From assembly GCF_013315695.1 (NCBI RefSeq), contig NZ_CP054353.1: a DNA stretch of 64,000 nucleotides. One strand, 5' to 3'. Under the pieces are notes generated by a model. It saw nothing but the letters and a program-made list of their open reading frames with translations, had not been told where the DNA came from and did no database searches. Positions within the stretch are counted from its first letter, which is position 1. Each line of letters begins with the position of its first letter. Shown here in pieces: positions 1 through 64,000 of the stretch. Both the position numbers and the translations under genes were made by a program. The DNA is from Escherichia coli (GTDB taxonomy: Bacteria > Pseudomonadota > Gammaproteobacteria > Enterobacterales > Enterobacteriaceae).

Positions 1-1
1 A

Positions 2-70
2 AGTGTGGATGAACACAAAAAGGCCAACGCCTTTACCGGCAGTGCCCTGAGTCACGCGGCGCTGCCGTAA
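2..70 (+). CDS. 3' end of upstream head gene (position of decoration protein D in lambda), partial
   Basis: Open frame running off the 5' edge, stop TAA at 68-70 just upstream of the capsid gene; identity inferred from gene order only. Confidence 0.3.
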   Translation, partial: SVDEHKKANAFTGSALSHAALP

Positions 71-127
71 CACGTTATCAGGCCACCGCGTTGGCCTGAC
101 TGATTTCTTAATGAAAGGAACTGATTT

Positions 128-1156
128 ATGGGATTGTTTACGACCCGCCAGTTACTCGGTTATACCGAACAAAAAGTTAAATTCCGTGCGCTGTTTCTGG
201 AGCTGTTTTTCCGCCGTACGGTGAATTTCCACACCGAAGAGGTGATGCTGGACAAAATTACCGGAAAAACGCCGGTGGCGGCCTATGTCTCCCCGATCGT
301 TGAAGGAAAAGTGCTTCGCCATCGCGGTGGTGAAACCCGCGTGTTACGTCCGGGCTACGTCAAGCCCAAACACGAATTTAATTACCAGCAGGCGGTTGAG
401 CGCCTTCCTGGTGAAGATCCGGCTCAGCTGAACGACCCGGCCTACCGTCGTCTGCGTATCATTACCGATAACCTCAAACAGGAAGAGCACGCCATTGTCC
501 AGGTGGAAGAAATGCAGGCGGTGAATGCCGTGCTGTATGGCAAATACACCATGGAAGGGGATCAGTTTGATACTGTCGAGGTGGATTTCGGGCGCTCTGA
601 AGGAAATAACATTGAGCAGGCTGACGGTAAAAAATGGTCTGAGCAGGACCGTGATACGTTTGATCCGACGCATGATATTGACCTCTACTGCGATCAGGCC
701 AGCGGCCTTGTGAATATCGCCATTATGGACGGTACGGTCTGGCGTCTGCTGAATGGCTTTAAGCTGTTCCGCGAAAAACTGGATACCCGTCGCGGCTCAA
801 ATTCACAACTCGAAACGGCAGTGAAAGACCTGGGGGCGGTGGTGTCCTTCAAGGGGTATTACGGCGATCTGGCCATTGTGGTGGCGAAAACGTCTTATGT
901 GGCAGAAGACGGTACCGAAAAACGTTATCTGCCGGAGGGCACACTGGTCCTGGGGAATACGGCAGCAGAGGGCATTCGTTGCTATGGTGCCATTCAGGAT
1001 GCGCAGGCGTTGTCCGAAGGTGTGGTGGCCTCTTCCCGTTATCCGAAACACTGGCTGACTGTGGGCGATCCGGCCCGTGAATTCACCATGACGCAGTCCG
1101 CACCGCTGATGGTGCTGCCGGATCCGGATGAGTTTGTGGTGGTACAGGTGAAATAA
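128..1156 (+). CDS. E: Major capsid protein, lambda gpE family
   Basis: 342 aa; translation strongly resembles lambda gpE (YVSPIV...RGG motif region and overall colinearity). Confidence 0.9.
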   Translation: MGLFTTRQLLGYTEQKVKFRALFLELFFRRTVNFHTEEVMLDKITGKTPVAAYVSPIVEGKVLRHRGGETRVLRPGYVKPKHEFNYQQAVERLPGEDPAQLNDPAYRRLRIITDNLKQEEHAIVQVEEMQAVNAVLYGKYTMEGDQFDTVEVDFGRSEGNNIEQADGKKWSEQDRDTFDPTHDIDLYCDQASGLVNIAIMDGTVWRLLNGFKLFREKLDTRRGSNSQLETAVKDLGAVVSFKGYYGDLAIVVAKTSYVAEDGTEKRYLPEGTLVLGNTAAEGIRCYGAIQDAQALSEGVVASSRYPKHWLTVGDPAREFTMTQSAPLMVLPDPDEFVVVQVK

Positions 1157-1164
1157 TCCGTGAG

Positions 1165-1193
1165 CGGGGGCGAAATGCCCCCGTGTCTTTTTT
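1165..1193 (+). terminator. Hairpin plus T-run immediately after capsid gene (terminator/attenuator)
   Basis: CGGGGGC-gaaat-GCCCCCG stem followed by TGTCTTTTTT. Confidence 0.55.
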
Positions 1194-1207
1194 CACAGGA
1201 GGCTGAG

Positions 1208-1591
1208 ATGGCAACAAAAGAAGAAAATCTGAATCGTCTTCGTCAACTGGCTGGCCTGCTGGGGCGCGAGGCGGATATGTCGGGGAGTGCTGCGGATATT
1301 GCTCAACGTGTGTCTGAGTGGGAAGAGGAGCTTGCTGTTTCCCCGGAGGGCATTATGCACTCTGATGAGAGCGGGGCTGATCAAAATCACACAGACGATG
1401 GTGAGCAGTTGCACAACACTGATGCTCCGGATGATGTTAAAGCGGTCCGTGTGCGGAAATGCCTGCATGTGATGGGGTATTGCCCGGAGACAGGCCGTCC
1501 CGTTGAACTGACGTACCGGGGCATGCGTGTTATGGTGCCATCACCACTGGCGACAGCCATGATACAGCACGGAACGGCTGAGCATGCGTGA
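1208..1591 (+). CDS. DNA packaging protein FI-like
   Basis: Start chosen at ATG 1208 preceded by AGGAGG; position between E and FII as in lambda; weak similarity to gpFI. Confidence 0.6.
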   Translation: MATKEENLNRLRQLAGLLGREADMSGSAADIAQRVSEWEEELAVSPEGIMHSDESGADQNHTDDGEQLHNTDAPDDVKAVRVRKCLHVMGYCPETGRPVELTYRGMRVMVPSPLATAMIQHGTAEHA

Positions 1592-1937
1592 TTTTCAGAA
1601 TGCCTTTGATGCTGCCCTCGCCGGGGTGGACAGTACGATCGTTGAAGTGATGGGGATCCGTGCGCAGTTCACCTCCGGAGCACAACGTGGCGGCGAAGTT
1701 CAGGGGGTTTTTGACGATCCGGAGTCGCTGGGTTTTGCCGGTGGCGGGGTCCGTATTGAAGGAAGCAGCCCGTCATTATTTGTGCGGACGGATACGGTGC
1801 GTGCCGTGCGGCGTGGTGACACGCTGACCATTAACGGCGAGATGTTCTGGGTGGATCGTGTTTCTCCGGATGACGGGGGAAGCTGTTATCTCTGGCTCAA
1901 CCGTGGGCAACCACCCGCTGTTAACCGGCGACGATAA
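1584..1937 (+). CDS. Head-tail joining protein FII
   Basis: 117 aa; C-terminus ...VSPDDGGSCYLWLNRGQPPAVNRRR matches lambda gpFII. Confidence 0.85.
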   Translation: MRDFQNAFDAALAGVDSTIVEVMGIRAQFTSGAQRGGEVQGVFDDPESLGFAGGGVRIEGSSPSLFVRTDTVRAVRRGDTLTINGEMFWVDRVSPDDGGSCYLWLNRGQPPAVNRRR

Positions 1938-1952
1938 ACGCAGGGTGAAATT

Positions 1953-2528
1953 ATGGCGATAAAAGGGCTTGATCAGGCGATTGATAATCTGAGCCGGGTT
2001 CGTAAAAACGCCATTCCGGCGGCTTCAGCAATGACGATTAACCGCGTGGCCACAACGGCGATTAATCAGTCTTCATCACAGGTTGCCCGGGAGACAAAGG
2101 TACGCCGGAAACTGGTTAAGGAACGGTCCAGACTGAAACGGGCCACGGTCAGAAATCCGAATGCAAAAATTATCGTTAACCGCGGTGATCTCCCTGTGAT
2201 TAAGCTGGGGATCAGAATGCTGGGGCGTCGTCCGGACAGCATACTCAAAGCCGGTCAGCATCGTTATCAGCGGGCATTTATCCAGCGATTAAATAATGGG
2301 CGCTGGCATGTTATGCAACGTCTTCCCCAGGCCAGATATGAGGAGGGCAATGACGACAAGGGAAGGAAAAAGCGTAATCGCCTTCCCATTCAGGTGGTGA
2401 AAATCCCGATGGCGGCCCCACTGAAACAGGCATTTGATGAGAATGTTGACCGTATCCGGCGTGAACGCCTGCCTAAAGAACTGGCATACGCGCTGAAACA
2501 ACAACTGAGGATTGCGATAAAACGATGA
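1953..2528 (+). CDS. Z: Minor tail protein Z
   Basis: 191 aa; MAIKGL...RVRKNAIPAASAMTINRVA... matches lambda gpZ. Confidence 0.85.
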   Translation: MAIKGLDQAIDNLSRVRKNAIPAASAMTINRVATTAINQSSSQVARETKVRRKLVKERSRLKRATVRNPNAKIIVNRGDLPVIKLGIRMLGRRPDSILKAGQHRYQRAFIQRLNNGRWHVMQRLPQARYEEGNDDKGRKKRNRLPIQVVKIPMAAPLKQAFDENVDRIRRERLPKELAYALKQQLRIAIKR

Positions 2529-2920
2529 AACACACTGACATTCGTGCCGCAGTGCTGGATGCACTCGAGCAGCATGAACACGGGGCGACGCTGTTTGATG
2601 GTCGCCCCGTTGTTTTTGACGAAGAGGATTTTCCTGCGATCGCGGTTTATCTGACGGATGCAGAGTATACCGGTGAAGAGCTGGATGCAGATACCTGGCG
2701 GGCCACGCTGCATATTGAGGTGTTTTTACCGGCACAGGTACCGGATTCAGAGCTTGATCAGTGGATGGAAAGCCGGATTTACCCGGCGATGACCGCGATC
2801 CCGGCACTGGCAGGACTGATTACCACGATGGTTACGCAGGGCTATGAGTATCGTCGTGATGACGATATGGCGTTATGGAGTTCTGCAGATCTGACTTATT
2901 CCATTACATACGAGATGTGA
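2525..2920 (+). CDS. U: Tail terminator protein U
   Basis: 131 aa; [15 protein letters not shown]... matches lambda gpU; overlaps Z stop (ATGA). Confidence 0.85.
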
Positions 2921-2927
2921 GGACGAT

Positions 2928-3674
2928 ATGGCAACACCAAATCCCCTTGAGCCGGTAAAAGGTGCCGGTACCACTCTGTGGGTTTACAACGGCAAGGCTG
3001 ATGCTTACGCAAACCCGTTGTCAGACGATGGCTGGCAGCGACTGGCTAAGGTGAAGGATCTGACGCCGGGCGAGATGACGGCTGAACCCTACGATGATAA
3101 CTACCTGGATGATGAAGACGCGGACTGGACCGCGACCGGGCAGGGACAGAAATCTGCAGGTGATACCAGTTTTACGCTGGCCTGGAAACCGGGAGAGGAA
3201 GGCCAGAAAGGGCTTATAGGCTGGTTTGAAAGCGGCGATGTCCGGGCCTATAAAATCCGTTTTCCGAATGGCACGGTGGATGTGTTTCGTGGCTGGGTCA
3301 GCAGTATCGGTAAGGCCGTGACGGCGAAAGAAGTGATCACCCGCACGGTGAAAGTCACTAACGTGGGTAAACCTTCTGTAGCGGAAGAACGCAGCAAAAT
3401 TACGCCGGTCACTGCGATTAAGGTAACGCCGACAGGTACGGTTGAAAAAGGGAAAACAACCACCCTGACCGTTACTGTGGAACCGGAAAATGCAACGGAT
3501 AAGACATTCAGGGCGATTTCCGCCGATCCATCAAAAGCCACCATTAGCGTGAAAGATATGACGATTACTGTGACGGGGGTTAAGGATGGAAAAGTCAGCA
3601 TCCCTGTGATTTCCGGTAATGGTCAGTTTGCTGCGGTGGCTGAAATTACCGTTAATAATGTGCCGGGTGGCTAA
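2928..3674 (+). CDS. V: Major tail tube protein V with C-terminal Ig-like domain
   Basis: 248 aa; near-colinear with lambda gpV ([10 protein letters not shown]...[20 protein letters not shown]...). Confidence 0.9.
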
Positions 3675-3692
3675 AGAGCTGAGAGATAAGCG

Positions 3693-4124
3693 ATGTTCCT
3701 GAAAACAGAACAATTTGAATATAACGGTGTATCCGTCACGCTTTCTGAGCTGTCTGCGCTGCAGCGTATTGAGCATCTTGCCCTCCTGAAACGGCGGGCA
3801 GAAGAGGCTGAAGCCAGCGGCAACCTGCAGGTGAGTGTGGAAGATCTTGTCAGAACCGGCGCGTTTCTGGTGGCGATGTCCCTGTGGCATAACCATCCAC
3901 AGAAAACGCAGTCACCGTCAATGAATGAGGCCGTGATGAAGATAGAGCAGGAAGTGCTCACCACCTGGCCTGCCGATGCCATTGCCCGGGCGGAAGACGT
4001 GGTGTTGTGCCTGTCCGGGATGATCGAAGCTGTTCGTCCGGATACTGATATTACTGAAGTGGCGAAAAATAACACGCTGACTGATGATGATTTTTCTGCG
4101 GGAAAGTCTTCGACGGCGAGCTGA
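3693..4124 (+). CDS. G: Tail assembly chaperone G
   Basis: 143 aa; MFLKTEQFEYNGVSVTLSELSALQRIEHL... matches lambda gpG. Confidence 0.85.
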   Translation: MFLKTEQFEYNGVSVTLSELSALQRIEHLALLKRRAEEAEASGNLQVSVEDLVRTGAFLVAMSLWHNHPQKTQSPSMNEAVMKIEQEVLTTWPADAIARAEDVVLCLSGMIEAVRPDTDITEVAKNNTLTDDDFSAGKSSTAS

Positions 4125-4564
4125 ACTTTGCCCTCAGACTGGCGCGTGAGATGGGGAGACCCGACTGGCGCGCCATGCTTGCCGGGATGACATCCACCGA
4201 ATATGCCGACTGGCACCGTTTTTACCGCACGCATTATTTTCAGGATACCCAGCTGGATATGCATTTTTCCGGGCTGACGTACGCTGTACTCAGCCTGTTT
4301 TTTTGCGATCCGGATATGCATCCCTCTGATTTCAGTCTGCTTGTCCCCCGGCATGAGGAAGAGCAGGTGGAGAGGCCGGATGAGGACAAAATGCTGATGC
4401 AGAAAGCGGCAGGACTTGCCGGAGGCGTCCGGTTCGGTGGGGACGGAGGGCGCGATATTTTATCGTCTGCGGATGTGGCGGATGTCATGGTGGATGATGC
4501 CGCATTAATGATGGCTTCAGCGGGGATTCCGGGAGGTGTGAGATATGTCCCAGCCGGTTGGTGA
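3693..4564 (+). CDS. T: Tail assembly chaperone G-T fusion (via -1 frameshift at 4100-4106)
   Basis: T-frame ORF 4151-4564 resembles lambda gpT and overlaps the start of H; geometry identical to the lambda G/GT system. Confidence 0.7.
4100..4106 (+). other. Programmed -1 ribosomal frameshift slippery heptamer GGGAAAG (G to G-T fusion)
   Basis: Heptamer is read GCG-GGA-AAG in the G frame (frame 0); the downstream T ORF is in the -1 frame (frame 2) and is open from this point. Confidence 0.75.
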
Positions 4565-7118
4565 TCTTGTTATTGACCTTAGTCTGGATGCTGTCCGTTT
4601 CGATGAGCAGATGAGCCGGGTAAGGCGTCATTTTTCAGGTCTGGATACCGACGCCAGAAAAACCGCCAGTGCTGTTGAACAGGGCCTGAGCCGCCAGGCG
4701 CTGGCTGCACAAAAAGCAGGGATTTCCGTCGGGCAGTATAAAGCGGCCATGCGAACCCTGCCCGCACAGTTTACGGATATCGCCACGCAGCTTGCCGGTG
4801 GTCAGAATCCCTGGCTGATCCTGCTGCAACAGGGCGGTCAGGTGAAGGACTCCTTCGGCGGGATGATCCCCATGTTCAGGGGGCTTGCCGGTGCGATCAC
4901 CCTGCCGATGGTCGGGGTCACCTCGCTGGCGGTGGCGACAGGTGCGCTGGTGTACGCCTGGTACCAGGGAGATTCCACGCTTTCAGCGTTTAATAAAACT
5001 CTGGTTCTTTCCGGTAATCAGTCCGGACTGACTGCCGATCGTATGCTGACTCTCTCAAGAGCCGGGCAGGCAGCAGGGCTGACGTTTAACCAGGCGAGAG
5101 AGTCACTGGCAGCCCTGGTGAATGCCGGTGTGCGTGGTGGTGAACAGTTTGATGCCATCAACCAGAGTGTCGCGCGTTTTGCGTCTGCATCCGGTGTGGA
5201 GGTGGATAAAGTCGCTGAAGCCTTCGGGAAGCTGACCACTGACCCGACGTCGGGACTGATGGCGATGGCGCGCCAGTTCCGTAACGTGACGGCAGAGCAG
5301 ATTGCGTATGTTGCACAGCTGCAGCGTTCCGGAGACGAGGCCGGGGCATTGCAGGCGGCGAACGATATCGCCACGAAAGGCTTTGATGAGCAGACCCGTC
5401 GCCTGAAAGAAAACATGGGAACACTGGAGACCTGGGCGGATAAAACAGGGAAGGCATTCAAATCGATGTGGGATGCCATTCTGGATATCGGTCGTCCGGA
5501 ATCCTCAGCGGATATGCTCGCCAGTGCGCAGAAGGCATTTGATGAGGCGGATAAAAAATGGCAGTGGTACCAGAGCCGGAGCCAGCGCCGGGGAAAGACC
5601 TCCTCTTTTCGTGCGAACCTTCAGGGGGCATGGGATGACCGGGAAAATGCCCGTCTGGGTCTGGCAGCGGCCACGCTGCAGTCGGATATGGAAAAAGCCG
5701 GTGAACTGGCGGCAAGGGACCGGGCTGAGCGTGAGGCGTCACAGCTGAAGTATACCGGAGAGGCGCAGAAGGCGTATGAGCGCCTGCAGACGCCGCTGGA
5801 TAAATATACCGCCCGTCAGAAAGAGCTGAATAAGGCCCTGAAAGACGGAAAAATCCTGCAGGCGGATTACAACACGCTGATGGCGTCGGCAAAAAAGGAT
5901 TATGAATCGACGCTGAAAAAGCCGTCAGGTGTGAAGGTGTCTGCCGGTGAGCGCCAGGAAGACCGGGCGCATGCAGCCATGCTGGCGCTTGAAACCGAGC
6001 TCAGGACGCTGGAAAAACACAGCGGTGTGAATGAGAAAATCAGCCAGCAGCGCCGGGATTTATGGGAAGCGGAAAATCAGTATGTGGTCCTGAAAGAGGC
6101 CGCCACGAAACGGCAGTTATCTGAGCAGGAAAAATCCCTGCTGGCCCATGAGAAAGAAACGCTGGAGTACAAACGCCAGCTGGCTGAGCTGGGCGACAAG
6201 ATAGAACACCAGAAGCGGCTGAATGAGCTGGCACAGCAGGCGGCGCGGTTTGAACAGCAGCAGAGCGCGAAGCAGGCGGCAATCAGCGCAAAAGCCCGCG
6301 GCCTCACTGACCGTCAGGCGCAGCGGGAGTCGGAAGAGCAGCGCCTTCGTGAGGTGTACGGTGATAATCCGGCTGCGCTGGCGAAGGCCACATCGGCACT
6401 GAAGAACACCTGGTCTGCGGAGGAGCAGCTTCGTGGAAGCTGGATGGCCGGGATGAAGTCCGGCTGGGGCGAGTGGGCGGAAAGTGCGACGGACAGTTTT
6501 TCGCAGGTTAAAAACGCGGCCACGCAGACCTTTGACGGTATTGCACAGAATATGGCGGCGATGCTGACCGGCAGTGAGCAGAACTGGCGTGGTTTCACCC
6601 GTTCCGTGCTCTCCATGCTGACAGAGATTTTTCTGAAGCAGGCAATGGTGGGGATTGTCGGAAGTATCGGCAGCGCCATTGGCGGGGCTGTTGGTGGTGG
6701 CGCATCCGCGTCAGGCGGTACAGCCATTCAGGCTGCGGCGGCGAACTTCCATTTTGCGACCGGAGGATTTACGGGAACCGGCGGCAAATATGAGCCAGCG
6801 GGGATTGTTCACCGTGGTGAATTTGTCTTCACGAAGGAGGCAACCAGCCGGATTGGTGTCGGCAACCTGTATCGTCTGATGCGCGGGTATGCGGAAGGTG
6901 GTTATGTCGGCGGTGCCGGAAGTCCGGCGCAGATGCGGCGGGCGGAAGGTATCCGGTTTGAGCAGAACAACAGCGTGGTGATTCAGAACGACGGTATCAA
7001 CGGACAGGCCGGGCCGCAGCTGATGAAAGCGGTGTATGAGATGGCCCGTAAAGGTGCGCAGGATGAGATTCAGGCGCAGATGCGTGATGGCGGCGTATTT
7101 TCCGGAGGCAGGCGATGA
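4545..7118 (+). CDS. H: Tail tape measure protein H
   Basis: 857 aa; colinear with lambda gpH over its full length (lambda H is about 853 aa). Confidence 0.95.
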   Translation: MSQPVGDLVIDLSLDAVRFDEQMSRVRRHFSGLDTDARKTASAVEQGLSRQALAAQKAGISVGQYKAAMRTLPAQFTDIATQLAGGQNPWLILLQQGGQVKDSFGGMIPMFRGLAGAITLPMVGVTSLAVATGALVYAWYQGDSTLSAFNKTLVLSGNQSGLTADRMLTLSRAGQAAGLTFNQARESLAALVNAGVRGGEQFDAINQSVARFASASGVEVDKVAEAFGKLTTDPTSGLMAMARQFRNVTAEQIAYVAQLQRSGDEAGALQAANDIATKGFDEQTRRLKENMGTLETWADKTGKAFKSMWDAILDIGRPESSADMLASAQKAFDEADKKWQWYQSRSQRRGKTSSFRANLQGAWDDRENARLGLAAATLQSDMEKAGELAARDRAEREASQLKYTGEAQKAYERLQTPLDKYTARQKELNKALKDGKILQADYNTLMASAKKDYESTLKKPSGVKVSAGERQEDRAHAAMLALETELRTLEKHSGVNEKISQQRRDLWEAENQYVVLKEAATKRQLSEQEKSLLAHEKETLEYKRQLAELGDKIEHQKRLNELAQQAARFEQQQSAKQAAISAKARGLTDRQAQRESEEQRLREVYGDNPAALAKATSALKNTWSAEEQLRGSWMAGMKSGWGEWAESATDSFSQVKNAATQTFDGIAQNMAAMLTGSEQNWRGFTRSVLSMLTEIFLKQAMVGIVGSIGSAIGGAVGGGASASGGTAIQAAAANFHFATGGFTGTGGKYEPAGIVHRGEFVFTKEATSRIGVGNLYRLMRGYAEGGYVGGAGSPAQMRRAEGIRFEQNNSVVIQNDGINGQAGPQLMKAVYEMARKGAQDEIQAQMRDGGVFSGGRR

Positions 7119-7444
7119 AAACCTTTCGCTGGAAAGTGAAACCGGATATGGAGGTGAACTCGCAGCCATCGGTGCGTGAAGTGCGTTTTGGTGACGGGTA
7201 CTCACAGCGTATGGCGGCAGGGCTGAATGCTGACCTGAAAACATACAGGGTGACGCTTTCCGTGACCCGGGAGGAGGCCCGGCATCTGGAAGCGTTCCTG
7301 GCAGAGCACGGTGGCTGGAAGGCATTTTTGTGGAAGCCACCCTATGCATACCGGCAGATAAAGGTGACCTGTGCCGGGTGGTCTGCGCGGGTCGGGATGT
7401 TGCGCGTTGAGTTCAGCGCGGAGTTTAAGCAGGTGGTGAACTGA
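7115..7444 (+). CDS. M: Minor tail protein M
   Basis: 109 aa; position and similarity to lambda gpM. Confidence 0.85.
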   Translation: MKTFRWKVKPDMEVNSQPSVREVRFGDGYSQRMAAGLNADLKTYRVTLSVTREEARHLEAFLAEHGGWKAFLWKPPYAYRQIKVTCAGWSARVGMLRVEFSAEFKQVVN

Positions 7445-8142
7445 TGCAGGATATTCGCGAAGAAAGTCTGAACGAGTCGGTTAAGTCAGAGCAGTCACCG
7501 CGGGTGGTACTCTGGGAAATCGACCTGACGGTACAGGGTGGTGAGCGGTATTTTTTCTGTAATGAGCTGAATGAAAAAGGGGAGCCGGTCACCTGGCAGG
7601 GGCGTAAGTATGAGGCATACCCGATTGACGGCAGCGGCTTTGAGATGAACGGCCGGGGCAGCAGTGCCAGACCGTCGCTGACGGTGTCCAATCTGTTCGG
7701 TCTGGTCACCGGGATGGCGGAAGACCTGCAGAGTCTGGTGGGGGCCACGGTGGTCCGCCGCCGGGTGTATGCCCGTTTTCTGGATGCGGTGAATTTCGTT
7801 GCGGGCAATCCGGAGGCGGACCCGGAGCAGGAGCTGAGTGACCGCTGGGTGGTGGAGCAGATGTCGCAGCTGACAGCCATGACGGCCTCGTTTGTGCTGG
7901 CCACACCGACCGAGACGGACGGGGCGCTGTTTCCCGGTCGCATCATGCTGGCGAACACCTGTATGTGGGATTACCGGGGAGATGAATGCGGGTATAACGG
8001 TCCTGCGGTGGCGGATGAGTTCGACAACCCCACCACGGATATCCGTAAGGACAGATGCAGCAAGTGCATGCGCGGGTGTGAGATGCGCGGCATGGTGGCT
8101 AATTTTGGCGGTTTCCTTTCCATTAACAAACTTTCGCAGTAA
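7444..8142 (+). CDS. L: Tail tip protein L (Cys cluster at C-terminus)
   Basis: 232 aa; lambda gpL-like; C-terminal CSKCMRGCEMRG cysteine motif. Confidence 0.85.
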   Translation: MQDIREESLNESVKSEQSPRVVLWEIDLTVQGGERYFFCNELNEKGEPVTWQGRKYEAYPIDGSGFEMNGRGSSARPSLTVSNLFGLVTGMAEDLQSLVGATVVRRRVYARFLDAVNFVAGNPEADPEQELSDRWVVEQMSQLTAMTASFVLATPTETDGALFPGRIMLANTCMWDYRGDECGYNGPAVADEFDNPTTDIRKDRCSKCMRGCEMRGMVANFGGFLSINKLSQ

Positions 8143-8147
8143 ATCCA

Positions 8148-8891
8148 ATGACACAGACAGAATCAGCGATTCTGGCGCATGCCCGGCGGTGTGTGCCTGC
8201 GGAGTCGTGCGGCTTAGTGGTGAGAACGCCGGAGGGGGAGCGGTATATCCCTTGTGTGAATATCTCTGCAGAGCCGGAGGCGTATTTTCGTATTGCACCG
8301 GAAGACTGGCTGCGGGCAGAGATGCAGGGGGAGATTGTGGCACTGGTCCACAGTCATCCCGGTGGGCTGCCCTGGCTGAGCGAGGCTGACCGGCGGCTGC
8401 AGATAAAAAGCGCACTGCCCTGGTGGCTGGTCTGCCGGGGTGACATTCACAAATTCCGCTGCGTGCCGCACCTGACGGGACGGCGCTTTGAGCACGGGGT
8501 GACGGACTGTTACACCCTGTTCCGGGATGCATACCATCTGGCGGGGACTGAAATGCCGGATTTTCATCGCGAGGATGACTGGTGGCGCAACGGTCAGAAC
8601 CTTTACCTGGACAATATGGCGGTCACCGGCTTTTACCGGGTGCCCCTGTCCTCTGCACAGGCGGGCGATATTCTGCTGTGCTGCTTTGGTGCTTCGGTAC
8701 CGAACCATGCCGCCATTTACTGCGGCAACGGTGAGCTGCTTCACCATCTGCCTGAACAACTGAGTAAACGGGAGAGGTATTCCGAAAAATGGCAACGACG
8801 AACGCATTCTGTCTGGCGTCACCGCCACTGGCACGCATCTGCCTTCACGGGGATTTGCAACGATTTGGCCGCCGCCTCAGCCTGTATGTGA
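8148..8891 (+). CDS. K: Tail tip assembly protein K (MPN/JAB plus NlpC/P60 domains)
   Basis: 247 aa; HSHP metal motif then Cys/His NlpC-like region; lambda gpK-like; 3' end overlaps I. Confidence 0.8.
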   Translation: MTQTESAILAHARRCVPAESCGLVVRTPEGERYIPCVNISAEPEAYFRIAPEDWLRAEMQGEIVALVHSHPGGLPWLSEADRRLQIKSALPWWLVCRGDIHKFRCVPHLTGRRFEHGVTDCYTLFRDAYHLAGTEMPDFHREDDWWRNGQNLYLDNMAVTGFYRVPLSSAQAGDILLCCFGASVPNHAAIYCGNGELLHHLPEQLSKRERYSEKWQRRTHSVWRHRHWHASAFTGICNDLAAASACM

Positions 8892-9469
8892 ACACGGCAG
8901 CGGAAGCCATTCGCGCCCTGTCGATGCAGATGCCGGGCTTTCGCCGTCAGATGAACGAAGGCTGGTACCAGATACGTATTGCCGGTGATGACACGGCACC
9001 GGAGGCGGTGTATGCCCGTCTTCACGAACAGCTGGGTGAGGGAACGGTCATCCACATTGTGCCGCGACTGGCCGGGGCCGGAAAGGGTGGACTGCAGATT
9101 GTGCTGGGGGCGGCAGCCATCGTGGGCTCTTTCTTCACGGCCGGAGGCTCGATGGCGTTATGGGGTACAGCCCTGAGTGCCGGTGGTTTTTCTGCCACCA
9201 CGATGCTGTTTTCACTGGGTGCCAGCATGATACTGGGCGGAGTGGCCCAGATGCTGGCCCCGAAGGCAAAAACACCGGATTACCGCGCAACGGATAACGG
9301 CAGACAGAACACGTACTTTTCCTCGCTGGATAACATGATTGCCCAGGGGAACCCGATGCCGGTGCCTTACGGGGAAATGCTGGTTGGCTCCCGCCGTATA
9401 TCCCAGGACATCAGCACCCGTGATGAAGGCGGGGGCGGAAAGGTCGTGGTTATCGGGCGGCAGGGGTAA
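8789..9469 (+). CDS. I: Tail tip assembly protein I
   Basis: 226 aa; ...ARICLHGDLQRFGRR... and Gly-rich hydrophobic middle match lambda gpI. Confidence 0.85.
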   Translation: MATTNAFCLASPPLARICLHGDLQRFGRRLSLYVNTAAEAIRALSMQMPGFRRQMNEGWYQIRIAGDDTAPEAVYARLHEQLGEGTVIHIVPRLAGAGKGGLQIVLGAAAIVGSFFTAGGSMALWGTALSAGGFSATTMLFSLGASMILGGVAQMLAPKAKTPDYRATDNGRQNTYFSSLDNMIAQGNPMPVPYGEMLVGSRRISQDISTRDEGGGGKVVVIGRQG

Positions 9470-9473
9470 AAAG

Positions 9474-9515
9474 AATAAAAAAATCCCGCAGTGATCGCGG
9501 ACAGGAACTGCGGGA
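9474..9515 (-). terminator. Hairpin with adjacent A-run (terminator-like when read on minus strand) in the I-J intergenic insert
   Basis: TCCCGCAG ... CTGCGGGA 8-bp stem, 16-nt loop, preceded on + strand by AATAAAAAAA. Confidence 0.35.
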
Positions 9516-9680
9516 GAGTTACGAAGATTAAGTGTAAGGAATTATTCTTATATCACGACAAAAAAATTAACGCAGAGAAATTATACGCGCCACAGTCAGT
9601 TTGTGAAAATGTGAAGATATTCAGAATTTTTATGCCATTACCGGTTTTAACCAACAGGATTATCGGTGGGCATGAAAGAA

Positions 9681-9715
9681 AACCCCGGTATCTGCTGATA
9701 CCGGGGTTTCTCTTT
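9681..9715. terminator. Perfect 11-bp palindromic hairpin flanked by A-rich and T-rich tracts (bidirectional terminator-like)
   Basis: AACCCCGGTAT-ctgctg-ATACCGGGGTT followed by TCTCTTT. Confidence 0.35.
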
Positions 9716-9812
9716 AGCATGGCAGAAATGTGTTTCATGCTTTTCGGGCGAAGGATATCCGACTTCTGTACGGAATGGCAAGTGGCGGTTAATTTATTCA
9801 GGGGAAGGCTGT

Positions 9813-12800
9813 ATGGGAAAAGGTGGCGGTAAGGCACACACGCCTCGTGAGGCGAAGGATAATCTCAAATCCACGCAGATGATGAGTGTGATTGATGCGA
9901 TTGGTGAGGGACCGATAGAAGGTCCGGTGAAGGGACTGCAGAGTATTCTGGTGAACAAAACCCCGCTGACGGACACGGACGGTAATCCCGTGATACACGG
10001 TGTGACTGCGGTCTGGCGTGCCGGGGAGCAGGAGCAGACACCACCGGAAGGCTTTGAGTCCTCCGGAGCTGAAACCGGACTGGGCGTGGAAGTGACGAAG
10101 GCAAAACCGGTGACGCGCACCATTACGTCCGCGAACATTGACCGCCTGCGGGTTACCTTCGGGGTGCAGTCACTGGTGCAGACCACGTCAAAGGGCGACC
10201 GTAATCCTTCCTCTGTCCGGATTCTGATTCAGTTACAGCGTAATGGCCGCTGGGTGACGGAAAAGGATGTCACCATTAACGGCAAGACCACCTCGCAGTT
10301 CCTGGCCTCGGTGATTCTGGATAATCTGCCTCCCCGGCCCTTTAACATCCGGATGGTCAGGGAGACGGCGGACAGCACCACGGACCAGCTGCAGAATAAG
10401 ACGCTGTGGTCGTCATACACCGAAATCATCGATGTGAAACAGTGCTACCCGAACACGGCCATTGTGGGGCTGCAGGTGGATGCGGAGCAGTTCGGCGGCC
10501 AGCAGATGACGGTGAACTACCATATCCGCGGTCGCATCATCCAGGTGCCGTCAAACTATGACCCGGAAAAACGCACGTACAGTGGTATCTGGGACGGCAG
10601 CCTGAAACCGGCATACAGCAACAACCCGGCCTGGTGTCTGTGGGACATGCTGACTCACCCGCGCTACGGCATGGGAAAACGTCTGGGGGCGGCGGATGTG
10701 GACAAGTGGGCGCTGTATGCCATCGGGCAGTACTGCGACCAGACGGTCCCGGATGGTTTCGGGGGGACCGAGCCGCGGATGACCTTTAATGCGTACCTGG
10801 CACAACAGCGTAAGGCGTGGGACGTTCTCAGTGATTTCTGCTCTGCGATGCGCTGTATGCCGGTATGGAACGGCCAGACGCTGACGTTCGTTCAGGACCG
10901 TCCGTCGGATGTGGTGTGGCCGTACACCAACAGCGATGTGGTGGTGGATGATAACGGCGTGGGTTTCCGCTACAGCTCCAGTGCCCTGAAGGACCGGCAC
11001 ACGGCAGTGGAGGTGAATTACACCGACCCGCAGAACGGCTGGCAGACCTCCACGGAACTGGTGGAAGACCCGGAAGCCATACTGCGCTACGGACGCAACC
11101 TGCTGAAGATGGACGCGTTCGGCTGTACCAGCCGCGGTCAGGCCCACCGTGCCGGGCTGTGGGTGATAAAGACCGAACTGCTGGAAACGCAGACGGTGGA
11201 TTTCACGCTTGGGTCACAGGGGCTGCGTCACACACCCGGTGACATCATTGAAATCTGTGATAACGACTATGCCGGGACCATGACCGGCGGACGTGTCCTG
11301 TCCATCGATGCCGCCAGCCGTACCCTGACGCTGGACCGGGAGGTGACACTGCCGGAGACCGGCACGGCCACTGTTAATCTGATTAACGGCAGCGGTAAGC
11401 CGGCGAGCGTGGCCATCACCGCACACCCCGCGCCTGACCGGATACAGGTCAGCACCCTGCCGGATGGTGTGGAGACATACGGTGTGTGGGGACTCTCCCT
11501 GCCGTCACTGCGTCGTCGCCTGTTCCGCTGTGTCTCCATCCGGGAAAACACGGACGGCACCTTTGCCATCACGGCGGTGCAGCACGTACCTGAAAAAGAA
11601 GCCATCGTGGATAACGGGGCCCGCTTTGAGCCGCAGTCAGGCACCCTGAACAGCGTTATCCCACCGGCAGTGCAGCACCTGACGGTGGAGGTGAGCGCAG
11701 CTGACGGCCAGTATCTGGCGCAGGCTAAATGGGACACGCCGCGGGTGGTGAAGGGCGTGCGCTTCAGTCTGCGCCTGACCAGTGGTAAGGGAACGGATGC
11801 CAGACTGGTGACCACCGCCATCACCGCAGACACGGAGCACCGTTTCAGCGGCCTGCCACTGGGGGAATACACCCTGACGGTGCGGGCCATTAACAGCTAC
11901 GGCCAGCAGGGCGAACCTGCGACCACCACCTTCCGGATTAACGCGCCTGCAAAACCCGCCACCATTGAGCTGACGCCGGGGTATTTTCAGATAACGGCGG
12001 TACCGGTGCTGGCGGTGTATGACCCGACGGTGCAGTTTGAATTCTGGTTCTCAGAAAAACGCATCACGAACACGGCACAGGTGGAAAAATCTGCCCGTTA
12101 TCTGGGGACCGGCAGTCAGTGGACTGTCCAGGGGAGCCGGATTAAGCCGGGGACGGATTTCTGGTTTTACGTGCGAAGCGTCAACCTGGTGGGAAAATCT
12201 GCTTTTGTGGAAGCCAGCGGGCAGCCCAGCAATGATGGTGAAGGGTATCTGGAAATTTTCCGGGGGCTGATAGATGAGACGCTTCTGGGGCAGGCACTGA
12301 AAGAGCGCATTGATGCTTCAGCGCTGCGTACGGAGGTCACGCAACTGGAAGAAGATATCCGTCAGCGGATGGACACGGATATCGCAGAAGTGACCCGGAA
12401 AATCGGGAAGGCGGAAAACAGCCTCACGCAGCTGGTTGCGAAAAAGAATGAGGACCAGACACTGGCCATCGCGCAGGTGAGCCAGAAAGTGGACCGGGTG
12501 AGCAGTGAAATCTCACAGACTGTCAGCCAGGGGCAGTCAGAAAACGCCCGACAGATAGCACAGGTCCGCCAGTACGTGGATAAAAAAGGGAGTGAAATTA
12601 CCTCGACCACGGATAAAAAGCTGGGTGACCAGGCCGTGACCATACAGCAAATCCAGCGGGTTCAGTCAGACACGCGCAATGAGCTGAATGCCATGTATAT
12701 GCTGAAGGTGCAGAAAACAAAAAACGGTATTCCCTATGTGGCCGGGATTGGCGCGGGGATTGAGGATGTTGATGGTCAGACCCTGAGTAACATTCTGCTG

Positions 12801-13505
12801 CAGGCCGATCGCATTGCGATGATTACCCCGGAGAACGGCAACACCACGCCGCTGTTTGTGGCGCAGGGGAATCAGCTGTTCATGAACGACGTGTTCCTGA
12901 AGCGACTGTTTGCGGTGAGCATCACGTCATCCGGCAATCCTCCGACGTTTTCCCTGACGCCGGATGGCAGGCTGACAGCCCGCAATGCGGATATCAGTGG
13001 AGCCATCACGGCGAATACCGGCACGCTCAATAATGTCACCATTAACGAGAACTGTGTCATCAGAGGGAAACTGTCTGCAAACCAGATTGAAGGCGATCTC
13101 GTTAAAACAGTGGGTAAGGCTTTCCCCCGTGACTCCCGTGCACCGAAGCGTTGGCCATCAGGAACCATTACCGTCAGGGTTTATGACGATCAGCCGTTTA
13201 ACCGGCAGATTGTTATTCCGGCGGTGGCTTTCAGCGGTGCCAGACATGAGCGGGAGAACAGCGATACTTATTCGTCATGCCGCCTGATAGTGAAGAAAAA
13301 CGGTGCTGAAATTTATAACCGTACCGCGATGGATAATACGCTGGTTTACAGTGGTGTTATTGATATGCCTGCTGGTCGCGGCCACATGACGCTGGAGTTT
13401 TCTGTATCAGCATGGTGGGTAAATGGCTGGTATCCCACAGCAAGTATCAGCGATTTGCTGGTTGTTGTGATGAAGAAAGCCACTGCAGGCATCACGATTA
13501 GCTGA
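9813..13505 (+). CDS. J: Host specificity / central tail fibre protein J
   Basis: 1230 aa; N-terminal 850 aa and C-terminal 270 aa colinear with lambda gpJ; extra coiled-coil segment in between. Confidence 0.95.
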
Positions 13506-13523
13506 ATTTTATAACCCCAATAC

Positions 13524-13548
13524 GGGCGCCAGAAATGGCGCCTTTTTT
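13524..13548 (+). terminator. Rho-independent terminator after J
   Basis: GGCGCC-agaaat-GGCGCC stem then TTTTTT. Confidence 0.6.
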
Positions 13549-13572
13549 ATTGCAGAAAAGCGAGAGGTAATT

Positions 13573-14172
13573 ATGCGTAAATTATGTGCAGCCATTTTGT
13601 CCGCAGCCATCTGTCTGTCCGTATCCGGTGCGCCTGCATGGGCGTCTGAACATCAGTCCACACTGAGCGCGGGGTATCTTCATGCCCGTACGAACGCTCC
13701 CGGCAGCGATAATCTGAACGGGATTAACGTGAAATACCGTTATGAGTTTACGGACACGCTGGGGCTGATTACGTCCTTCAGTTATGCCAATGCTGAGGAT
13801 GAGCAAAAAACGCACTACAACGATACCCGCTGGCATGAAGATTCCGTGCGTAACCGCTGGTTCAGCGTGATGGCGGGGCCGTCTGTACGCGTGAATGAAT
13901 GGTTCAGCGCGTATGCGATGGTGGGTGTGGCTTACAGCCGTGTGTCGACTTTCTCCGGGGATTATCTCCGCGTAACTGACAACAAGGGGAAAACGCACGA
14001 TGTGCTGACCGGAAGTGATGACGGTCGCCACAGCAACACGTCTCTGGCGTGGGGGGCTGGCGTGCAGTTTAACCCGACCGAATCCGTGGCCATTGATATT
14101 GCTTATGAAGGCTCCGGTAGTGGTGACTGGCGCACTGACGGTTTCATCGTGGGTGTCGGTTATAAGTTCTGA
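13573..14172 (+). CDS. lom: Outer membrane protein Lom (Ail/PagC family)
   Basis: 199 aa; nearly colinear with lambda Lom including signal peptide. Confidence 0.9.
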   Translation: MRKLCAAILSAAICLSVSGAPAWASEHQSTLSAGYLHARTNAPGSDNLNGINVKYRYEFTDTLGLITSFSYANAEDEQKTHYNDTRWHEDSVRNRWFSVMAGPSVRVNEWFSAYAMVGVAYSRVSTFSGDYLRVTDNKGKTHDVLTGSDDGRHSNTSLAWGAGVQFNPTESVAIDIAYEGSGSGDWRTDGFIVGVGYKF

Positions 14173-14198
14173 TTAGCCAGGTAACACAGTGTTATGAC

Positions 14199-14225
14199 AG
14201 CCCGCCGGTTCAGGCGGGCTTTTTT
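14199..14225 (+). terminator. Rho-independent terminator after lom
   Basis: AGCCCGCC-ggttca-GGCGGGCT stem then TTTTT. Confidence 0.65.
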
Positions 14226-14236
14226 GTGGAGTGGAT

Positions 14237-16303
14237 ATGGCAGCAGTAAAAATCTCAGGTGTGCTGAAAGATGGTGCGGGAAAACCAATACAGAACTGCA
14301 CTATTCAACTGAAGGCAAAGCGTAACAGCACCACGGTACTGGTGAACACGGTGGCCTCTGAAAATCCGGATGAAGCCGGGCGTTACAGCATGGATGTTGA
14401 GTATGGCCAGTACAGCGTCACCCTGCTGGTTGAAGGTTTTCCACCTTCACATGCCGGGACCATTACCGTCTATGAAGGTTCCAGACCAGGTACGCTGAAT
14501 GATTTTCTCGGTGCCATGACGGAGGATGATGTTCGTCCGGAGGCACTGCGCCGTTTTGAGCTGATGGTGAATGAAGTGGCACGTCATGCCGGAGCGTCAT
14601 CACAGAGTGCAGCGGCGGCAAAGAAATCCGAAACGGCAGCAGCCTCATCGAAGAATGCGGCGAAAACCTCAGAAACGAATGCAGCTAACAGCGCACAGGC
14701 GGCAGCGGCCTCGCAGACTGCATCGGCAAACTCCGCGACAGCAGCCAAAAAATCAGAAACCAGCGCGAAAAATAGCGAGACAGCCACAAAGGCCAGCGAA
14801 AAAAACGCAAAATCCAGCCAGACGGCAGCGAAAACCAGTGAGACGAATGCCAAAGACAGTGAAGCCAACGCAAAGGTGAGCGAAACAGCGGCGGCGAACT
14901 CGGCGAAAGCATCGGCAGCAAGCCAGACGGCAGCAAAAGCAAGTGAAGATGCTGCCAGAGAATACGCAAACCAGACAGCAGAGCCGTACAGATATGTTTT
15001 ACAGCCGCTGCCGGATGTGTGGATACCCTTTAATGATTCGCTGGATATGATTACGGGCTATTCTCCGGGTTATAAAAAAGTGAAGATTGGTGATAATGTG
15101 GTTCAGGTTGCCAGTGATAAACAGGTTAATTTCAGTCGCGCATCAACGGCAACATATATCAACAAATCTGGCGAACTGAAAACGGCGGAAATTAATGAGC
15201 CACGATTTGAGTGTGATGGCCTGCTTATTGAGGGGCAAAGAACGAACTTCTTCCCGAACAGTACAGACCCTTCGAAGTGGAATAAGTCAACTTCACTGGA
15301 CGTTACAGAAACAGGCACAGATAGTTTCGGGTTTAATTATGGCCGGTTTGTCGTACAGGATTCGATTGTTGGTACAAGTAAAGCGCATACCATTATCGGA
15401 CTGTATTCGAGTACCGGAGGGGTTGATACTTCAGGGGACGAAAAGCATGTAACTATATCCTGTCGGGTAAAAAGTGAAGTTGATAATATCGCCGTTCGTA
15501 TTTTATTTGAACATTATGATGGGGAGGTAAGGACATCAATAGGAGCAGCAAACCTGAACCTTACCACCCGCATAATTAGCAAGACAGGTCAGACAAGCCG
15601 TGTTACAGCAAGGTCTGTTAAGGATGATGCAACTGGCTGGATATTTTTTGAGGCTACATTAAAAGCAGATACAACAGAAAATACGGTTGGTGGTTTTGTC
15701 CAGTATTCTCCGGATACAGGGCAGATGGTTGCATCAGGGGATTATCTCGATGTAACCACTCCACAGATTGAGGCTGGTACAGGCGCATCATCTTTTATTG
15801 TTACGGGGACGGCACCGGTAACGCGGGCAAGCGATATGGTTACAGTTCCGATTAAGAATAATCTTTATAATCTTCCTTTTACGGTTCTTTGTGAGGTACA
15901 TAAGAACTGGTATAAAACGCCAAATGCAGCACCGCGTGTTTTTGACACATACCGGCATCAGGCAGATGCGGGGATCGTAATGGGGTTTGGTTCATCAGGT
16001 GGGTACGACGGTTTTCCGTATTGCGATATAGGTGGTTCAGACCGACGAATAAATGAAAATGCCGGGCTGGAAAAAATGCTTATTGGTATGCGGGTAAAGT
16101 CCGAACGGTCCACATGTGTAGTCAGTAACGGTAAGTTAAGCAGCGAAACTAAAACCAAATGGGAATATATCCGGAGTACAGCAACCATTCGCATTGGTGG
16201 ACAAACTACAGCAGGATTACGCCATTTATTTGGGCATGTGAGGAATTTTCGTCTCTGGCATAAAGAGCTAACAGATGCGCAGCTTGGGGAGGTTGTGGAG
16301 TGA
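14237..16303 (+). CDS. stf: Side tail fibre protein, lambda Stf-like N-terminus with divergent C-terminal receptor-binding domain
   Basis: First 120 aa match lambda Stf (AVKISGVLKDG...), then Ala/Ser/Thr-rich SETNA/AAKxSE repeats, then about 400 aa with no lambda counterpart; start set at ATG 14237. Confidence 0.75.
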   Translation: MAAVKISGVLKDGAGKPIQNCTIQLKAKRNSTTVLVNTVASENPDEAGRYSMDVEYGQYSVTLLVEGFPPSHAGTITVYEGSRPGTLNDFLGAMTEDDVRPEALRRFELMVNEVARHAGASSQSAAAAKKSETAAASSKNAAKTSETNAANSAQAAAASQTASANSATAAKKSETSAKNSETATKASEKNAKSSQTAAKTSETNAKDSEANAKVSETAAANSAKASAASQTAAKASEDAAREYANQTAEPYRYVLQPLPDVWIPFNDSLDMITGYSPGYKKVKIGDNVVQVASDKQVNFSRASTATYINKSGELKTAEINEPRFECDGLLIEGQRTNFFPNSTDPSKWNKSTSLDVTETGTDSFGFNYGRFVVQDSIVGTSKAHTIIGLYSSTGGVDTSGDEKHVTISCRVKSEVDNIAVRILFEHYDGEVRTSIGAANLNLTTRIISKTGQTSRVTARSVKDDATGWIFFEATLKADTTENTVGGFVQYSPDTGQMVASGDYLDVTTPQIEAGTGASSFIVTGTAPVTRASDMVTVPIKNNLYNLPFTVLCEVHKNWYKTPNAAPRVFDTYRHQADAGIVMGFGSSGGYDGFPYCDIGGSDRRINENAGLEKMLIGMRVKSERSTCVVSNGKLSSETKTKWEYIRSTATIRIGGQTTAGLRHLFGHVRNFRLWHKELTDAQLGEVVE

Positions 16304-16578
16304 GAGATTTCACGTTGCGTTTCAGTGATAAAGCAGATTTCAGGGCATTTCTCAGGAAACTTAACTGGGAAGAGGACGAAGAGCTGCAGAATGCCGTTCT
16401 GGTTGATGAGATTGGTTTTACGTTCAGGGAGACAGATGTTTCTGATGACGGAGAACCAGAATACACGCGAAACGAAGGGTACTTTGTTAATATCCGTCTT
16501 CTTGACGATGGATTTGATGATTCCGTGTTCCGTGAGTGGGTGGTTACACCAGAGCGCCCGCTCAGGGAGTGGTTTTAA
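16300..16578 (+). CDS. Hypothetical acidic protein (92 aa) downstream of stf
   Basis: ORF overlapping stf stop by 4 nt (translational coupling); occupies the tfa position but is shorter and unlike lambda Tfa. Confidence 0.4.
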   Translation: MRDFTLRFSDKADFRAFLRKLNWEEDEELQNAVLVDEIGFTFRETDVSDDGEPEYTRNEGYFVNIRLLDDGFDDSVFREWVVTPERPLREWF

Positions 16579-16587
16579 GGATAGCAG

Positions 16588-16875
16588 ATGGATATCACGT
16601 CGATACTTCATGCGCTTTGTGCCGTAGCGGTGCAGGTACTGGCTGGTCTTTTTACCGGAAACTGGGCTTACGGTGCGATAGCCGGTTGTACGTTCTTCAT
16701 TGCGCGTGAACACACCCAGGCAGAATATCGCTGGATTGAAATGTTTGGGCATGGCAAGAGGATTAACATGCCGTGGTGGGGCGGTTTTGATCCGCGCGTG
16801 TGGGATGTGGCAAGCCTGATGGATTTTGCTGTGCCGGTGGTGGCGTGTCTGCTGATCTGGATGTTGATCCGTTAA
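16588..16875 (+). CDS. Hypothetical small membrane protein (95 aa)
   Basis: Two predicted hydrophobic segments at N- and C-termini; last ORF before att. Confidence 0.4.
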   Translation: MDITSILHALCAVAVQVLAGLFTGNWAYGAIAGCTFFIAREHTQAEYRWIEMFGHGKRINMPWWGGFDPRVWDVASLMDFAVPVVACLLIWMLIR

Positions 16876-17224
16876 ATATAAAAAGTAAAAAGCCGCAGTA
16901 ACTTGTCATGACAGGATACTGCGGCTGGCTGGTTAACTTTCGATAGTGCGAGTATTGAATGATTTCCAGCTGTTACTGATTTTATATAACTGCAGTGGAA
17001 TTATTCAACACACAGGCAAAACGGAATAAGCTGAGAAAAAAAGCGTGCTTTCCCAATCTGGGGTAAATCACATCTGAATGACACCTGAAAACAGGTGGTG
17101 GCCTCAAGAAGGCTTGGAATATTCTTCTTTAATGTTATGTAATTTATTGATTTTTCGTGTACGATTTTAAGACATTTATTCCAAGAAAAATTTTTAACTC
17201 TTTGATTTTTCGACTCTGTATCAT

Positions 17225-17286
17225 CGGTCTCGAAAACCGGAGTAGGGGCAACTCTACCGGGGGTTCAAATCCCCCTCTCTCCGCCA
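17225..17286 (+). tRNA. Partial tRNA-Ser (3' 62 nt, serU-like, anticodon loop to CCA end): prophage attachment-site repeat, not a full gene
   Basis: CGGTCTCGAAAACCGGAGTAGGGGCAACTCTACCGGGGGTTCAAATCCCCCTCTCTCCGCCA matches the 3' part of E. coli tRNA-Ser(CGA) as I recall it; the 5' acceptor/D-arm is absent. Confidence 0.7.
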
Positions 17287-17830
17287 CTTTATCAATGACT
17301 TATCTCCCGACTTCCCGCCTTGCTTTTCCTAAACAGAACAATCGTAGAATATTCTTGAAGGGTTAGATCGTCACTGTTTTCTGTTCGATACTGTGACATT
17401 CAGCACTTGATTCGCTATGGAGCTGACAGGAAGGTTTCGAGCGAAAATCTACAGTTATTCAGTCGTTTTCTTATCGATCACCATTATTCTTTTAGACATT
17501 GATCCTATGAAACTGCCGCAAAGTTGCTGGCGGGAACTGAAGTTGCGTAGAGAAGGGGTCAATAATTGAGCCAAAAAAGGAACGCGGCCGTCAGATTAAA
17601 GCCGCGGGACAAAGTCCATAATTTCCAAGAGTTGTTGAATTTCCCAGCTTTTTTGAAAGCCTTTGTATTATACTAACAAGTAAAAAAGGTTTAAACACCA
17701 AAATTAACCTATATTTCTGGTTAGCTTTACCATGACAGATGACTTGCTCCTGGAAACATTTGCGCTGCCAGTCTGTATGGCTGAGTTGTGTATTTATTGT
17801 TCGCCTTTTTCGCAGTTTTTTTCTACAGAC

Positions 17831-17867
17831 ATAATAAAAAAGACACGACTCAAGTATGAGCGTGTCT
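17831..17867 (-). terminator. Rho-independent terminator of zinT
   Basis: AGACACG ... CGTGTCT stem followed on minus strand by a U-run (plus-strand ATAATAAAAA). Confidence 0.6.
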
Positions 17868-17955
17868 GAGTTTGTCTTACTTATTTGTCTTGGTAAATTA
17901 TTGTTGTTACTACCAGGCACTGTTCTGTTAAATAACTGAAGTCAGCGCAAAAAAA

Positions 17956-18606
17956 TCAATGAGACATCATCTCCTCGACCACTTCTTCGCTACTCAACTG
18001 ATAGGGATAATACGTTGGCCAGTTTTCCATTTCATTCAATAAAGATTGCTGGGAATCATTACCCATAAAAATGTGAAAATGAGATGATTTTCGTGGTGCA
18101 ATTATATGATCGCTAAATTGTATATATTTAGGGGCTTTGCTTTCAGGATCTTTACATTCGAATAAGTAACGAACGCCTTTCTTGCCTGATTTATAGGTGA
18201 GTATTTTGTATCCATCGTAATCATATTTACAGGATGTTGTTTCATTATTTCTATGGAATTCGACAATGCCGTCCTCAATGCCAATCATTTCGATATCTGT
18301 CGCATAACCTTTGCGATAATAATCTTTAATTTCAGCAAATGGTTTGGTTTTATCTGCATCCGCTTTCTTCTGAAAGACGGGATCAAGTTTGCCACTTTGC
18401 AGTAAAGGGTAAACGGATTGCCAGACTCCATCCCAGTCACTGAGCGTTCGGTTTTGTACATTGGTATCATCAAAAACACCATTAGCAGCTTTTTGTTCGA
18501 CCTCTGTTAAGGGTTTGCCGTGTGAGTGATGACCATGCGAAAAGGCAGGAGCGCTAACAATAAAGACACCTAAAGCAACAGCCAGTTTATGAAGACGAAT
18601 CGCCAA
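17956..18606 (-). CDS. zinT: Metal-binding periplasmic protein ZinT (YodA)
   Basis: 216 aa; His-rich N-terminus HGHHSHG after signal peptide; matches E. coli ZinT. Confidence 0.9.
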
Positions 18607-18863
18607 AACAATTTCCTCCAGAGTTAATGTACATGATGTGTAATGTTATATTGTAACATATGAAAAAATGCAACAACTCATTAGGAAATGAGAGCATGGT
18701 ATTCTCAGGTGTATTTAACTATCTTATTGAAATAAAATAAATTATTCTGGTGATGAAAGGTTGATGACAAACGAAACATAACTTGATGCGATCTGTGTGG
18801 GCCGGATAGGGCGCTCGCGCCGCATCCGGCCGGGATAACGCGAAGTTTGTCGGCAATATGAAG

Positions 18864-19499
18864 TTATAGAGATAATTTGTTGTGGGCCTGCTTGCGTAAC
18901 CGGTTGAAAAGGGAAAGCAACTTCTTATACCGTAAGGCTAAAAGCAGTACAGCCAGCCCAGCGTAGATGAGTGGCTGCGGTGAAATAATCTTCACTGACC
19001 ACAGATAATGTATTGGGGCCAGGATCGCGACAAGATAGACGAAGTTATGCAACTGTTGCCAGTGTTTGCCGAGTTTTCGCTGCATCGACTGGGTTGAAGT
19101 GAACGCTAAAGCAAGCAAAATAACCCAGCTGATAATTCCTAACGTTAAATAAGGCCGGGTAATTAACTCCTTACCTAATAACGCCAGATTATTCACGCCC
19201 AACTCCAGCAATGCGTAACTGGTTAAATGCAGTGTCGCCCAGGCAAAGCACCATAAGCCTAACAGGCGGCGAGTGCGTATCAATAACGGCTGTTTTGCGT
19301 AGCGTGCCAGAGGTGTGATTAACAAGGCCGCAAGCAAAAATTTCAGTGCAGTGCGACCGGTAAAATGCTGAATATCTTTCACCGGATCGGCACCTAGTCC
19401 ACCGTGATTGATCGCCCAGACCAGCCAGAGAAACGGCAACAATCCGGCAAGATGCAGGCAAACTTTCAGCCATATCACCTGCTTTGCTGTCAGACGCAT
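18864..19499 (-). CDS. msrQ: Methionine sulfoxide reductase heme-binding subunit MsrQ (YedZ)
   Basis: 211 aa polytopic membrane protein matching E. coli MsrQ. Confidence 0.9.
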
Positions 19500-20510
<1,011 letters not shown>

Positions 20511-20612
20511 TCACACTTTTTTGTCGTTAGCCAACAAGAGCCGTTTACTGTTAATCTGTCAGGGAGTCACCTCCCTAACAGTAGCAGAGATCAGCTTTTA
20601 CATATTTACGCA

Positions 20613-21026
20613 TTAACTGCCACGATAGGTTGAATACCCATATTGGCTGAGTAATAAAGGCACATGATAATGCTCGTTCACTTTATTAATATGAAATTCA
20701 ACGGGGATCTCAGGGAAGAAACTTTCAAGATTTTGTTTCTTGAAATAGTCTCCGGTTTTAAATACGACACGGTAATCGCCAGTAGTCGCAGTTTGCTCGG
20801 GCCACAGTGCCTTAATTCGTCCATCCTTATCTGTTTTGGCGGTATTAAGTTGTAACCAGCCGTTATCCGCTTTCTTTTCAAGAGTGACTGTCACGTCGGC
20901 AGCGGGTTTTCCTGTTTGCTGGTTCAAAATGTGCACGCTAAGAATGTTTTGTTGTGCGGCATAAACCAAAGAAGGTAATGAAAATGCTGCCGTTGCTACC
21001 GAGAGTACTAAATAACGCTTTAACAT
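20613..21026 (-). CDS. hiuH: 5-hydroxyisourate hydrolase (transthyretin-like) HiuH (YedX)
   Basis: 137 aa; C-terminal YRGS motif; matches E. coli HiuH. Confidence 0.9.
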
Positions 21027-21158
21027 GTTTATATCCTTGTCATGTGAATGAGTTTTGAGGATAGCGAAAAAACGTCCAGGGTAACCTTACAGCAGCATTA
21101 CAATTTTGTAATGAACCAGGTTGTTTCTATAACATATGATTTATGGCATATTATTTTC

Positions 21159-21830
21159 ATGAAGATTCTACTTATTGAAGATAATCAAAGGACCCAGGAA
21201 TGGGTAACGCAGGGGCTTTCCGAAGCGGGTTATGTCATTGATGCCGTTTCTGATGGCAGAGATGGGCTTTATCTTGCGCTGAAGGATGATTATGCATTGA
21301 TCATTCTGGATATTATGCTTCCGGGTATGGATGGCTGGCAGATCTTACAAACGTTAAGAACGGCAAAGCAAACTCCTGTTATTTGCCTTACAGCAAGGGA
21401 TTCTGTCGATGACAGAGTCAGAGGGCTGGACAGTGGAGCAAATGATTATCTGGTAAAACCTTTTTCATTTTCTGAGTTGCTGGCAAGGGTTCGGGCACAA
21501 TTAAGGCAACATCACGCTTTGAATTCAACATTAGAAATCAGTGGCTTAAAAATGGACTCTGTCAGTCAAAGTGTGAGCAGGGACAATATCAGTATTACAC
21601 TGACGCGCAAGGAGTTTCAGTTACTTTGGCTACTGGCCTCCAGAGCTGGCGAGATTATACCCAGAACGGTTATTGCGAGTGAAATTTGGGGAATCAACTT
21701 TGATAGTGAGACCAATACGGTGGATGTCGCCATTCGCAGGCTCCGCGCAAAAGTTGATGATCCTTTTCCTGAAAAGCTAATCGCCACAATCCGGGGGATG
21801 GGCTATTCATTCGTAGCGGTAAAAAAATAA
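21159..21830 (+). CDS. hprR: Two-component response regulator HprR (YedW)
   Basis: 223 aa from ATG 21159 (MKILLIEDN...); OmpR-family receiver plus winged helix. Confidence 0.9.
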   Translation: MKILLIEDNQRTQEWVTQGLSEAGYVIDAVSDGRDGLYLALKDDYALIILDIMLPGMDGWQILQTLRTAKQTPVICLTARDSVDDRVRGLDSGANDYLVKPFSFSELLARVRAQLRQHHALNSTLEISGLKMDSVSQSVSRDNISITLTRKEFQLLWLLASRAGEIIPRTVIASEIWGINFDSETNTVDVAIRRLRAKVDDPFPEKLIATIRGMGYSFVAVKK

Positions 21831-23188
21831 TGAAAAGATTATCTATAACCGTCCGTTTAACCTTGCTTTTTATATTGCTGCTGTCTGTTGCTGGCGCTGG
21901 AATTGTATGGACTCTCTATAATGGCCTGGCAAGTGAGTTGAAATGGCGCGATGATACAACACTCATTAACCGGACAGCGCAGATCAAGCAGTTGTTAATT
22001 GATGGGGTAAATCCAGATACGTTACCTGTGTACTTTAACCGGATGATGGATGTTAGTCAGGATATTTTGATCATTCATGGTGATGGCATCAATAAAATTG
22101 TTAACCGGACAAATGTCAGTGATGACATGTTAAATAACATACCTGCTAGTGAGACAATCAGCGCAGCAGGCATTTACAGAAGCATTATTAATGATACAGA
22201 GATAGATGCTTTACGAATTAACATTGATGAAGTTTCGCCATCATTAACGGTTACTGTGGCTAAATTGGCTTCAGCCAGACATAATATGCTTGAACAGTAT
22301 AAAATTAATAGCATTATAATTTGCATTGTCGCCATTATATTGTGCTCAGTATTAAGTCCGTTGTTAATCAGGACGGGGTTGCGAGAGATCAAAAAGTTGA
22401 GTGGCGTAACGGAAGCGCTGAATTATAACGATAGCCGAGTGCCGGTTGAGGTTAGCGCATTACCGAGAGAACTAAAACCTCTTGGGCAGGCGTTGAATAA
22501 AATGCATCATGCTTTAGTCAAAGATTTTGAGCGCCTTAGTCAATTTGCTGACGATCTCGCTCATGAACTTAGAACGCCAATTAATGCATTACTGGGTCAG
22601 AATCAGGTTACGCTCAGTCAAATCAGAAGTATCGCTGAATATCAAAAAACAATTGCCGGAAACATTGAAGAGCTGGAAAATATTTCGCGGTTAACAGAGA
22701 ATATACTGTTTCTTGCCAGGGCAGACAAAAACAATGTTTTGGTGAAACTGGATGCGCTTTCTCTCAATAAGGAAGTTGAAAATCTTTTGGACTATCTTGA
22801 ATATCTTTCAGACGAGAAAGAGATTCGTTTTAAGGTCGAGTGCAATCAACAAATCTTTGCGGATAAAATTTTACTGCAACGAATGTTATCGAATCTTATT
22901 GTTAACGCCATTCGATATTCACCAGAAAAATCGCGTATTCATATAACCAGTTTTCTTGATGCCAACGGTTCTCTTAATATTGATATCGCCAGTCCTGGAA
23001 CGAAAATTAATGAGCCTGAAAAACTCTTCCGTAGATTTTGGCGGGGAGATAATTCGCGTCATTCCGTAGGTCAGGGACTTGGCCTTTCTTTAGTCAAAGC
23101 GATTGCCGAATTACATGGAGGAAGTGCTACGTATCACTATCTCAGTAAGCATAACGTGTTCCGAATTACGTTACCGCAAAGAAATTAA
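21830..23188 (+). CDS. hprS: Sensor histidine kinase HprS (YedV)
   Basis: 452 aa; two TM segments, HAMP, H-box (LAHELRTP) and ATPase domain; start overlaps hprR stop. Confidence 0.9.
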   Translation: MKRLSITVRLTLLFILLLSVAGAGIVWTLYNGLASELKWRDDTTLINRTAQIKQLLIDGVNPDTLPVYFNRMMDVSQDILIIHGDGINKIVNRTNVSDDMLNNIPASETISAAGIYRSIINDTEIDALRINIDEVSPSLTVTVAKLASARHNMLEQYKINSIIICIVAIILCSVLSPLLIRTGLREIKKLSGVTEALNYNDSRVPVEVSALPRELKPLGQALNKMHHALVKDFERLSQFADDLAHELRTPINALLGQNQVTLSQIRSIAEYQKTIAGNIEELENISRLTENILFLARADKNNVLVKLDALSLNKEVENLLDYLEYLSDEKEIRFKVECNQQIFADKILLQRMLSNLIVNAIRYSPEKSRIHITSFLDANGSLNIDIASPGTKINEPEKLFRRFWRGDNSRHSVGQGLGLSLVKAIAELHGGSATYHYLSKHNVFRITLPQRN

Positions 23189-23295
23189 CATCGGGCTTCA
23201 GTACGCCATAAGTTAACCGTGAAAAAACGCAGCCACGTCGTGAGTATTAACGTGGCTGCGATTGATTATGCGCTTACATCACAATGTAACAGGGA

Positions 23296-24147
23296 TTAAC
23301 TCGCGTAAGCTGCCAGCATTTCCTGCGCCGCCAGTTTACCCAACGCATTCGCTGCAAAAGGACTGTCGCCGGTGAGAAGTTTACGGTCCTTATGTACTCG
23401 CCCGGTGATGTCGTCATTAATGATGTTCATGCCCATTTTCTTCAACTCTTCGCCGAAGTACCAGGTGAGATGACCCGGCATATAGCCAATATCTGGCGTT
23501 TGTTTGTCTGCGGCGTCTGGGAATGCGCAAATAGAATAACCATTCAGTGGGTTATCGCTGTGGCGAAGTGCCAGAAAAGCCGCCGGACCGTGGCAAAGGG
23601 AGATAACAAAACGGTCATTTTTGATTGCCCACTGTAAAGCGGCAGCCACGTCCTGGCTTTCTGGTAAACCAATAAGTGCGCCATGCCCACCAGGAACAAA
23701 GATTGCTGCATATTCGCTATCAGCGTTGAGGCTGGCGACAACATCCGCGAGTTTCTTCGGATTACGGAATAACGATTTATGCTGTTCAAAGAATGGCATT
23801 ACTTTTTCATCTTTGTGCGGCATAGCCCAGTATTCAAACTTGGTCATCAGACCGGAAATGGTCGCCACTTCGAATTCGAAACCTGCAGCATGGAGATGAT
23901 ACAACGGCAGCAACGTTTCAATCGGATGGTTACCGGTCGAGAACAGTTTTCCGTTATCGGTCGGCAAATAACGTTCGTCCGCGGCGATCACCAGAATTTT
24001 ATGTTTACCGCGATACGGTTTTGGATAGTCCACGCCATCAAGATCAGAGACGGGACTCGTATATTGGCTAAGCGAATATTCTGAAGGGAAGAACGCATTA
24101 TCTTCAGCAATATCGACCTGCGGGTTTTTACTTGTTTGAACAGTCAT
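23296..24147 (-). CDS. hchA: Hsp31 glyoxalase/chaperone HchA
   Basis: 283 aa; DJ-1/PfpI fold with conserved Cys (ISLCHGPAA); matches E. coli HchA. Confidence 0.9.
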   Translation of the reverse strand: MTVQTSKNPQVDIAEDNAFFPSEYSLSQYTSPVSDLDGVDYPKPYRGKHKILVIAADERYLPTDNGKLFSTGNHPIETLLPLYHLHAAGFEFEVATISGLMTKFEYWAMPHKDEKVMPFFEQHKSLFRNPKKLADVVASLNADSEYAAIFVPGGHGALIGLPESQDVAAALQWAIKNDRFVISLCHGPAAFLALRHSDNPLNGYSICAFPDAADKQTPDIGYMPGHLTWYFGEELKKMGMNIINDDITGRVHKDRKLLTGDSPFAANALGKLAAQEMLAAYAS

Positions 24148-24662
24148 AGTGTATTCCTTATTGTTGCTTAGTTAGGGTAGTCACTATATTTGCGACTGAG
24201 CTGGTCGCTATTTTTAACCAGGCTGAAAAATTGAGTCAATATATCGAAAGCGGTAGTTGGCGGGCATAAGTATGTAATGATGATGCTGCACTGGTGTTGA
24301 ATATTATTCACGCCAAACTTTCCTTATTGAGTAACGTCGTCGCAAGTGGCCTCAATGATTTTAGACCATTATCAGAGGTTTGGGGGCGATGGGGAGAGAT
24401 TTAGTGCTGTGGAATGTTGTGGTACTGATGAATATTTATATCCCGGATTGGTAGGGAAAAAGCTTTTTTCATGCACTATTTTTGCAAATATTTCTATATG
24501 GGAAGCGGTTTTGTTACAGATTAAATTTATAAAGAAATGCATTTGGGGTGTTGGCTGGAAGAGTTGCTGGTAGAGGATATTGTGCCAGGAGGGGCAGGGT
24601 AAGTGGCTGTATCGAGATGCTTTGGCAATTGCGTGTGCCGCAGATGGAGATGAAATGCCAAT

Positions 24663-24700
24663 AAAAAAAGCCTGAGTTCGATGAGGGACGAACTCAGGCT
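24663..24700 (-). terminator. Rho-independent terminator of yedS
   Basis: GCCTGAGTTCG-atgaggga-CGAACTCAGGC 11-bp stem; A-run on plus strand gives a U-run on minus. Confidence 0.6.
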
Positions 24701-24742
24701 GGTGTTATGTTTTACAGTAACACGCCTCGGCGCGTTGGCTGA

Positions 24743-25801
24743 TTAGAACTGGTAGACGATACCAACTGCCAGTTGGTCGTCGGTGTTCAGTCCATGAGCG
24801 AGAACATAATCACTCTTATCAAGCAGGTTGATCTGATAAGCGGTATATACGTTCATATTCTTATTGAAGTAATACCAGGTACCGATTTCAATATAGTTCA
24901 GACGATCAGAATCTTTGTAACCTGCTACGTCCAGTGCTTTAGAATAGGAGTAACCGATGGATGGACGCAGACCAAAGTCGAACTGATATTGCAGAACAGC
25001 TTCGAAGTTTTGTGTTTTGTTCACAACATCACCGTCGTCGGAATTCATGTTGTGAGATTCACCGTACATCACAGCAGCATAGACATTGTTAGCGTCATAT
25101 TTTGTTGACAACGCCCAAACTTCGGCTCTTTCGCCTTTACCATCACCAGACTGCCAATCAGTACGGTCAGAGTTTGCATAAGCACCAGCAAATGAGAAAC
25201 CGTCAATAGTGTAAGTTGCAGATAAACCATGGCCATCGCCATTTGCTTTGTAGTTGCCTGTACCTTCATTTTTACCCTGATATTGCAGAGCAAAATTTAG
25301 ACCTTCAACCATGCCAAAGAAATCTGTGTTACGATAGGTTGCAACACCGTTGGTACGGTTGGTCATGAACAGGTCAGTACCAGCCCATGAGTCACCGCCC
25401 CACTCAACAAACATATCAGTAAATGCTTCTGCATCATACGCGACACCGACATTACGACCGTAGTCGAATGAACCAAAATCTTTGTAACTCAAACCAGCAT
25501 ATGCCAAACGAGTTTGGTCAGGGTTGTGTCTGTTTGATGCTTCCAGGTCTAGTTCAAACTGACCGTAACCAGTCAGTTCAGGGTTGATCTGAGTTTCACC
25601 TTTCACGCCTACACGGGCATAAGAGGTATCTTGAGAATTATCGCCTTTTTCACCATTTTCACGGTCGGTCAGAATGCGCTCACCAACCATCTTGCCGTAT
25701 AGCTCAACTTTATTGCCATTTTTATTATAAATTTCAGCCGCATTTGCTGCGCCAGCAACTAATAACGCCGGGACCAGCATTGCCAGAACTTTTCTTTTCA
25801 T
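24743..25801 (-). CDS. yedS: Outer membrane porin (OmpC/OmpN family), YedS-like, apparently intact
   Basis: 352 aa from MKRKVLAM...; signal peptide, C-terminal ...VGIVYQF typical of general porins. Confidence 0.8.
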   Translation of the reverse strand: MKRKVLAMLVPALLVAGAANAAEIYNKNGNKVELYGKMVGERILTDRENGEKGDNSQDTSYARVGVKGETQINPELTGYGQFELDLEASNRHNPDQTRLAYAGLSYKDFGSFDYGRNVGVAYDAEAFTDMFVEWGGDSWAGTDLFMTNRTNGVATYRNTDFFGMVEGLNFALQYQGKNEGTGNYKANGDGHGLSATYTIDGFSFAGAYANSDRTDWQSGDGKGERAEVWALSTKYDANNVYAAVMYGESHNMNSDDGDVVNKTQNFEAVLQYQFDFGLRPSIGYSYSKALDVAGYKDSDRLNYIEIGTWYYFNKNMNVYTAYQINLLDKSDYVLAHGLNTDDQLAVGIVYQF

Positions 25802-26349
25802 TATGTATTCCCTTGTGATTATAATCTTCATGAATATATCAATAAGTGCTGTTATCCAAAAAAAGCACATTTGGATACTATTCTATGAAGTTCATTTTAT
25901 TTTAAAGATTACATGTAACAAATGTATTTAAAAGATTTCAAAATGTTTCTAATCTATTTAATATAATTCATAGTTATGAATTCTGAATATAAATATTCAC
26001 GAATATTATGGATATATATCAATATGTTATGAGTTGATCGAAAAGATAGGGAGTATCAATGATTGTTGCGCTAAACGGCTGGTGTGATCTCGCGCACATT
26101 AATGAAGGCATAAAAAAAAGCCGGCATCATGCCGGCCCAAAAAAATATAAACAAGACGATAAAAGGCTAATAACGGAGGCATGATGACACAGAAAAATAA
26201 AAAGGTATAATTGTAATCAGTACCAATATATTGATTGAATGAATTAATAAAGCCGAAATCAAAGATAAATAACATCGTTCAAATCGATTTTTCCTGTATT
26301 CACCGCCGTTGCGCAAAATTTATCTATTTGTTCAAAAAATGATTGAGTC

Positions 26350-26733
26350 TTGACTGGCTCATCCAATGTGGAAAAATGTGACTTTTATCACATAATAGTT
26401 CTAAGTCTGAATTTTCCGGGTTATCTCAAAATGGAATACGGTTCGACAAAGATGGAAGAGAGACTCTCTCGCAGCCCTGGCGGCAAATTGGCTTTGTGGG
26501 CTTTCTATACATGGTGTGGCTATTTCGTCTGGGCAATGGCGCGATACATCTGGGTGATGAGCCGGATCCCCGATGCCCCCGTGTCGGGATTTGAAAGTGA
26601 TTTAGGATCTACCGCGGGGAAGTGGTTAGGAGCATTGGTCGGATTTCTGTTTATGGCCCTGGTTGGTGCCTTGTTAGGCGGCATTGCATGGTACACCCGA
26701 CCTCGTCCCGCACGTTGCAGACGCTATGAATAA
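26350..26733 (+). CDS. yedR: Inner membrane protein YedR (start uncertain: ATG 26350, in-frame GTG 26368 or ATG 26431)
   Basis: Translation contains MEYGSTKMEERLSRSPGGKLALWAFYTW... and two TM segments as in YedR. Confidence 0.7.
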   Translation: MTGSSNVEKCDFYHIIVLSLNFPGYLKMEYGSTKMEERLSRSPGGKLALWAFYTWCGYFVWAMARYIWVMSRIPDAPVSGFESDLGSTAGKWLGALVGFLFMALVGALLGGIAWYTRPRPARCRRYE

Positions 26734-26772
26734 AAACTGCTAAGGTTGCGACTCTTTGGCAACGGAGCGCGT

Positions 26773-27468
26773 ATGGAGTTACAACACTGGCAGGCACAGT
26801 TCGATAACTGGTTGAAAAACCATCATCAACATCAGGACGCGGCGCATGACTTGTGTCATTTTCGCCGTGTCTGGGCTACGGCACAGAAACTGGCGGCAGA
26901 TGACGATGTCGATATGCTGGTGATTTTAACCGCCTGTTATTTTCACGATATCGTGACCCTGGCGAAAAATCATCCGCAACGGCAGCGTTCTTCAATCCTG
27001 GCGGCAGAAGAGACGCGTCGCCTGCTCCGTGAAGAGTTCGCGCAATTTCCGGCGGAGAAAATTGAGGCCGTTTGTCATGCCATTGCCGCTCACAGTTTCA
27101 GCGCGCAAATCGCCCCCTTAACAACGGAAGCTAAAATCGTCCAGGATGCGGATCGGCTGGAAGCCCTGGGGGCGATTGGCCTGGCGCGCGTATTTGCCGT
27201 TTCAGGGGCATTGGGCTTGGCGCTGTTTGATGGCGAAGATCCGTTCGCACAGCATCGCCCGCTTGATGATAAACGCTACGCGCTGGATCATTTCCAGACA
27301 AAGTTACTGAAATTACCGCAAACCATGCAAACCGCAAGAGGCAAGCAGCTGGCACAGCACAACGCGCAATTTTTAGTCGAGTTTATGGCGAAGCTCGGTG
27401 CCGAACTGGCGGGGGAGAATGAAGGTATCGATCACAAGGTGATAGATGCGTTTTCACCCGCTGGCTGA
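26773..27468 (+). CDS. yedJ: HD-domain phosphohydrolase YedJ
   Basis: 231 aa from MELQHWQ...; HD motif (CYFHDIV); matches E. coli YedJ. Confidence 0.85.
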
Positions 27469-27534
27469 GCGCGTGGCCCTAAACGGCAGTAATTATGTTA
27501 ACCTGTCGGCCATCTCAGATGGCCGGTTAAATCT

Positions 27535-28953
27535 ATGCAGGAAAATATATCAGTAACCGATTCATACAGCACCGGGAATGCCGCACAGGCAATGCTGGAG
27601 AAACTGCTGCAAATTTATGATGTTAAAACGCTGGTGGCGCAGCTTAATGGTGTGGGTGAGAATCACTGGAGCGCGGCAATTTTAAAACGTGCGCTGGCGA
27701 ATGACTCGGCATGGCACCGTTTAAGTGAGAAAGAGTTTGCCCATCTGCAAACGTTGTTACCCAAACCACCGGAACATCATCCGCATTATGCGTTTCGCTT
27801 TATCGATCTATTTGCCGGAATTGGCGGCATCCGTCGCGGTTTTGAATCGATTGGCGGACAGTGCGTGTTTACCAGCGAATGGAACAAACATGCTGTACGC
27901 ACTTATAAAGCCAACCATTATTGCGACCCGGCGACGCATCATTTTAATGAAGATATCCGCGACATCACCCTCAGTCATCAAGAAGGCGTGAGTGATGAGG
28001 CGGCGGCGGAACATATTCGTCAACACATTCCTGAACACGATGTTTTACTGGCCGGTTTCCCTTGTCAGCCATTTTCGCTGGCTGGCGTATCGAAAAAGAA
28101 CTCGCTCGGGCGGGCGCACGGTTTTGCCTGCGATACCCAGGGTACGCTGTTCTTTGATGTGGTGCGCATTATCGACGCGCGTCGTCCGGCGATGTTTGTG
28201 CTCGAAAATGTCAAAAACCTGAAGAGTCACGATAAGGGAAAAACGTTCCGCATCATCATGCAGACGCTGGACGAACTGGGCTATGACGTTGCCGACGCAG
28301 CAGATAACGGGCCGGACGATCCGAAAATCATCGACGGTAAACATTTCCTGCCGCAGCACCGTGAACGCATCGTGCTGGTGGGTTTTCGTCGCGATCTGAA
28401 TCTGAAAGCCGATTTTACTCTGCGTGATATCAGCGAATGTTTCCCTGCACAGCGAGTGACGCTGGCGCAGCTGCTGGACCCGATGGTTGAGGCGAAATAT
28501 ATCCTGACGCCGGTGCTGTGGAAGTACCTCTATCGATATGCGAAAAAACATCAGGCGCGCGGTAACGGCTTCGGTTATGGAATGGTTTATCCGAACAATC
28601 CGCAAAGCGTCACCCGTACGCTGTCTGCTCGTTATTACAAGGATGGCGCGGAAATTTTAATCGACCGCGGCTGGGATATGGCCACGGGTGAGAAAGACTT
28701 TGACGATCCGCTGAATCAGCAACATCGTCCACGTCGGTTAACACCTCGTGAATGCGCGCGCTTAATGGGTTTTGAAGCGCCGGGAGAAGCGAAATTCCGC
28801 ATTCCGGTTTCGGACACTCAGGCCTATCGCCAGTTCGGTAACTCGGTGGTCGTGCCGGTCTTTGCCGCGGTGGCAAAACTGCTTGAGCCAAAAATCAAAC
28901 AGGCGGTGGCGTTGCGTCAGCAAGAGGCACAACATGGTCGACGTTCACGATAA
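27535..28953 (+). CDS. dcm: DNA-cytosine C5-methyltransferase Dcm
   Basis: 472 aa; motifs FxGxGG (FAGIGG), PCQ (GFPCQPFS), ENV (ENVKN); matches E. coli Dcm. Confidence 0.95.
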
Positions 28954-29404
28954 GGCCACCCGCAGCAAAAATATGCGCGCGATTGCCACGCGTGATACGG
29001 CGATTGAGAAGCGCCTCGCCAGTTTGTTAACCGGGCAGGGCCTTGCGTTTCGCGTTCAGGACGCCAGTCTGCCCGGACGCCCGGATTTTGTCGTTGATGA
29101 ATATCGCTGCGTGATATTTACCCACGGCTGCTTCTGGCATCATCATCACTGCTATCTGTTTAAAGTGCCTGCGACTCGAACCGAGTTCTGGCTGGAGAAG
29201 ATAGGTAAAAATGTTGAACGCGATCGCCGCGATATCAGTCGCTTGCAGGAGCTCGGCTGGCGCGTACTGATTGTCTGGGAGTGTGCGTTACGTGGGCGCG
29301 AGAAGCTGACGGATGCGGCGCTTACCGAGCGTCTGGAAGAGTGGATCTGCGGCGAAGGTGCCAGCGCGCAGATCGACACGCAGGGGATTCATTTACTCGC
29401 TTGA
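28934..29404 (+). CDS. vsr: Very-short-patch repair endonuclease Vsr
   Basis: 156 aa from ATG 28934 ([16 protein letters not shown]...), overlapping the dcm 3' end as in E. coli. Confidence 0.9.
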
Positions 29405-30313
29405 TGCATCCTGAATAACTGGCGCGACAACGGGTTTGGCCGGGAAGAGATATTTTCCCAACGTGACCAGTACCACCGCGAAAACAATTACGCCGAGCGC
29501 CAGCCATTCAATTTTCGACAGCGTTTCGCCACCCAGTCCCGTACCCAGCAAGACCGCGACCACCGGGTTAACGTAGGCGTAGCTGGTGGCGAGAGCCGGA
29601 CTGACATTACGGATTAAATACATATAAGCGTTAATGGCGATAATCGAACCAAACAGCGCCAGATAGCCGACCGCAAGGAAGCCTGACAGGGAAGGGAGCG
29701 CCGTCAGTTTTTCACCCGCAATCATCGATGCGATCATTAACACCACGCCTGCCGCCAGCATCTCAATCGCACCCGCCATCATCCCTACAGGTAAGGTAAT
29801 GCGCGAGCCATAAACTGAGCCAAACGCCCAGCTAATCGAGCCGATTAAAATCAGAATCGCGCCCCACGGATTGCCGCTTAAATTTCCACCGCTATTGAGC
29901 ATGATGATTCCGGCAAGCCCAATGGCGATACCCACCCATTCCAGTTTGCGCGTTTTAATGCCAAACAGGCGGCTGAAGCACAGGGTAAAGAGGGGCACGG
30001 TTGCAACCACTACGGCGGCGATGCCGGAAGGAACATTTTGATGTTCGGCAACCGTCACCATGCCATTACCGACAGCCAGCAATAACAGGCCAATCAGCGC
30101 GGCATTGAGCAGCGGACGTAGCGGGGGAAGTTTGTGTCCGCGCAGTAGCAAAAATGCCAGCAATAAAATACCGGCTGCCAGGAATCGAACGCCCGCCATC
30201 ATTAACGGAGGCCAGCTTTCCACGCCAATCCGAATGACAAAATAGGTTGAGCCCCAAATGATATACAACGCAAACAGCGCGCCAAAAAGCGGTAACAACT
30301 GGCGGAAACGCAT
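29393..30313 (-). CDS. yedA: EamA/DMT-family transporter YedA
   Basis: 306 aa, 10 TM-like segments; matches E. coli YedA. Confidence 0.9.
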   Translation of the reverse strand: MRFRQLLPLFGALFALYIIWGSTYFVIRIGVESWPPLMMAGVRFLAAGILLLAFLLLRGHKLPPLRPLLNAALIGLLLLAVGNGMVTVAEHQNVPSGIAAVVVATVPLFTLCFSRLFGIKTRKLEWVGIAIGLAGIIMLNSGGNLSGNPWGAILILIGSISWAFGSVYGSRITLPVGMMAGAIEMLAAGVVLMIASMIAGEKLTALPSLSGFLAVGYLALFGSIIAINAYMYLIRNVSPALATSYAYVNPVVAVLLGTGLGGETLSKIEWLALGVIVFAVVLVTLGKYLFPAKPVVAPVIQDASSE

Positions 30314-30485
30314 AATCCCTCACGGCGGAAATAAAAAGGTGGTTCATAGTAAACGTGAAAATCATTCTGCTGGCGAGAGATATAATTGCACTTGATTGTT
30401 AAATAAATGTTGACCTGTGAAGCAAGTATCAGAGCTGCCGTTTTTGCTTCATACTTACACCCTTCAACAATAAAAATGAGAGGGA

Positions 30486-31403
30486 ATGCTTTTGGCCGGG
30501 AGTAGTTTACTGACGTTGCTCGATGATATCGCCACACTGCTGGACGATATCTCCGTGATGGGCAAACTGGCGGCGAAGAAAACCGCCGGTGTATTAGGGG
30601 ATGATTTATCGCTCAATGCGCAACAAGTTTCAGGCGTGCGGGCCAACCGGGAACTTCCCGTGGTCTGGGGCGTGGCGAAAGGATCGCTGATCAATAAAGT
30701 GATTCTGGTGCCGCTGGCGTTGATCATCAGTGCGTTTATCCCGTGGGCGATTACGCCACTGTTGATGATTGGTGGCGCGTTTCTCTGCTTTGAAGGGGTA
30801 GAGAAAGTGCTGCATATGCTGGAGGCGCGTAAACATAAAGAAGATCCAGCGCAGAGCCAGCAGCGTCTGGAGAAGCTGGCGGCGCAGGATCCGCTGAAGT
30901 TTGAAAAGGACAAAATTAAAGGGGCGATTCGTACCGATTTTATTTTGTCTGCGGAAATCGTCGCCATCACGCTGGGGATTGTGGCAGAGGCGCCGTTGCT
31001 TAATCAGGTGCTGGTGCTTTCAGGCATCGCGCTGGTAGTGACCGTGGGCGTCTACGGTCTGGTAGGGGTTATCGTTAAGATTGATGACCTGGGGTATTGG
31101 CTGGCGGAAAAATCCAGCGCGCTGATGCAGGCATTAGGTAAAGGGTTATTGATTATCGCGCCCTGGCTGATGAAAGCATTATCGATTGTCGGCACGCTGG
31201 CGATGTTCCTCGTCGGCGGCGGGATTGTGGTACATGGTATTGCGCCGCTGCATCACGCCATTGAACATTTCGCCGGGCAGCAAAGTGCAGTGGTGGCGAT
31301 GATATTACCGACTGTTTTAAATCTGATTCTTGGATTTATCATCGGCGGCATCGTGGTGCTGGGAGTGAAAGCAGTAGCGAAAATGCGCGGTCAGGCACAT
31401 TAA
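30486..31403 (+). CDS. yedI: DUF808 inner membrane protein YedI
   Basis: 305 aa; matches E. coli YedI. Confidence 0.85.
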
Positions 31404-31481
31404 TACTCGCACTGGCTATTATGCAAAATTTGCCATCTTCAACTAAGGTGAACAAGTTTCACTCGAAAAAAGGAGGCGAGT

Positions 31482-31664
31482 ATGAGCTTTATGGTTAGTG
31501 AGGAAGTTACGGTTAAAGAGGGCGGCCCGCGGATGATTGTCACTGGATACTCCAGCGGTATGGTTGAGTGTCGTTGGTATGACGGTTACGGGGTCAAGCG
31601 GGAAGCTTTTCATGAAACCGATCTTGTTCCGGGGGAGGGGAGTCGTTCTGCGGAAGAAGTTTGA
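31482..31664 (+). CDS. yodC: Small protein YodC
   Basis: 60 aa; MSFMVSEEVTVKEGGPRMIVTGY... matches E. coli YodC. Confidence 0.8.
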   Translation: MSFMVSEEVTVKEGGPRMIVTGYSSGMVECRWYDGYGVKREAFHETDLVPGEGSRSAEEV

Positions 31665-31834
31665 AAGGGTATCATTAACACCAGGCCGGATCACATCCGG
31701 CCTGGTGTCCCAATGCCTGCAATGAATGATAGTCGCGTCTTATCATGCCACCATTATAAAATTATCGCTGTTTTGCGGTACGCTATCGCCGGGTTATGCC
31801 AGAATCATAAAAAAGCAGGTTGGGAGTCGTCAGG

Positions 31835-32626
31835 GTGCAGCACGAGACAAAAATGGAAAACCAGAGCTGGTTGAAAAAACTCGCACGCCGCCTGGGGCCT
31901 GGTCATATCGTTAATCTCTGCTTTATCGTGGTATTGCTTTTTTCCACCTTGCTCACCTGGCGTGAAGTGGTGGTGCTGGAAGATGCCTATATCTCCAGCC
32001 AGCGTAATCATCTGGAAAACGTAGCCAACGCGCTCGATAAGCATTTGCAGTATAACGTCGACAAACTGATCTTTTTGCGTAATGGCATGCGCGAAGCTCT
32101 CGTGGCGCCACTGGATTTCACCTCTCTGCGTAATGCCGTAACCGAGTTCGAACAGCATCGCGACGAGCACACCTGGCAAATCGAACTCAACCGACGGCGC
32201 ACCCTGCCAGTCAATGGCGTATCGGATGCATTAGTCAGCGAGGGGAATCTCCTGTCTCGCGAAAATGAAAGCCTCGACAATGAAATTACCGCTGCACTGG
32301 AAGTTGGTTACTTGCTGCGACTGGCGCACAACTCCTCGTCGATGGTTGAACAGGCGGTGTATGTCTCGCGTGCTGGATTTTACGTTTCGACGCTGCCGAC
32401 CTTGTTTACGCGCAATGTACCAACGCGTTATTACGGCTATGTCACCCAACCCTGGTTTATCGGCCATTCACAACGAGAAAATCGTCACCGCGCGGTACGC
32501 TGGTTCACTTCGCAACCGGAACACGCCAGCAATACTGAACCGCAGGTTACCGTCAGTGTTCCGGTAGACAGTAATAACTACTGGTTGATCAGACATGAGA
32601 TAAATGAAGGGGGATCCGTGAGATAA
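31835..32626 (+). pseudogene. dgcQ: Diguanylate cyclase DgcQ (YedQ), 5' fragment only (periplasmic sensor domain); truncated by prophage insertion
   Basis: About 264 codons matching the DgcQ N-terminal region, then a premature stop in phage-derived sequence; no TM or GGDEF domain follows. Confidence 0.8.
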
Positions 32627-32628
32627 AT
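32596..32628 (+). repeat. Two direct copies of TGAGATAAAT, 23 bp apart, at the prophage left terminus (candidate transposase-binding end repeats)
   Basis: Copies at 32596-32605 and 32619-32628, immediately after the point where the dgcQ frame diverges. Confidence 0.4.
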
Positions 32629-32781
32629 AACGAATTGGAGTGGGTTAACATGGGTTCTGGTGAACAGAACTGAAATTCTTTTCCGCTATACGATAGATAA
32701 GTCGGGCATTGAAATCATCCTTCCTGGCAACTTAGAATCGAGTTTGCTGAAACATGACCCGTAACAAAAAGGATGATTCCA

Positions 32782-32943
32782 ATGACTACTCAAAACAATA
32801 AGCATGACAGCCTGGATTACTCAGAAAAGCCCAAAAGCAAGCACATTGTGACGTTCGAGCGCGATTCCGGTAGAAAAGGAGAATCGTCTTCCTCTGCCAA
32901 TAAAACCACTATGCCGGCAGCTCCTGCTCCAGGGAAAAAATAA
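32782..32943 (+). CDS. Hypothetical small hydrophilic protein (53 aa)
   Basis: ATG with AAAGGA-like RBS 8 nt upstream; below the ORF-track length cutoff; no recognisable similarity. Confidence 0.25.
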   Translation: MTTQNNKHDSLDYSEKPKSKHIVTFERDSGRKGESSSSANKTTMPAAPAPGKK

Positions 32944-32946
32944 ACA

Positions 32947-33579
32947 TCATTCATCGTTCGTTGCACGAACGCGCCTGATCTCCACTCTGGCAATCTGATC
33001 TGCTGGAATATAGGTTGCCAGAGCTCCCCAGTACTTATCAACCACGCCTTTATACTCTTCCCATTCGTTACTTCCTGAAGGGCTGCTGTGCGTGACGTAA
33101 AGAACCATATCGCCTTTATTTCCCAGGGTAAACGGACCGTTAGGCCACTCTTCAAAGTTCCCTGGCAGCCGTGACATCATACCGGAACCATCGCGAAGAA
33201 TCACTCTGACCTCGGTGACGCTGAAGCCTGTTTGATCAAACATTGCCTGCCATGCTGAGCTGGTATTGTCAGACCATGAAATATCATTATTCCACAGTAA
33301 TCTGTACATCCATTTGCGACCGTACCTGCGCCACCACGCACCGCATGTAACGGCACACAGAAGTGCTGGGGGGGTTGCCAGCCAGGCATTCAGACCTGCC
33401 CACATAACAGCCTGGTAAGCCATCATTGCTGTCAGGCCAAAAATCAGCGAAGAAAAAGTCACCTCAATGGGTTTGTGGTGATCCTTCAGCCCCACATTCG
33501 CAATAAAATACCCAATATAGCCACTGGTCAGGGTCACCAGTGTTGCCCATGGCAGATTTAATAACGAAACGTCAAACAT
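32947..33579 (-). CDS. Hypothetical membrane protein (3 N-terminal TM segments plus about 110-aa soluble C-terminal domain), terminal gene of early operon
   Basis: Start set at ATG 33579 preceded by GGGAGA; ORF track gives 33657. Confidence 0.6.
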   Translation of the reverse strand: MFDVSLLNLPWATLVTLTSGYIGYFIANVGLKDHHKPIEVTFSSLIFGLTAMMAYQAVMWAGLNAWLATPPALLCAVTCGAWWRRYGRKWMYRLLWNNDISWSDNTSSAWQAMFDQTGFSVTEVRVILRDGSGMMSRLPGNFEEWPNGPFTLGNKGDMVLYVTHSSPSGSNEWEEYKGVVDKYWGALATYIPADQIARVEIRRVRATNDE

Positions 33580-33693
33580 ATTTTCTCCCGGCATCCTGAA
33601 TATTACATAGAGAGCATAAAAAAAGCACGGTAAAGGGTCTACCGTGCTCTTATACAATAAGGAGATTTTTGAAAGGACTTTAACAAGCAGGAA

Positions 33694-34092
33694 TTATCTG
33701 GATTTGTTAACGTCTTTCGTCTCCTCTGGCAGATCTTCATCAAACAACCTGCCCTGCATCCGATCCAGTTCTTCTTTTCTGACCCGCTTAACCACGCTGT
33801 AGACCCACTGAAGCGAAACACCAAAATTGCGGGCCAGTTCGTGGTGGTTGCGTCCGTTAAACTCCCTGAAGATTTCCCGGTCGCGCTGACTGACCTTCCA
33901 TACCATGCCCATCGGGAAATAAACGTTTTGCCCGCCCCAGACCTGCATCATTCGGTTCGCGACGGCCTGACCAATCTGGTCGGCAATTGCGGGCTCAATA
34001 TCAATAATCTCGCGAACGGTCTCAGAGGTATGCTGTGCCAGTTCCACCAGGAGTTCCGGCCCTTTACTTCGAAACTGATTCAGGTCGCTCAT
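33694..34092 (-). CDS. mor: Mor/C-family transcriptional activator (middle/late gene activator)
   Basis: 132 aa; C-terminal HTH ...ELARNFGVSLQWVYSVVKR... typical of the Mu Mor/C family. Confidence 0.7.
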   Translation of the reverse strand: MSDLNQFRSKGPELLVELAQHTSETVREIIDIEPAIADQIGQAVANRMMQVWGGQNVYFPMGMVWKVSQRDREIFREFNGRNHHELARNFGVSLQWVYSVVKRVRKEELDRMQGRLFDEDLPEETKDVNKSR

Positions 34093-34555
34093 GTTTTACT
34101 CCCGCAGCTCTGCGCTGCCACTTCTTCAGTTTCTCAATAACACTGCTTGCCTGTTCAGTATTGAGCCAGCGCAGGGCGCTGATGCCCGTTTCCCGCTTGA
34201 TCCACCGCGCTAATGCATTTTCTGAACGGTCACGAACAATGCCGGCAGCAGCCATTTCAAGCCATAGCGCACGGATTTTCCTGGACTGCGGATGGTTATC
34301 CAGCGGTAAACCGGAGCTGGCTTTTCTGGCAGGCTTAACGCGAAAGCCTTTCCTTTTCATGGATTCCAGCACGCAGTTTAGTTGTGTGGTATCCATTCCT
34401 TTGGTTGAGGCTTTACCGGTCAGCCCCTGTAACATCTGGCGGTAGGTGTCTTCATCCATACCCAGTTCATTACGGGCAATATGAATGAGCTGGATAAGAC
34501 GTTGTTTAGTCATCATCGTTGCTCCTTTTACCTGCGCCACCGATATAATCGACAT
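34064..34555 (-). CDS. gemA: GemA-like protein (Mu gp16 family, DUF1018)
   Basis: 163 aa; similarity to Mu GemA/gp16-type proteins. Confidence 0.65.
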   Translation of the reverse strand: MSIISVAQVKGATMMTKQRLIQLIHIARNELGMDEDTYRQMLQGLTGKASTKGMDTTQLNCVLESMKRKGFRVKPARKASSGLPLDNHPQSRKIRALWLEMAAAGIVRDRSENALARWIKRETGISALRWLNTEQASSVIEKLKKWQRRAAGVKHERPESVSK

Positions 34556-34877
34556 ATAAAGGAAGCGCCACAGGCCAGCACAGGAACATCACCGACCAGC
34601 TAATCCAGTAGCCGGCACCACTGTAACGTGAATAAAACCCTGAACGGCGGTGCAGTTCAGCAGTACACCAACCGACAAAACAATACCAGAACAGGGCACA
34701 TACAACAGATTCAGCCGTCATTCTGAATATCCCCCCAACTGATATGAATATTACGGGCAGCAATGACAGGGTCGTTATTCCACCATGCACCTGACATGTA
34801 TTTTTCAACCTGTTCGCGTCCGGCAATAACACCAATTGTGATCCCCGGCCTGACGTTCTTAAAAAAGGCGCGGGCAA
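34506..34877 (-). CDS. Hypothetical small membrane protein (real start probably the internal Met, about 71 aa)
   Basis: Hydrophobic ORF in the early-operon orientation overlapping the gemA 5' end. Confidence 0.3.
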   Translation of the reverse strand: MPAPFLRTSGRGSQLVLLPDANRLKNTCQVHGGITTLSLLPVIFISVGGIFRMTAESVVCALFWYCFVGWCTAELHRRSGFYSRYSGAGYWISWSVMFLCWPVALPLYVDYIGGAGKRSNDDD

Positions 34878-34937
34878 AAAGGTATCTGGCAGATATTCGG
34901 CAGGCTTTTAATTTCCGGCTGTTACCTGATAGCGTAA

Positions 34938-35657
34938 TCATCTGGCCTCCAGTTTCTGTTGTTCCTGCCCACTGACCGGGCGGTGCAGTCTGACGTTCTG
35001 CCCTTCACGAAACCCCGCATAGCGCGAGGCGTCGCCATTGCGGCTTCTTCCCGGTTTACGCGCCCTGGTGGTTTGCGTCTGCGGGTATTTATGTTCCAGC
35101 CACTGCTGCATCAGTTCACGCTCATCATCGGTCAGGGCAAAGGACTGTATTTCACTGATAACGGCCAGCACCCAGCCTTCGGCAAACTGGTCTCCACGGC
35201 TGGTGCGGGTGGCGGTTTTTATTCTTTTGTTCTGTGCACTGATATACTGCTGACGCGCCTTTTTCAGCTGACGGGCCAGCACTTCCCAGGTGTATGCAGC
35301 CAGTGCCGCACGTTCCCGGTTGCCGTAGAACCCCACAGACGGGTGCGTGCCGGGGTGAATGATGGAGTTAACACCAAATACCTCGCGGATGATGTTCATC
35401 AGGCCCAGCATGTAGCGCGGTGGACGGAGACTGCCTGTCGGCCAGTAGTGACTGATGGTTTCATCAATATCACTCATAGCAATGTCGGAATGTGTGATGC
35501 CGTGAACATCCATCAGTTTACGGGCTCGGCGCAGTGCCAGAGCGGCCTCGTGCGGGTTGCCGGATGCGGCCAGCGCCAGCAACTTTTTCAGTTTCTCAAT
35601 GTGTTTATTCTGGTCTGTCATTGTTCTGTATCTCCGGTATTTTTCTGCCGTTTCCAT
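34938..35657 (-). CDS. DUF2786-like early protein
   Basis: 239 aa; N-terminal KLLALAASGNPHEAALALRRARKLM motif typical of this Mu-like prophage family. Confidence 0.5.
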   Translation of the reverse strand: METAEKYRRYRTMTDQNKHIEKLKKLLALAASGNPHEAALALRRARKLMDVHGITHSDIAMSDIDETISHYWPTGSLRPPRYMLGLMNIIREVFGVNSIIHPGTHPSVGFYGNRERAALAAYTWEVLARQLKKARQQYISAQNKRIKTATRTSRGDQFAEGWVLAVISEIQSFALTDDERELMQQWLEHKYPQTQTTRARKPGRSRNGDASRYAGFREGQNVRLHRPVSGQEQQKLEAR

Positions 35658-35833
35658 GCCCGGACAGCGTCGGACAGCTCTTTCAGGCTGTATGCTGCTT
35701 TAAGCTTTTCCCATAACCACTGTGTTGTTATGTGCATCAGCAGGGCAGCCAGGGCTGCCCCCGCACTGAGGCATGTCGCCAGGCCAGTAAGAATCAGTGT
35801 CCATGCGGTGATTTCCCTGAGTATGTCAGCCAT
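35618..35833 (-). CDS. Hypothetical small membrane protein (71 aa)
   Basis: One TM segment; in operon orientation. Confidence 0.4.
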   Translation of the reverse strand: MADILREITAWTLILTGLATCLSAGAALAALLMHITTQWLWEKLKAAYSLKELSDAVRAWKRQKNTGDTEQ

Positions 35834-35847
35834 TGAATGCCTCCCGG

Positions 35848-36144
35848 TTACTCGTTCGTGTAAATCACGCCCAGTCGTGCAGCCAGACGTTCCAGTTTTT
35901 TCTGTTTGTGGAAGTCAATCAGCCGGTCCATCCCCTGAAGGCGCAGTTGCTCTGTCATGATTTCCACGTCTGCCAGCTCTGCCGCGAGGTCACTTTCGCT
36001 GCCCTGTCCGTTCAGGTTGCGGGCGGCACTGGCCGCCAGTTCAGCGGCCTCTTCTGCCAGTTTCAGGGCCTGTGCGTCCGGCCCGAAACGCTGCAGGGCC
36101 AGACGGTAGAGGGCGGTGCGGGTGAGTTCGGTGTTTCGTGTCAT
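35848..36144 (-). CDS. Small MazG-like nucleotide pyrophosphohydrolase domain protein
   Basis: 98 aa; ...LKLAEEAAELAASAA...ELADVEIMTEQL... resembles the MazG/HisE-type helical NTP-PPase core. Confidence 0.5.
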   Translation of the reverse strand: MTRNTELTRTALYRLALQRFGPDAQALKLAEEAAELAASAARNLNGQGSESDLAAELADVEIMTEQLRLQGMDRLIDFHKQKKLERLAARLGVIYTNE

Positions 36145-36153
36145 GCCGCGCCC

Positions 36154-36426
36154 TCAGTGCTTCCGGCTGACGGTGATGTGCAGGCCGCCTTCTGCAGTGG
36201 TTTCCATCCGGTACGGCACCTCATGCTCTGCCGTGTGGGTGAGTGTGTTCATCAGTACCTGCAGGGCAGCCTCCTTTCCGTTGGTCGCCACAATGGCCTG
36301 TGTGGCCATGCTGATTAGCGCCGTCAGGACGTGATTCACATCGGTGAGGTCGCGGCATTCACACTCGTTGACATAGTGTTCAACAAGGGTTCGGGTGCGC
36401 TGTCGTGCTTCCTGTGGGGTAATCAT
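36154..36426 (-). CDS. Hypothetical protein (90 aa)
   Basis: ORF in early-operon orientation, compact spacing. Confidence 0.4.
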   Translation of the reverse strand: MITPQEARQRTRTLVEHYVNECECRDLTDVNHVLTALISMATQAIVATNGKEAALQVLMNTLTHTAEHEVPYRMETTAEGGLHITVSRKH

Positions 36427-36617
36427 TGCGCGTCCTCCCTGTCAGGGCGGGAGAATTCCATGACGGGCACGTCCGCCGAAAAATGCTGGCTGCAGTACGG
36501 GCAGACCAGGGTGACACGTACTGCAGGTATGTGATACTTACCGGACATCACGGCGATGGCGCTGTGAAAACGCAGGGCTGTTATATCCCTCTCGCACTGA
36601 ATACATTTAAATATCAT
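36423..36617 (-). CDS. Small zinc-ribbon protein
   Basis: 64 aa with CxxC (CIQC) ... CPYC motifs. Confidence 0.45.
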   Translation of the reverse strand: MIFKCIQCERDITALRFHSAIAVMSGKYHIPAVRVTLVCPYCSQHFSADVPVMEFSRPDREDAQ

Positions 36618-36714
36618 AATTTAATTCTCCTCTGTTTCCGGCGTGCAGAAGCCCACGGCGCTGACGCCGGAATAAAAAAGAAAATGTTTTTATTAAATAA
36701 TTAACGTGGTGTGT

Positions 36715-37245
36715 TTACTGCACATCCTGCTCAAAAGGAATTATTGAAAAATCCTCAATGTCGCTTTTAATGGAAATACCGGGAATATTTTTCACGGCCT
36801 CTTTTTCATTCAGAATGGCATCTTTATTTATTTCCTCCTTTACACGAATAAAGCGCTCAAGCCCCAGACGTCTCAGCAGTTCAATGACATTATCCGCCCC
36901 GCGAATGCTGACTGACGGCGGACGGTTTCGCCACTGCACCTCGCCGGTGGTGAGGTTAGCGAACTTCACCTTCCCGTTGCCGGTCAGTTCATCACGGTGC
37001 GCCTCACACCATGTCTGGATACCGGACTGCAGTTCGGCCATGCGTTTTTTCAGGCTCTCGGTGAGCGGGGCATAACGTGCAGTGATGTCGCCAATGGTGT
37101 CATTCATTTCTGTTTCAGCCCTGACCAGTTCACGTTGCGCGTCACCAAGCAGTCTGATTCCCTCAATGACCTCTTCGCGTGTCCCCGGCACCCAGAGTGC
37201 TGCTGCGGCTTTGATACGTTTTGCCCCTTTTGTACTTTTTGCCAT
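36715..37245 (-). CDS. gam: Host-nuclease inhibitor Gam (Mu Gam / Ku-like)
   Basis: 176 aa; near-colinear with Mu Gam (MAK...KRIK.AAA...ETEMND...GKVK.ANL.TG.V.WR.RPPSVSIRG...FIR.K.EINK.AIL...EDFSIIPFEQ). Confidence 0.95.
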   Translation of the reverse strand: MAKSTKGAKRIKAAAALWVPGTREEVIEGIRLLGDAQRELVRAETEMNDTIGDITARYAPLTESLKKRMAELQSGIQTWCEAHRDELTGNGKVKFANLTTGEVQWRNRPPSVSIRGADNVIELLRRLGLERFIRVKEEINKDAILNEKEAVKNIPGISIKSDIEDFSIIPFEQDVQ

Positions 37246-37272
37246 ATTTTATGACTCCTCCTGTTGTGCTGA

Positions 37273-37542
37273 TTACCACAAAGATTCCGGCCACACGACG
37301 CGACAGCCGTGCAGTTCGAAAACGCCCTGACGGAAATATCCCCTGTGGTCATGTCCGGTATACAGATAACAGGCCTTTCCCTGCTCAAGCATGCGCATGC
37401 AATGCGCACTCCGGGAAACGCGGATGACAGGTTTGTTACCCCTGATGGTGATGCTTTGTACATCCGTGTTCGTCGCCTTAAGCGCCATAATGGCTGACTG
37501 CACTTTGCTGATTTGCTGGTTGATACCTGTGGTGGATTTCAT
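37273..37542 (-). CDS. Hypothetical protein (89 aa) in the kil-region position
   Basis: ORF between B and gam. Confidence 0.4.
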   Translation of the reverse strand: MKSTTGINQQISKVQSAIMALKATNTDVQSITIRGNKPVIRVSRSAHCMRMLEQGKACYLYTGHDHRGYFRQGVFELHGCRVVWPESLW

Positions 37543-37544
37543 TA

Positions 37545-38711
37545 TTAAACCCCTTTGACAACGTCAGCGTTGACCTGTGGAACCCCGATTTCAGCGGCCA
37601 GATTCATGGCGGCTATCACCAGGTTACTGACGGCCAGCGGATACAGCAGGCTGACCATATTTTTACGATGACTTCCCGGATTGCTCAGGCGGGCACGTAT
37701 GGCATCCACTGCGCTGGCGTCCATAATGTCCGTCAGTTGTTTACCGGCCCGTTGCAGTTTGAACGTCAGAAATTCTTCAAGGTTATTGTCCAGAGGCAGA
37801 AGTTCGACCACCTCACAACGCTGAACGACTTCACGGACTTCCATATTGCGTTCAGACAGTTTTGTCGCCAGTTCCGGCTGGCCAATCAGCACGATGGACA
37901 GCAGTTTTTTGAAACCGGACTCCAGCTCAAAAAAGCGTTTGAGGTGTTTCAGTGTCGGAATGGGCAGACTGTGGGCCTCCTCAATCACCAAAACGTGGCT
38001 GAACCCCGCCTGGCTGCTGTCTTTCAGGACGCGATGCAACTGGCGAAAGCGGGCGTCCTGACTGCGTCTGATGCTTTCCAGTGGTGCGATGGTACTGATA
38101 ATGGCTTCGGCAATCGCTGCTGCCTTCAGGGTTTTCCCTTTCACATCGTTGTCTTCCATAGCGATGATGTATGGCTCGATAACAATTACCGGCGCATTCT
38201 CGCGGTTGATACGTTCAGTCAGGTCGCGGCGCAGCGTGGATTTACCCGCACCGGACTCACCGATGACGGCCATAAACCCACCATGACGGGCTGTCTGGTA
38301 CAACGCCTCACGCACGTAGCGAATGTCCGGGGTGGTGAACACATCATCAGAACCCTGCATGGCTTCATCGGCGAACGGGTCACGGAAAAGACCAAACGCT
38401 TTTTTGGTTGCTGGAAATAACACCTGTTTTTTGAGTAACATATTCTCTTCCTCACTGAGGCTCGTTTTATCTGTGGTACCCGCTGTACGGGGCGTGGCTG
38501 CGCCCTGTACAGCATCAAAACTCTTCGTTGTATCAATCCCCTGACTTTCCAGCCAGGACGCAAGACGCCGGCGCACTTCTCCGGGGCTGGTGCGGGGCCA
38601 CGCGTTATGATTCACAATCTGGGCCAGCGTGGCCTCAGAAACATCGACAGCTCTCGCCACCACCGCCTGTGGGATACGGGCCTCTTTCAGTTGCTGCTTC
38701 AGTACCAGCAT
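37545..38711 (-). CDS. B: Transposition ATPase B-like (AAA+, TniB/ExeA-type Walker A GESGAGKST)
   Basis: 388 aa from ATG 38711 preceded by GAGGAGG; N-terminal HTH-like segment, central P-loop ATPase; immediately downstream of transposase. Confidence 0.7.
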   Translation of the reverse strand: MLVLKQQLKEARIPQAVVARAVDVSEATLAQIVNHNAWPRTSPGEVRRRLASWLESQGIDTTKSFDAVQGAATPRTAGTTDKTSLSEEENMLLKKQVLFPATKKAFGLFRDPFADEAMQGSDDVFTTPDIRYVREALYQTARHGGFMAVIGESGAGKSTLRRDLTERINRENAPVIVIEPYIIAMEDNDVKGKTLKAAAIAEAIISTIAPLESIRRSQDARFRQLHRVLKDSSQAGFSHVLVIEEAHSLPIPTLKHLKRFFELESGFKKLLSIVLIGQPELATKLSERNMEVREVVQRCEVVELLPLDNNLEEFLTFKLQRAGKQLTDIMDASAVDAIRARLSNPGSHRKNMVSLLYPLAVSNLVIAAMNLAAEIGVPQVNADVVKGV

Positions 38712-38721
38712 GTTTTCCTCC

Positions 38722-40491
38722 TCAGTTGCCGTTAACAATGCTGATAACACTGCTGCGTGCCGGCGTGGTCAGCGTGGCCATGACTTCATCCAGTGCAGCT
38801 TCCGGTACGCCGTCCGGGTACTGTGCCGTTAACTGGCGGTAATGTTCCGGCGTCCAGGTAAGGCCGTCGGCGCTGAACTTATCGCGCAGGGCTTTCGCGG
38901 CCTCCACATGAGTCATGGGACGTTGTTCAGTGCGCGGCCCGCGTACGTCAGAGGCCTGACCACGCTTCGGCATATAGGCCGGAAGTGTGGTGTCGTCGAT
39001 ATGTTTATACGGGTCAAGCCGCCCGCCGAACGGCAGCGCCTTCGCCTTGCGTGCGGCGGCTGCATCTGCGGCGTTGTCTGTACCGGTAACCAGCGCTTCA
39101 GTTTCTTTTGCCGCCATCTGTGCCGAGGTTTCCGGCAGGGCTTTGTAACTTTCGCCAAATACCGCCGCGCCTTCAGCAAAGCCAAACTCGTTCTTTCTGA
39201 CCTCTTCGACCAGGAAGAACGTCTCGTGGCCGTCCTCACCGGTCAGAACCACCTGTGCCACATCGCTGCGCCATGGGTTACGGGTAATCATCAGTTTTTC
39301 ACCAACCAGTACGCCCGGTACCGTTGATACGTCAAATTCAGTGCCCCGGAACGAGACACGAAGTTTTGGCGTGACTTTGCGGAGTTCTGGTGCCGCCACA
39401 GCCAGTTCACGACATACCTCAACGGAAGGCGCTTTTTTCAGCTGCTCAGCAGTAATCTTCAGCCAGATATCCGTGCGGGTTTTACCGTGGCGGCTGTGAA
39501 CAGCCGTGGCGTTAAAGTGGCTGCGCCATTTCGCGGCCAGCGCGTTGAGTTCTTCCAGACTGTGAACCGGCCGGAACTTCAGCCCCGGCTCCAGCTTGCG
39601 TTCGATAATGTCACGCGCCTTTTCCACCTGTCCGGTGGCGCGGGCGTTATGCGGCTTGTGCGCTATCAGGTCGATGCCCAGTGAGCGGCACATGTTTTTC
39701 GTCATACCCGCGGTGTTTGCCGAGCCGGGGTCGAGATAGAGTATTTTCGGCACGCCGTGCAGCACGTCTGCGCCGCCACGCTCCTGCATGGCGTTGATAA
39801 GCACAGAGCACAGGTTCTCACCTGATTCCGCGCCCGTCACATACTCAACGTAAATCCAGCCGCTGGCATGGTCGGTAATCTCGTAACTCCACACGCGGTC
39901 ACTGGCGATACGGGCAAGGTTAGCGGGCTTGTTCTTGTAGAACTTCGCGCTGTCCATCACCTGCAGCCCTTTATGTCCATTGCTCAGGTAGTAAAGCGTG
40001 CAGAGTGAGGCGTCAATCTGCCAGACATGATTGGGATGCAGACTGGCCACTTCGGTATGTGGTGCAGGGGCATCCAGTTGTTCCGGGTGCAGGCCATAGT
40101 TACGCAGAGCACGGCTGATGGCATCTTCAGACAACGGGAAAAACTCACTGGTGGTTTCATCTGTTCTGCCTGCGGTGATAAAGCCGTTAGCCCGCAGGGT
40201 TTCCACTGCATCTGCGATGGAATAGAGACGCTTACCGTTCTTGCGGGTGGCCTCACGCAGTGTGGCAGATATCAGCGCGGCTTCGTCGCGGGTCAGGGCG
40301 CTGCGCCCGGCATCGGCGCGTTTTTTGCGTTTATCAGTCACAGAGACCTCCTTCAGCCTGCGCAGCAGAGTGGCGCGGGACATGCCAAGTTCAGCACAGG
40401 CAGCGTCGTATATTGCACCGCGTTTACCATGCCCCGCGTCACGTGCCGCGCGGGCGACATAAACCAGTCGTTCAGTCAGGGCAGCATTCAT
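38722..40491 (-). CDS. A: DDE transposase (Mu A-like, integrase-fold catalytic core)
   Basis: 589 aa; N-terminal HTH, central core with HVWQIDASL-type first Asp region, C-terminal domain. Confidence 0.75.
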   Translation of the reverse strand: MNAALTERLVYVARAARDAGHGKRGAIYDAACAELGMSRATLLRRLKEVSVTDKRKKRADAGRSALTRDEAALISATLREATRKNGKRLYSIADAVETLRANGFITAGRTDETTSEFFPLSEDAISRALRNYGLHPEQLDAPAPHTEVASLHPNHVWQIDASLCTLYYLSNGHKGLQVMDSAKFYKNKPANLARIASDRVWSYEITDHASGWIYVEYVTGAESGENLCSVLINAMQERGGADVLHGVPKILYLDPGSANTAGMTKNMCRSLGIDLIAHKPHNARATGQVEKARDIIERKLEPGLKFRPVHSLEELNALAAKWRSHFNATAVHSRHGKTRTDIWLKITAEQLKKAPSVEVCRELAVAAPELRKVTPKLRVSFRGTEFDVSTVPGVLVGEKLMITRNPWRSDVAQVVLTGEDGHETFFLVEEVRKNEFGFAEGAAVFGESYKALPETSAQMAAKETEALVTGTDNAADAAAARKAKALPFGGRLDPYKHIDDTTLPAYMPKRGQASDVRGPRTEQRPMTHVEAAKALRDKFSADGLTWTPEHYRQLTAQYPDGVPEAALDEVMATLTTPARSSVISIVNGN

Positions 40492-40494
40492 TGG

Positions 40495-41409
40495 TTATGC
40501 CTCCAGCCCGTTAATCTGTGGCGTCGGCTCAGTCAGCCATGAAGGCGCTGCATTGCCTGTTGGCTCGTCCGGCAGGTCAAATGTGGAGCGCAGGCTACGC
40601 GCTGTGCTTTCCAGTTGACAGACCAGGCCTGCCATGAAGTCTCTGGGGGTATCAATCATGTTTTCAGCACAATATGCGCACAGCGTCTCAAAAGCGCTGG
40701 ACAGTCGGACGGCGATAGCAGATTCCGCCTCAACCGCTAATGCTGTTACTTCCGCCCGCAGCTTCTTAACCTCCTCATCAGGCTCAGGCGGCTGAATACG
40801 GGATTTCTTCTCCAGTCTGGTGGAGAGTGAATCTATTTTTTCATTTTTGTCGGCGAGTACGCGCTGTTGTGCTGCGTTGGTTTCGCGCGCTTCGCGCAGG
40901 GCCTGACGCAATTCACGTACTGACATGCGATCAACGTCGTCAAGCGTCAGGCCGGCAACTGTGCCGCCGTCGGCCAATTCATCAAGTTCTTCATTATCCA
41001 GAACCATCAGGTCGTACAGTTTGGCTTTCCCCAAAACGCTCAACGTTGAGCGTTTTGTTGGCTCATCACCTTCTCCCAAAAACTTCATACTGGCTTGCAT
41101 CATGCGGCGAGCAACTTGTGGTGCAAGTCCGAGTTCATTTTCTAAAATGTTTGTAAAATCACCGTGTGGCTCATTTTCTTTTAAGATGATCAGCCGCTTA
41201 CCCGCTTCCAGCATAGATTCAGCACTCTGCGCCATATAAAAACGTGCTTCGTGAACAATGCGATCACGTTCATAAGGCAGTCCATCACCAAACTGCTGCA
41301 TAATTTCCATGCGATGCTGTGTCATAGCGTTCAAATTGACATTGATGTTATCTGACAGCGGAACCTCAACATTCAGTTCAGTGTTAACGGGTGATTTGGT
41401 GCGTCCCAT
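40495..41409 (-). CDS. Hypothetical coiled-coil early protein (304 aa)
   Basis: ORF between the Ner-like regulator and transposase; long acidic coiled-coil; no confident family assignment. Confidence 0.45.
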   Translation of the reverse strand: MGRTKSPVNTELNVEVPLSDNINVNLNAMTQHRMEIMQQFGDGLPYERDRIVHEARFYMAQSAESMLEAGKRLIILKENEPHGDFTNILENELGLAPQVARRMMQASMKFLGEGDEPTKRSTLSVLGKAKLYDLMVLDNEELDELADGGTVAGLTLDDVDRMSVRELRQALREARETNAAQQRVLADKNEKIDSLSTRLEKKSRIQPPEPDEEVKKLRAEVTALAVEAESAIAVRLSSAFETLCAYCAENMIDTPRDFMAGLVCQLESTARSLRSTFDLPDEPTGNAAPSWLTEPTPQINGLEA

Positions 41410-41419
41410 TGATTACTCC

Positions 41420-41728
41420 TTACAAACGACTACCTGAAATAACTCGTTGGTTGATTTCGTTAATACGATCCTGTGCACGCGCCATCTCGTGACTGTGAGC
41501 CATGGCGATCTGTAGTAACTGGATTCCCGGTGCGAAACGTCCGTTCTCTAATTTCATGGCCAGTCCCTCTTCAATAAGGGTATTAAGTGCTCGATTGATA
41601 TTCGCCGGGGACTCCCCCAGGGCTGATGCCAGTTCACCGTTAGAAACACCGTTCAGAGCATGACCGCGTAGAGCTTTGAGTACACGTAGGATGCGGGTCC
41701 CAGAACTGGAAATATTTACTTTACTCAT
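41420..41728 (-). CDS. Winged-helix DNA-binding protein (102 aa from internal Met)
   Basis: ...GELASALGESPANINRALNTLIEEGL... wHTH-like; ORF track start 41791 would overlap the upstream gene. Confidence 0.45.
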   Translation of the reverse strand: MSKVNISSSGTRILRVLKALRGHALNGVSNGELASALGESPANINRALNTLIEEGLAMKLENGRFAPGIQLLQIAMAHSHEMARAQDRINEINQRVISGSRL

Positions 41729-41780
41729 GTCACATTTCCATTTTTGCAATATGTGATAACCTGTTGCATATGTGGAAAAT

Positions 41781-41969
41781 TTATGCCGCATTTGACGTGG
41801 GTTTTAATCCCAGTTTTACGGCAATTTCATGGGCTTTGCCGTAACGAGCTTTGGTCTGTCCATTGAGAACACGATAGACCTCATTGCGGCTGTAGCCGTG
41901 TTCTTCGGCCCAGCGGGTAAACGTGATACCACGCTGACGGAAGAGATTTTTAACTTGTTCGGAAGTCAT
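41781..41969 (-). CDS. Small HTH DNA-binding protein, Ner/Cro-like early regulator
   Basis: 62 aa; first gene of the leftward early operon, divergent from the putative repressor. Confidence 0.55.
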   Translation of the reverse strand: MTSEQVKNLFRQRGITFTRWAEEHGYSRNEVYRVLNGQTKARYGKAHEIAVKLGLKPTSNAA

Positions 41970-42052
41970 TGTTGTCTCCTTTGTTGATGCAATGATGTTT
42001 GTTTTATATGTGATAGATTATGAGAACTATTGTTCTCATTGTCAATGAGGTT
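41970..42052. promoter_or_regulatory. Divergent early/immunity control region with 20-bp palindromic operator candidate ATGAGAAC-tatt-GTTCTCAT (42020-42039)
   Basis: AT-rich intergenic region between divergent regulators; perfect 8-bp inverted repeat. Confidence 0.5.
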
Positions 42053-42481
42053 TGTGTGAATTTTGATTCTCTTTGCGCGTCGCGGTTCAAAGCTGAGCGT
42101 TCGCGGTTATCACTCAAGCAGGCTGAAGTAGCAGCCCTTTGTGGCGTTTCAAGAGAAATGTGGGGGAAATATGAACGAGGGGTTGCTGTTCCCGGAGGTG
42201 AGTTACTTGCAGCCTTTGCAAGAATTGGGGCCAATGTACAGTTCATTCTTACCGGGGAGTCATCAGGTATAACTTTATCACGTGATGAAATGGAGTTACT
42301 GCAGCACTACCGGCAGGCACCATTACAGGTCAAAGGTTCAGTTTTGTCGGCCTTGACTACTGGCTCCTCCAGAGAACGGGCGGAACAGGTTATTCATGGA
42401 GATGTTCTGGGGAATGTTATCAAAGGTAACGTAACCATAGGAACAGGTGGAATAATGAACAAAAATACCAAGAGAAGATGA
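42053..42481 (+). CDS. XRE-family HTH repressor (putative prophage immunity repressor)
   Basis: HTH ...LSLKQAEVAALCGVSREMWGKYERG...; start proposed at GTG 42053 (GAGG 5 nt upstream); ORF-track ATG 42020 lies inside the palindrome. Confidence 0.6.
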   Translation, partial: CVNFDSLCASRFKAERSRLSLKQAEVAALCGVSREMWGKYERGVAVPGGELLAAFARIGANVQFILTGESSGITLSRDEMELLQHYRQAPLQVKGSVLSALTTGSSRERAEQVIHGDVLGNVIKGNVTIGTGGIMNKNTKRR

Positions 42482-43464
42482 GTAAAGAGAAGCAAACAGT
42501 TAACGGGGATGTGGGTAACGTTGTCAGCGGTGATGTTACCATTCATAACTATTCTGCTGACATACTTCCTTCGGCCCAGCAACCAATTTCGTTGCTGCAA
42601 AAACGCGATTTACACAGATTGATGGATGAATTGGTTGATCTGGGGGAAAGTAAGCGCGAGCTATGGATGACGATCCACACGAAACTTAATACCAAAACAG
42701 TTAATGAAATGACTGCGGCTGATTATCATGGTGCGGTTGAGATCCTTCAGAGATATGCACAACAGATCCAGAATATGAAGGACTGTAATCTTCTGGTCAG
42801 CAAAATAATGGCGCTTACTGACCCTGGGTATCGTCTTGACCGTGACAGATACTGTCTGAAGCATTTCGGTACAACCCATCTTAAAGGCCTAGACAAAGAG
42901 CAGTTGCAGGCTGTGTTTGGTTATTTTGATGATCTGCTGAATATTCGTGATGAGAGTAAAACTCTATCACCTCCATCGGAAAGCGGTGCAAAATCAGTCG
43001 CAACTGTACCAACCAGAAGCCGGAAGCCTCATGTAGTAGTGTTGGGGGGAGTGTTAGTTCTTGTAGCAATATTTTTCGTGGGAATGATTGTGTTCGCTGG
43101 TAAATGGGGAAATGCCAAAGCAGTAGCTTCTACTGAAACCAGCGTTTTTAACATTAAAACCAACGATAAAATAATAGAAGATTCCATCCCCGCACTGCGC
43201 AGCATGTTTCCAGGGTTAAATAAGTACTCAGATGATTTCCATTCGGTTTCAAGCTACAAGCAAAAAACGGGCTGGCATACCCTTAAATTTACTGTATCAG
43301 CAAAGGCATCCGTCCCCGAAAATTATAGTGTTAAGGGCAAGGTTTGTTACATTAACATAAGCCCTGATGGTAGTTATGCTCGGGTTTTGACTGCTCCATG
43401 TCGTTCACTGCTACTTGATCAGCAAAGCACTCCTGACAGTAAATACCGTTTTATTCTTAAATAG
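42478..43464 (+). CDS. Hypothetical single-pass membrane protein (328 aa), translationally coupled to the repressor
   Basis: ATGA start/stop overlap with repressor; about 175-aa cytoplasmic N-domain, TM (VVVLGGVLVLVAIFFVGMIVFA), about 120-aa C-terminal domain; no recognisable family. Confidence 0.6.
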   Translation: MSKEKQTVNGDVGNVVSGDVTIHNYSADILPSAQQPISLLQKRDLHRLMDELVDLGESKRELWMTIHTKLNTKTVNEMTAADYHGAVEILQRYAQQIQNMKDCNLLVSKIMALTDPGYRLDRDRYCLKHFGTTHLKGLDKEQLQAVFGYFDDLLNIRDESKTLSPPSESGAKSVATVPTRSRKPHVVVLGGVLVLVAIFFVGMIVFAGKWGNAKAVASTETSVFNIKTNDKIIEDSIPALRSMFPGLNKYSDDFHSVSSYKQKTGWHTLKFTVSAKASVPENYSVKGKVCYINISPDGSYARVLTAPCRSLLLDQQSTPDSKYRFILK

Positions 43465-43545
43465 AAAATAACAGCTGAATTACCATGGGATCAGAAAAAA
43501 GACAAAGGCGGCATCATGCTGCGTTCTGAAATTTTAATGTAAAAG

Positions 43546-44136
43546 GTGATGAACATGGCAGGGATTCAGGTTATCGCAGGAAGTTTTCCTAAAGGGTGGG
43601 CAAGCATGGGGTTCGGTACCATCGTGTTTGCCAAAAAAACAAAACAAGGCTTTCCTGAAAATATTGTATTAAATCTGAAAGAAGAGCTTTTATCGATTGA
43701 ACTTGCGGATAGTGAAGAGGAAAGCCGTATAGGTAAGGCGGCAGGCGCAGGTTTGCTTGGTGGATTAATCTTTGGTGGTGCAGGGTTGGTCATTGGAGGT
43801 TTGCTTGGTGCGGCGGACAAGACGAAAAAAACTATCACTTTTAAGGCAATGTTTACGGGAAATAGGTTACTTCTGGCTAAAACAGATTCAAAAACTTTTG
43901 TAAAACTTCAGTCAATTGCTGCTGATAATGCCCATAACGCATCTGTAATCAACATGAAGCAAACTAATAGGGGCGATGTTTCTTCTCGTAAACAACTAAC
44001 AGAAAATCCACAGCAGCAAGACTTACCTGCGCCCGCTACAACAGTAAAAATGACTGCCAAAGATAAGTTAGAATCGGCTCTTGGGCTGGGAATCATCGTT
44101 ATAGCTGTTTGGGCAATAATACACTTCTTTTTTTAG
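43546..44136 (+). CDS. Hypothetical glycine-zipper membrane protein (196 aa)
   Basis: Central GxxxG-rich segment AAGAGLLGGLIFGGAGLVIGGLLGAA and C-terminal TM LGLGIIVIAVWAIIHFFF. Confidence 0.55.
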   Translation: MMNMAGIQVIAGSFPKGWASMGFGTIVFAKKTKQGFPENIVLNLKEELLSIELADSEEESRIGKAAGAGLLGGLIFGGAGLVIGGLLGAADKTKKTITFKAMFTGNRLLLAKTDSKTFVKLQSIAADNAHNASVINMKQTNRGDVSSRKQLTENPQQQDLPAPATTVKMTAKDKLESALGLGIIVIAVWAIIHFFF

Positions 44137-44173
44137 TGCAGCCCTTCAGGGCTGTTTCTGTTCAGGAGGTATC

Positions 44174-44650
44174 TTAAGGATTATCCGGGGCGTTTTCCTG
44201 TTTGCCGTACTTCGGAGACGAACAACATTCTGTTGGCTGACCGGTGAGTTTACGTAACTCCTTCATGAGCAGCTCCTGATCGTAAACTGTCATCAGTGCC
44301 GCAATGGTGGCATGCAGTGCATCGGGCAGTATCCAGGGTTGCCGGCCCGTGGGGCATATAACATCCAGCAGCTCATTCGTCCGACAGATACGCTCCTCGC
44401 CGTATGACAACAGGCCCTGTCCCGTGTATTCCTCTAGCCTGATCACTGTGCCACCCCGTGGCTTCTGCCAGGTCGTCAGATCTTCGCCATTCATACGGCG
44501 CTCATTCTCCACGTCAGCAGCATCGACAATGACGCTGTTTCCGAGTTCCTGTTTCACCATCTCTTCTATCCGCGCCAGTACGTAACTTTTACCGCTGCCC
44601 ACAGGACCGGACACAGTGACAGTGATGACCGGATTCAGTGTGTGCGTCAT
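44174..44650 (-). CDS. Small P-loop NTPase (158 aa), function unknown
   Basis: Walker A GPVGSGKS at residues 25-32, Walker-B-like VIVDAAD; convergent with the membrane protein genes. Confidence 0.55.
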   Translation of the reverse strand: MTHTLNPVITVTVSGPVGSGKSYVLARIEEMVKQELGNSVIVDAADVENERRMNGEDLTTWQKPRGGTVIRLEEYTGQGLLSYGEERICRTNELLDVICPTGRQPWILPDALHATIAALMTVYDQELLMKELRKLTGQPTECCSSPKYGKQENAPDNP

Positions 44651-44780
44651 ATCGTATTCTCCTCTGTGAATAATTCATCGTTTATCCTGCACATCCCGTA
44701 TCCCCGGCTCTCTTAACGCGCTTTAAAATCCTTCGCGCCCTGTATTTGTGATGCTGTCTCCACCAAACGAGGAGACACAC

Positions 44781-45131
44781 ATGAAAAACCTGAAAAAATT
44801 CATTCCCCCTGTTAAAAAACCTCGCCTCAGCGGCTGGCTGCTGACCTCAGTGCTGTTGCTGGGCACCATCGCTCTGGTCTCACCACAGCAGCTGCCTGTT
44901 GTGATCTACAAGCTGGCACTCATCACGCTGGCAGCAGTGCTGGGTTACTGGCTTGACCGTTCGCTCTTCCCCAAAGCCCGTCCCGGTCAGTACCTGAAAC
45001 ATGACGACAGGCTGATGGCTGAAGGGCGTTTCCCGGTACAGACCGGCCTTCACCTGGTGTTTTCTGCTGCGTTAATCCGCCGTGCACTGATTGTTGCAGC
45101 GGTCTGCCTGGCTGTTGCGATGGGGCTTTAA
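44781..45131 (+). CDS. Putative holin (3 TM segments)
   Basis: 116 aa from ATG 44781 (GAGGAG upstream); first gene of lysis cassette upstream of endolysin. Confidence 0.5.
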   Translation: MKNLKKFIPPVKKPRLSGWLLTSVLLLGTIALVSPQQLPVVIYKLALITLAAVLGYWLDRSLFPKARPGQYLKHDDRLMAEGRFPVQTGLHLVFSAALIRRALIVAAVCLAVAMGL

Positions 45132-45133
45132 TC

Positions 45134-45874
45134 ATGAACTGGCCGCAGATCACCTGGATTGTATGCATGTCCCTGAAACTGGCTTTCGAAGCCTTTCGGG
45201 TCTTCATCAGAACCGAACGCCTGTCAGTCCGCGCCGGGACCTTTCTGGTTCATATGGCATGGGTATTCTTTGTCGCAATGTTGCTCTGGTGTGGCGGCTT
45301 TTTCAGCCAGGCATGCGCAGCACAACCTCCGCAGGCTGCGCTGCAGTATCGCGATGATGTGATCCGTAATGCCCGGCTTGAATGGGGACTGTCTGCGCCG
45401 GTGGCCGATTTCGCCGCGCAACTGCATCAGGAAAGCGGCTGGCGACCTGATGCGATCTCGCCGGCTGGCGCTCAGGGACTGGCGCAGTTCATGCCTGCCA
45501 CTGCCGACTGGATAAGCCAGTTGATACCGATGCTGAGCAGTCGTGAGCCGTTTAATCCGGCATGGGCTATCCGGGCGCTGGTCAGCTATGACCGCTGGCT
45601 GTGGCAGCGTGTCAGCGCCGCCAGTGACTGCGAGCGTATGGCCATGACACTGTCGGGCTATAACGGTGGTCTGGGCTGGGTACAACGGGACAGGCGGCTT
45701 GCATCACAGAAAGGTCTGGACAGCACCCGCTGGTTCGGACATGTCGCCACGGTGAATGCCGGACGCAATGCGGCCAGCTGGCGGGAGAACCGCCATTATC
45801 CGCAGCGCATCCTGCGCGAACTGGCACCGCGATATCTCACATGGGGAGGCAGCAGTTGTGTGGCATCTGGTTAA
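45134..45874 (+). CDS. Endolysin, lytic transglycosylase (SLT domain) with N-terminal hydrophobic signal-anchor-release-like segment (start may be 45254)
   Basis: Catalytic region ...HQESGWRPDAISPAGAQGLAQFMPATA...; hydrophobic Gly-containing N-terminal stretch. Confidence 0.75.
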   Translation: MNWPQITWIVCMSLKLAFEAFRVFIRTERLSVRAGTFLVHMAWVFFVAMLLWCGGFFSQACAAQPPQAALQYRDDVIRNARLEWGLSAPVADFAAQLHQESGWRPDAISPAGAQGLAQFMPATADWISQLIPMLSSREPFNPAWAIRALVSYDRWLWQRVSAASDCERMAMTLSGYNGGLGWVQRDRRLASQKGLDSTRWFGHVATVNAGRNAASWRENRHYPQRILRELAPRYLTWGGSSCVASG

Positions 45875-46508
45875 AAAGCTGCCGTGGCGCGGCATTCTGC
45901 TGGCCATTCTTATCAATGCCTTTCTGGTCGGCCTGTATGCCATGGGATACAGAAGTGGTCATGACTCTGCAAAGCGTGACGGTGATACCGCGCTCAGTCA
46001 GTTGCAGTCAGCATTTGACGCGTACAAAACGGAGCAGGCAACGCTTGAGAATGCTGCGCTGCGGGCCTGGGCCAGACGGTATCAGGAGCAGGTGGCCGCC
46101 GGGCAGCGGGCTGAAGCCGGTTATCTTGAGCAGATTGCTCAACTGGAGAGCCGGAACAAACAACTACAGGGGCAAATTAACGATGTCACACAGCGCTGGA
46201 TTGATGAAAAAGGTAAGAGTCATCCCATTGAGTGCGTGTTTACTCGCGGTTTCGTGCGCCAGTACAACGCCGCACTCGGGTATGACAACGCATCTGTCGA
46301 CACCGGTCATTCAGACTCAGTTGCCGCCACTGGCACCCGCTCTGGCACAGCGACCGGGCAACCTGAAACCACTGACACCCGGTTACGCGATTCGGGTGTC
46401 TCCCAGCGTGACGTTCTCGCCAACATCATCGACAACGCAGGACAATGTCGTCGCTGGCGGAACCAGATAAACGCGTTACTGGATGAACGGGAAGGATTAC
46501 AGAAATGA
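45858..46508 (+). CDS. Inner-membrane spanin Rz-like (i-spanin)
   Basis: GTG start with GGAGG RBS; N-terminal TM then long coiled-coil; overlaps endolysin 3' end. Confidence 0.65.
   Translation: MWHLVKKLPWRGILLAILINAFLVGLYAMGYRSGHDSAKRDGDTALSQLQSAFDAYKTEQATLENAALRAWARRYQEQVAAGQRAEAGYLEQIAQLESRNKQLQGQINDVTQRWIDEKGKSHPIECVFTRGFVRQYNAALGYDNASVDTGHSDSVAATGTRSGTATGQPETTDTRLRDSGVSQRDVLANIIDNAGQCRRWRNQINALLDEREGLQK
46204..46470 (+). CDS. Outer-membrane lipoprotein spanin Rz1-like (o-spanin), embedded in the +1 frame of Rz
   Basis: MKKVRVIPLSAC... with lipobox LSAC, Pro-rich mature region. Confidence 0.6.
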   Translation: MKKVRVIPLSACLLAVSCASTTPHSGMTTHLSTPVIQTQLPPLAPALAQRPGNLKPLTPGYAIRVSPSVTFSPTSSTTQDNVVAGGTR

Positions 46509-46831
46509 CACTGCAGGTTGAATTCTGGACGGTGGTGAGTTTTTTGCTCACCTTCATGGGGTTTGTGGGAGGGCTCGCCAAATGGTTGTTCAGTAAAACA
46601 GAAGAACGCCAGGCGGCACGATTCGCCTCTCTTGAACAGGCCCTGCAACAGTCCGCATCCAACTGGGGCGAGCTGGAAAAAGAATTTATGCGATTTAAAG
46701 CGGATTTACCGCTGAATTATGTCCGTCGCGAGGATTATATCCGTGGCCAGACAGTCATCGAGGCCAAACTGGACGCGCTTTATAACAAACTGGAAGTGGT
46801 ACAGCAGTACCGCAATACCGGAGGTCAATAA
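46505..46831 (+). CDS. Small membrane-anchored protein (Mu gp25-like position)
   Basis: 108 aa; N-terminal TM then coiled-coil; between spanins and packaging genes. Confidence 0.45.
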   Translation: MTLQVEFWTVVSFLLTFMGFVGGLAKWLFSKTEERQAARFASLEQALQQSASNWGELEKEFMRFKADLPLNYVRREDYIRGQTVIEAKLDALYNKLEVVQQYRNTGGQ

Positions 46832-47142
46832 TGGTCGATATTACCCGGGTACGCCGCGAATCCCTGCGCTGGAGTCTGCTGGTTGCCCTGAACAAAACCC
46901 GCCCTTACACCGCCAGCGAAACGTTGCTGCTGGACGTGTCCCGCGCCATCTACCCGGACACCACGCAACTGGAGCTGCGCCGGGAGCTTGATTATCTGGC
47001 AGATCGCAAAATGGTGGAGCTGGAGAAGAGACCGTCCGGTGACTGGTTTGCCGATCTGAGTCGCCTTGGTGTGGATATTGTGGAATACACCGTGGAATGC
47101 GGCCCGGGTATTGCCCGACCGGAAAAATACTGGAGTGAGTGA
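46831..47142 (+). CDS. Hypothetical protein (Mu gp26-like position)
   Basis: 103 aa; operonic with ATGA overlaps. Confidence 0.45.
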   Translation: MVDITRVRRESLRWSLLVALNKTRPYTASETLLLDVSRAIYPDTTQLELRRELDYLADRKMVELEKRPSGDWFADLSRLGVDIVEYTVECGPGIARPEKYWSE

Positions 47143-47687
47143 TTATGGGACGTCGCAGCAGCATTGATTCTCTGCCGACGGATGTCCGCCGCTGGCTGGA
47201 GCGGGCGCTGACGGAGAATAATTTCACCGGCTATGCTGAACTTGAAAGTTTGTTAAAAGAGAGGGGATATGTGATAACCCGCTCCTCCCTGCAGCGGTTC
47301 GGCTACAAAATGGAGCAGCAACTGGCCCGTGTTCGTGCGGCAACTGAAGCAGCCAGGCTGATGGCTCGTGAAGCGGGGGATGATGCGGATGACCGTTCTG
47401 CGGGACTGATGACGTTGATCCAGACGGAGATGATCGACATCCTGATGCGTCTGCAACAAGTCAGTGACGAGAATGATCCGACTGATCGGGCGAAATTGCT
47501 GGCCACCGCTTCCCGCAATATTGCGACCCTGACCCGCGCCTCTGTCAATCTCAAGCGTTTTCAGAGTGAGGTCAAGGAAAAAGCAGAACTTGCAGCGAAT
47601 GCGGCCGAGAAAATTGCCCGTAAGGGCGGATTGTCAAGCGACGCAGTACAGGCACTTCGTCGCGAGATTCTGGGGATTGCCACATGA
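47139..47687 (+). CDS. Putative terminase small subunit (Mu gp27-like)
   Basis: 182 aa immediately upstream of large terminase; N-terminal HTH-like region. Confidence 0.55.
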   Translation: MIMGRRSSIDSLPTDVRRWLERALTENNFTGYAELESLLKERGYVITRSSLQRFGYKMEQQLARVRAATEAARLMAREAGDDADDRSAGLMTLIQTEMIDILMRLQQVSDENDPTDRAKLLATASRNIATLTRASVNLKRFQSEVKEKAELAANAAEKIARKGGLSSDAVQALRREILGIAT

Positions 47688-49207
47688 GCCAGTTCACGCC
47701 GGTAATACCAGACACTTCCGGTTATGATGCCCCTCCCGTTCTGTTGCCCTACCAGCAGCGCTGGGTGGCAGATGCCTCTCCGCTTAAGGTGATAGAAAAG
47801 AGCCGTCGTACCGGTATTACATGGGCTGAGGCATCCGATAACGTACTGACCGCCGCCTCTTCTGCGCCAGCAGGCGGGATGAATGTGTATTACATCGCTT
47901 ATAACCAGGACATGACCGTCGAATACATTCAGGCGTGTGCGATGTGGGCACGGGCATTCAACTATGCGGCCAGTGAAATTGAAGAAGGATTCTGGGAAGA
48001 GGACGACGACGACAAACACATCAAGACTTACACCATCAAATTTCCTGACTCCGGCTTTCGTATTGTTGCGCTCTCCAGCCGCCCGTCTAACCTGCGTGGC
48101 CGTCAGGGTATTATTGTTATCGACGAAGCGGCGTTCCATGAGCAACTGGACGAACTGCTGAAAGCGGCGCTGGCGATGCTTATCTGGGGGGGAAAGGTAC
48201 GCGTTATCTCCACCCATGACGGTGACGACAATCCGTTCAATACGCTTATCGGGGATATCCGTGCCGGACGTCAGGGAGGCAGCGTACATCGCATCACTTT
48301 CCGGGAAGCCGTATCTGAGGGGCTGTTCCGGCGCGTCTGTCTGCGCACCGGGAAGGAATGGTCAGAGGCATCCGAGCAGGCCTGGATGGCGTCGGTGTAC
48401 AAATTCTACGCTGCCGGCGCATCCGAAGAGCTTGACTGTATTCCGGTCAACGGTGGCGGCGCCTGGCTGTCCCGTGCCCTGATAGAGTCCCGCATGTCCG
48501 CTGATACGCCGGTATTGCGTCTGACCTGTCAGGAAGGTTATGAACTGCTGTCTGATGAGGTTCGCTTCCACGAGACACAGGACTGGCTTGATGAGCATCT
48601 GAAACCCTTGCTGGAGGCACTCCCCGCTGATGCCCGCTCTTTCCTGGGGCGCGACTTTGGCCGTAGCGGTGATTTGTCGGTGGACTATCCCCTGCTGCAG
48701 GAGAAGAACCTGGTACGACGCGTGCCATTCGTACTGGAGCTGCGTAACGTGCCGTTCAGACAGCAGGAGCAAATCACCTGGTATCTGATGGATGGCCTGC
48801 CCGGTCTACTGGGTGCAGCGTTTGATGCCCGTGGTAATGGTGCCTATCTGGCTGAATACGCCATGCAGCGCTACGGCTCCAGCCGGGTTCAGCAGGTGAT
48901 GCCAACTGAAGGCTGGTACCGGGAGCATATGCCTCCGGTCAAAGCTGCACTGGAAGACGGTAACCTGGTGGACTTACCAAAGGATGAAGACACACTGGAT
49001 GACCTGCGGGCCGTTCAGGTGGTGAACGGTGTCCCCCGCGTGCCGGAGCAACGCTCAAAAGCAAAGGCTGACGGTGGTAAACGCCACGGGGATTCAGCCA
49101 TCGCACTGGCGCTGGCGTATTTCGCCAGCCGTGAAATTAACAAAGGGCCGGTGAAGGCAAGCTCACGCCGTCGTCGTCAGGCGGCCCGTATGCTGGAGGG
49201 ATTCTGA
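47684..49207 (+). CDS. Terminase large subunit (Mu gp28-like)
   Basis: 507 aa; ATPase and nuclease regions; resembles Mu-family TerL. Confidence 0.85.
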   Translation: MSQFTPVIPDTSGYDAPPVLLPYQQRWVADASPLKVIEKSRRTGITWAEASDNVLTAASSAPAGGMNVYYIAYNQDMTVEYIQACAMWARAFNYAASEIEEGFWEEDDDDKHIKTYTIKFPDSGFRIVALSSRPSNLRGRQGIIVIDEAAFHEQLDELLKAALAMLIWGGKVRVISTHDGDDNPFNTLIGDIRAGRQGGSVHRITFREAVSEGLFRRVCLRTGKEWSEASEQAWMASVYKFYAAGASEELDCIPVNGGGAWLSRALIESRMSADTPVLRLTCQEGYELLSDEVRFHETQDWLDEHLKPLLEALPADARSFLGRDFGRSGDLSVDYPLLQEKNLVRRVPFVLELRNVPFRQQEQITWYLMDGLPGLLGAAFDARGNGAYLAEYAMQRYGSSRVQQVMPTEGWYREHMPPVKAALEDGNLVDLPKDEDTLDDLRAVQVVNGVPRVPEQRSKAKADGGKRHGDSAIALALAYFASREINKGPVKASSRRRRQAARMLEGF

Positions 49208-50700
49208 TGGCGAGGGGTATCTGGGTTTCACCCGATGAATTTGTTGCTTTTTCTGAGCCTCAGAAATCACTGACCGCGCAGATTGCCTCCCGCAGCCGCG
49301 CGATCGACTTTTACGGACTGGGCATGTATCTGCCCAATCCTGATCCCATTCTCAAGGCTCAGGGACGGGATATCCGTATCTACCGCGAACTGCGCACCGA
49401 CCCGCTGGTCGGGGGCTGTATCCGCAGACGTAAAGCAGCGCTCAAATCGCTGGAGCGTGGACTGGAGCGTGGTCACGCCTCTGCCCGGGTCTTCCGTTTC
49501 ATCCGCGACATGCTCGACGATCTGGATCTGTCCCGCATCATCGGTGAAATGAGCGATGCCGTGCTCTACGGGTATCAGCCCTGTGAAATCATGTGGGGCC
49601 GTTCGGTCAGGGCGTGGGCGGTGACGGATATTGTCGGCAAACCGCCTGAGTGGTTTCAGTTTGATACGGACAACTGCCTGCGCTTCCGGGCGCGTGATGC
49701 GGGTGTGGAGGGTGAGCTGCTGTCACCGTCAAAATTCGTGGTGCCGGCACAGGATGCCTCGTATGACAATCCTTACGGTTTCCCTGACCTGTCCATGTGC
49801 TTCTGGCCGGTCGCCTTCAAGAAAGGCGGGATGAAATTCTGGCTCCGCTTTGCCGAAAAGTTTGGCTCCCCGTGGGTGATCGGTAAGCACCCGAGGGGCG
49901 CAAATGATGCAGAGATTGAAAAACTGCTGGACTCCATGGAGCAGATGGTGGAGGACGCGGTGGCCGCCATCCCCGATGACAGCAGTATTGAGCTCAGGGC
50001 AGCGGATGGCAAGGCAGACAGCAGCGAGGTATTTCGCGAGCTGATCACACTGTCACGCAGTGAGATCTCCATTGCATTACTCGGTCAGAATCAGACCACG
50101 GAAGCGAACAGTAACAAGGCCTCTGCACAGGCCGGGCTGGAGGTAACGGCTGATATCCGCGATGCGGATGCGGACATCATTCAGGCGGCAGTGAATCAGG
50201 TCATCAGAACGGTGGTCACCCTGAACTTCGGCGATGTGCCGTGTCCGGTCTGGGCCATGTGGGAACAGGAGGCCATTGATGACACCCGCGCCACCCGCGA
50301 CGAAAAACTCACCCGCGCGGGACTGCGCCTGACCCCGCAGTACTTCATGCGGGAGTACCAGCTGCAGGAGGGGGATATTGACCTCTCTGATGCACCGGTT
50401 GCGGACGGGGCAGTGCCTGCGGAATTTGCCGAGGCGATAAGCGCCGATCATGATGCACAACAGCAGCTTGACGACGCGCTGGACATTCTGATGAACGGAG
50501 GTGTGTTAAATGGCACGCTGGAACCCGTCCTGGCACCTCTGTTTAAGCGGGTCGAAAATGGGGTTAACCCGTCTGAGCTGCTGGGCGAACTGGCGGAGCT
50601 CTACCCTCAGATGAACACGGACGATCTGCAGGAACGGTTGGCCCGCATTCTCTTTGTGGCAAATATCTGGGGGCGTCTGCATGAGCGTGACAACGGCTGA
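49207..50700 (+). CDS. Portal protein (Mu gp29 family, DUF935)
   Basis: 497 aa; position and similarity. Confidence 0.85.
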   Translation: MARGIWVSPDEFVAFSEPQKSLTAQIASRSRAIDFYGLGMYLPNPDPILKAQGRDIRIYRELRTDPLVGGCIRRRKAALKSLERGLERGHASARVFRFIRDMLDDLDLSRIIGEMSDAVLYGYQPCEIMWGRSVRAWAVTDIVGKPPEWFQFDTDNCLRFRARDAGVEGELLSPSKFVVPAQDASYDNPYGFPDLSMCFWPVAFKKGGMKFWLRFAEKFGSPWVIGKHPRGANDAEIEKLLDSMEQMVEDAVAAIPDDSSIELRAADGKADSSEVFRELITLSRSEISIALLGQNQTTEANSNKASAQAGLEVTADIRDADADIIQAAVNQVIRTVVTLNFGDVPCPVWAMWEQEAIDDTRATRDEKLTRAGLRLTPQYFMREYQLQEGDIDLSDAPVADGAVPAEFAEAISADHDAQQQLDDALDILMNGGVLNGTLEPVLAPLFKRVENGVNPSELLGELAELYPQMNTDDLQERLARILFVANIWGRLHERDNG

Positions 50701-51502
50701 ACTGGCGTACTGCATGACGCTTCCCCCGAAGCGGGCAGTCAGTTACCTGAAGTCCAAAGGGTATCAGATTACCTGGGACTGGGAAGAAATGTGGCAGGAG
50801 GCCCATGCCCGCGCCTTTACCGTTGCTAAAGTGACCCGCCTGGATATCCTGGAAGATATTCGCGGGGCACTGCAGCAGGCTGTCGATGAAGGAAAAACCG
50901 ATCGCTGGTTCCGGCAGGAGCTGGAGCCGGTGCTGAAGCGTAAGGGATGGTGGGGACCACGTGACACGACTGACCCGGTAACGGGTAAGCCGGTCACCAT
51001 TCAGCAGGGCAGTCCGTGGCGGCTCGATACCATCTTTCGCACCAATATGTCCGTACTCTACAGCGCCGGTCGTTGGGCGGAACAGATGGAAAACGTCGAC
51101 GACAGGCCGTACTGGATGTATACCGGCATCAACGACAGCCATACCCGCAGGAGCCATCTGGCGCTGCATGGTCTGGTGCTGCGCTGGGATGACCCGTTCT
51201 GGCAGGCATTTTACCCGCCGAACGGCTGGCGCTGCCGCTGTAGTGTGATTGCCCTGAGTGCGGCGGATGTACGTGCCCGTGGCCTGAAGGTTATCAGCTC
51301 CGGCTCTGCCATGGGCCAGGAACTGAAACTGGTCTCAGAGAAAACCGGCGAAATGCGGAACGTGGCCACCTTTAATACCGGCACCACGAAGGTGACCACC
51401 GACGTCGGCTGGTCTTATGCACCGGGGGCAGCATACCGTCCCGACCTGGCCCGCTATCAGGGTACGCTTCAGCCACTGGCACAACAGGAACTGAGAGGAT
51501 AA
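50681..51502 (+). CDS. Head morphogenesis protein (Mu F / SPP1 gp7 family)
   Basis: 273 aa; conserved ...WMYTGINDSHTRRSH...GW.CRC... region. Confidence 0.8.
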   Translation: MSVTTAELAYCMTLPPKRAVSYLKSKGYQITWDWEEMWQEAHARAFTVAKVTRLDILEDIRGALQQAVDEGKTDRWFRQELEPVLKRKGWWGPRDTTDPVTGKPVTIQQGSPWRLDTIFRTNMSVLYSAGRWAEQMENVDDRPYWMYTGINDSHTRRSHLALHGLVLRWDDPFWQAFYPPNGWRCRCSVIALSAADVRARGLKVISSGSAMGQELKLVSEKTGEMRNVATFNTGTTKVTTDVGWSYAPGAAYRPDLARYQGTLQPLAQQELRG

Positions 51503-51504
51503 CA

Positions 51505-51963
51505 ATGGCTTCCGATAACCTGGTCAGTATCACCATTAACGATAAATCCCTGCGCCGGAGCCTCCGTGCGCTGGATCTTGCTGCCACAGACCTGGAGCCC
51601 GCGATGCGCAAAATCGCCGGAACCCTGCTGGCGGAAACACAGTTTAACTTTCTTGATGAGGGGCGTCCGGGGTGGATCCCCTCGCTGGCAGCGGAAGAAC
51701 GTGACGGGCAGACACTGCAGGATACCGGGCGTCTGATGGGGTCAGTATCAACCGACCATGACGACCGGCAGGCTGTTGTGGGGACCAACGTTGTTTACGG
51801 TGCCATTCACCAGTTCGGGGGTAAAACGGGGCGTAATGAGTCTGTTGAACTTCCGGCCCGCCCGTTCCTGCCGGTGACGGGGGATGGAGAACTACAGCCT
51901 GAAGTGGTAATCCCCATCCTCGATACCATTGTCCGCCATCTTGAATCAGCGGCCCGTCGCTGA
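51505..51963 (+). CDS. Virion morphogenesis protein (Mu G family)
   Basis: 152 aa; position and similarity. Confidence 0.7.
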   Translation: MASDNLVSITINDKSLRRSLRALDLAATDLEPAMRKIAGTLLAETQFNFLDEGRPGWIPSLAAEERDGQTLQDTGRLMGSVSTDHDDRQAVVGTNVVYGAIHQFGGKTGRNESVELPARPFLPVTGDGELQPEVVIPILDTIVRHLESAARR

Positions 51964-52177
51964 GTTTTCTCTCTTCAGGCGGGTGATTTATCATTGCCAG
52001 CGAATGAGGGGCTGTATTACCTTTATAAAGGCTTTACAGCCTCTGTTTTATAACCGCCTCCGGTTCACCGCATTGCTTTCCCTGTCCTTCTCCCCTGATG
52101 TTTTCTAAAGCAGATTAAAATCGCCGGGCCTGCATTTCTCACAAACTGTCTCCGACAACATAACGCGGGACAGCAAA
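51964..52177 (+). promoter_or_regulatory. Intergenic region upstream of the protease/scaffold gene; candidate Mor/C-dependent late promoter (analogue of Mu P_I) with a hairpin GGCTGTA ... TACAGCC
   Basis: Only gap over 200 bp inside the otherwise tightly packed head operon; Mu has a late promoter at the same position. Confidence 0.3.
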
Positions 52178-53293
52178 ATGTCAGCCATTCACATTTTTAA
52201 AGCCGGTACTCATACCGATATGCACGGCAAAAAACTGCCGTTCACGCCAGACGATCTTGCCGCCTGCGTGAAAGCCTATGACCCGTCCGTCCATGAAGCA
52301 CCACTCGTGATTGGTCATCCCAGAACGGAAGACCCGGCGTGGGGCTGGGTGAAAGCCCTGTCGCTCAGCGGCGTCGATCTGATGGCAGAGCCTGCCCAGC
52401 TGGACCCGCAGTTTGCTGAGATGGTCACCGACGGACGATTCAAAAAAGTGTCCGCCTCTTTCTACCTCCCGGATTCACCGTCCAATCCGAAGCCCGGCGT
52501 GCTCTACCTTCGCCATGTGGGCTTTCTCGGGGCACAGCCACCTTCCGTCAAGGGGCTGAAACAGGTGTCCTTCAGTGAGCAGGAAGAAGGTGTGGTGGAG
52601 TTCGCCGACTGGCAGGCCATCACGAATGCCTCCCTGTGGGGAAAGCTGCGCGATTTTCTGATCGCCCGCTTCAGTCTGGACGAGGCAGAAAAAGTCCTGC
52701 CGGAATGGCAGCTCAACAGTCTGCGCGAAGAGGCGTACCGCGACACACTGTCGCAGGATGCAGCAGGTGCACAATTCAGTGAGACAGGCCCGGGGCCGTC
52801 TTCCGCAAGTAACGAGGAATCATCGATGACAAAAGAAGAGATTGAAGCCCTTCAGGAGGAGAACCGCCGCTTGAAGCAGCAGGCTGCTGATCGCGATGCG
52901 CGTGATGCACAGGTCAGACAGGAGCAACTGCATAAGGACAATGTGGCCTTTGCAGAAAAACTGGTCGCAGAGGGCCGTCTGGCTCCCCGCGCCTCCTCCG
53001 TGGTGGTTGCCCTGCTGGATGCCGTCGCCGGTGGCGACAAGCCGGTGGAGTTTGCTGAGGGGGAAAGCCGCACACCGCTGGCCACCGCCTTTCGTTCATT
53101 GCTCTCCGACGGGGAGCCGGTGATGAATTTCGCCGAACAGGCCACAAAAGAGCGTGTCGGCGACACGGTGAAGGTGGATGTGGCAGAGTTTGCGGAAGCC
53201 GATCCTGAGCGTCTGGCCCTGCATCAGAAAGCAGTGGCCCTGTCCAAAAAAGAAGGCATCAGCTATGAGGCTGCTGTCGCACGCTGCCTGTAA
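52178..53293 (+). CDS. Head maturation protease / scaffold protein (Mu I family)
   Basis: 371 aa; N-terminal protease-like domain, C-terminal coiled-coil scaffold region. Confidence 0.8.
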   Translation: MSAIHIFKAGTHTDMHGKKLPFTPDDLAACVKAYDPSVHEAPLVIGHPRTEDPAWGWVKALSLSGVDLMAEPAQLDPQFAEMVTDGRFKKVSASFYLPDSPSNPKPGVLYLRHVGFLGAQPPSVKGLKQVSFSEQEEGVVEFADWQAITNASLWGKLRDFLIARFSLDEAEKVLPEWQLNSLREEAYRDTLSQDAAGAQFSETGPGPSSASNEESSMTKEEIEALQEENRRLKQQAADRDARDAQVRQEQLHKDNVAFAEKLVAEGRLAPRASSVVVALLDAVAGGDKPVEFAEGESRTPLATAFRSLLSDGEPVMNFAEQATKERVGDTVKVDVAEFAEADPERLALHQKAVALSKKEGISYEAAVARCL

Positions 53294-53307
53294 TTTAAGG
53301 AGAGAGC

Positions 53308-54261
53308 ATGTCTGATTACTTAAAAGGTAAACGTGTCGTTGATCCGGTACTGACCAGTATCGCCCGTGGCTATAAAAATGCCGCATTCATCGGCGAACGT
53401 ATTTTCCCCGTCGTGCTGACGGACAAGGAAGGCGTGCGTGTACCGACCTTCGGGAAAACCGCCTTTGTGGAATATGACACCGAGCGTGCCGTCGGGGCGG
53501 ACAGCAATGTTCTGGTCCGTGAAAAAACAGGCACGCTGGACCTGGTGCTGGGTGAACACGATCTGGCTGCGCCGGTGGACTATCGCGAGCAGGCGGAGTC
53601 CATGTTTAACGAAGAGAGCAAGGCCATCCGTCGCGCCACGAATGGCGTGAACCTGCGCCGTGAACTTATCGCTGCCCGTCTGGCTCAGGATGAAAAGGTC
53701 TACCGTACCGGGCACGTCAAAAAACTGACAGCCAGTGATCGCTGGGCCGGTGGTAAGGGGGACCCCATCGGGGTGATTGAAGCCGGTATGGAAGCGGTCC
53801 GTACGGCCACGGGGCTGCGTCCTAACCTGATGACCATGGGGGCCGGCGTGATGGCGCTGCTGAAGTTCCACCCGGCGATTCAGGCCGCCATCGGAGCCAA
53901 CGAACGCAAGCGCATCACCACAGAAATCCTGCAGGACCTCTTTCAGATCGAAGAGATCGTCATCGGTGCCCCAGTCTCCCTGCCGTCCATGAAAGCGGCA
54001 ATGGATAAGAACAGCGTGCCGGCGGATATCTGGGGAGACAATCTGATGCTGCACTATGTCGGCAAACCGCAGCCGGGGGCGGACAGCGCGGACGAGAACG
54101 AGCCGTCCTTCGGCTACACCCTGCGTCGTAAGGGGATGCCTGTTGCCGACAAATACGACGGAGCCGGTGGCAAGGTGAAGTACTGCCGTTATACCGATAT
54201 CTACAAAGTCGCCGTGGTTGGTGGCGATGCCGGGTATCTCATTACCGGTATCAGTAAATAA
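53308..54261 (+). CDS. Major capsid protein (Mu T family)
   Basis: 317 aa; position after I; similarity to Mu-like major head subunits. Confidence 0.85.
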   Translation: MSDYLKGKRVVDPVLTSIARGYKNAAFIGERIFPVVLTDKEGVRVPTFGKTAFVEYDTERAVGADSNVLVREKTGTLDLVLGEHDLAAPVDYREQAESMFNEESKAIRRATNGVNLRRELIAARLAQDEKVYRTGHVKKLTASDRWAGGKGDPIGVIEAGMEAVRTATGLRPNLMTMGAGVMALLKFHPAIQAAIGANERKRITTEILQDLFQIEEIVIGAPVSLPSMKAAMDKNSVPADIWGDNLMLHYVGKPQPGADSADENEPSFGYTLRRKGMPVADKYDGAGGKVKYCRYTDIYKVAVVGGDAGYLITGISK

Positions 54262-54270
54262 GGAGGCGTT

Positions 54271-54609
54271 ATGGGAACCACTCAGCAGGTCATTCTGATC
54301 ACAACCGTAACGGCAGGGGCAGCACTGGCACAGCAGCGTTTTGTCGGGGCAGATAATACCCCCTGTAAAGCCGGTGCCGCAGCGCTCGGGGTTGCCGAAG
54401 TGGATGCTGTTACCGGCGACAGCACGCCGGTGAGCGTTCTGGGCATTATTGCTGTCGAGGCCGGGGCCGCTGTCAGCCGTGGTGTGGCTGTTCAGTCAGA
54501 TGCTCAGGCCAGAGCCGTGCCGCAGTCCGGCGACGGTAAATCCTGTGGTATTGCACTTGATGAAGCCGGGGGTGAAGGCGACGTCATTCGTATCCTGCGC
54601 GGGGTGTGA
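54271..54609 (+). CDS. Small Gly/Ala-rich head protein (possible decoration protein)
   Basis: 112 aa downstream of capsid gene. Confidence 0.45.
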   Translation: MGTTQQVILITTVTAGAALAQQRFVGADNTPCKAGAAALGVAEVDAVTGDSTPVSVLGIIAVEAGAAVSRGVAVQSDAQARAVPQSGDGKSCGIALDEAGGEGDVIRILRGV

Positions 54610-54610
54610 C

Positions 54611-55057
54611 ATGTACTGCACCCTGGAGGATTTGCTTGCGCAGGTGCCGGAGCGGACGCTTATCGAGCTCACCAGTGAAGAGATGGACTTCGACTCACCT
54701 GCAACAGTGAATACCCGTGTGGTGGACAGCTGTATCCGCTATGCCGACGAGCTGATTGATGCCCATCTGCGCGGACGCTATATCCTGCCACTGGCAGAGA
54801 TACCGACTGTTCTGCGGGACATTGCCATCACGCTGGTCCGTTACCGGCTCTACGCCCGCCGCCCGGAAGGTGACCTCCCGGATACGGTGAAGGATGACCA
54901 CAAAGAAGCGCTGCGGCAACTCAGGGAGTTACGTGATAACAGGCTCACGCTGGGGCTGCCGTCCACTCAGAAAGATGTGCCTGAGCCTGGCGAGTTTCGT
55001 GTACGCAGTCGCCCGGCTACTTTCGGCGGTCGTGACGGTTTACTGGAGAAATACTGA
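54611..55057 (+). CDS. Head-tail connector protein (Mu gp36 family, DUF1320)
   Basis: 148 aa from ATG 54611. Confidence 0.6.
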   Translation: MYCTLEDLLAQVPERTLIELTSEEMDFDSPATVNTRVVDSCIRYADELIDAHLRGRYILPLAEIPTVLRDIAITLVRYRLYARRPEGDLPDTVKDDHKEALRQLRELRDNRLTLGLPSTQKDVPEPGEFRVRSRPATFGGRDGLLEKY

Positions 55058-55521
55058 TGAACGTTCTGCCCGTCCTTGATGCGGTACTGGCCCGGTTACG
55101 CGAGAAGCTGCCGCAACTGCAGGTGGAGTACTTCCCGGAGAAACCGGCTGAATATCGCCTGAACCATCCGGTTGGCGCGTTGCTGTTGAGCTATGCCGGT
55201 TCGCGCTTTGACAGGCCGGATGATACCGGTGCAGTGATCCAGTCTCAGACTATCCAGCTCTGCGTCACGGTGGTCTTCCGCCAGCTCAACGGTAAAAAAG
55301 GGGCGATTAATGTCCTGGATGCTGTCCGCCGCATTCTCGGTGGCCACACCCCGCCCGGCTGCCGCCGCCGTATCTGGCTGACCCGCGAGGTGTTTATCGG
55401 TGAAGTCAGGGGGCTGTGGCAGTACGCCCTCGACTTCGCGACTGAAAGCGTCTTTATCGAAGACAGCGATTTACCGTCCGGCCCGCTGTTAACCGAAGTG
55501 AACTATGAGGAAAGCGAGTGA
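55057..55521 (+). CDS. Head-tail joining protein (Mu gp37 family)
   Basis: 154 aa. Confidence 0.6.
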   Translation: MNVLPVLDAVLARLREKLPQLQVEYFPEKPAEYRLNHPVGALLLSYAGSRFDRPDDTGAVIQSQTIQLCVTVVFRQLNGKKGAINVLDAVRRILGGHTPPGCRRRIWLTREVFIGEVRGLWQYALDFATESVFIEDSDLPSGPLLTEVNYEESE

Positions 55522-55772
55522 TGAAAGAATACCGCTATTCCGGCCCGGCCAGCGGCGTCACGCTGTCGGACGGAACCGAAATCCTGCTCTGGCCGGGGAA
55601 GACGGTTTCCCTGCCGGAGGAGCATGACTACGTGAAGGTACTGGTGGCGCTGAAACATCTGACGCCGGTACCTGAAGAGACTAAACCCGCCGGCACACCG
55701 GCTGTGCAGTCACCAAAGCGCAGAAGCAGCAGTGACAGCGAAGTGAAAACGGAGGACACCCATGGCAGCTAA
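55518..55772 (+). CDS. Small protein (Mu gp38 position)
   Basis: 84 aa, ATGA-coupled. Confidence 0.5.
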   Translation: MMKEYRYSGPASGVTLSDGTEILLWPGKTVSLPEEHDYVKVLVALKHLTPVPEETKPAGTPAVQSPKRRSSSDSEVKTEDTHGS

Positions 55773-57189
55773 CTATCTGCATGGTCCCGAAACCATTGAG
55801 GTGGAAAACGGTGCCCGCCCGGTTAAAACGGTGAAATCTGCCGTTATTGGCCTGATTGGTACCGCCCCGATGGGGGATGTCAATACGCTGGTACAGTGCC
55901 TGTCTGAGAAAGACGCAGCGGCATTTGGCAGCCAGTTCACCGGCTTTACCATTCCGCAGGCGCTGGATGCGATTTATGACCATGGTGCAGGTATCGTTCT
56001 GGTCATTAACGTCCTCGACCCGGCGAAACATAAAACGGCGATCGAGGATGAGGTGGTTACCTTTGACAAATCGACAGGGCAGGCCAGACTGGCGCATCCG
56101 GTTGTCGCTAATGTGGTGGTGAAAAACAGTGAAGGCAGCACCTCCCACACGGCGAACACGGACTACCGTGTTGATGCGCAGGCGGGTGTGCTCACGAACC
56201 TGGGCAAGGCTATTGAGGCCGGTGGCAGCGTGAAGGTGAGCTATGAGTACGCGGACCCGTCGAAGGTGACTGCGGCGGACATCATCGGCGGGGTGAACAG
56301 CGCCGGAAACCGAACCGGCATGAAGCTGCTTAACGACAGCTTCAACCTGTACGGCTATTTCGCCAAAATTCTGATTGCGCCGGTGTTCTGCACCCAGAAG
56401 AGTGTCGCAGTTGAGCTTATCGCCATGGCAGAGAAGCTGGGCGCGGTAACCTACATTGATGCGCCTGTCGGTACCACCTTTGCACAGGCTCTGGCAGGTC
56501 GTGGCCCGGAAGGCACCATCAACTTCAATACCAGCTCCGACCGCGTCCGTCTGTGCTATCCGCATGTGAAGGTATATGACCCGGTGACAAACACAGAGCG
56601 TCTGGAGCCGCTCAGCCAGCGTGCAGCAGGTCTGCGTGCCAGAGTCGATCTGGACAAGGGCTACTGGTGGTCATCCTCCAATCAGGAGATTCTGGGGATC
56701 ACTGGCGTGGAGCGCCAGCTGTCCGCGATGATTGATGACCCGCAGAGTGAGGTGAACCTGCTTAACGAACAGGGGATCACCACGGTATTCAGCAGTTACG
56801 GCAGCGGCCTTCGTCTGTGGGGTAACCGGACGGCAGCATGGCCAACGGTCACCCATATGCGTAACTTTGAGAACGTTCGCCGCACCGGTGATGTGATCAA
56901 CGAGTCCATTCGTTATTTCAGCCAGCAGTACATCGACATGCCGATTACTCAGGCGCTGATTGATGCACTGACGGAGTCGGTCAACGCCTACGGTCGCAAA
57001 ATGACTGGTGATGGTGCGGTACTGGGCTTCCGTTGCTGGTTTGATCCGGCCCGCAATCCGGAGACGGAGCTGGCCGCCGGGCACCTGTTGCTGAGCTACA
57101 AATATACGCCACCACCGCCGCTGGAGCGACTGACGTTTGAGACTGAGATCACCTCGGAATACCTGTTAACCCTGAAAGGGGGCAACTGA
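55762..57189 (+). CDS. Contractile tail sheath protein (Mu L family)
   Basis: 475 aa; similarity to Mu/P2-type sheath proteins. Confidence 0.9.
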   Translation: MAANYLHGPETIEVENGARPVKTVKSAVIGLIGTAPMGDVNTLVQCLSEKDAAAFGSQFTGFTIPQALDAIYDHGAGIVLVINVLDPAKHKTAIEDEVVTFDKSTGQARLAHPVVANVVVKNSEGSTSHTANTDYRVDAQAGVLTNLGKAIEAGGSVKVSYEYADPSKVTAADIIGGVNSAGNRTGMKLLNDSFNLYGYFAKILIAPVFCTQKSVAVELIAMAEKLGAVTYIDAPVGTTFAQALAGRGPEGTINFNTSSDRVRLCYPHVKVYDPVTNTERLEPLSQRAAGLRARVDLDKGYWWSSSNQEILGITGVERQLSAMIDDPQSEVNLLNEQGITTVFSSYGSGLRLWGNRTAAWPTVTHMRNFENVRRTGDVINESIRYFSQQYIDMPITQALIDALTESVNAYGRKMTGDGAVLGFRCWFDPARNPETELAAGHLLLSYKYTPPPPLERLTFETEITSEYLLTLKGGN

Positions 57190-57710
57190 TGTCAAAGATT
57201 GAGATAAACCGCATCACGAATGCCAACATCTATCTGGATGGTACTAACCTGCTGGGACGGGCTGAGGAAGTTAAACTCCCCGATGTCTCCATGATTATGC
57301 AGGAACACAAGGCGCTGGGGATGGTGGGTAAGGTGGAACTCCCGGCTGGTTTTGACAAACTGGAAGGCGAAATCAAATGGAACAGCTTTTACCGCGATGC
57401 GATGCTGTCTGCCGCGAACCCGTACAGGTCGCTGGCACTGCAGTGTCGTTCCAGCGTCCAGCGCTACAGCTCGCAGGGGCTGATTGACGAAATCCCGCTG
57501 GTCACCTTCCTGACGATTATGTTCAAGAAGAACCCGCTGGGGACGTTCAAACAGCACGAGAACGCCGAGTTCTCCAGTAGCTTCACCTGCACGTATATCA
57601 GACAGGTACTGGATGGTGAAGAGCTGCTGCAACTGGACTATCTGGCCAACATCTTCCGGGTCGGCGGTGTTGATCAACTGACTGACTACCGTATCAATAT
57701 CGGGGGCTGA
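57189..57710 (+). CDS. Tail tube protein (Mu M family)
   Basis: 173 aa; position after sheath. Confidence 0.85.
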   Translation: MSKIEINRITNANIYLDGTNLLGRAEEVKLPDVSMIMQEHKALGMVGKVELPAGFDKLEGEIKWNSFYRDAMLSAANPYRSLALQCRSSVQRYSSQGLIDEIPLVTFLTIMFKKNPLGTFKQHENAEFSSSFTCTYIRQVLDGEELLQLDYLANIFRVGGVDQLTDYRINIGG

Positions 57711-57712
57711 CG

Positions 57713-57994
57713 GTGAGTGTTGAACTGACGGATAAAGGAGGACGATGTGCGGCACTGGGCATGTCAAATGGTACGTGGTTTACCCTCCTTGATATTCCGG
57801 GGGTGGAAACCCTTTTTAATACCCGTAAAACCAATGACCCGATTGACTGCACACGTTCAAAGGCCCGCAAACTGGCGGATTTGATTGAAGCATGGGAGCC
57901 TCCCGACCACTGGTTCTCCGGCATCGGCAAATCTGAGGGAAAGACGCTTCTCATCGCTTTCCTGCGTAACTGCAAGGGGTTTCGCACTTGCTGA
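57713..57994 (+). CDS. Hypothetical protein (93 aa, GTG start)
   Basis: ORF between tube and tail chaperone genes. Confidence 0.35.
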   Translation: MSVELTDKGGRCAALGMSNGTWFTLLDIPGVETLFNTRKTNDPIDCTRSKARKLADLIEAWEPPDHWFSGIGKSEGKTLLIAFLRNCKGFRTC

Positions 57995-58091
57995 CATCAC
58001 AGGGGCTCCGGCCCCTTCTTCTTAATCTCCTTTAATATCCGTCACGCGCTTCTCCCGACATACTGCCCTGAACTTACACAGGAGCACAATC

Positions 58092-58427
58092 ATGTCACAG
58101 ACCCCATCCGATACTTTTAAATTGTCTTATCCCTTCACCACTGCTGCAGGCACCAGAATTGAGCTGGTTGAACTGAAACGCCTGACGGTAAAAGACCTGA
58201 AGCAGGTGCGCAAAATCAGCAAAAACCCGGCAGACTGGGACGAACCGCTGATTGCCCGCAGTACTGGTCTTCTCCCGGAAGATCTCGACAATATGGATCT
58301 GGCTGATTACCTGCAGTTACAGAAACGATTTCAGCTCATCACGGGGATGGGTGAGAGCAACCAGGGCGCTGACGCAGGCGCAGGGGCTGCTGGCGAGATG
58401 GTTCCGGTTTCAGCCGGGGGAGATTGA
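58092..58427 (+). CDS. Tail assembly chaperone (Mu gp41 / lambda G analogue)
   Basis: 111 aa directly upstream of tape measure gene. Confidence 0.7.
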   Translation: MSQTPSDTFKLSYPFTTAAGTRIELVELKRLTVKDLKQVRKISKNPADWDEPLIARSTGLLPEDLDNMDLADYLQLQKRFQLITGMGESNQGADAGAGAAGEMVPVSAGGD

Positions 58428-58509
58428 TGCCCTCGATACTGACGATCTGGAGATGTGGCTGGAGCAGGCTGAAGAGCAAATAAAAAGCGAGTACGGCGAC
58501 AAATCATAG
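58252..58509 (+). other. Overlapping +1-frame ORF: likely C-terminal extension of the tail chaperone produced by programmed frameshift
   Basis: Frame +1 relative to chaperone, open across its stop (58425-58427) to 58509; G-rich run GCCGGGGGAGATTGA at the end of frame 0. Confidence 0.5.
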
Positions 58510-58584
58510 TACAGACAGCCGCCAGTAGCGGCTGTTCTGCGTTATTCCCTCACGTCTTTTCACCTTCCCCGGAGGTTAACCACT

Positions 58585-61536
58585 ATGTCGGGACAGTTTT
58601 CAGTCGGCGTTGTTATCGGCGGGATGATTGGCAGCACATTCCGTTCTGCAATGAGCGGTACCCGCCGTGCGCTTGATTCCCTGAGCGATACCTCACGCCG
58701 CCTGCAGGAACGTCAGAACGCTTTAACCCGTGCAACAGAACGTTATGGTCAACTGGGTTCTTCCCGGATGCAGCATCTCAACAGCGAGCTGCTGCGGGTA
58801 AGCCGCACCATGGAGCAAATTGAGCGCCAGCAGCGCCGTCTGTCAGCGGCATCCGCTACCAGTGATGCGCTGAAAGCTAACCGCATGGCGCTGTATGGTC
58901 AGGGGATTGAAGCGTATGGCATGGCACAGACTGTTTATCATACGGTTTCCCCTGCCGTTCAGCAGTCCATGTCTTTTCAGGACAAAATGATTGATATGTC
59001 GATCACCGCAAAATATGACAATAAAACGCGGGATGCACTTGCCGGACAGATAAAAGGCTGGGCGCTTAAATACAATCAGTATCAGGATGAGCTGCAGGAG
59101 GCGGTGGGTTCACTCATCAGCGACAATATTGATAATGTGTCAGATATCGGTTTTCTGATGCCGGATATTGCCCGCGCGGCAACGGCAACACGCACGTCTG
59201 CTCAGGACTGGGCAAAAGTGGCCGCAGTCTGGCAAAACTCCCTGAAAGGTGCGGCCAGAGATTTTGGTGCCGTTCAGAATATTATGGCTTATGCCGGTGA
59301 CCAGGGGTCATTTGAAATCCCGGATCAGGTCAAGTGGATGCAGTCCCTGGCCCCAATGATGGCGGGTATTGCCAGTGGAAAAGAGGCTGTTGCTGAAATC
59401 GGGGCCAGTCTCCAGATAGCAAAAATCGGTGCAGGTTCCACCGACGAAGCAGCTAATAATTTTAAAAACTTTCTTACCAAAATTTTTGCCCGCGATACTC
59501 AGAAACAGTTTGCTGATCTGGGTATTGATTTGCAGGGATCTATTGCGAGTTATAAAGCTGCGGGGATCTCTCCGATTGAAGGGATGTTGAGTGTTATAGA
59601 ACGTTACCTCAATGCCAAAAGCCCCGAAGCGCTGGCCGGCTTCAAATCAGCCATGAAAATAAAGAATGATACGGCAAGAGATGAGGCACTTCAGGCTCTG
59701 GCGAAAAACTTTGGTCTGGGCGATATGTTCGCGGATATGCAGGTCATGGCATTTATCCGCCCGATGCTGGCCAACATGGACAGATATCGAGAGATCCGTG
59801 CCGGTGCTCTCAGGGCTGCGGATAACGATTTGCTTGCCAGTGCTTATGATCAGCGGCTGAAATCTCCCCTTGAAGCCACTAAAACACTTATGGTCAGCAG
59901 TCGCGATCTGGCAATTACGCTGGGCGATCAATTAGCTCCATCTTTTATTTCTTTGACTCAGGAACTGCTTCCACTCATTCAGGGGGCAAAACACTGGGTA
60001 GCGACTCACCCGCAATTTGTCAGTGGGGCTTTTAAGCTCATCAGTGCGCTCCTTGCGATTAAGATAGCGACTGTTGGTCTCAAACTGGGGCTGAATCTCC
60101 TTATTTCCCCCTTTGTAAGTGTCTGGAAAAATGCTGTTTTACTTCGGGCCAACTGGCTTCGTCTGTCGCTCGCACTGGGGCAAGGCGGTAAGCTCCGCTG
60201 GCTGGTGACCGGATTTAGCGCCGTCGCCAGAGGAGCCAGAACACTGAGTGGCGTGCTCTCCGGGGGGCTGGTTCGCGGAATTATGCTCGCCGGACGTGCT
60301 GTTCTCTGGATTGGACGTGCGCTGATGATGAATCCCATCGGTCTCGTTATCACCGCTGTCGCGGCAGCAGCTTACCTTATCTACCGCAACTGGGGGGCAG
60401 TCAGTGGCTGGTTTAAACAGCGCTGGGCAGACATTCAGGAAGCCTTTAACGGCGGCATTGTGGGAATTGGTAAGTTACTGATTAACTGGTCGCCGGCAGG
60501 CCTGCTCTATAAAGCCTTTGCGGCTGCGCTGAAATATTTCGGCGTTGCTCTGCCGGCAAAGTTCACCGACTTCGGTGGCCATCTTATCGACGGTCTGATT
60601 AACGGTATCAAAAACAAATGGGGGTCGCTCAAATCCAGTGTAACCGGAATGGGTGACAGCATCAGTAGCTGGTTTAAACAGTGCTGGGCTGACATTCAGG
60701 AAGCCTTTAACGGCGGTATCGCGGGAACTGGTAAGCTGCTGATTAACTGGTCGCCGGCAGGTCTGCTCTATAAAGCCTTTGCAGCTGCGCTGAAATATCT
60801 TGGTGTTGATCTGCCGGCAAAGTTCACCGACTTCGGTGGCCATCTTGTCGACGGTCTGATTAACGGTATCAAAAACAAATGGGAGTCGCTCAAATCCAGT
60901 GTAACCGGAATGGGTGACAGCATCAGTGGCTGGTTCAGCGAAAAGCTGGGCATTCATTCGCCGAGCCGCGTGTTTATGGGCTTTGGTGACAATATCGCGC
61001 AGGGGGCCGCCATTGGCCTGCAGCGGACCACTCCGCTTGCAGCTCTGGCCGGGCAGCGAATGGCCAGTGAACTGCTCCCCAAAATGCCCGTGAGCATTCA
61101 GGGGCCAGAAATACGGGATAACACTTCAGGTGTTCGCTTCAGTATGCCGTTGCCCGATATCAATGGGTTTATGTCGTCTGCTAAAAATGCGATCGGAGCC
61201 GTAATCAATAGTTTGTCTTCCATGCCCGCTATCCCGCTCTCCACCCGGGCATCGATTTTACCAGGGCAACGTCTGGCAAATGAGATGACACCGGATGTTC
61301 CCCGTATCCCCTCGCCTGAAATCATGGCTGCCGGATATTCAGGCCGTGGTGCAGCTGCAACCGGCGGTGGAACGTCTGGTGGTATCCAGGTCAGCTTTAA
61401 TCCTCAGTTTTTCCTCAATGGCAGGGAAACCACAGCGCCTGCAGGACTGACTGGTGCCCTGAATATGAGTCTGCATGAGCTGGAAAAAATGCTGGAGCGT
61501 CTGCTGGCTCAGAAACAACGTAAGGAGTACCGCTGA
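58585..61536 (+). CDS. Tail tape measure protein
   Basis: 983 aa; long helical protein with hydrophobic central segments between chaperone and baseplate genes. Confidence 0.9.
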   Translation: MSGQFSVGVVIGGMIGSTFRSAMSGTRRALDSLSDTSRRLQERQNALTRATERYGQLGSSRMQHLNSELLRVSRTMEQIERQQRRLSAASATSDALKANRMALYGQGIEAYGMAQTVYHTVSPAVQQSMSFQDKMIDMSITAKYDNKTRDALAGQIKGWALKYNQYQDELQEAVGSLISDNIDNVSDIGFLMPDIARAATATRTSAQDWAKVAAVWQNSLKGAARDFGAVQNIMAYAGDQGSFEIPDQVKWMQSLAPMMAGIASGKEAVAEIGASLQIAKIGAGSTDEAANNFKNFLTKIFARDTQKQFADLGIDLQGSIASYKAAGISPIEGMLSVIERYLNAKSPEALAGFKSAMKIKNDTARDEALQALAKNFGLGDMFADMQVMAFIRPMLANMDRYREIRAGALRAADNDLLASAYDQRLKSPLEATKTLMVSSRDLAITLGDQLAPSFISLTQELLPLIQGAKHWVATHPQFVSGAFKLISALLAIKIATVGLKLGLNLLISPFVSVWKNAVLLRANWLRLSLALGQGGKLRWLVTGFSAVARGARTLSGVLSGGLVRGIMLAGRAVLWIGRALMMNPIGLVITAVAAAAYLIYRNWGAVSGWFKQRWADIQEAFNGGIVGIGKLLINWSPAGLLYKAFAAALKYFGVALPAKFTDFGGHLIDGLINGIKNKWGSLKSSVTGMGDSISSWFKQCWADIQEAFNGGIAGTGKLLINWSPAGLLYKAFAAALKYLGVDLPAKFTDFGGHLVDGLINGIKNKWESLKSSVTGMGDSISGWFSEKLGIHSPSRVFMGFGDNIAQGAAIGLQRTTPLAALAGQRMASELLPKMPVSIQGPEIRDNTSGVRFSMPLPDINGFMSSAKNAIGAVINSLSSMPAIPLSTRASILPGQRLANEMTPDVPRIPSPEIMAAGYSGRGAAATGGGTSGGIQVSFNPQFFLNGRETTAPAGLTGALNMSLHELEKMLERLLAQKQRKEYR
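60408..60929 (+). repeat. Tandem direct duplication (2 x 261 bp, about 95 percent identical) inside the tape measure gene
   Basis: Unit WFKQ(R/C)WADIQEAFNGGI(V/A)G(I/T)GKLLINWSPAGLLYKAFAAALKY... repeated in frame; second copy begins near 60669. Confidence 0.85.
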
Positions 61537-62420
61537 TGTTTGCCGTACTGGGTGATATTGAGTTTGAGCTGATTACCTACTGGGACGGCTTCGAGGCCAC
61601 GTTCGGCGTCGATTATGCGGAGCATGCCCGCATCGGGGGTAAGCCTGGCCTGCAGTTCGTCGGCGACAGGCTGGACGAAATCCAGATAACTCTGGTTTTC
61701 CATCAGCATTATTGTGTACCCGATGTGGAGCTGGCGAGACTGCGAACAGCCATGAAAGCCCATCAGGCACTGGCGCTGGTCTTCGGCAACGGTGACTATC
61801 GCGGCTGGTTCGTGATTACCGATGTGACTGCAACCAGCGAGCAGACTGACAGTACCGGCAACGTGCTGGCTGTCAGTGCCACCGTGTCTCTCCGGGAATA
61901 CACCGGTGACCCGAAAAATCCTCTGCAACCACCGGCAATACGCACGAAGCTCCCGGGTGTCGGGGCGGTCTCCGGTGCCATTCCTTCGCCTTCAGGGGTG
62001 GCGCAGTTCATCCGCAACGGCGTCAACTATGCGAAACAGGCGCAGTCTGTACTCCAGACCACTATCAGCGCCGTTCGGGTGACACAGAAAATGAAGGATA
62101 ACCCCGTTGTCGCACTGACCCGTGTGCCGGGGCTGATGAGCGGACTGGGTAATATCTCCGGGGCTCTGGGGAAAAGTGTTCCGGCGTTTAACGCACTCTC
62201 TGAATCCATGCCCGATGCCATCAGTCTGGCCAGAACAGCCAGCGAAGCAGCCACGTATGTACAGCAGGCACAGTCTGCGCTGAGTGGTGTGGACAAAAGA
62301 AATATTGCAGGTGCTCTGGATACCGTTTCCGGGCAGCTTAACGCCGCCGGCACAGCATTCAACCGCATGTCTCCGGGATTAAGTGCAATGGCCACCAGAA
62401 TACTGACGAGGAGTGTGTGA
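61536..62420 (+). CDS. Tail protein (Mu N / P2 gpU-like, DNA circularisation protein family)
   Basis: 294 aa; position after tape measure. Confidence 0.6.
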   Translation: MFAVLGDIEFELITYWDGFEATFGVDYAEHARIGGKPGLQFVGDRLDEIQITLVFHQHYCVPDVELARLRTAMKAHQALALVFGNGDYRGWFVITDVTATSEQTDSTGNVLAVSATVSLREYTGDPKNPLQPPAIRTKLPGVGAVSGAIPSPSGVAQFIRNGVNYAKQAQSVLQTTISAVRVTQKMKDNPVVALTRVPGLMSGLGNISGALGKSVPAFNALSESMPDAISLARTASEAATYVQQAQSALSGVDKRNIAGALDTVSGQLNAAGTAFNRMSPGLSAMATRILTRSV

Positions 62421-62632
62421 TGTTTCTTGAACATATTACCCGTGACGGAGAGCGCTGGGATTCGCTGGCATGGCAGTACTACGGTGACCCGCTGGGCTAT
62501 CCCCGGATTATTGCAGCCAATCCGCACGTGGCCATCACGCCGGTGCTGCCCTCCGGGTTGTTGTTACTGATCCCGGTTATTGAGGCTGAAGATGCCCGTA
62601 CAGAAGAGGATATTGCCCCATGGCTGAGATAA
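62417..62632 (+). CDS. Tail protein X-like (LysM-like small tail protein)
   Basis: 71 aa; ...WDSLAWQYYGDP... motif typical of P2 gpX-like proteins. Confidence 0.65.
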   Translation: MMFLEHITRDGERWDSLAWQYYGDPLGYPRIIAANPHVAITPVLPSGLLLLIPVIEAEDARTEEDIAPWLR

Positions 62633-63774
62633 ACAGTACTGCGCAAGCCACATCAGCGTTAACCGGCGTCAGCGATGTGCTGACGCCGGTATTCACTCTG
62701 TGGTATCTGCAGAAAAACATCACCTCTGATATCGCGCCTTATGTCACCCGTGTGGTCTGGAGCGATAACATCAAAAATGAGTCCGATACCATTGAGGTGG
62801 AGCTGGACGACACCGATGGCCGCTGGCTGGATAAGTGGTATCCGGGCAAGGGTGACACGCTGACGCTGAAAATGGGTTATCAGGGCGAGAAACTGCTGTC
62901 CTGCGGTACATTCTCAATAGACGAGATCGAAGTGAGTTCGCCCGCGTCCGTTGTCGCTATCCGTGGGGTGGCCACCTCGGTTAACAGTGCTCTGCGGACT
63001 AAATCCAGCCGTGGTTTTGAGAACACCACGCTGGCAGCTGTTGCGGGGCGGATTGCCAGAAAGCACCGGCTGAAACTGGTGGGCAGCATTGAGTCCATCA
63101 GAATCGACCGGGTGACCCAGTATGCTGAAACCGACGTGGGTTTTCTGCGCCGGCTGGCCAGCGAGTATGGTTATGCAGTGAAAGTGGTCAGTGACCAGCT
63201 GATTTTTTCTCATCTGGCCACACTGCGCAGTCAGGAGCCGGTCAGGCAGTTAAAACCGCAGGATGTGGCCCGCTTTTCCCTGCGTGACACCATCAACCGG
63301 GTCTATAAATCTGCAAAGGTAAAACACCAGAAAAGCAGCAGTAAAAAACTGATCGTCTACGAAGCTGATGGTGGTACCCGTGAAAGCGACAAAAAGCTCA
63401 AAGGTGGTAAGGTTACCAGCGCTGACTCACTTAAAGTTAACAGCCGCGTCAGCGACCCGGACAGTGCCCGGATTAAAGCGGATTCAGCACTGGCCAGACA
63501 TAACGAATACCAGCAGAACGGCTCCCTGACGCTGACGGGAACACCTCAACTGACAGCAGGCAACAAAATTGAACTGGTGGGTTTTGGGCAGTTATCCGGG
63601 CCATGGCTCATAACCACTGCCCGCCATGCGTTTGACCGTAACAGCGGCTACACCACAGAGCTGGAAGTGGCACGGGGGCCAGTCACAAGAGGGAAAAAAC
63701 AAAAAACTCAGAAACTCACGGTTTATCACCCGGATGGCAGTACATCGACGGTGATTAAGGAGAAGAAAAAATGA
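62620..63774 (+). CDS. Tail/baseplate hub protein (P2 gpD / Mu P-like)
   Basis: 384 aa; position and similarity. Confidence 0.7.
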   Translation: MAEINSTAQATSALTGVSDVLTPVFTLWYLQKNITSDIAPYVTRVVWSDNIKNESDTIEVELDDTDGRWLDKWYPGKGDTLTLKMGYQGEKLLSCGTFSIDEIEVSSPASVVAIRGVATSVNSALRTKSSRGFENTTLAAVAGRIARKHRLKLVGSIESIRIDRVTQYAETDVGFLRRLASEYGYAVKVVSDQLIFSHLATLRSQEPVRQLKPQDVARFSLRDTINRVYKSAKVKHQKSSSKKLIVYEADGGTRESDKKLKGGKVTSADSLKVNSRVSDPDSARIKADSALARHNEYQQNGSLTLTGTPQLTAGNKIELVGFGQLSGPWLITTARHAFDRNSGYTTELEVARGPVTRGKKQKTQKLTVYHPDGSTSTVIKEKKK

Positions 63775-64000
63775 CTGGTGTCACTCGTCAGGTCGGTACG
63801 GTCAGTGCCGTTGATGCCGACAGGGTTCAGGCCCGCGTTCGTCTGCCTGAATGCGATAACCTGCGCACAAACTGGCTTAACGTGCTGCAGCGCAATATCC
63901 AGGATAACAAAGATTACTGGCTCCCTGACGTGGGGGAGCAGGTTGAGGTGCTGCTCGATGCCAACGGCGAGGATGGTGTTATTCTGGGCGCGGTGTATTC
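63771..64000 (+). CDS. Baseplate spike/assembly protein (P2 gpV / Mu gp45-like), 5' part only, runs off window
   Basis: ATG 63771; open frame to the window edge. Confidence 0.6.
   Translation, partial: MTGVTRQVGTVSAVDADRVQARVRLPECDNLRTNWLNVLQRNIQDNKDYWLPDVGEQVEVLLDANGEDGVILGAVY

What the first reader, a model, noticed from the sequence alone, without database searches (positions are those of the whole stretch)
58092..58509. Tail-chaperone pair upstream of the Mu-like tape measure requires a +1 (or -2) frameshift, not the lambda-type -1
The chaperone ORF (frame 0) ends at 58427; a second ORF open to 58509 is in frame +1 relative to it and overlaps it. A G-rich run (GCC GGG GGA GAT TGA) sits right at the end of frame 0 and could be the shift site. 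Conserved chaperone frameshifting is well known, but the direction here differs from the lambda G/GT site in this same window (4100-4106, GGGAAAG, -1).
Basis: partly seen in the sequence, partly recalled or inferred. Interest (0 to 1): 0.35.

Follow-up and report, generated by a model that had tools for sequence, protein, structure and literature searches.

The report
Tail-chaperone +1 frameshift, site relocated

Summary
The geometry is real. A 111-aa chaperone ORF (58092-58427, PF10109) is overlapped by a +1-frame ORF open to 58509, just upstream of the tape-measure gene of a BcepMu-like prophage with a P2-type tail module. The +1 ORF encodes a P2 E'-like domain. All 116 distinct homologues examined, from enteric, Ralstonia, Burkholderia and Pseudomonas hosts, have it in the +1 frame.

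The proposed shift site, GCC_GGG_GGA at 58413-58421, is not supported:
- The G-run is present in only 34 of 116 sequences. It is simply Pro-Gly-Glu codons of the +1 frame.
- 34 of 116 homologues end frame 0 upstream of it. One 90-aa variant is found on 914 contigs.
- Substitutions switch to +1-frame periodicity at a conserved Trp codon (58348-58350).

Frame-specific stop codons in homologues confine the shift to about 58323-58360. The only invariant element there is UUU_C, which is CGA_UUU_C at 58326-58332 in 100 of 113 sequences. UUU_Y is a known +1-prone site, and the BcepMu version, UCC_UUU_CGC, resembles the influenza PA-X cassette. The -1 relatives P2 and L161 carry a U-rich heptamer ending within about three residues of this Phe codon.

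The predicted product is join(58092..58331,58333..58509), 138 aa. This is a new, unannotated member of a known kind, untested experimentally.

The parts
58092..58427 (+). Frame-0 tail assembly chaperone ORF (gpE-like short product, 111 aa)
   Evidence: ORF list. PF10109 Phage_TAC_7, E = 5.5e-21, residues 8-81. phrog_166 'tail protein', 2.8e-32. RefSeq calls it 'phage tail assembly protein'.
58113..58334 (+). PF10109 (Phage_TAC_7) domain, ending at the conserved Arg-Phe
   Evidence: Substitutions here fall at frame-0 third positions: sums 256/160/651 for codon positions 1/2/3.
58326..58332 (+). Proposed +1 shift cassette CGA_UUU_C (Phe codon 58329-58331; tRNA-Phe re-pairs on UUC 58330-58332)
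   Evidence: TTT followed by C in 113 of 113 homology-selected distinct sequences; preceded by CGA in 100 and by TCC/GCC/TCT/GTG in the rest. No variation at any of these positions in the 36-sequence alignment, while neighbouring synonymous sites vary freely. Bracketed by a +1-frame stop 3 codons upstream in the Ralstonia clade and by frame-0 stops 8-10 codons downstream in some loci.
58333..58509 (+). +1-frame extension (58 aa, SSSRGW...GDKS, stop TAG 58507-58509). Fusion = join(58092..58331,58333..58509), 138 aa
   Evidence: Translation. phrog_8286, 1e-20. Same frame in all homologues.
58348..58350 (+). Invariant +1-frame Trp codon; the +1-frame selection signature is clear from here on
   Evidence: Zero variation in 36 sequences. 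Trp is kept in the enteric, Ralstonia, BcepMu and Pseudomonas clades. Phase sums after it are 182/45/57.
58390..58488 (+). E'-like domain (LARWFRFQPGEIDALDTDDLEMWLEQAEEQIKS), read in the +1 frame
   Evidence: PF06528 Phage_P2_GpE positions 4-36 of 37, 15.8-18.4 bits, below the 23-bit gathering cut-off. BLASTP E = 3e-10 to the Pasteurella AFS-2018a extension, which scores 52 bits on PF06528. Aligns with P2 E'.
58413..58421 (+).
   Evidence: see the interpretation section.
58515..58535 (+). Stable hairpin (8-bp stem, 5-nt loop) between the end of the extension and the tape-measure start. No U-tract; role unknown
   Evidence: MFE -18.1 kcal/mol, z = -4.1. Not called as a terminator by the consensus scan.
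58585..61536 (+). Tape measure protein (983 aa), the presumed client of the chaperone
   Evidence: PF10145. 31% identity, E = 4e-95 to BcepMu gp44. No significant similarity to the Mu tape measure.

Best explanation
This is the gpE / gpE+E' type tail-assembly-chaperone pair of a BcepMu-like prophage with a P2-type tail module.

Most ribosomes read frame 0 and make the 111-aa chaperone. A minority shift +1 at CGA_UUU_C (58326-58332). With UUU in the P site, peptidyl-tRNA-Phe (anticodon GAA) slips one base forward onto UUC, which is a better match. Translation then continues with AGC at 58333 and produces a 138-aa fusion. The fusion consists of the PF10109 chaperone domain (80 aa), a 16-19-residue linker and a P2 E'-like domain.

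By analogy with lambda G/GT and P2 E/E+E', the shared N-terminal part would coat the tape measure and the extension would recruit tube subunits. The fixed low shift rate would set the ratio of the two forms.

Shown here: the frame relation, the homology of both parts, where +1-frame selection begins, and the invariance of UUU_C. Inferred: that the shift is ribosomal, that it is +1 rather than -2, that it occurs at UUU_C, and the functional roles. The invariant rare CGA codon may act as an E-site stimulator through its weak I:A wobble; this is speculative.
For: (1) Homology. The N-terminal part matches PF10109 at 5.5e-21. The extension aligns over the whole E' domain with P2 and Pasteurella, with BLASTP E = 3e-10.

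(2) All 116 distinct homologues from four host clades place the extension in the +1 frame.

(3) Substitution periodicity switches from frame-0 third positions (256/160/651) to +1-frame third positions (182/45/57) at the conserved Trp codon 58348.

(4) Bracketing. In the Ralstonia clade a +1-frame stop lies 3 codons before TTC. In Pseudomonas phage Komp_PAO1 it lies about 4 codons before. Some loci have frame-0 stops 8-10 codons after TTT (L074/L075 '...RFQAMLSMAA*'), and a 90-aa form occurs on 914 contigs.

(5) Inside that bracket only UUU_C is invariant: 113 of 113 have TTT plus C, never TTC. This holds even in GC-rich Burkholderia and Ralstonia. CGA is invariant in 100, although another Arg codon in the same gene varies freely (CGC 58, CGT 40, CGG 3, CGA 2) and CGA is the rarest Arg codon in this module (7 of 173).

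(6) UUU_Ynn is a documented +1-prone tetranucleotide in bacteria, and the influenza PA-X cassette is UCC_UUU_CGU (review PMC5009743). The BcepMu clade has UCC/GCC/UCU_UUU_CGY.

(7) Two -1 relatives carry a U-rich heptamer at the end of the PF10109 domain: P2 T_TTT_TTG and L161 T_TTT_TTC. In P2 the Phe codon lies within 3 residues of the one here. The spacing from the shift site to the E' domain is 16 residues here and 18 in P2.

(8) No start codon is conserved in the +1 ORF. GTG 58351 is GCG or GCA in many homologues.
Against: - No experimental data. Neither the fusion protein nor the shift efficiency has been measured.
- UUU_C is short. It occurs in frame 7 more times in the other genes of this tail module, so it cannot be a sufficient signal by itself.
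- No stimulatory RNA structure was found downstream (z = -0.35), and no Shine-Dalgarno-like element was seen by eye upstream.
- The +1-frame residues between Phe and Trp are poorly conserved. Comparative data alone therefore cannot exclude a lineage-specific site a few codons downstream, such as GGG_A at 58344-58347 in this window.
- The invariance of CGA could in principle reflect something other than an E-site effect.
- The PF06528 match of this extension is below Pfam's gathering score.
Confidence: 0.68

Rival explanations
1. One reading: the shift (-2, or +1) occurs on the G5 run GCC_GGG_GGA at 58413-58421, just before the frame-0 stop, as at Mu's CGG_GGG_CGA.
For: A run of five G allows tRNA-Gly to re-pair after a -2 shift (GGA to GGG) or a +1 shift (GGG to GGG). 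Mu's experimentally verified -2 site is also a G5 run. A low level of slippage here in this particular phage cannot be excluded.
Against: - The G-run is present in only 34 of 116 homologues and is explained by +1-frame Pro-Gly-Glu codons.
- 34 of 116 homologues stop frame 0 upstream of it, including the 104-aa '...GEVV*' forms and the 90-aa form on 914 contigs.
- +1-frame selection starts about 65 nt upstream.
- The product would lack the conserved LARWFRFQP part of the E' domain.
Confidence: 0.07
2. A lineage-specific +1 shift occurs a few codons downstream of UUU_C, at ACG_GGG_A (58341-58347). tRNA-Gly slips from GGG to GGA just before the conserved Trp codon.
For: The change of substitution periodicity falls exactly here. 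58343 varies as a frame-0 third position and 58347 as a +1-frame third position. GGG_A permits re-pairing by tRNA-Gly(UCC).
Against: The motif is not conserved. Other clades have AGC_A, ACC_G, GGT_A, TTC_G or AGC_A at this place. That would require a different site in every clade, whereas UUU_C is universal. Continued frame-0 constraint downstream of the true site is expected anyway, because most ribosomes stay in frame 0.
Confidence: 0.1
3. The downstream ORF is translated independently, for example from GTG 58351 preceded by GGGGA. It yields a free E'-like peptide of about 52 aa rather than a fusion.
For: Gene callers have called such small ORFs: phrog_8286 is a 54-position family matching the extension. 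BcepMu gp42 is annotated as a separate gene.
Against: No start codon is conserved. 58351-58353 is GCG or GCA in many homologues, and Salmonella, Ralstonia and BcepMu relatives have no start there. +1-frame conservation (Leu-x-Trp) extends upstream of that codon. In P2 the homologous domain is made as a fusion (GenBank annotation).
Confidence: 0.04
4. No programmed event occurs. The overlap is a decayed or accidental ORF, or the shift is made at the RNA level by polymerase slippage.
For: Databases contain fused 138-aa ORFs with junctions at various places, which shows that indels arise here in assemblies.
Against: The +1 ORF is intact, in the same frame and under purifying selection in 116 distinct sequences from four host groups. 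The fused database ORFs have scattered junctions typical of homopolymer or assembly indels. T3 and G5 runs are too short for efficient transcriptional slippage (general knowledge).
Confidence: 0.03

Closest known systems
Phage P2 gpE / gpE+E' (essential tail chaperone pair)
   Same: - Same position in the same gene order: sheath FI, tube FII, E, T, U, (X), D.
- Same N-terminal family, PF10109.
- Homologous C-terminal extension (PF06528 region).
- Shift site at the C-terminal edge of the chaperone domain, on a Phe codon.
- Similar linker length between site and E' domain.
   Different: P2 shifts -1 on the heptamer T_TTT_TTG. Here the extension is in the +1 frame and the conserved element is the tetranucleotide UUU_C. 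The extension here scores below the PF06528 gathering cut-off.
Phage Mu gp41 / gp41-extension (verified -2 frameshift at CGG_GGG_CGA; Xu, Hendrix & Duda 2004, as noted in GenBank AF083977)
   Same: A tail chaperone upstream of the tape measure whose long form lies in the +1/-2 frame. Weak PF10109 relationship.
   Different: - Mu gp41 belongs to PF23746 (Gp41_Mu). The protein here does not match it.
- Mu's extension and tape measure are unrelated to those here.
- Mu's G-run site has no conserved counterpart here.
- -2 re-pairing is not possible at UUU_C.
Lambda gpG / gpGT (-1 at G_GGA_AAG), also present at 4100-4106 of this window
   Same: Same logic: two chaperone forms in a fixed ratio set by a low-efficiency frameshift between the tail tube gene and the tape-measure gene (review PMC5009743).
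   Different: Opposite direction, unrelated protein families, and siphovirus versus contractile tail. A relative of the chaperone studied here, Pasteurella phage AFS-2018a, does use G_GGA_AAG and -1.
UUU_Ynn +1 shift-prone sites (E. coli argI error site, Yersinia YopN-TyeA) and the influenza A PA-X cassette UCC_UUU_CGU
   Same: In-frame UUU followed by a pyrimidine, with +1 re-pairing of tRNA-Phe on UUC, low efficiency and no obvious RNA stimulator. The BcepMu-clade cassette UCC_UUU_CGC differs from the influenza one by one base.
   Different: Different genes and hosts. The predominant 5' codon here is CGA rather than UCC. Nothing has been measured for this site.
Burkholderia phage BcepMu gp41-gp43 as annotated in AY539836
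   Same: Orthologous locus. gp41 is the PF10109 chaperone, and gp42 is the E'-like ORF in the +1 frame of gp41.
   Different: The record treats gp42/gp43 as the G/T-like pair joined by slippage in the -1 direction. Homology instead pairs gp41 with gp42 through a +1 shift. The gp43 region overlaps a small membrane-protein ORF on the opposite strand.

Membership tests
Frameshifted tail assembly chaperone pair (lambda G/GT paradigm, Xu et al. 2004) | Two overlapping ORFs located between the major tail/tube gene and the tape-measure gene | tested here: met
   Tube 57189-57710, chaperone 58092-58427, overlapping ORF to 58509, tape measure 58585-61536.
Frameshifted tail assembly chaperone pair (lambda G/GT paradigm, Xu et al. 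2004) | Second ORF has no conserved start of its own and is conserved in a fixed alternative frame | tested here: met
   +1 frame in 116 of 116 distinct homologues. Candidate starts are not conserved.
Frameshifted tail assembly chaperone pair (lambda G/GT paradigm, Xu et al. 2004) | Conserved slippery sequence in the overlap | tested here: met
   UUU_C is invariant in 113 of 113 and lies in the overlap. It is of the +1 type, not the -1 heptamer.
Frameshifted tail assembly chaperone pair (lambda G/GT paradigm, Xu et al. 2004) | Fusion protein actually produced at a low fixed ratio and required for tail assembly | not testable with these tools
   Needs mass spectrometry, reporter assays and genetics.
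P2 gpE / gpE+E' | N-terminal PF10109 (Phage_TAC_7) domain | tested here: met
   74.8 bits, E = 5.5e-21, above the 25-bit cut-off. P2 gpE scores 47.8 bits.
P2 gpE / gpE+E' | C-terminal extension belonging to PF06528 (Phage_P2_GpE) | tested here: inconclusive
   15.8-18.4 bits against a 23-bit cut-off, but the match covers profile positions 4-36 of 37. BLASTP E = 3e-10 to the Pasteurella extension, which scores 52 bits.
P2 gpE / gpE+E' | -1 shift on T_TTT_TTG | tested here: not met
   The extension is in the +1 frame and there is no U-rich heptamer.
P2 gpE / gpE+E' | P2 tail gene order FI-FII-E-T-U-D | tested here: met
   Pfam Phage_sheath_1, Phage_tube, TAC_7, PhageMin_Tail and Phage_P2_GpU in that order. 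PhiKM is annotated GpFI, FII, E, U, X, D.
Mu gp41 -2 frameshift | Chaperone of family PF23746 (Gp41_Mu) | tested here: not met
   The window protein hits only PF10109. Mu gp41 hits PF23746 at 9e-35.
Mu gp41 -2 frameshift | Conserved G-run permitting -2 re-pairing, located upstream of the translated extension | tested here: not met
   The G5 run is present in 34 of 116 homologues and lies downstream of where +1-frame selection begins.
Mu gp41 -2 frameshift | Mu-type tape measure downstream | tested here: not met
   BLASTP E = 0.6 against Mu gp42; E = 4e-95 against BcepMu gp44.
UUU_Ynn +1 shift sites | In-frame UUU followed by a pyrimidine, with an open +1 frame beyond it | tested here: met
   CGA_UUU_CAG at 58326-58334. 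The +1 frame is open to 58509.
UUU_Ynn +1 shift sites | Measured +1 frameshifting at the site | not testable with these tools
   Needs reporter or mass-spectrometry data.

The most novel reading that the evidence does not exclude
CGA_UUU_C would be a dedicated, widely conserved bacterial +1 programmed-frameshift cassette. The rare CGA codon, read through an inosine:A wobble, would act from the E site to release tRNA-Phe for a UUU-to-UUC slip, as a prokaryotic counterpart of the influenza UCC_UUU_CGU cassette. P2-type tail chaperones would have switched repeatedly between -1 heptamers and this +1 tetranucleotide at or near the same Phe codon while keeping the same two protein products.
Probability: 0.3. 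Interest if true: 0.45.

Novelty: new member of a known kind. Interest (0 to 1): 0.3.

Why it matters
- Annotation. The long chaperone form is missing from RefSeq and GenBank records of this prophage, which is present in 640 of 5426 complete E. coli genomes. The BcepMu reference record appears to pair the wrong ORFs. A defined join, join(58092..58331,58333..58509), would correct a recurrent omission.
- Mechanism. The locus offers a natural, deeply conserved UUU_C +1 site with an invariant 5' CGA codon. It could be used to test E-site effects on +1 frameshifting in bacteria.
- Evolution. One homologous chaperone family uses -1 in P2, Pasteurella and L161, and +1 here and in BcepMu, Ralstonia and Pseudomonas relatives.

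None of this overturns current understanding. Use of -1, -2 or +1 in tail chaperone genes is already documented (PMC5009743).

Tried and rejected
- G-run as the shift site: rejected.
It lies elsewhere, upstream of LLARWF, and is not kept in the Ralstonia clade.
- Downstream stimulatory RNA structure: the 120 nt after the site fold no better than shuffles (z = -0.35). RNAalifold on 18 representatives gave only a weak long-range pairing of CGAUUUC with GAGAUUG (58420-58426). AUA and other variants break it, and +1-frame Glu-Ile codons explain it.
- Independent initiation at GTG 58351 or ATG 58453: these starts are not conserved.
- Database 'natural fusions': seven 138-aa proteins exist, but their junctions are scattered. 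One has a one-G loss in the G5 run and another a deletion at GESNQ|ALTQ. They come mostly from read-assembly sources, so they are treated as indels and are not informative about the ribosomal site.
- My first tally of codon invariance selected loci by the motif itself and was therefore circular. It was redone with homology-based selection.
- The search for related loci with the six-clade alignment failed for lack of a conserved stretch.
- Literature: no paper in the held library mentions CGAUUUC with frameshifting, or BcepMu with E+E'. Xu et al. 2004 is not held.
- The metagenome and genome-wide scans were not run. The four viral-contig scans already gave four clades.

Full report
**What is there.** Window 55.7-63.8 kb carries a contractile-tail module:
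- sheath, 55762-57189
- tube, 57189-57710
- a 93-aa ORF of unknown function, 57713-57994
- a 111-aa ORF, 58092-58427
- a 983-aa tape measure, 58585-61536
- gpU-, gpX- and gpD-like genes

The closest phage record is Escherichia phage PhiKM (99.7% identity), classified in Bcepmuvirus, with the genes labelled GpFI, FII, E, U, X and D. The 111-aa protein is a PF10109 'Phage_TAC_7' tail assembly chaperone (E = 5.5e-21). The tape measure matches BcepMu gp44 (E = 4e-95) and does not match the Mu tape measure (E = 0.6). 'Mu-like' is therefore accurate only in the BcepMu sense; the tail genes are P2-type.

**Checking the observation.** The frame arithmetic is correct. 58092 is in phase 0 and the ORF open from 58252 to 58509 is in phase 1, that is +1 or -2. 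GCC GGG GGA GAT TGA is at 58413-58427. The lambda-type G_GGA_AAG at 4100-4106 is also present, and its -1 frame reads a gpT-like sequence.

The +1 ORF is a real coding region.
- Its C-terminal 33 residues align with nearly the whole PF06528 (P2 GpE/E') profile, although below the gathering score (15.8-18.4 bits against 23).
- It matches phrog_8286 at 1e-20.
- It gives BLASTP E = 3e-10 against the extension of Pasteurella phage AFS-2018a, which is a clear PF06528 member at 52 bits.
- A multiple alignment with P2 E+E' shows the shared motif ...W/F-x-x-x-P-S-E-I/L...L-x-x-W-L/R-E-x-A.

**Where the shift happens.** I collected 53 close loci, 80 loci of a Salmonella/Klebsiella-type clade, 16 of a Ralstonia clade and 13 of the BcepMu clade. 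I added the GenBank phages. After removing duplicates, 116 distinct sequences remain, and all have the extension in the +1 frame.

(i) *Frame-0 stops.* In 34 of 116 sequences frame 0 ends before the position of the G-run. Examples are the 104-aa forms '...AAGEVV*', '...RFQAMLSMAA*' in L074/L075, and a 90-aa form '...GMGESN*' found on 914 contigs.

(ii) *The G-run itself.* It is present in only 34 of 116 sequences. It is the +1-frame codon string CCG GGG GAG (Pro-Gly-Glu) and reads CCG AGT GAG where Gly is replaced by Ser.

(iii) *Substitution periodicity.* In a 36-sequence alignment, variation falls on frame-0 third positions through the chaperone domain. The sums for codon positions 1/2/3 are 256/160/651. 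From 58347 on, variation falls on frame-0 first positions, which are +1-frame third positions (182/45/57). The switch occurs at an invariant +1-frame Trp codon, TGG 58348-58350.

*Lower bound.* The whole Ralstonia clade has a +1-frame TGA three codons before the conserved TTC. Pseudomonas phage Komp_PAO1 has one about four codons before.

Assuming the site is positionally homologous across clades, it lies between about 58323 and 58360.

**The candidate site.** Within that bracket the only nucleotides conserved in all clades are TTT followed by C.
- With sequences selected by protein homology rather than by motif, 113 of 113 have TTT (never TTC) followed by C.
- 100 have CGA_TTT_C. The BcepMu clade has TCC/GCC/TCT_TTT_CG, and Komp_PAO1 has GTG_TTT_CGG.
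- Other two-fold degenerate codons in the same gene vary roughly 40:60. Another conserved Arg codon uses CGC, CGT, CGG and CGA. CGA is the rarest Arg codon of this module, 7 of 173.
- The codon 5' of CGA is variable (AAA, ACA, ACC, AAG, GCC, GAA and others), so the shift cannot be placed further upstream on a conserved slippery codon.

UUU_Ynn is documented as especially prone to +1 frameshifting in bacteria, even without a stop codon. It is thought to be the Yersinia YopN-TyeA site, and the minimal influenza PA-X cassette is UCC_UUU_CGU (review PMC5009743). The BcepMu cassette UCC_UUU_CGC differs from it by one base.

The mechanism is simple. tRNA-Phe (anticodon GAA) pairs better with UUC than with UUU, so a one-base forward slip is favoured. 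A -2 slip from UUU would land on GAU or CCU and cannot re-pair. That is why I favour +1 over -2 here, unlike Mu, whose verified -2 site is CGG_GGG_CGA.

Two -1-frame relatives carry their heptamers at the same edge of the chaperone domain: P2 T_TTT_TTG (annotated site) and L161 T_TTT_TTC. The P2 Phe codon lies within three residues of the one here. The E' domain starts 18 residues after the P2 site and 16 after UUU_C here. A third relative, Pasteurella AFS-2018a, uses the lambda-type G_GGA_AAG.

**Predicted products.** The short form is 58092-58427 (111 aa). The long form is join(58092..58331,58333..58509), that is ...LQLQKRF + SSSRGWVRATRALTQAQGLLARWFRFQPGEIDALDTDDLEMWLEQAEEQIKSEYGDKS, 138 aa. 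By analogy with lambda G/GT and P2 E/E+E' (established knowledge; PMC5009743), the common part would bind the tape measure and the extension would engage tube protein, with the ratio fixed by shift efficiency.

**Weak points.**
- Nothing here is experimental.
- UUU_C occurs in frame seven more times in the other genes of the module, so context must matter or a low basal rate suffices.
- I found no downstream structure (z = -0.35) and no Shine-Dalgarno-like stimulator.
- The proposed E-site role of CGA rests on my recollection of E-site effects in RF2 frameshifting, and of Schwartz & Curran 1997 on UUU-pyrimidine sites. I could not retrieve either source.
- The five +1-frame residues between Phe and Trp are poorly conserved. 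A lineage-specific site such as GGG_A (58344-58347) therefore cannot be excluded from sequence alone.

**Known or new.** Use of -1, -2 or +1 frameshifting by tail chaperone genes of different phages is established (PMC5009743; KS10 paper PMC2628397). UUU_Y is a known +1 site. What appears undescribed is this specific case.
- RefSeq annotates only the short protein in the 640 of 5426 complete E. coli genomes that carry the locus.
- PhiKM annotates only 'tail protein E'.
- The BcepMu record pairs gp42 with gp43 by -1 slippage instead of gp41 with gp42 by +1.
- Searches of the held literature found nothing on this cassette.

I therefore rate it a new member of a known kind. Its interest is modest: mainly an annotation correction plus a clean natural test case for +1 frameshifting.

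Noticed in passing
window 60401-60935: The tape-measure gene contains a tandem duplication of 261 bp (87 aa), 2.0 copies, 93% identical. Tape-measure length sets tail length, so this copy would lengthen the tail. The PhiKM record has a sequencing gap at this place.
   Followed up: partly
window 58515-58535: A stable hairpin (8-bp stem, -18.1 kcal/mol, z = -4.1) lies immediately after the stop of the +1 extension and 50 nt before the tape-measure start. It has no U-tract, so it is not a classic terminator. Possible roles are mRNA processing or stability, or translational coupling control.
   Followed up: partly
window 58001-58016: A terminator-like GC-rich hairpin followed by a T-rich tail lies between the 93-aa ORF and the chaperone gene, inside what should be one late operon.
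   Followed up: no
window 57713-57994: A 93-aa ORF (phrog_1239, 4.7e-48; sub-threshold DUF7739) is inserted between the tube and chaperone genes. It is present in the E. coli and Klebsiella relatives and absent at this position in Salmonella SARB27, BcepMu and P2.
   Followed up: partly
L010 (BcepMu AY539836) 4835-5364; also L003 about 1890-2040 and L004 about 1900-2160: BcepMu gp42 is the E'-like ORF in the +1 frame of gp41. The annotated gp43 'slippage product' overlaps a small membrane-protein ORF on the opposite strand (MNIQSIAEGITYTVIAIAGVV...). A similar reverse-strand membrane ORF sits between the chaperone and the tape measure in the Ralstonia and Pasteurella phages but not in this window.
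   Followed up: partly
window 4100-4106 and 4100-4399: A lambda-type G_GGA_AAG slippery heptamer lies at the end of a gpG-like ORF. The -1 frame reads a gpT-like peptide (GKVFDGELNFALRLAREMGRPDWRAML...). This is a second, canonical chaperone frameshift in the same window, belonging to a different prophage.
   Followed up: partly
proteins P0001-P0011 (database), equivalent to window 58092-58509: Public protein sets contain single-ORF 138-aa 'fusions' of the two frames with junctions at different places. Several have lost one G from the G5 run at 58416-58420. They are most likely assembly or homopolymer indels, and they could mislead anyone inferring the shift site from them.
   Followed up: yes
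window 58326-58332 and 58420-58426: RNAalifold pairs the shift cassette CGAUUUC with GAGAUUG about 90 nt downstream in most homologues. Some variants (AUA, CUU) break the pairing, and the 3' arm is the conserved Glu-Ile of the +1 frame. It is probably coincidental.
   Followed up: partly

What the first reader, a model, noticed from the sequence alone, without database searches (positions are those of the whole stretch)
60408..60929. Tandem 261-bp in-frame duplication within the Mu-like tape measure gene
Two adjacent, about 95 percent identical 87-codon units are present in frame. Tape measure length sets tail length, so the duplication would lengthen the tail by roughly 13 nm if real. The two copies differ at several positions, arguing against a trivial assembly duplicate and for an older duplication.
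Basis: seen in the sequence. Interest (0 to 1): 0.45.

Follow-up and report, generated by a model that had tools for sequence, protein, structure and literature searches.

The report
Copy-variable 87-codon repeat in tape measure
The tail-length "ruler" gene of a Mu-like prophage in E. coli really does carry two in-frame copies of an 87-codon block, and related prophages carry one to four copies, so this is a natural length polymorphism of a known, fairly ordinary kind.

Summary
A 261-nt unit occurs twice in tandem at window 60401-60922, and the array runs to 60935. The copies differ at 17 of 261 nt (93.5% identity, not about 95%) with no indels. The repeat is in frame in the 983-aa tape measure gene (58585-61536, +) of a BcepMu-like transposable prophage inserted in dgcQ.

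It is not an assembly artefact. A spread sample of 55 complete E. coli genomes gave 3 one-copy, 39 two-copy, 12 three-copy and 1 four-copy alleles. Homologous proteins fall at 896, 983 and 1070 aa.

Single-copy units are chimeras with a unit-1 5' part and a unit-2 3' part. Middle units of three-copy alleles are the reverse chimera. Crossover points differ between alleles, and prophages with nearly identical flanks differ in copy number. This indicates an old duplication (dS 0.17, dN/dS 0.24) followed by recurrent unequal homologous recombination.

The unit is a conserved tape-measure module. It was found in 577 protein clusters, with one to four full units per protein among the 150 best.

About 13 nm of extra tail per unit (roughly 3 sheath rings) is a reasonable inference but was not tested. 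Variable repeats in tape measure proteins are well known, so this is a new member of a known kind and of modest interest.

The parts
58585..61536 (+). Tail tape measure protein gene (983 aa)
   Evidence: ORF. PF10145 PhageMin_Tail over residues 159-340. TIGR01760 tape_meas_TP901. phrog_28 and other tape measure PHROGs. RefSeq product WP_016234462.1, 'phage tail tape measure protein'.
60403..60663 (+). Repeat unit 1 (87 codons, residues 607-693), codon-phased
60664..60924 (+). Repeat unit 2 (87 codons, residues 694-780); 17 nt and 8 aa differences from unit 1
60401..60413 (+). 13-nt boundary motif TCAGTGGCTGGTT (encodes S-G-W-F) at the start of the array
   Evidence: The same motif sits at both ends of the single 261-nt unit in single-copy alleles, and at 12/13 identity in outgroup L011 (9/13 at the 3' end of L012).
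60662..60674 (+). Internal unit boundary, TCAGTAGCTGGTT (S-S-W-F)
60923..60935 (+). 13-nt boundary motif after the array (start of a further unit, then divergence into SEKLGIHSPS)
59995..60402 (+). Hydrophobic, membrane-like region of the tape measure protein (residues ~471-606) just upstream of the repeat; 84% identical to the outgroup protein
   Evidence: Translation; alignment with L011/L012
60925..60975 (+). Conserved SGWFSEKLGIHSPSRVF motif that follows the module in most family members
   Evidence: family consensus ...GWFKxxL...
58092..58427 (+). Tail assembly chaperone (P2 gpE / Mu gp41 type) upstream of the tape measure gene
   Evidence: PF10109 Phage_TAC_7, 74.8 bits; phrog_166
55762..57710 (+). 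Tail sheath and tail tube genes (contractile tail)
   Evidence: phrog_23 tail sheath; RefSeq 'tail sheath' and 'major tail tube protein'

Best explanation
The feature is a real, in-frame, copy-number-variable tandem repeat of an 87-residue conserved module in the tape measure protein of a BcepMu-like, contractile-tailed transposable prophage of E. coli.

Shown: the module is present once in diverged relatives. There it is already bracketed by a near-identical 13-nt direct repeat 261 nt apart, which is a likely substrate for the first duplication by slipped mispairing. The first duplication is old, and both copies are under purifying selection. Since then, unequal homologous recombination between the 93.5%-identical units has repeatedly contracted the array to 1 unit and expanded it to 3 or 4. 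Gene conversion has also patched units.

Inferred: tape measure length sets tail length at about 0.15 nm per residue. Each unit should therefore add about 13 nm, or about 3 tube/sheath rings, so the prophage population should carry a tail-length polymorphism. The window's allele is the common two-unit form.
For: The repeat and its reading frame are established.

Copy number in proteins and genomes:
- Homologous proteins cluster at 896, 983 and 1070 aa, and these carry 1, 2 and 3 units respectively.
- A flank-only query against complete E. coli genomes gave spans of 1861, 2122, 2383 and 2643 nt. These correspond to 1, 2, 3 and 4 units, in 3, 39, 12 and 1 of the 55 sampled genomes.
- The four-unit allele is annotated as an intact 1157-aa tape measure protein.
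- All nine alleles examined keep the reading frame open.

Evidence for unequal recombination:
- At the 17 diagnostic sites, one-copy units read 1111111111|2222222 or 11|222222222222222.
- Middle units of three-copy alleles read 22222221|211111111 or 2|1211.... These are the reciprocal chimeras expected from unequal crossing-over, and the crossover points differ.
- The same pattern appears at protein level in 120 homologues.
- Copy number differs between prophages with near-identical flanks. The window (2 units), L004 (3) and L007/L008 (1) differ by at most 6 nt per 800-nt flank. L010 (2) and L009 (1) have identical flanks.

Age, selection and origin:
- dS is 0.168, dN is 0.041 and dN/dS is 0.24.
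- The 13-nt repeat is at both ends of the unit in single-copy alleles. In outgroup L011 the two ends match 12/13; in L012 the 3' end matches only 9/13.

The unit as a family module:
- The module is found in 577 clusters at 50% identity. Among the 150 best, 123 carry one full unit, 25 two, 1 three and 1 four.

Ruler constant:
- TP901-1 deletion and insertion mutants change tail length in proportion to protein size: 118 nm over about 810 length-determining residues. Hydrophobic-region deletions also shorten the tail (PMC5099701).
- phiCbK tail lengths fit the alpha-helical estimate (PMC3556154).
- The extended sheath rise is about 39 Å per ring in a myovirus (PMC11948020).
Against: - No tail length was measured. 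The conformation of this module inside the tail is unknown.
- The AlphaFold model of the unit is low-confidence (pLDDT 58). It shows four helices with breaks rather than one continuous helix, so the extension per residue could be below 0.15 nm.
- The module is strongly conserved in sequence across the family. That hints at a specific function beyond acting as a spacer.
- The genome sample is dominated by clonal ST131-type strains, so the copy-number frequencies are not independent counts.
- Chimeric units could partly reflect gene conversion rather than crossing-over.
Confidence: 0.72

Rival explanations
1. The module is a functional domain of the tape measure protein, for example a membrane-inserting or channel-forming helical hairpin next to the hydrophobic region. 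On this reading it folds compactly. Copy number then changes some post-ejection property and has little or no proportional effect on tail length.
For: Sequence is highly conserved across distant family members, with a consensus of ...NWSPLGLFYxAFAxVL..FG..LP..FT.FG... and invariant P39, P59 and G66. The module lies directly after the hydrophobic region. The AlphaFold model shows four helices separated by breaks at GG, SP and LP (low confidence).
Against: In TP901-1, deletions in a hydrophobic region next to the repeats also shorten the tail in proportion. The module tolerates 1-4 copies with open reading frames, which is easier to reconcile with an additive ruler than with a domain of fixed stoichiometry.
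Confidence: 0.2
2. The variation is neutral drift in prophages that no longer make virions, so the copy number has no phenotype.
For: Most data come from prophages, not from particles. One three-copy allele (ZH063) is annotated as a pseudogene.
Against: dN/dS between units is 0.24. The frame is open in all nine alleles examined. The prophage in the window has a full gene set. A 96.7%-identical phage, PhiKM, was deposited as an isolated phage from uropathogenic E. coli.
Confidence: 0.06
3. There was one ancient, now fixed duplication. Single-copy alleles are simply the ancestral state and three-copy alleles arose from one further duplication. This is the static picture implied by the first reader.
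For: Diverged relatives (L011, L012) have one unit. Units differ at 6.5% of sites, so the first event is old.
Against: Single-copy units inside the two-copy lineages are unit-1/unit-2 chimeras with at least three different crossover points. Their flanks are identical or nearly identical to those of two-copy alleles. Middle units of three-copy alleles have several different mosaic patterns.
Confidence: 0.03
4. The second copy is an assembly artefact.
For: The related phage record PhiKM has a sequencing gap exactly in this repeat, which shows that short-read assembly struggles here.
Against: The copies differ at 17 sites. The same two-unit structure occurs in 39 of 55 sampled complete genomes from many laboratories, and 43 of the 120 listed homologous protein clusters are 983 aa long.
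Confidence: 0.01

Closest known systems
Tape measure proteins with variable numbers of tandem repeats (Belcaid, Bergeron & Poisson 2011, PMC3271669; TP901-1 tape measure protein, Mahony et al. 2016, PMC5099701)
   Same: In-frame tandem repeats inside a tape measure gene. Copy number differs between related phages through duplication and loss. The repeats are proposed to make tail length easy to change.
   Different: Those repeats are 11 or 18 residues long and are marked by periodic Trp/Phe. Here the unit is an 87-residue conserved module with only weak, non-significant 11/18-residue aromatic spacing. The host phage has a contractile tail.
Phage lambda gpH and TP901-1 engineered tape measure deletions and duplications (Katsura & Hendrix 1984, as cited in PMC3271669; Pedersen et al., as cited in PMC5099701)
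   Same: In-frame length changes of the tape measure protein. These give the expected rule of about 0.15 nm of tail per residue.
   Different: Those are laboratory constructs in siphoviruses. Here the length variants are natural alleles segregating in E. coli prophages, and no tail was measured.
Burkholderia phage BcepMu gp44 / phiE255 gp18 tape measure proteins (genus Bcepmuvirus and relatives)
   Same: Homologous protein (33-36% identity over residues 1-816) in the same gene order within a Mu-like transposable phage with a P2-type tail module.
   Different: The aligned span in BcepMu (2262 nt for 816 query residues) fits a single unit. The tandem array is a feature of the E. coli lineage.
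Escherichia phage PhiKM (PQ738613)
   Same: 96.7% nucleotide identity over the whole gene, with the same tail gene order.
   Different: Its record is interrupted by a sequencing gap in the repeat, so its copy number is unknown.

Membership tests
Phage tail tape measure protein (PF10145 / TIGR01760) | Match to the family profile above the curated cut-off | tested here: met
   PF10145 at 74 bits against a cut-off of 33.2. TIGR01760 at 58.6 bits against a cut-off of 28.8.
Phage tail tape measure protein (PF10145 / TIGR01760) | Gene lies after the sheath, tube and tail-chaperone genes and before the baseplate/hub genes | tested here: met
   Order is sheath, tube, PF10109 chaperone, tape measure, then gpU-, X-, D-, V-, W-, J- and I-like genes.
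Phage tail tape measure protein (PF10145 / TIGR01760) | Long, mostly alpha-helical protein with hydrophobic segments | tested here: inconclusive
   A hydrophobic stretch at residues ~471-606 is visible in the translation. The unit model is all-helical but has a pLDDT of only 58. No solved relative was found.
Phage tail tape measure protein (PF10145 / TIGR01760) | Protein length determines tail length | not testable with these tools
   Needs EM of particles from alleles with 1-4 units.
Tape measure proteins with 11/18-residue Trp/Phe periodic repeats (Belcaid 2011 type) | Variable number of in-frame tandem repeats among related phages | tested here: met
   1-4 units among E. coli prophages.
Tape measure proteins with 11/18-residue Trp/Phe periodic repeats (Belcaid 2011 type) | Repeat period of 11 (or 11-11-18) residues anchored on W/F | tested here: not met
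   The period is 87 residues. W/F autocorrelation at lags 11 and 18 is 3 observed against 1.2 expected (shuffle fractions 0.09 and 0.10), which is not significant. TRF finds no shorter period.
Mu-like (BcepMu-type) transposable prophage | DDE transposase, MuB-type ATPase, Mor activator and Gam | tested here: met
   Pfam matches are rve 35.9 bits, AAA_22 73 bits, Phage_Mu_Gam 138.7 bits and Mor 146.4 bits. RefSeq annotation agrees.
Mu-like (BcepMu-type) transposable prophage | Insertion by transposition: short target-site duplication flanking TG...CA ends, at a non-att site | tested here: met
   dgcQ is split. ACTGGT is present on both sides of an element that begins TGATCAG and ends GCATCA. 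The right end lies outside the window and was read from L002.
Mu-like (BcepMu-type) transposable prophage | Tape measure protein homologous to that of BcepMu | tested here: met
   tblastn gives 33.2% identity over residues 1-816 to BcepMu gp44, E = 2e-72. No coliphage Mu record is among the 40 rows listed, and 162 further records were not inspected.

The most novel reading that the evidence does not exclude
The 87-residue module may act as a natural 'tail-length cassette'. Frequent unequal recombination would then give this widespread E. coli prophage family, including the ST131-associated one, a heritable and reversible tail-length polymorphism of 1-4 units, or about 13 nm (roughly 3 sheath rings) per step. 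That polymorphism could be under selection, for example to match the thickness of host capsule or O-antigen. It would be a contingency-locus-like mechanism acting on virion geometry in a contractile-tailed phage.
Probability: 0.12. Interest if true: 0.6.

Novelty: new member of a known kind. Interest (0 to 1): 0.27.

Why it matters
If tail length does track unit number, these prophages offer a ready-made allelic series of 1, 2, 3 and 4 units with near-identical flanks. That series could test the ruler model in a contractile-tailed, Mu-like phage. It could also show whether tail length affects host range or adsorption through capsule and O-antigen.

In practice, the repeat is a known trouble spot for short-read assembly. 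The PhiKM record has a gap there. It could also serve as a typing marker for this prophage family. Otherwise it illustrates a familiar principle: repeats in tape measure genes expand and contract.

Tried and rejected
- **Internal half-unit repeat of about 43 aa.** The local alignment score of the two halves was 27, against 21.9 ± 4.3 for shuffles (fraction 0.13). This is not supported.
- **11/18-residue aromatic periodicity.** It is weak and not significant.
- **Solved structures.** A sequence search of the PDB with the whole protein found nothing at E ≤ 0.01.
- **Structure prediction.** An AlphaFold model of one unit, built with a 59-sequence alignment, reached only pLDDT 58. I therefore ran no fold search, and I use only the helical tendency, with caution.
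- **Recent duplications in other lineages.** I compared units within and between proteins for the multi-unit representatives. Three apparent 100% within-protein identities (P0138, P0172, P0246) were artefacts: I had extended overlapping envelopes, and I discarded them. The remaining cases range from 31% to 93% (31-72% outside the E. coli fragment P0121).
- **Literature.** Searches for a description of this particular polymorphism, or of phage PhiKM, found no relevant paper.
- **Assembly artefact.** Rejected on population evidence.
Full report
**1. The observation**

Tandem Repeats Finder reports a single array at window 60401-60935: period 261 nt, 2.0 copies, 93% matches, no indels, score 951. 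It is the only array scoring 80 or more in the 64-kb window. The repeat finder gives two copies, 60401-60661 and 60662-60922. The alignment has 17 mismatches in 261 columns, which is 93.5% identity.

The array lies in the ORF 58585-61536 (+), which encodes 983 aa. In codon phase the units are 60403-60663 (residues 607-693) and 60664-60924 (residues 694-780), with 8 amino-acid differences. A 13-nt motif, TCAGTGGCTGGTT, begins unit 1 and recurs immediately after unit 2. The internal boundary reads TCAGTAGCTGGTT. Its '95%' is slightly high.

**2. What the gene and its surroundings are**

The ORF matches PF10145 at 74 bits (cut-off 33.2) and TIGR01760 at 58.6 bits (cut-off 28.8). It also matches many tape measure PHROGs.

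The gene follows the sheath gene, the tube gene and a PF10109 chaperone of the P2 gpE / Mu gp41 type. It precedes gpU-, X-, D-, V-, W-, J- and I-like genes.

The window is 100% identical over the 1101-nt query (window 60100-61200) to E. coli isolate AF3, NZ_OZ547117.1.

The prophage encodes Mor, Mu Gam, an rve-domain transposase and an AAA_22 ATPase. It splits dgcQ. ACTGGT is present on both sides of an element that begins TGATCAG and ends GCATCA.

The nearest deposited phage, PhiKM, is 96.7% identical and is classified in Bcepmuvirus. Its record has a sequencing gap in exactly this repeat. The protein is 33% identical to BcepMu gp44 over residues 1-816. 'Mu-like' is therefore right in the BcepMu sense, and the tail module is of the P2 type.

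**3. The repeat is real and its copy number varies**

A protein search returned homologues that cluster at 896, 983 and 1070 aa. An ungapped scan with the unit finds exactly 1, 2 and 3 units in these classes.

A query made only of the 800-nt left and right flanks matched 635 of 5426 complete E. coli genomes, 586 of them over at least 80% of the query. In the evenly spread sample of 55 full-length rows, the spans were as follows:

| Span (nt) | Units | Genomes |
|---|---|---|
| 1861 | 1 | 3 |
| 2122 | 2 | 39 |
| 2383 | 3 | 12 |
| 2643 | 4 | 1 |

The four-unit allele, in strain LR-31, is annotated as an intact 1157-aa tape measure protein. These counts are not phylogenetically independent, because many two-unit rows are ST131 clones. 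An assembly artefact is excluded.

**4. How the variation arises**

I scored each unit at the 17 sites that distinguish the window's units ('1' for the unit-1 state, '2' for the unit-2 state).

- One-copy alleles read 1111111111|2222222 (L007, L008) or 11|222222222222222 (L009).
- The middle units of three-copy alleles read 22222221|211111111 (L004) or 2|1211... (L005, L006).
- Their first and last units remain unit-1-like and unit-2-like.

These are the two reciprocal products expected from unequal crossing-over between misaligned units, and the crossover points differ. The 120 homologous proteins show the same thing, with several distinct mosaics in each class.

Copy number differs among prophages whose flanks are nearly identical. 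The window (2 units), L004 (3) and L007/L008 (1) differ by at most 6 nt per 800-nt flank. L010 (2) and L009 (1) have identical flanks. The ST131-type unit 1 carries a central block of unit-2 states, which indicates gene conversion. All nine alleles keep the frame open in the stretch examined.

**5. Age and origin**

Between the window's units there are 9 synonymous and 8 non-synonymous differences. This gives dS 0.168, dN 0.041 and dN/dS 0.24, so both copies are under purifying selection.

The unit-specific states are shared by two flank lineages that differ at 8% of the left flank. The first duplication therefore predates their split.

A more diverged prophage type (L011 and L012, with a tape measure protein of 821 aa) has one unit, 86-87% identical. 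It carries a mixture of unit-1 and unit-2 states, as expected of an outgroup. In L011 the unit is already bracketed by the 13-nt motif at 12/13 identity, 261 nt apart; in L012 the 3' copy matches only 9/13. This makes slipped mispairing between these short repeats a plausible origin of the first duplication. That step is an inference.

**6. The unit is a family module**

A search with the 87-residue unit against 1.84 billion representative proteins found 577 clusters at E ≤ 0.001 and 322 at E ≤ 1e-10. Among the best 150, 123 have one full unit, 25 have two, one has three and one has four.

Some relatives have duplications with other boundaries or periods. P0122 has four units with a period of about 76 residues and 60-66% identity. 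P0142 repeats only the first ~40 residues.

The consensus is ...W..I..AF.GGI.GI..LI.NWSPLGLFY.AFA.VL..FG..LP..FT.FG...I.GL..GI.......K..I...G.S..GWFK..L. Duplication of this module therefore recurs across the family.

**7. Function**

The step from protein length to tail length is inferred, not tested.

- In TP901-1, in-frame deletions and insertions change tail length proportionally. That is 118 nm for about 810 length-determining residues, or about 0.146 nm per residue. A deletion in a hydrophobic region also shortens the tail. The authors suggest that repeats facilitate gain and loss of length (PMC5099701).
- The lambda precedent and the variable repeats in tape measure proteins are summarised in PMC3271669.
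- phiCbK tails fit the alpha-helical estimate (PMC3556154).

On this basis 87 residues would add about 13 nm. With an extended sheath rise of about 39 Å per ring (PMC11948020), that is roughly 3 rings.

Some cautions apply. The AlphaFold model of the unit is all-helical but has a pLDDT of only 58 and shows helix breaks. No solved relative exists. The module's strong conservation may reflect a role beyond that of a spacer.

**8. Comparison and verdict**

Variable tandem repeats in tape measure genes, and their link to tail length, are established. This case differs in its unit: an 87-residue conserved module rather than 11/18-residue aromatic repeats. W/F periodicity at lags 11 and 18 is not significant. 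It also differs in its host, a contractile-tailed Mu-like prophage. The population record is unusually clear, with 1-4 units and reciprocal chimeras.

I found no paper describing this particular polymorphism.

It is a new member of a known kind and of modest interest.

Noticed in passing
window 61090-61302 (tape measure protein residues ~836-906): A second length difference in the same gene. A segment of about 71 aa is absent from the related L011/L012 tape measure proteins. It is bracketed by similar short motifs (LAGQRMASE... and ...LPGQRLANE). This suggests another indel mediated by short direct repeats.
   Followed up: partly
window 58915-59994 (tape measure protein residues 111-470): The central part of the protein, including the PF10145 region, is only about 30% identical to the L011-type protein. 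The N-terminus (86%), the hydrophobic region (84%) and the C-terminus (90-92%) are close. The gene is therefore a recombinational mosaic.
   Followed up: partly
window 58092-58509: The gpE-type tail chaperone ORF ends at 58427. The overlapping ORF that looks like its extension (...WFRFQPGEIDALDTDDLEMWLEQAEEQIKSEYGDKS) is in the +1 (equivalently -2) frame, not the canonical -1 frame. A run of five G at 58416-58420 lies in the overlap. RefSeq annotates only the short product.
   Followed up: partly
window 32580-32592, and L002 ~29970-29985 (right end, outside the window): This is the prophage-chromosome junction inside dgcQ. The hexamer ACTGGT is on both sides of an element that starts TGATCAG and ends GCATCA. 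That is a transposition-type target duplication with TG...CA ends.
   Followed up: partly
window 1-16900: The window also holds the tail half of an unrelated lambdoid prophage (major capsid to tail fibre, with Lom). It has its own 1075-aa tape measure gene at 4110-7337, which contains no tandem array scoring 80 or more.
   Followed up: no
L001 (PQ738613, phage PhiKM) 4914-5240: The deposited PhiKM genome has its tape measure gene split by a sequencing gap exactly where the repeat lies. Its copy number is therefore unknown, and the annotation shows two partial tape measure CDSs.
   Followed up: no
L005 (NZ_CP014522, strain ZH063): The three-unit tape measure gene is annotated as a pseudogene ('missing C-terminus'). 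The frame is nevertheless open through the array to the normal stop in the 2.4-kb stretch I examined. The cause of the pseudogene call was not found.
   Followed up: no
P0138, P0142, P0172, P0246 (distant tape measure proteins): Distant relatives carry partial duplications of the same module with different boundaries. Examples are second copies that start at model position 13-18, and three copies of only the first ~40 residues. Duplication breakpoints are therefore not fixed across the family.
   Followed up: partly
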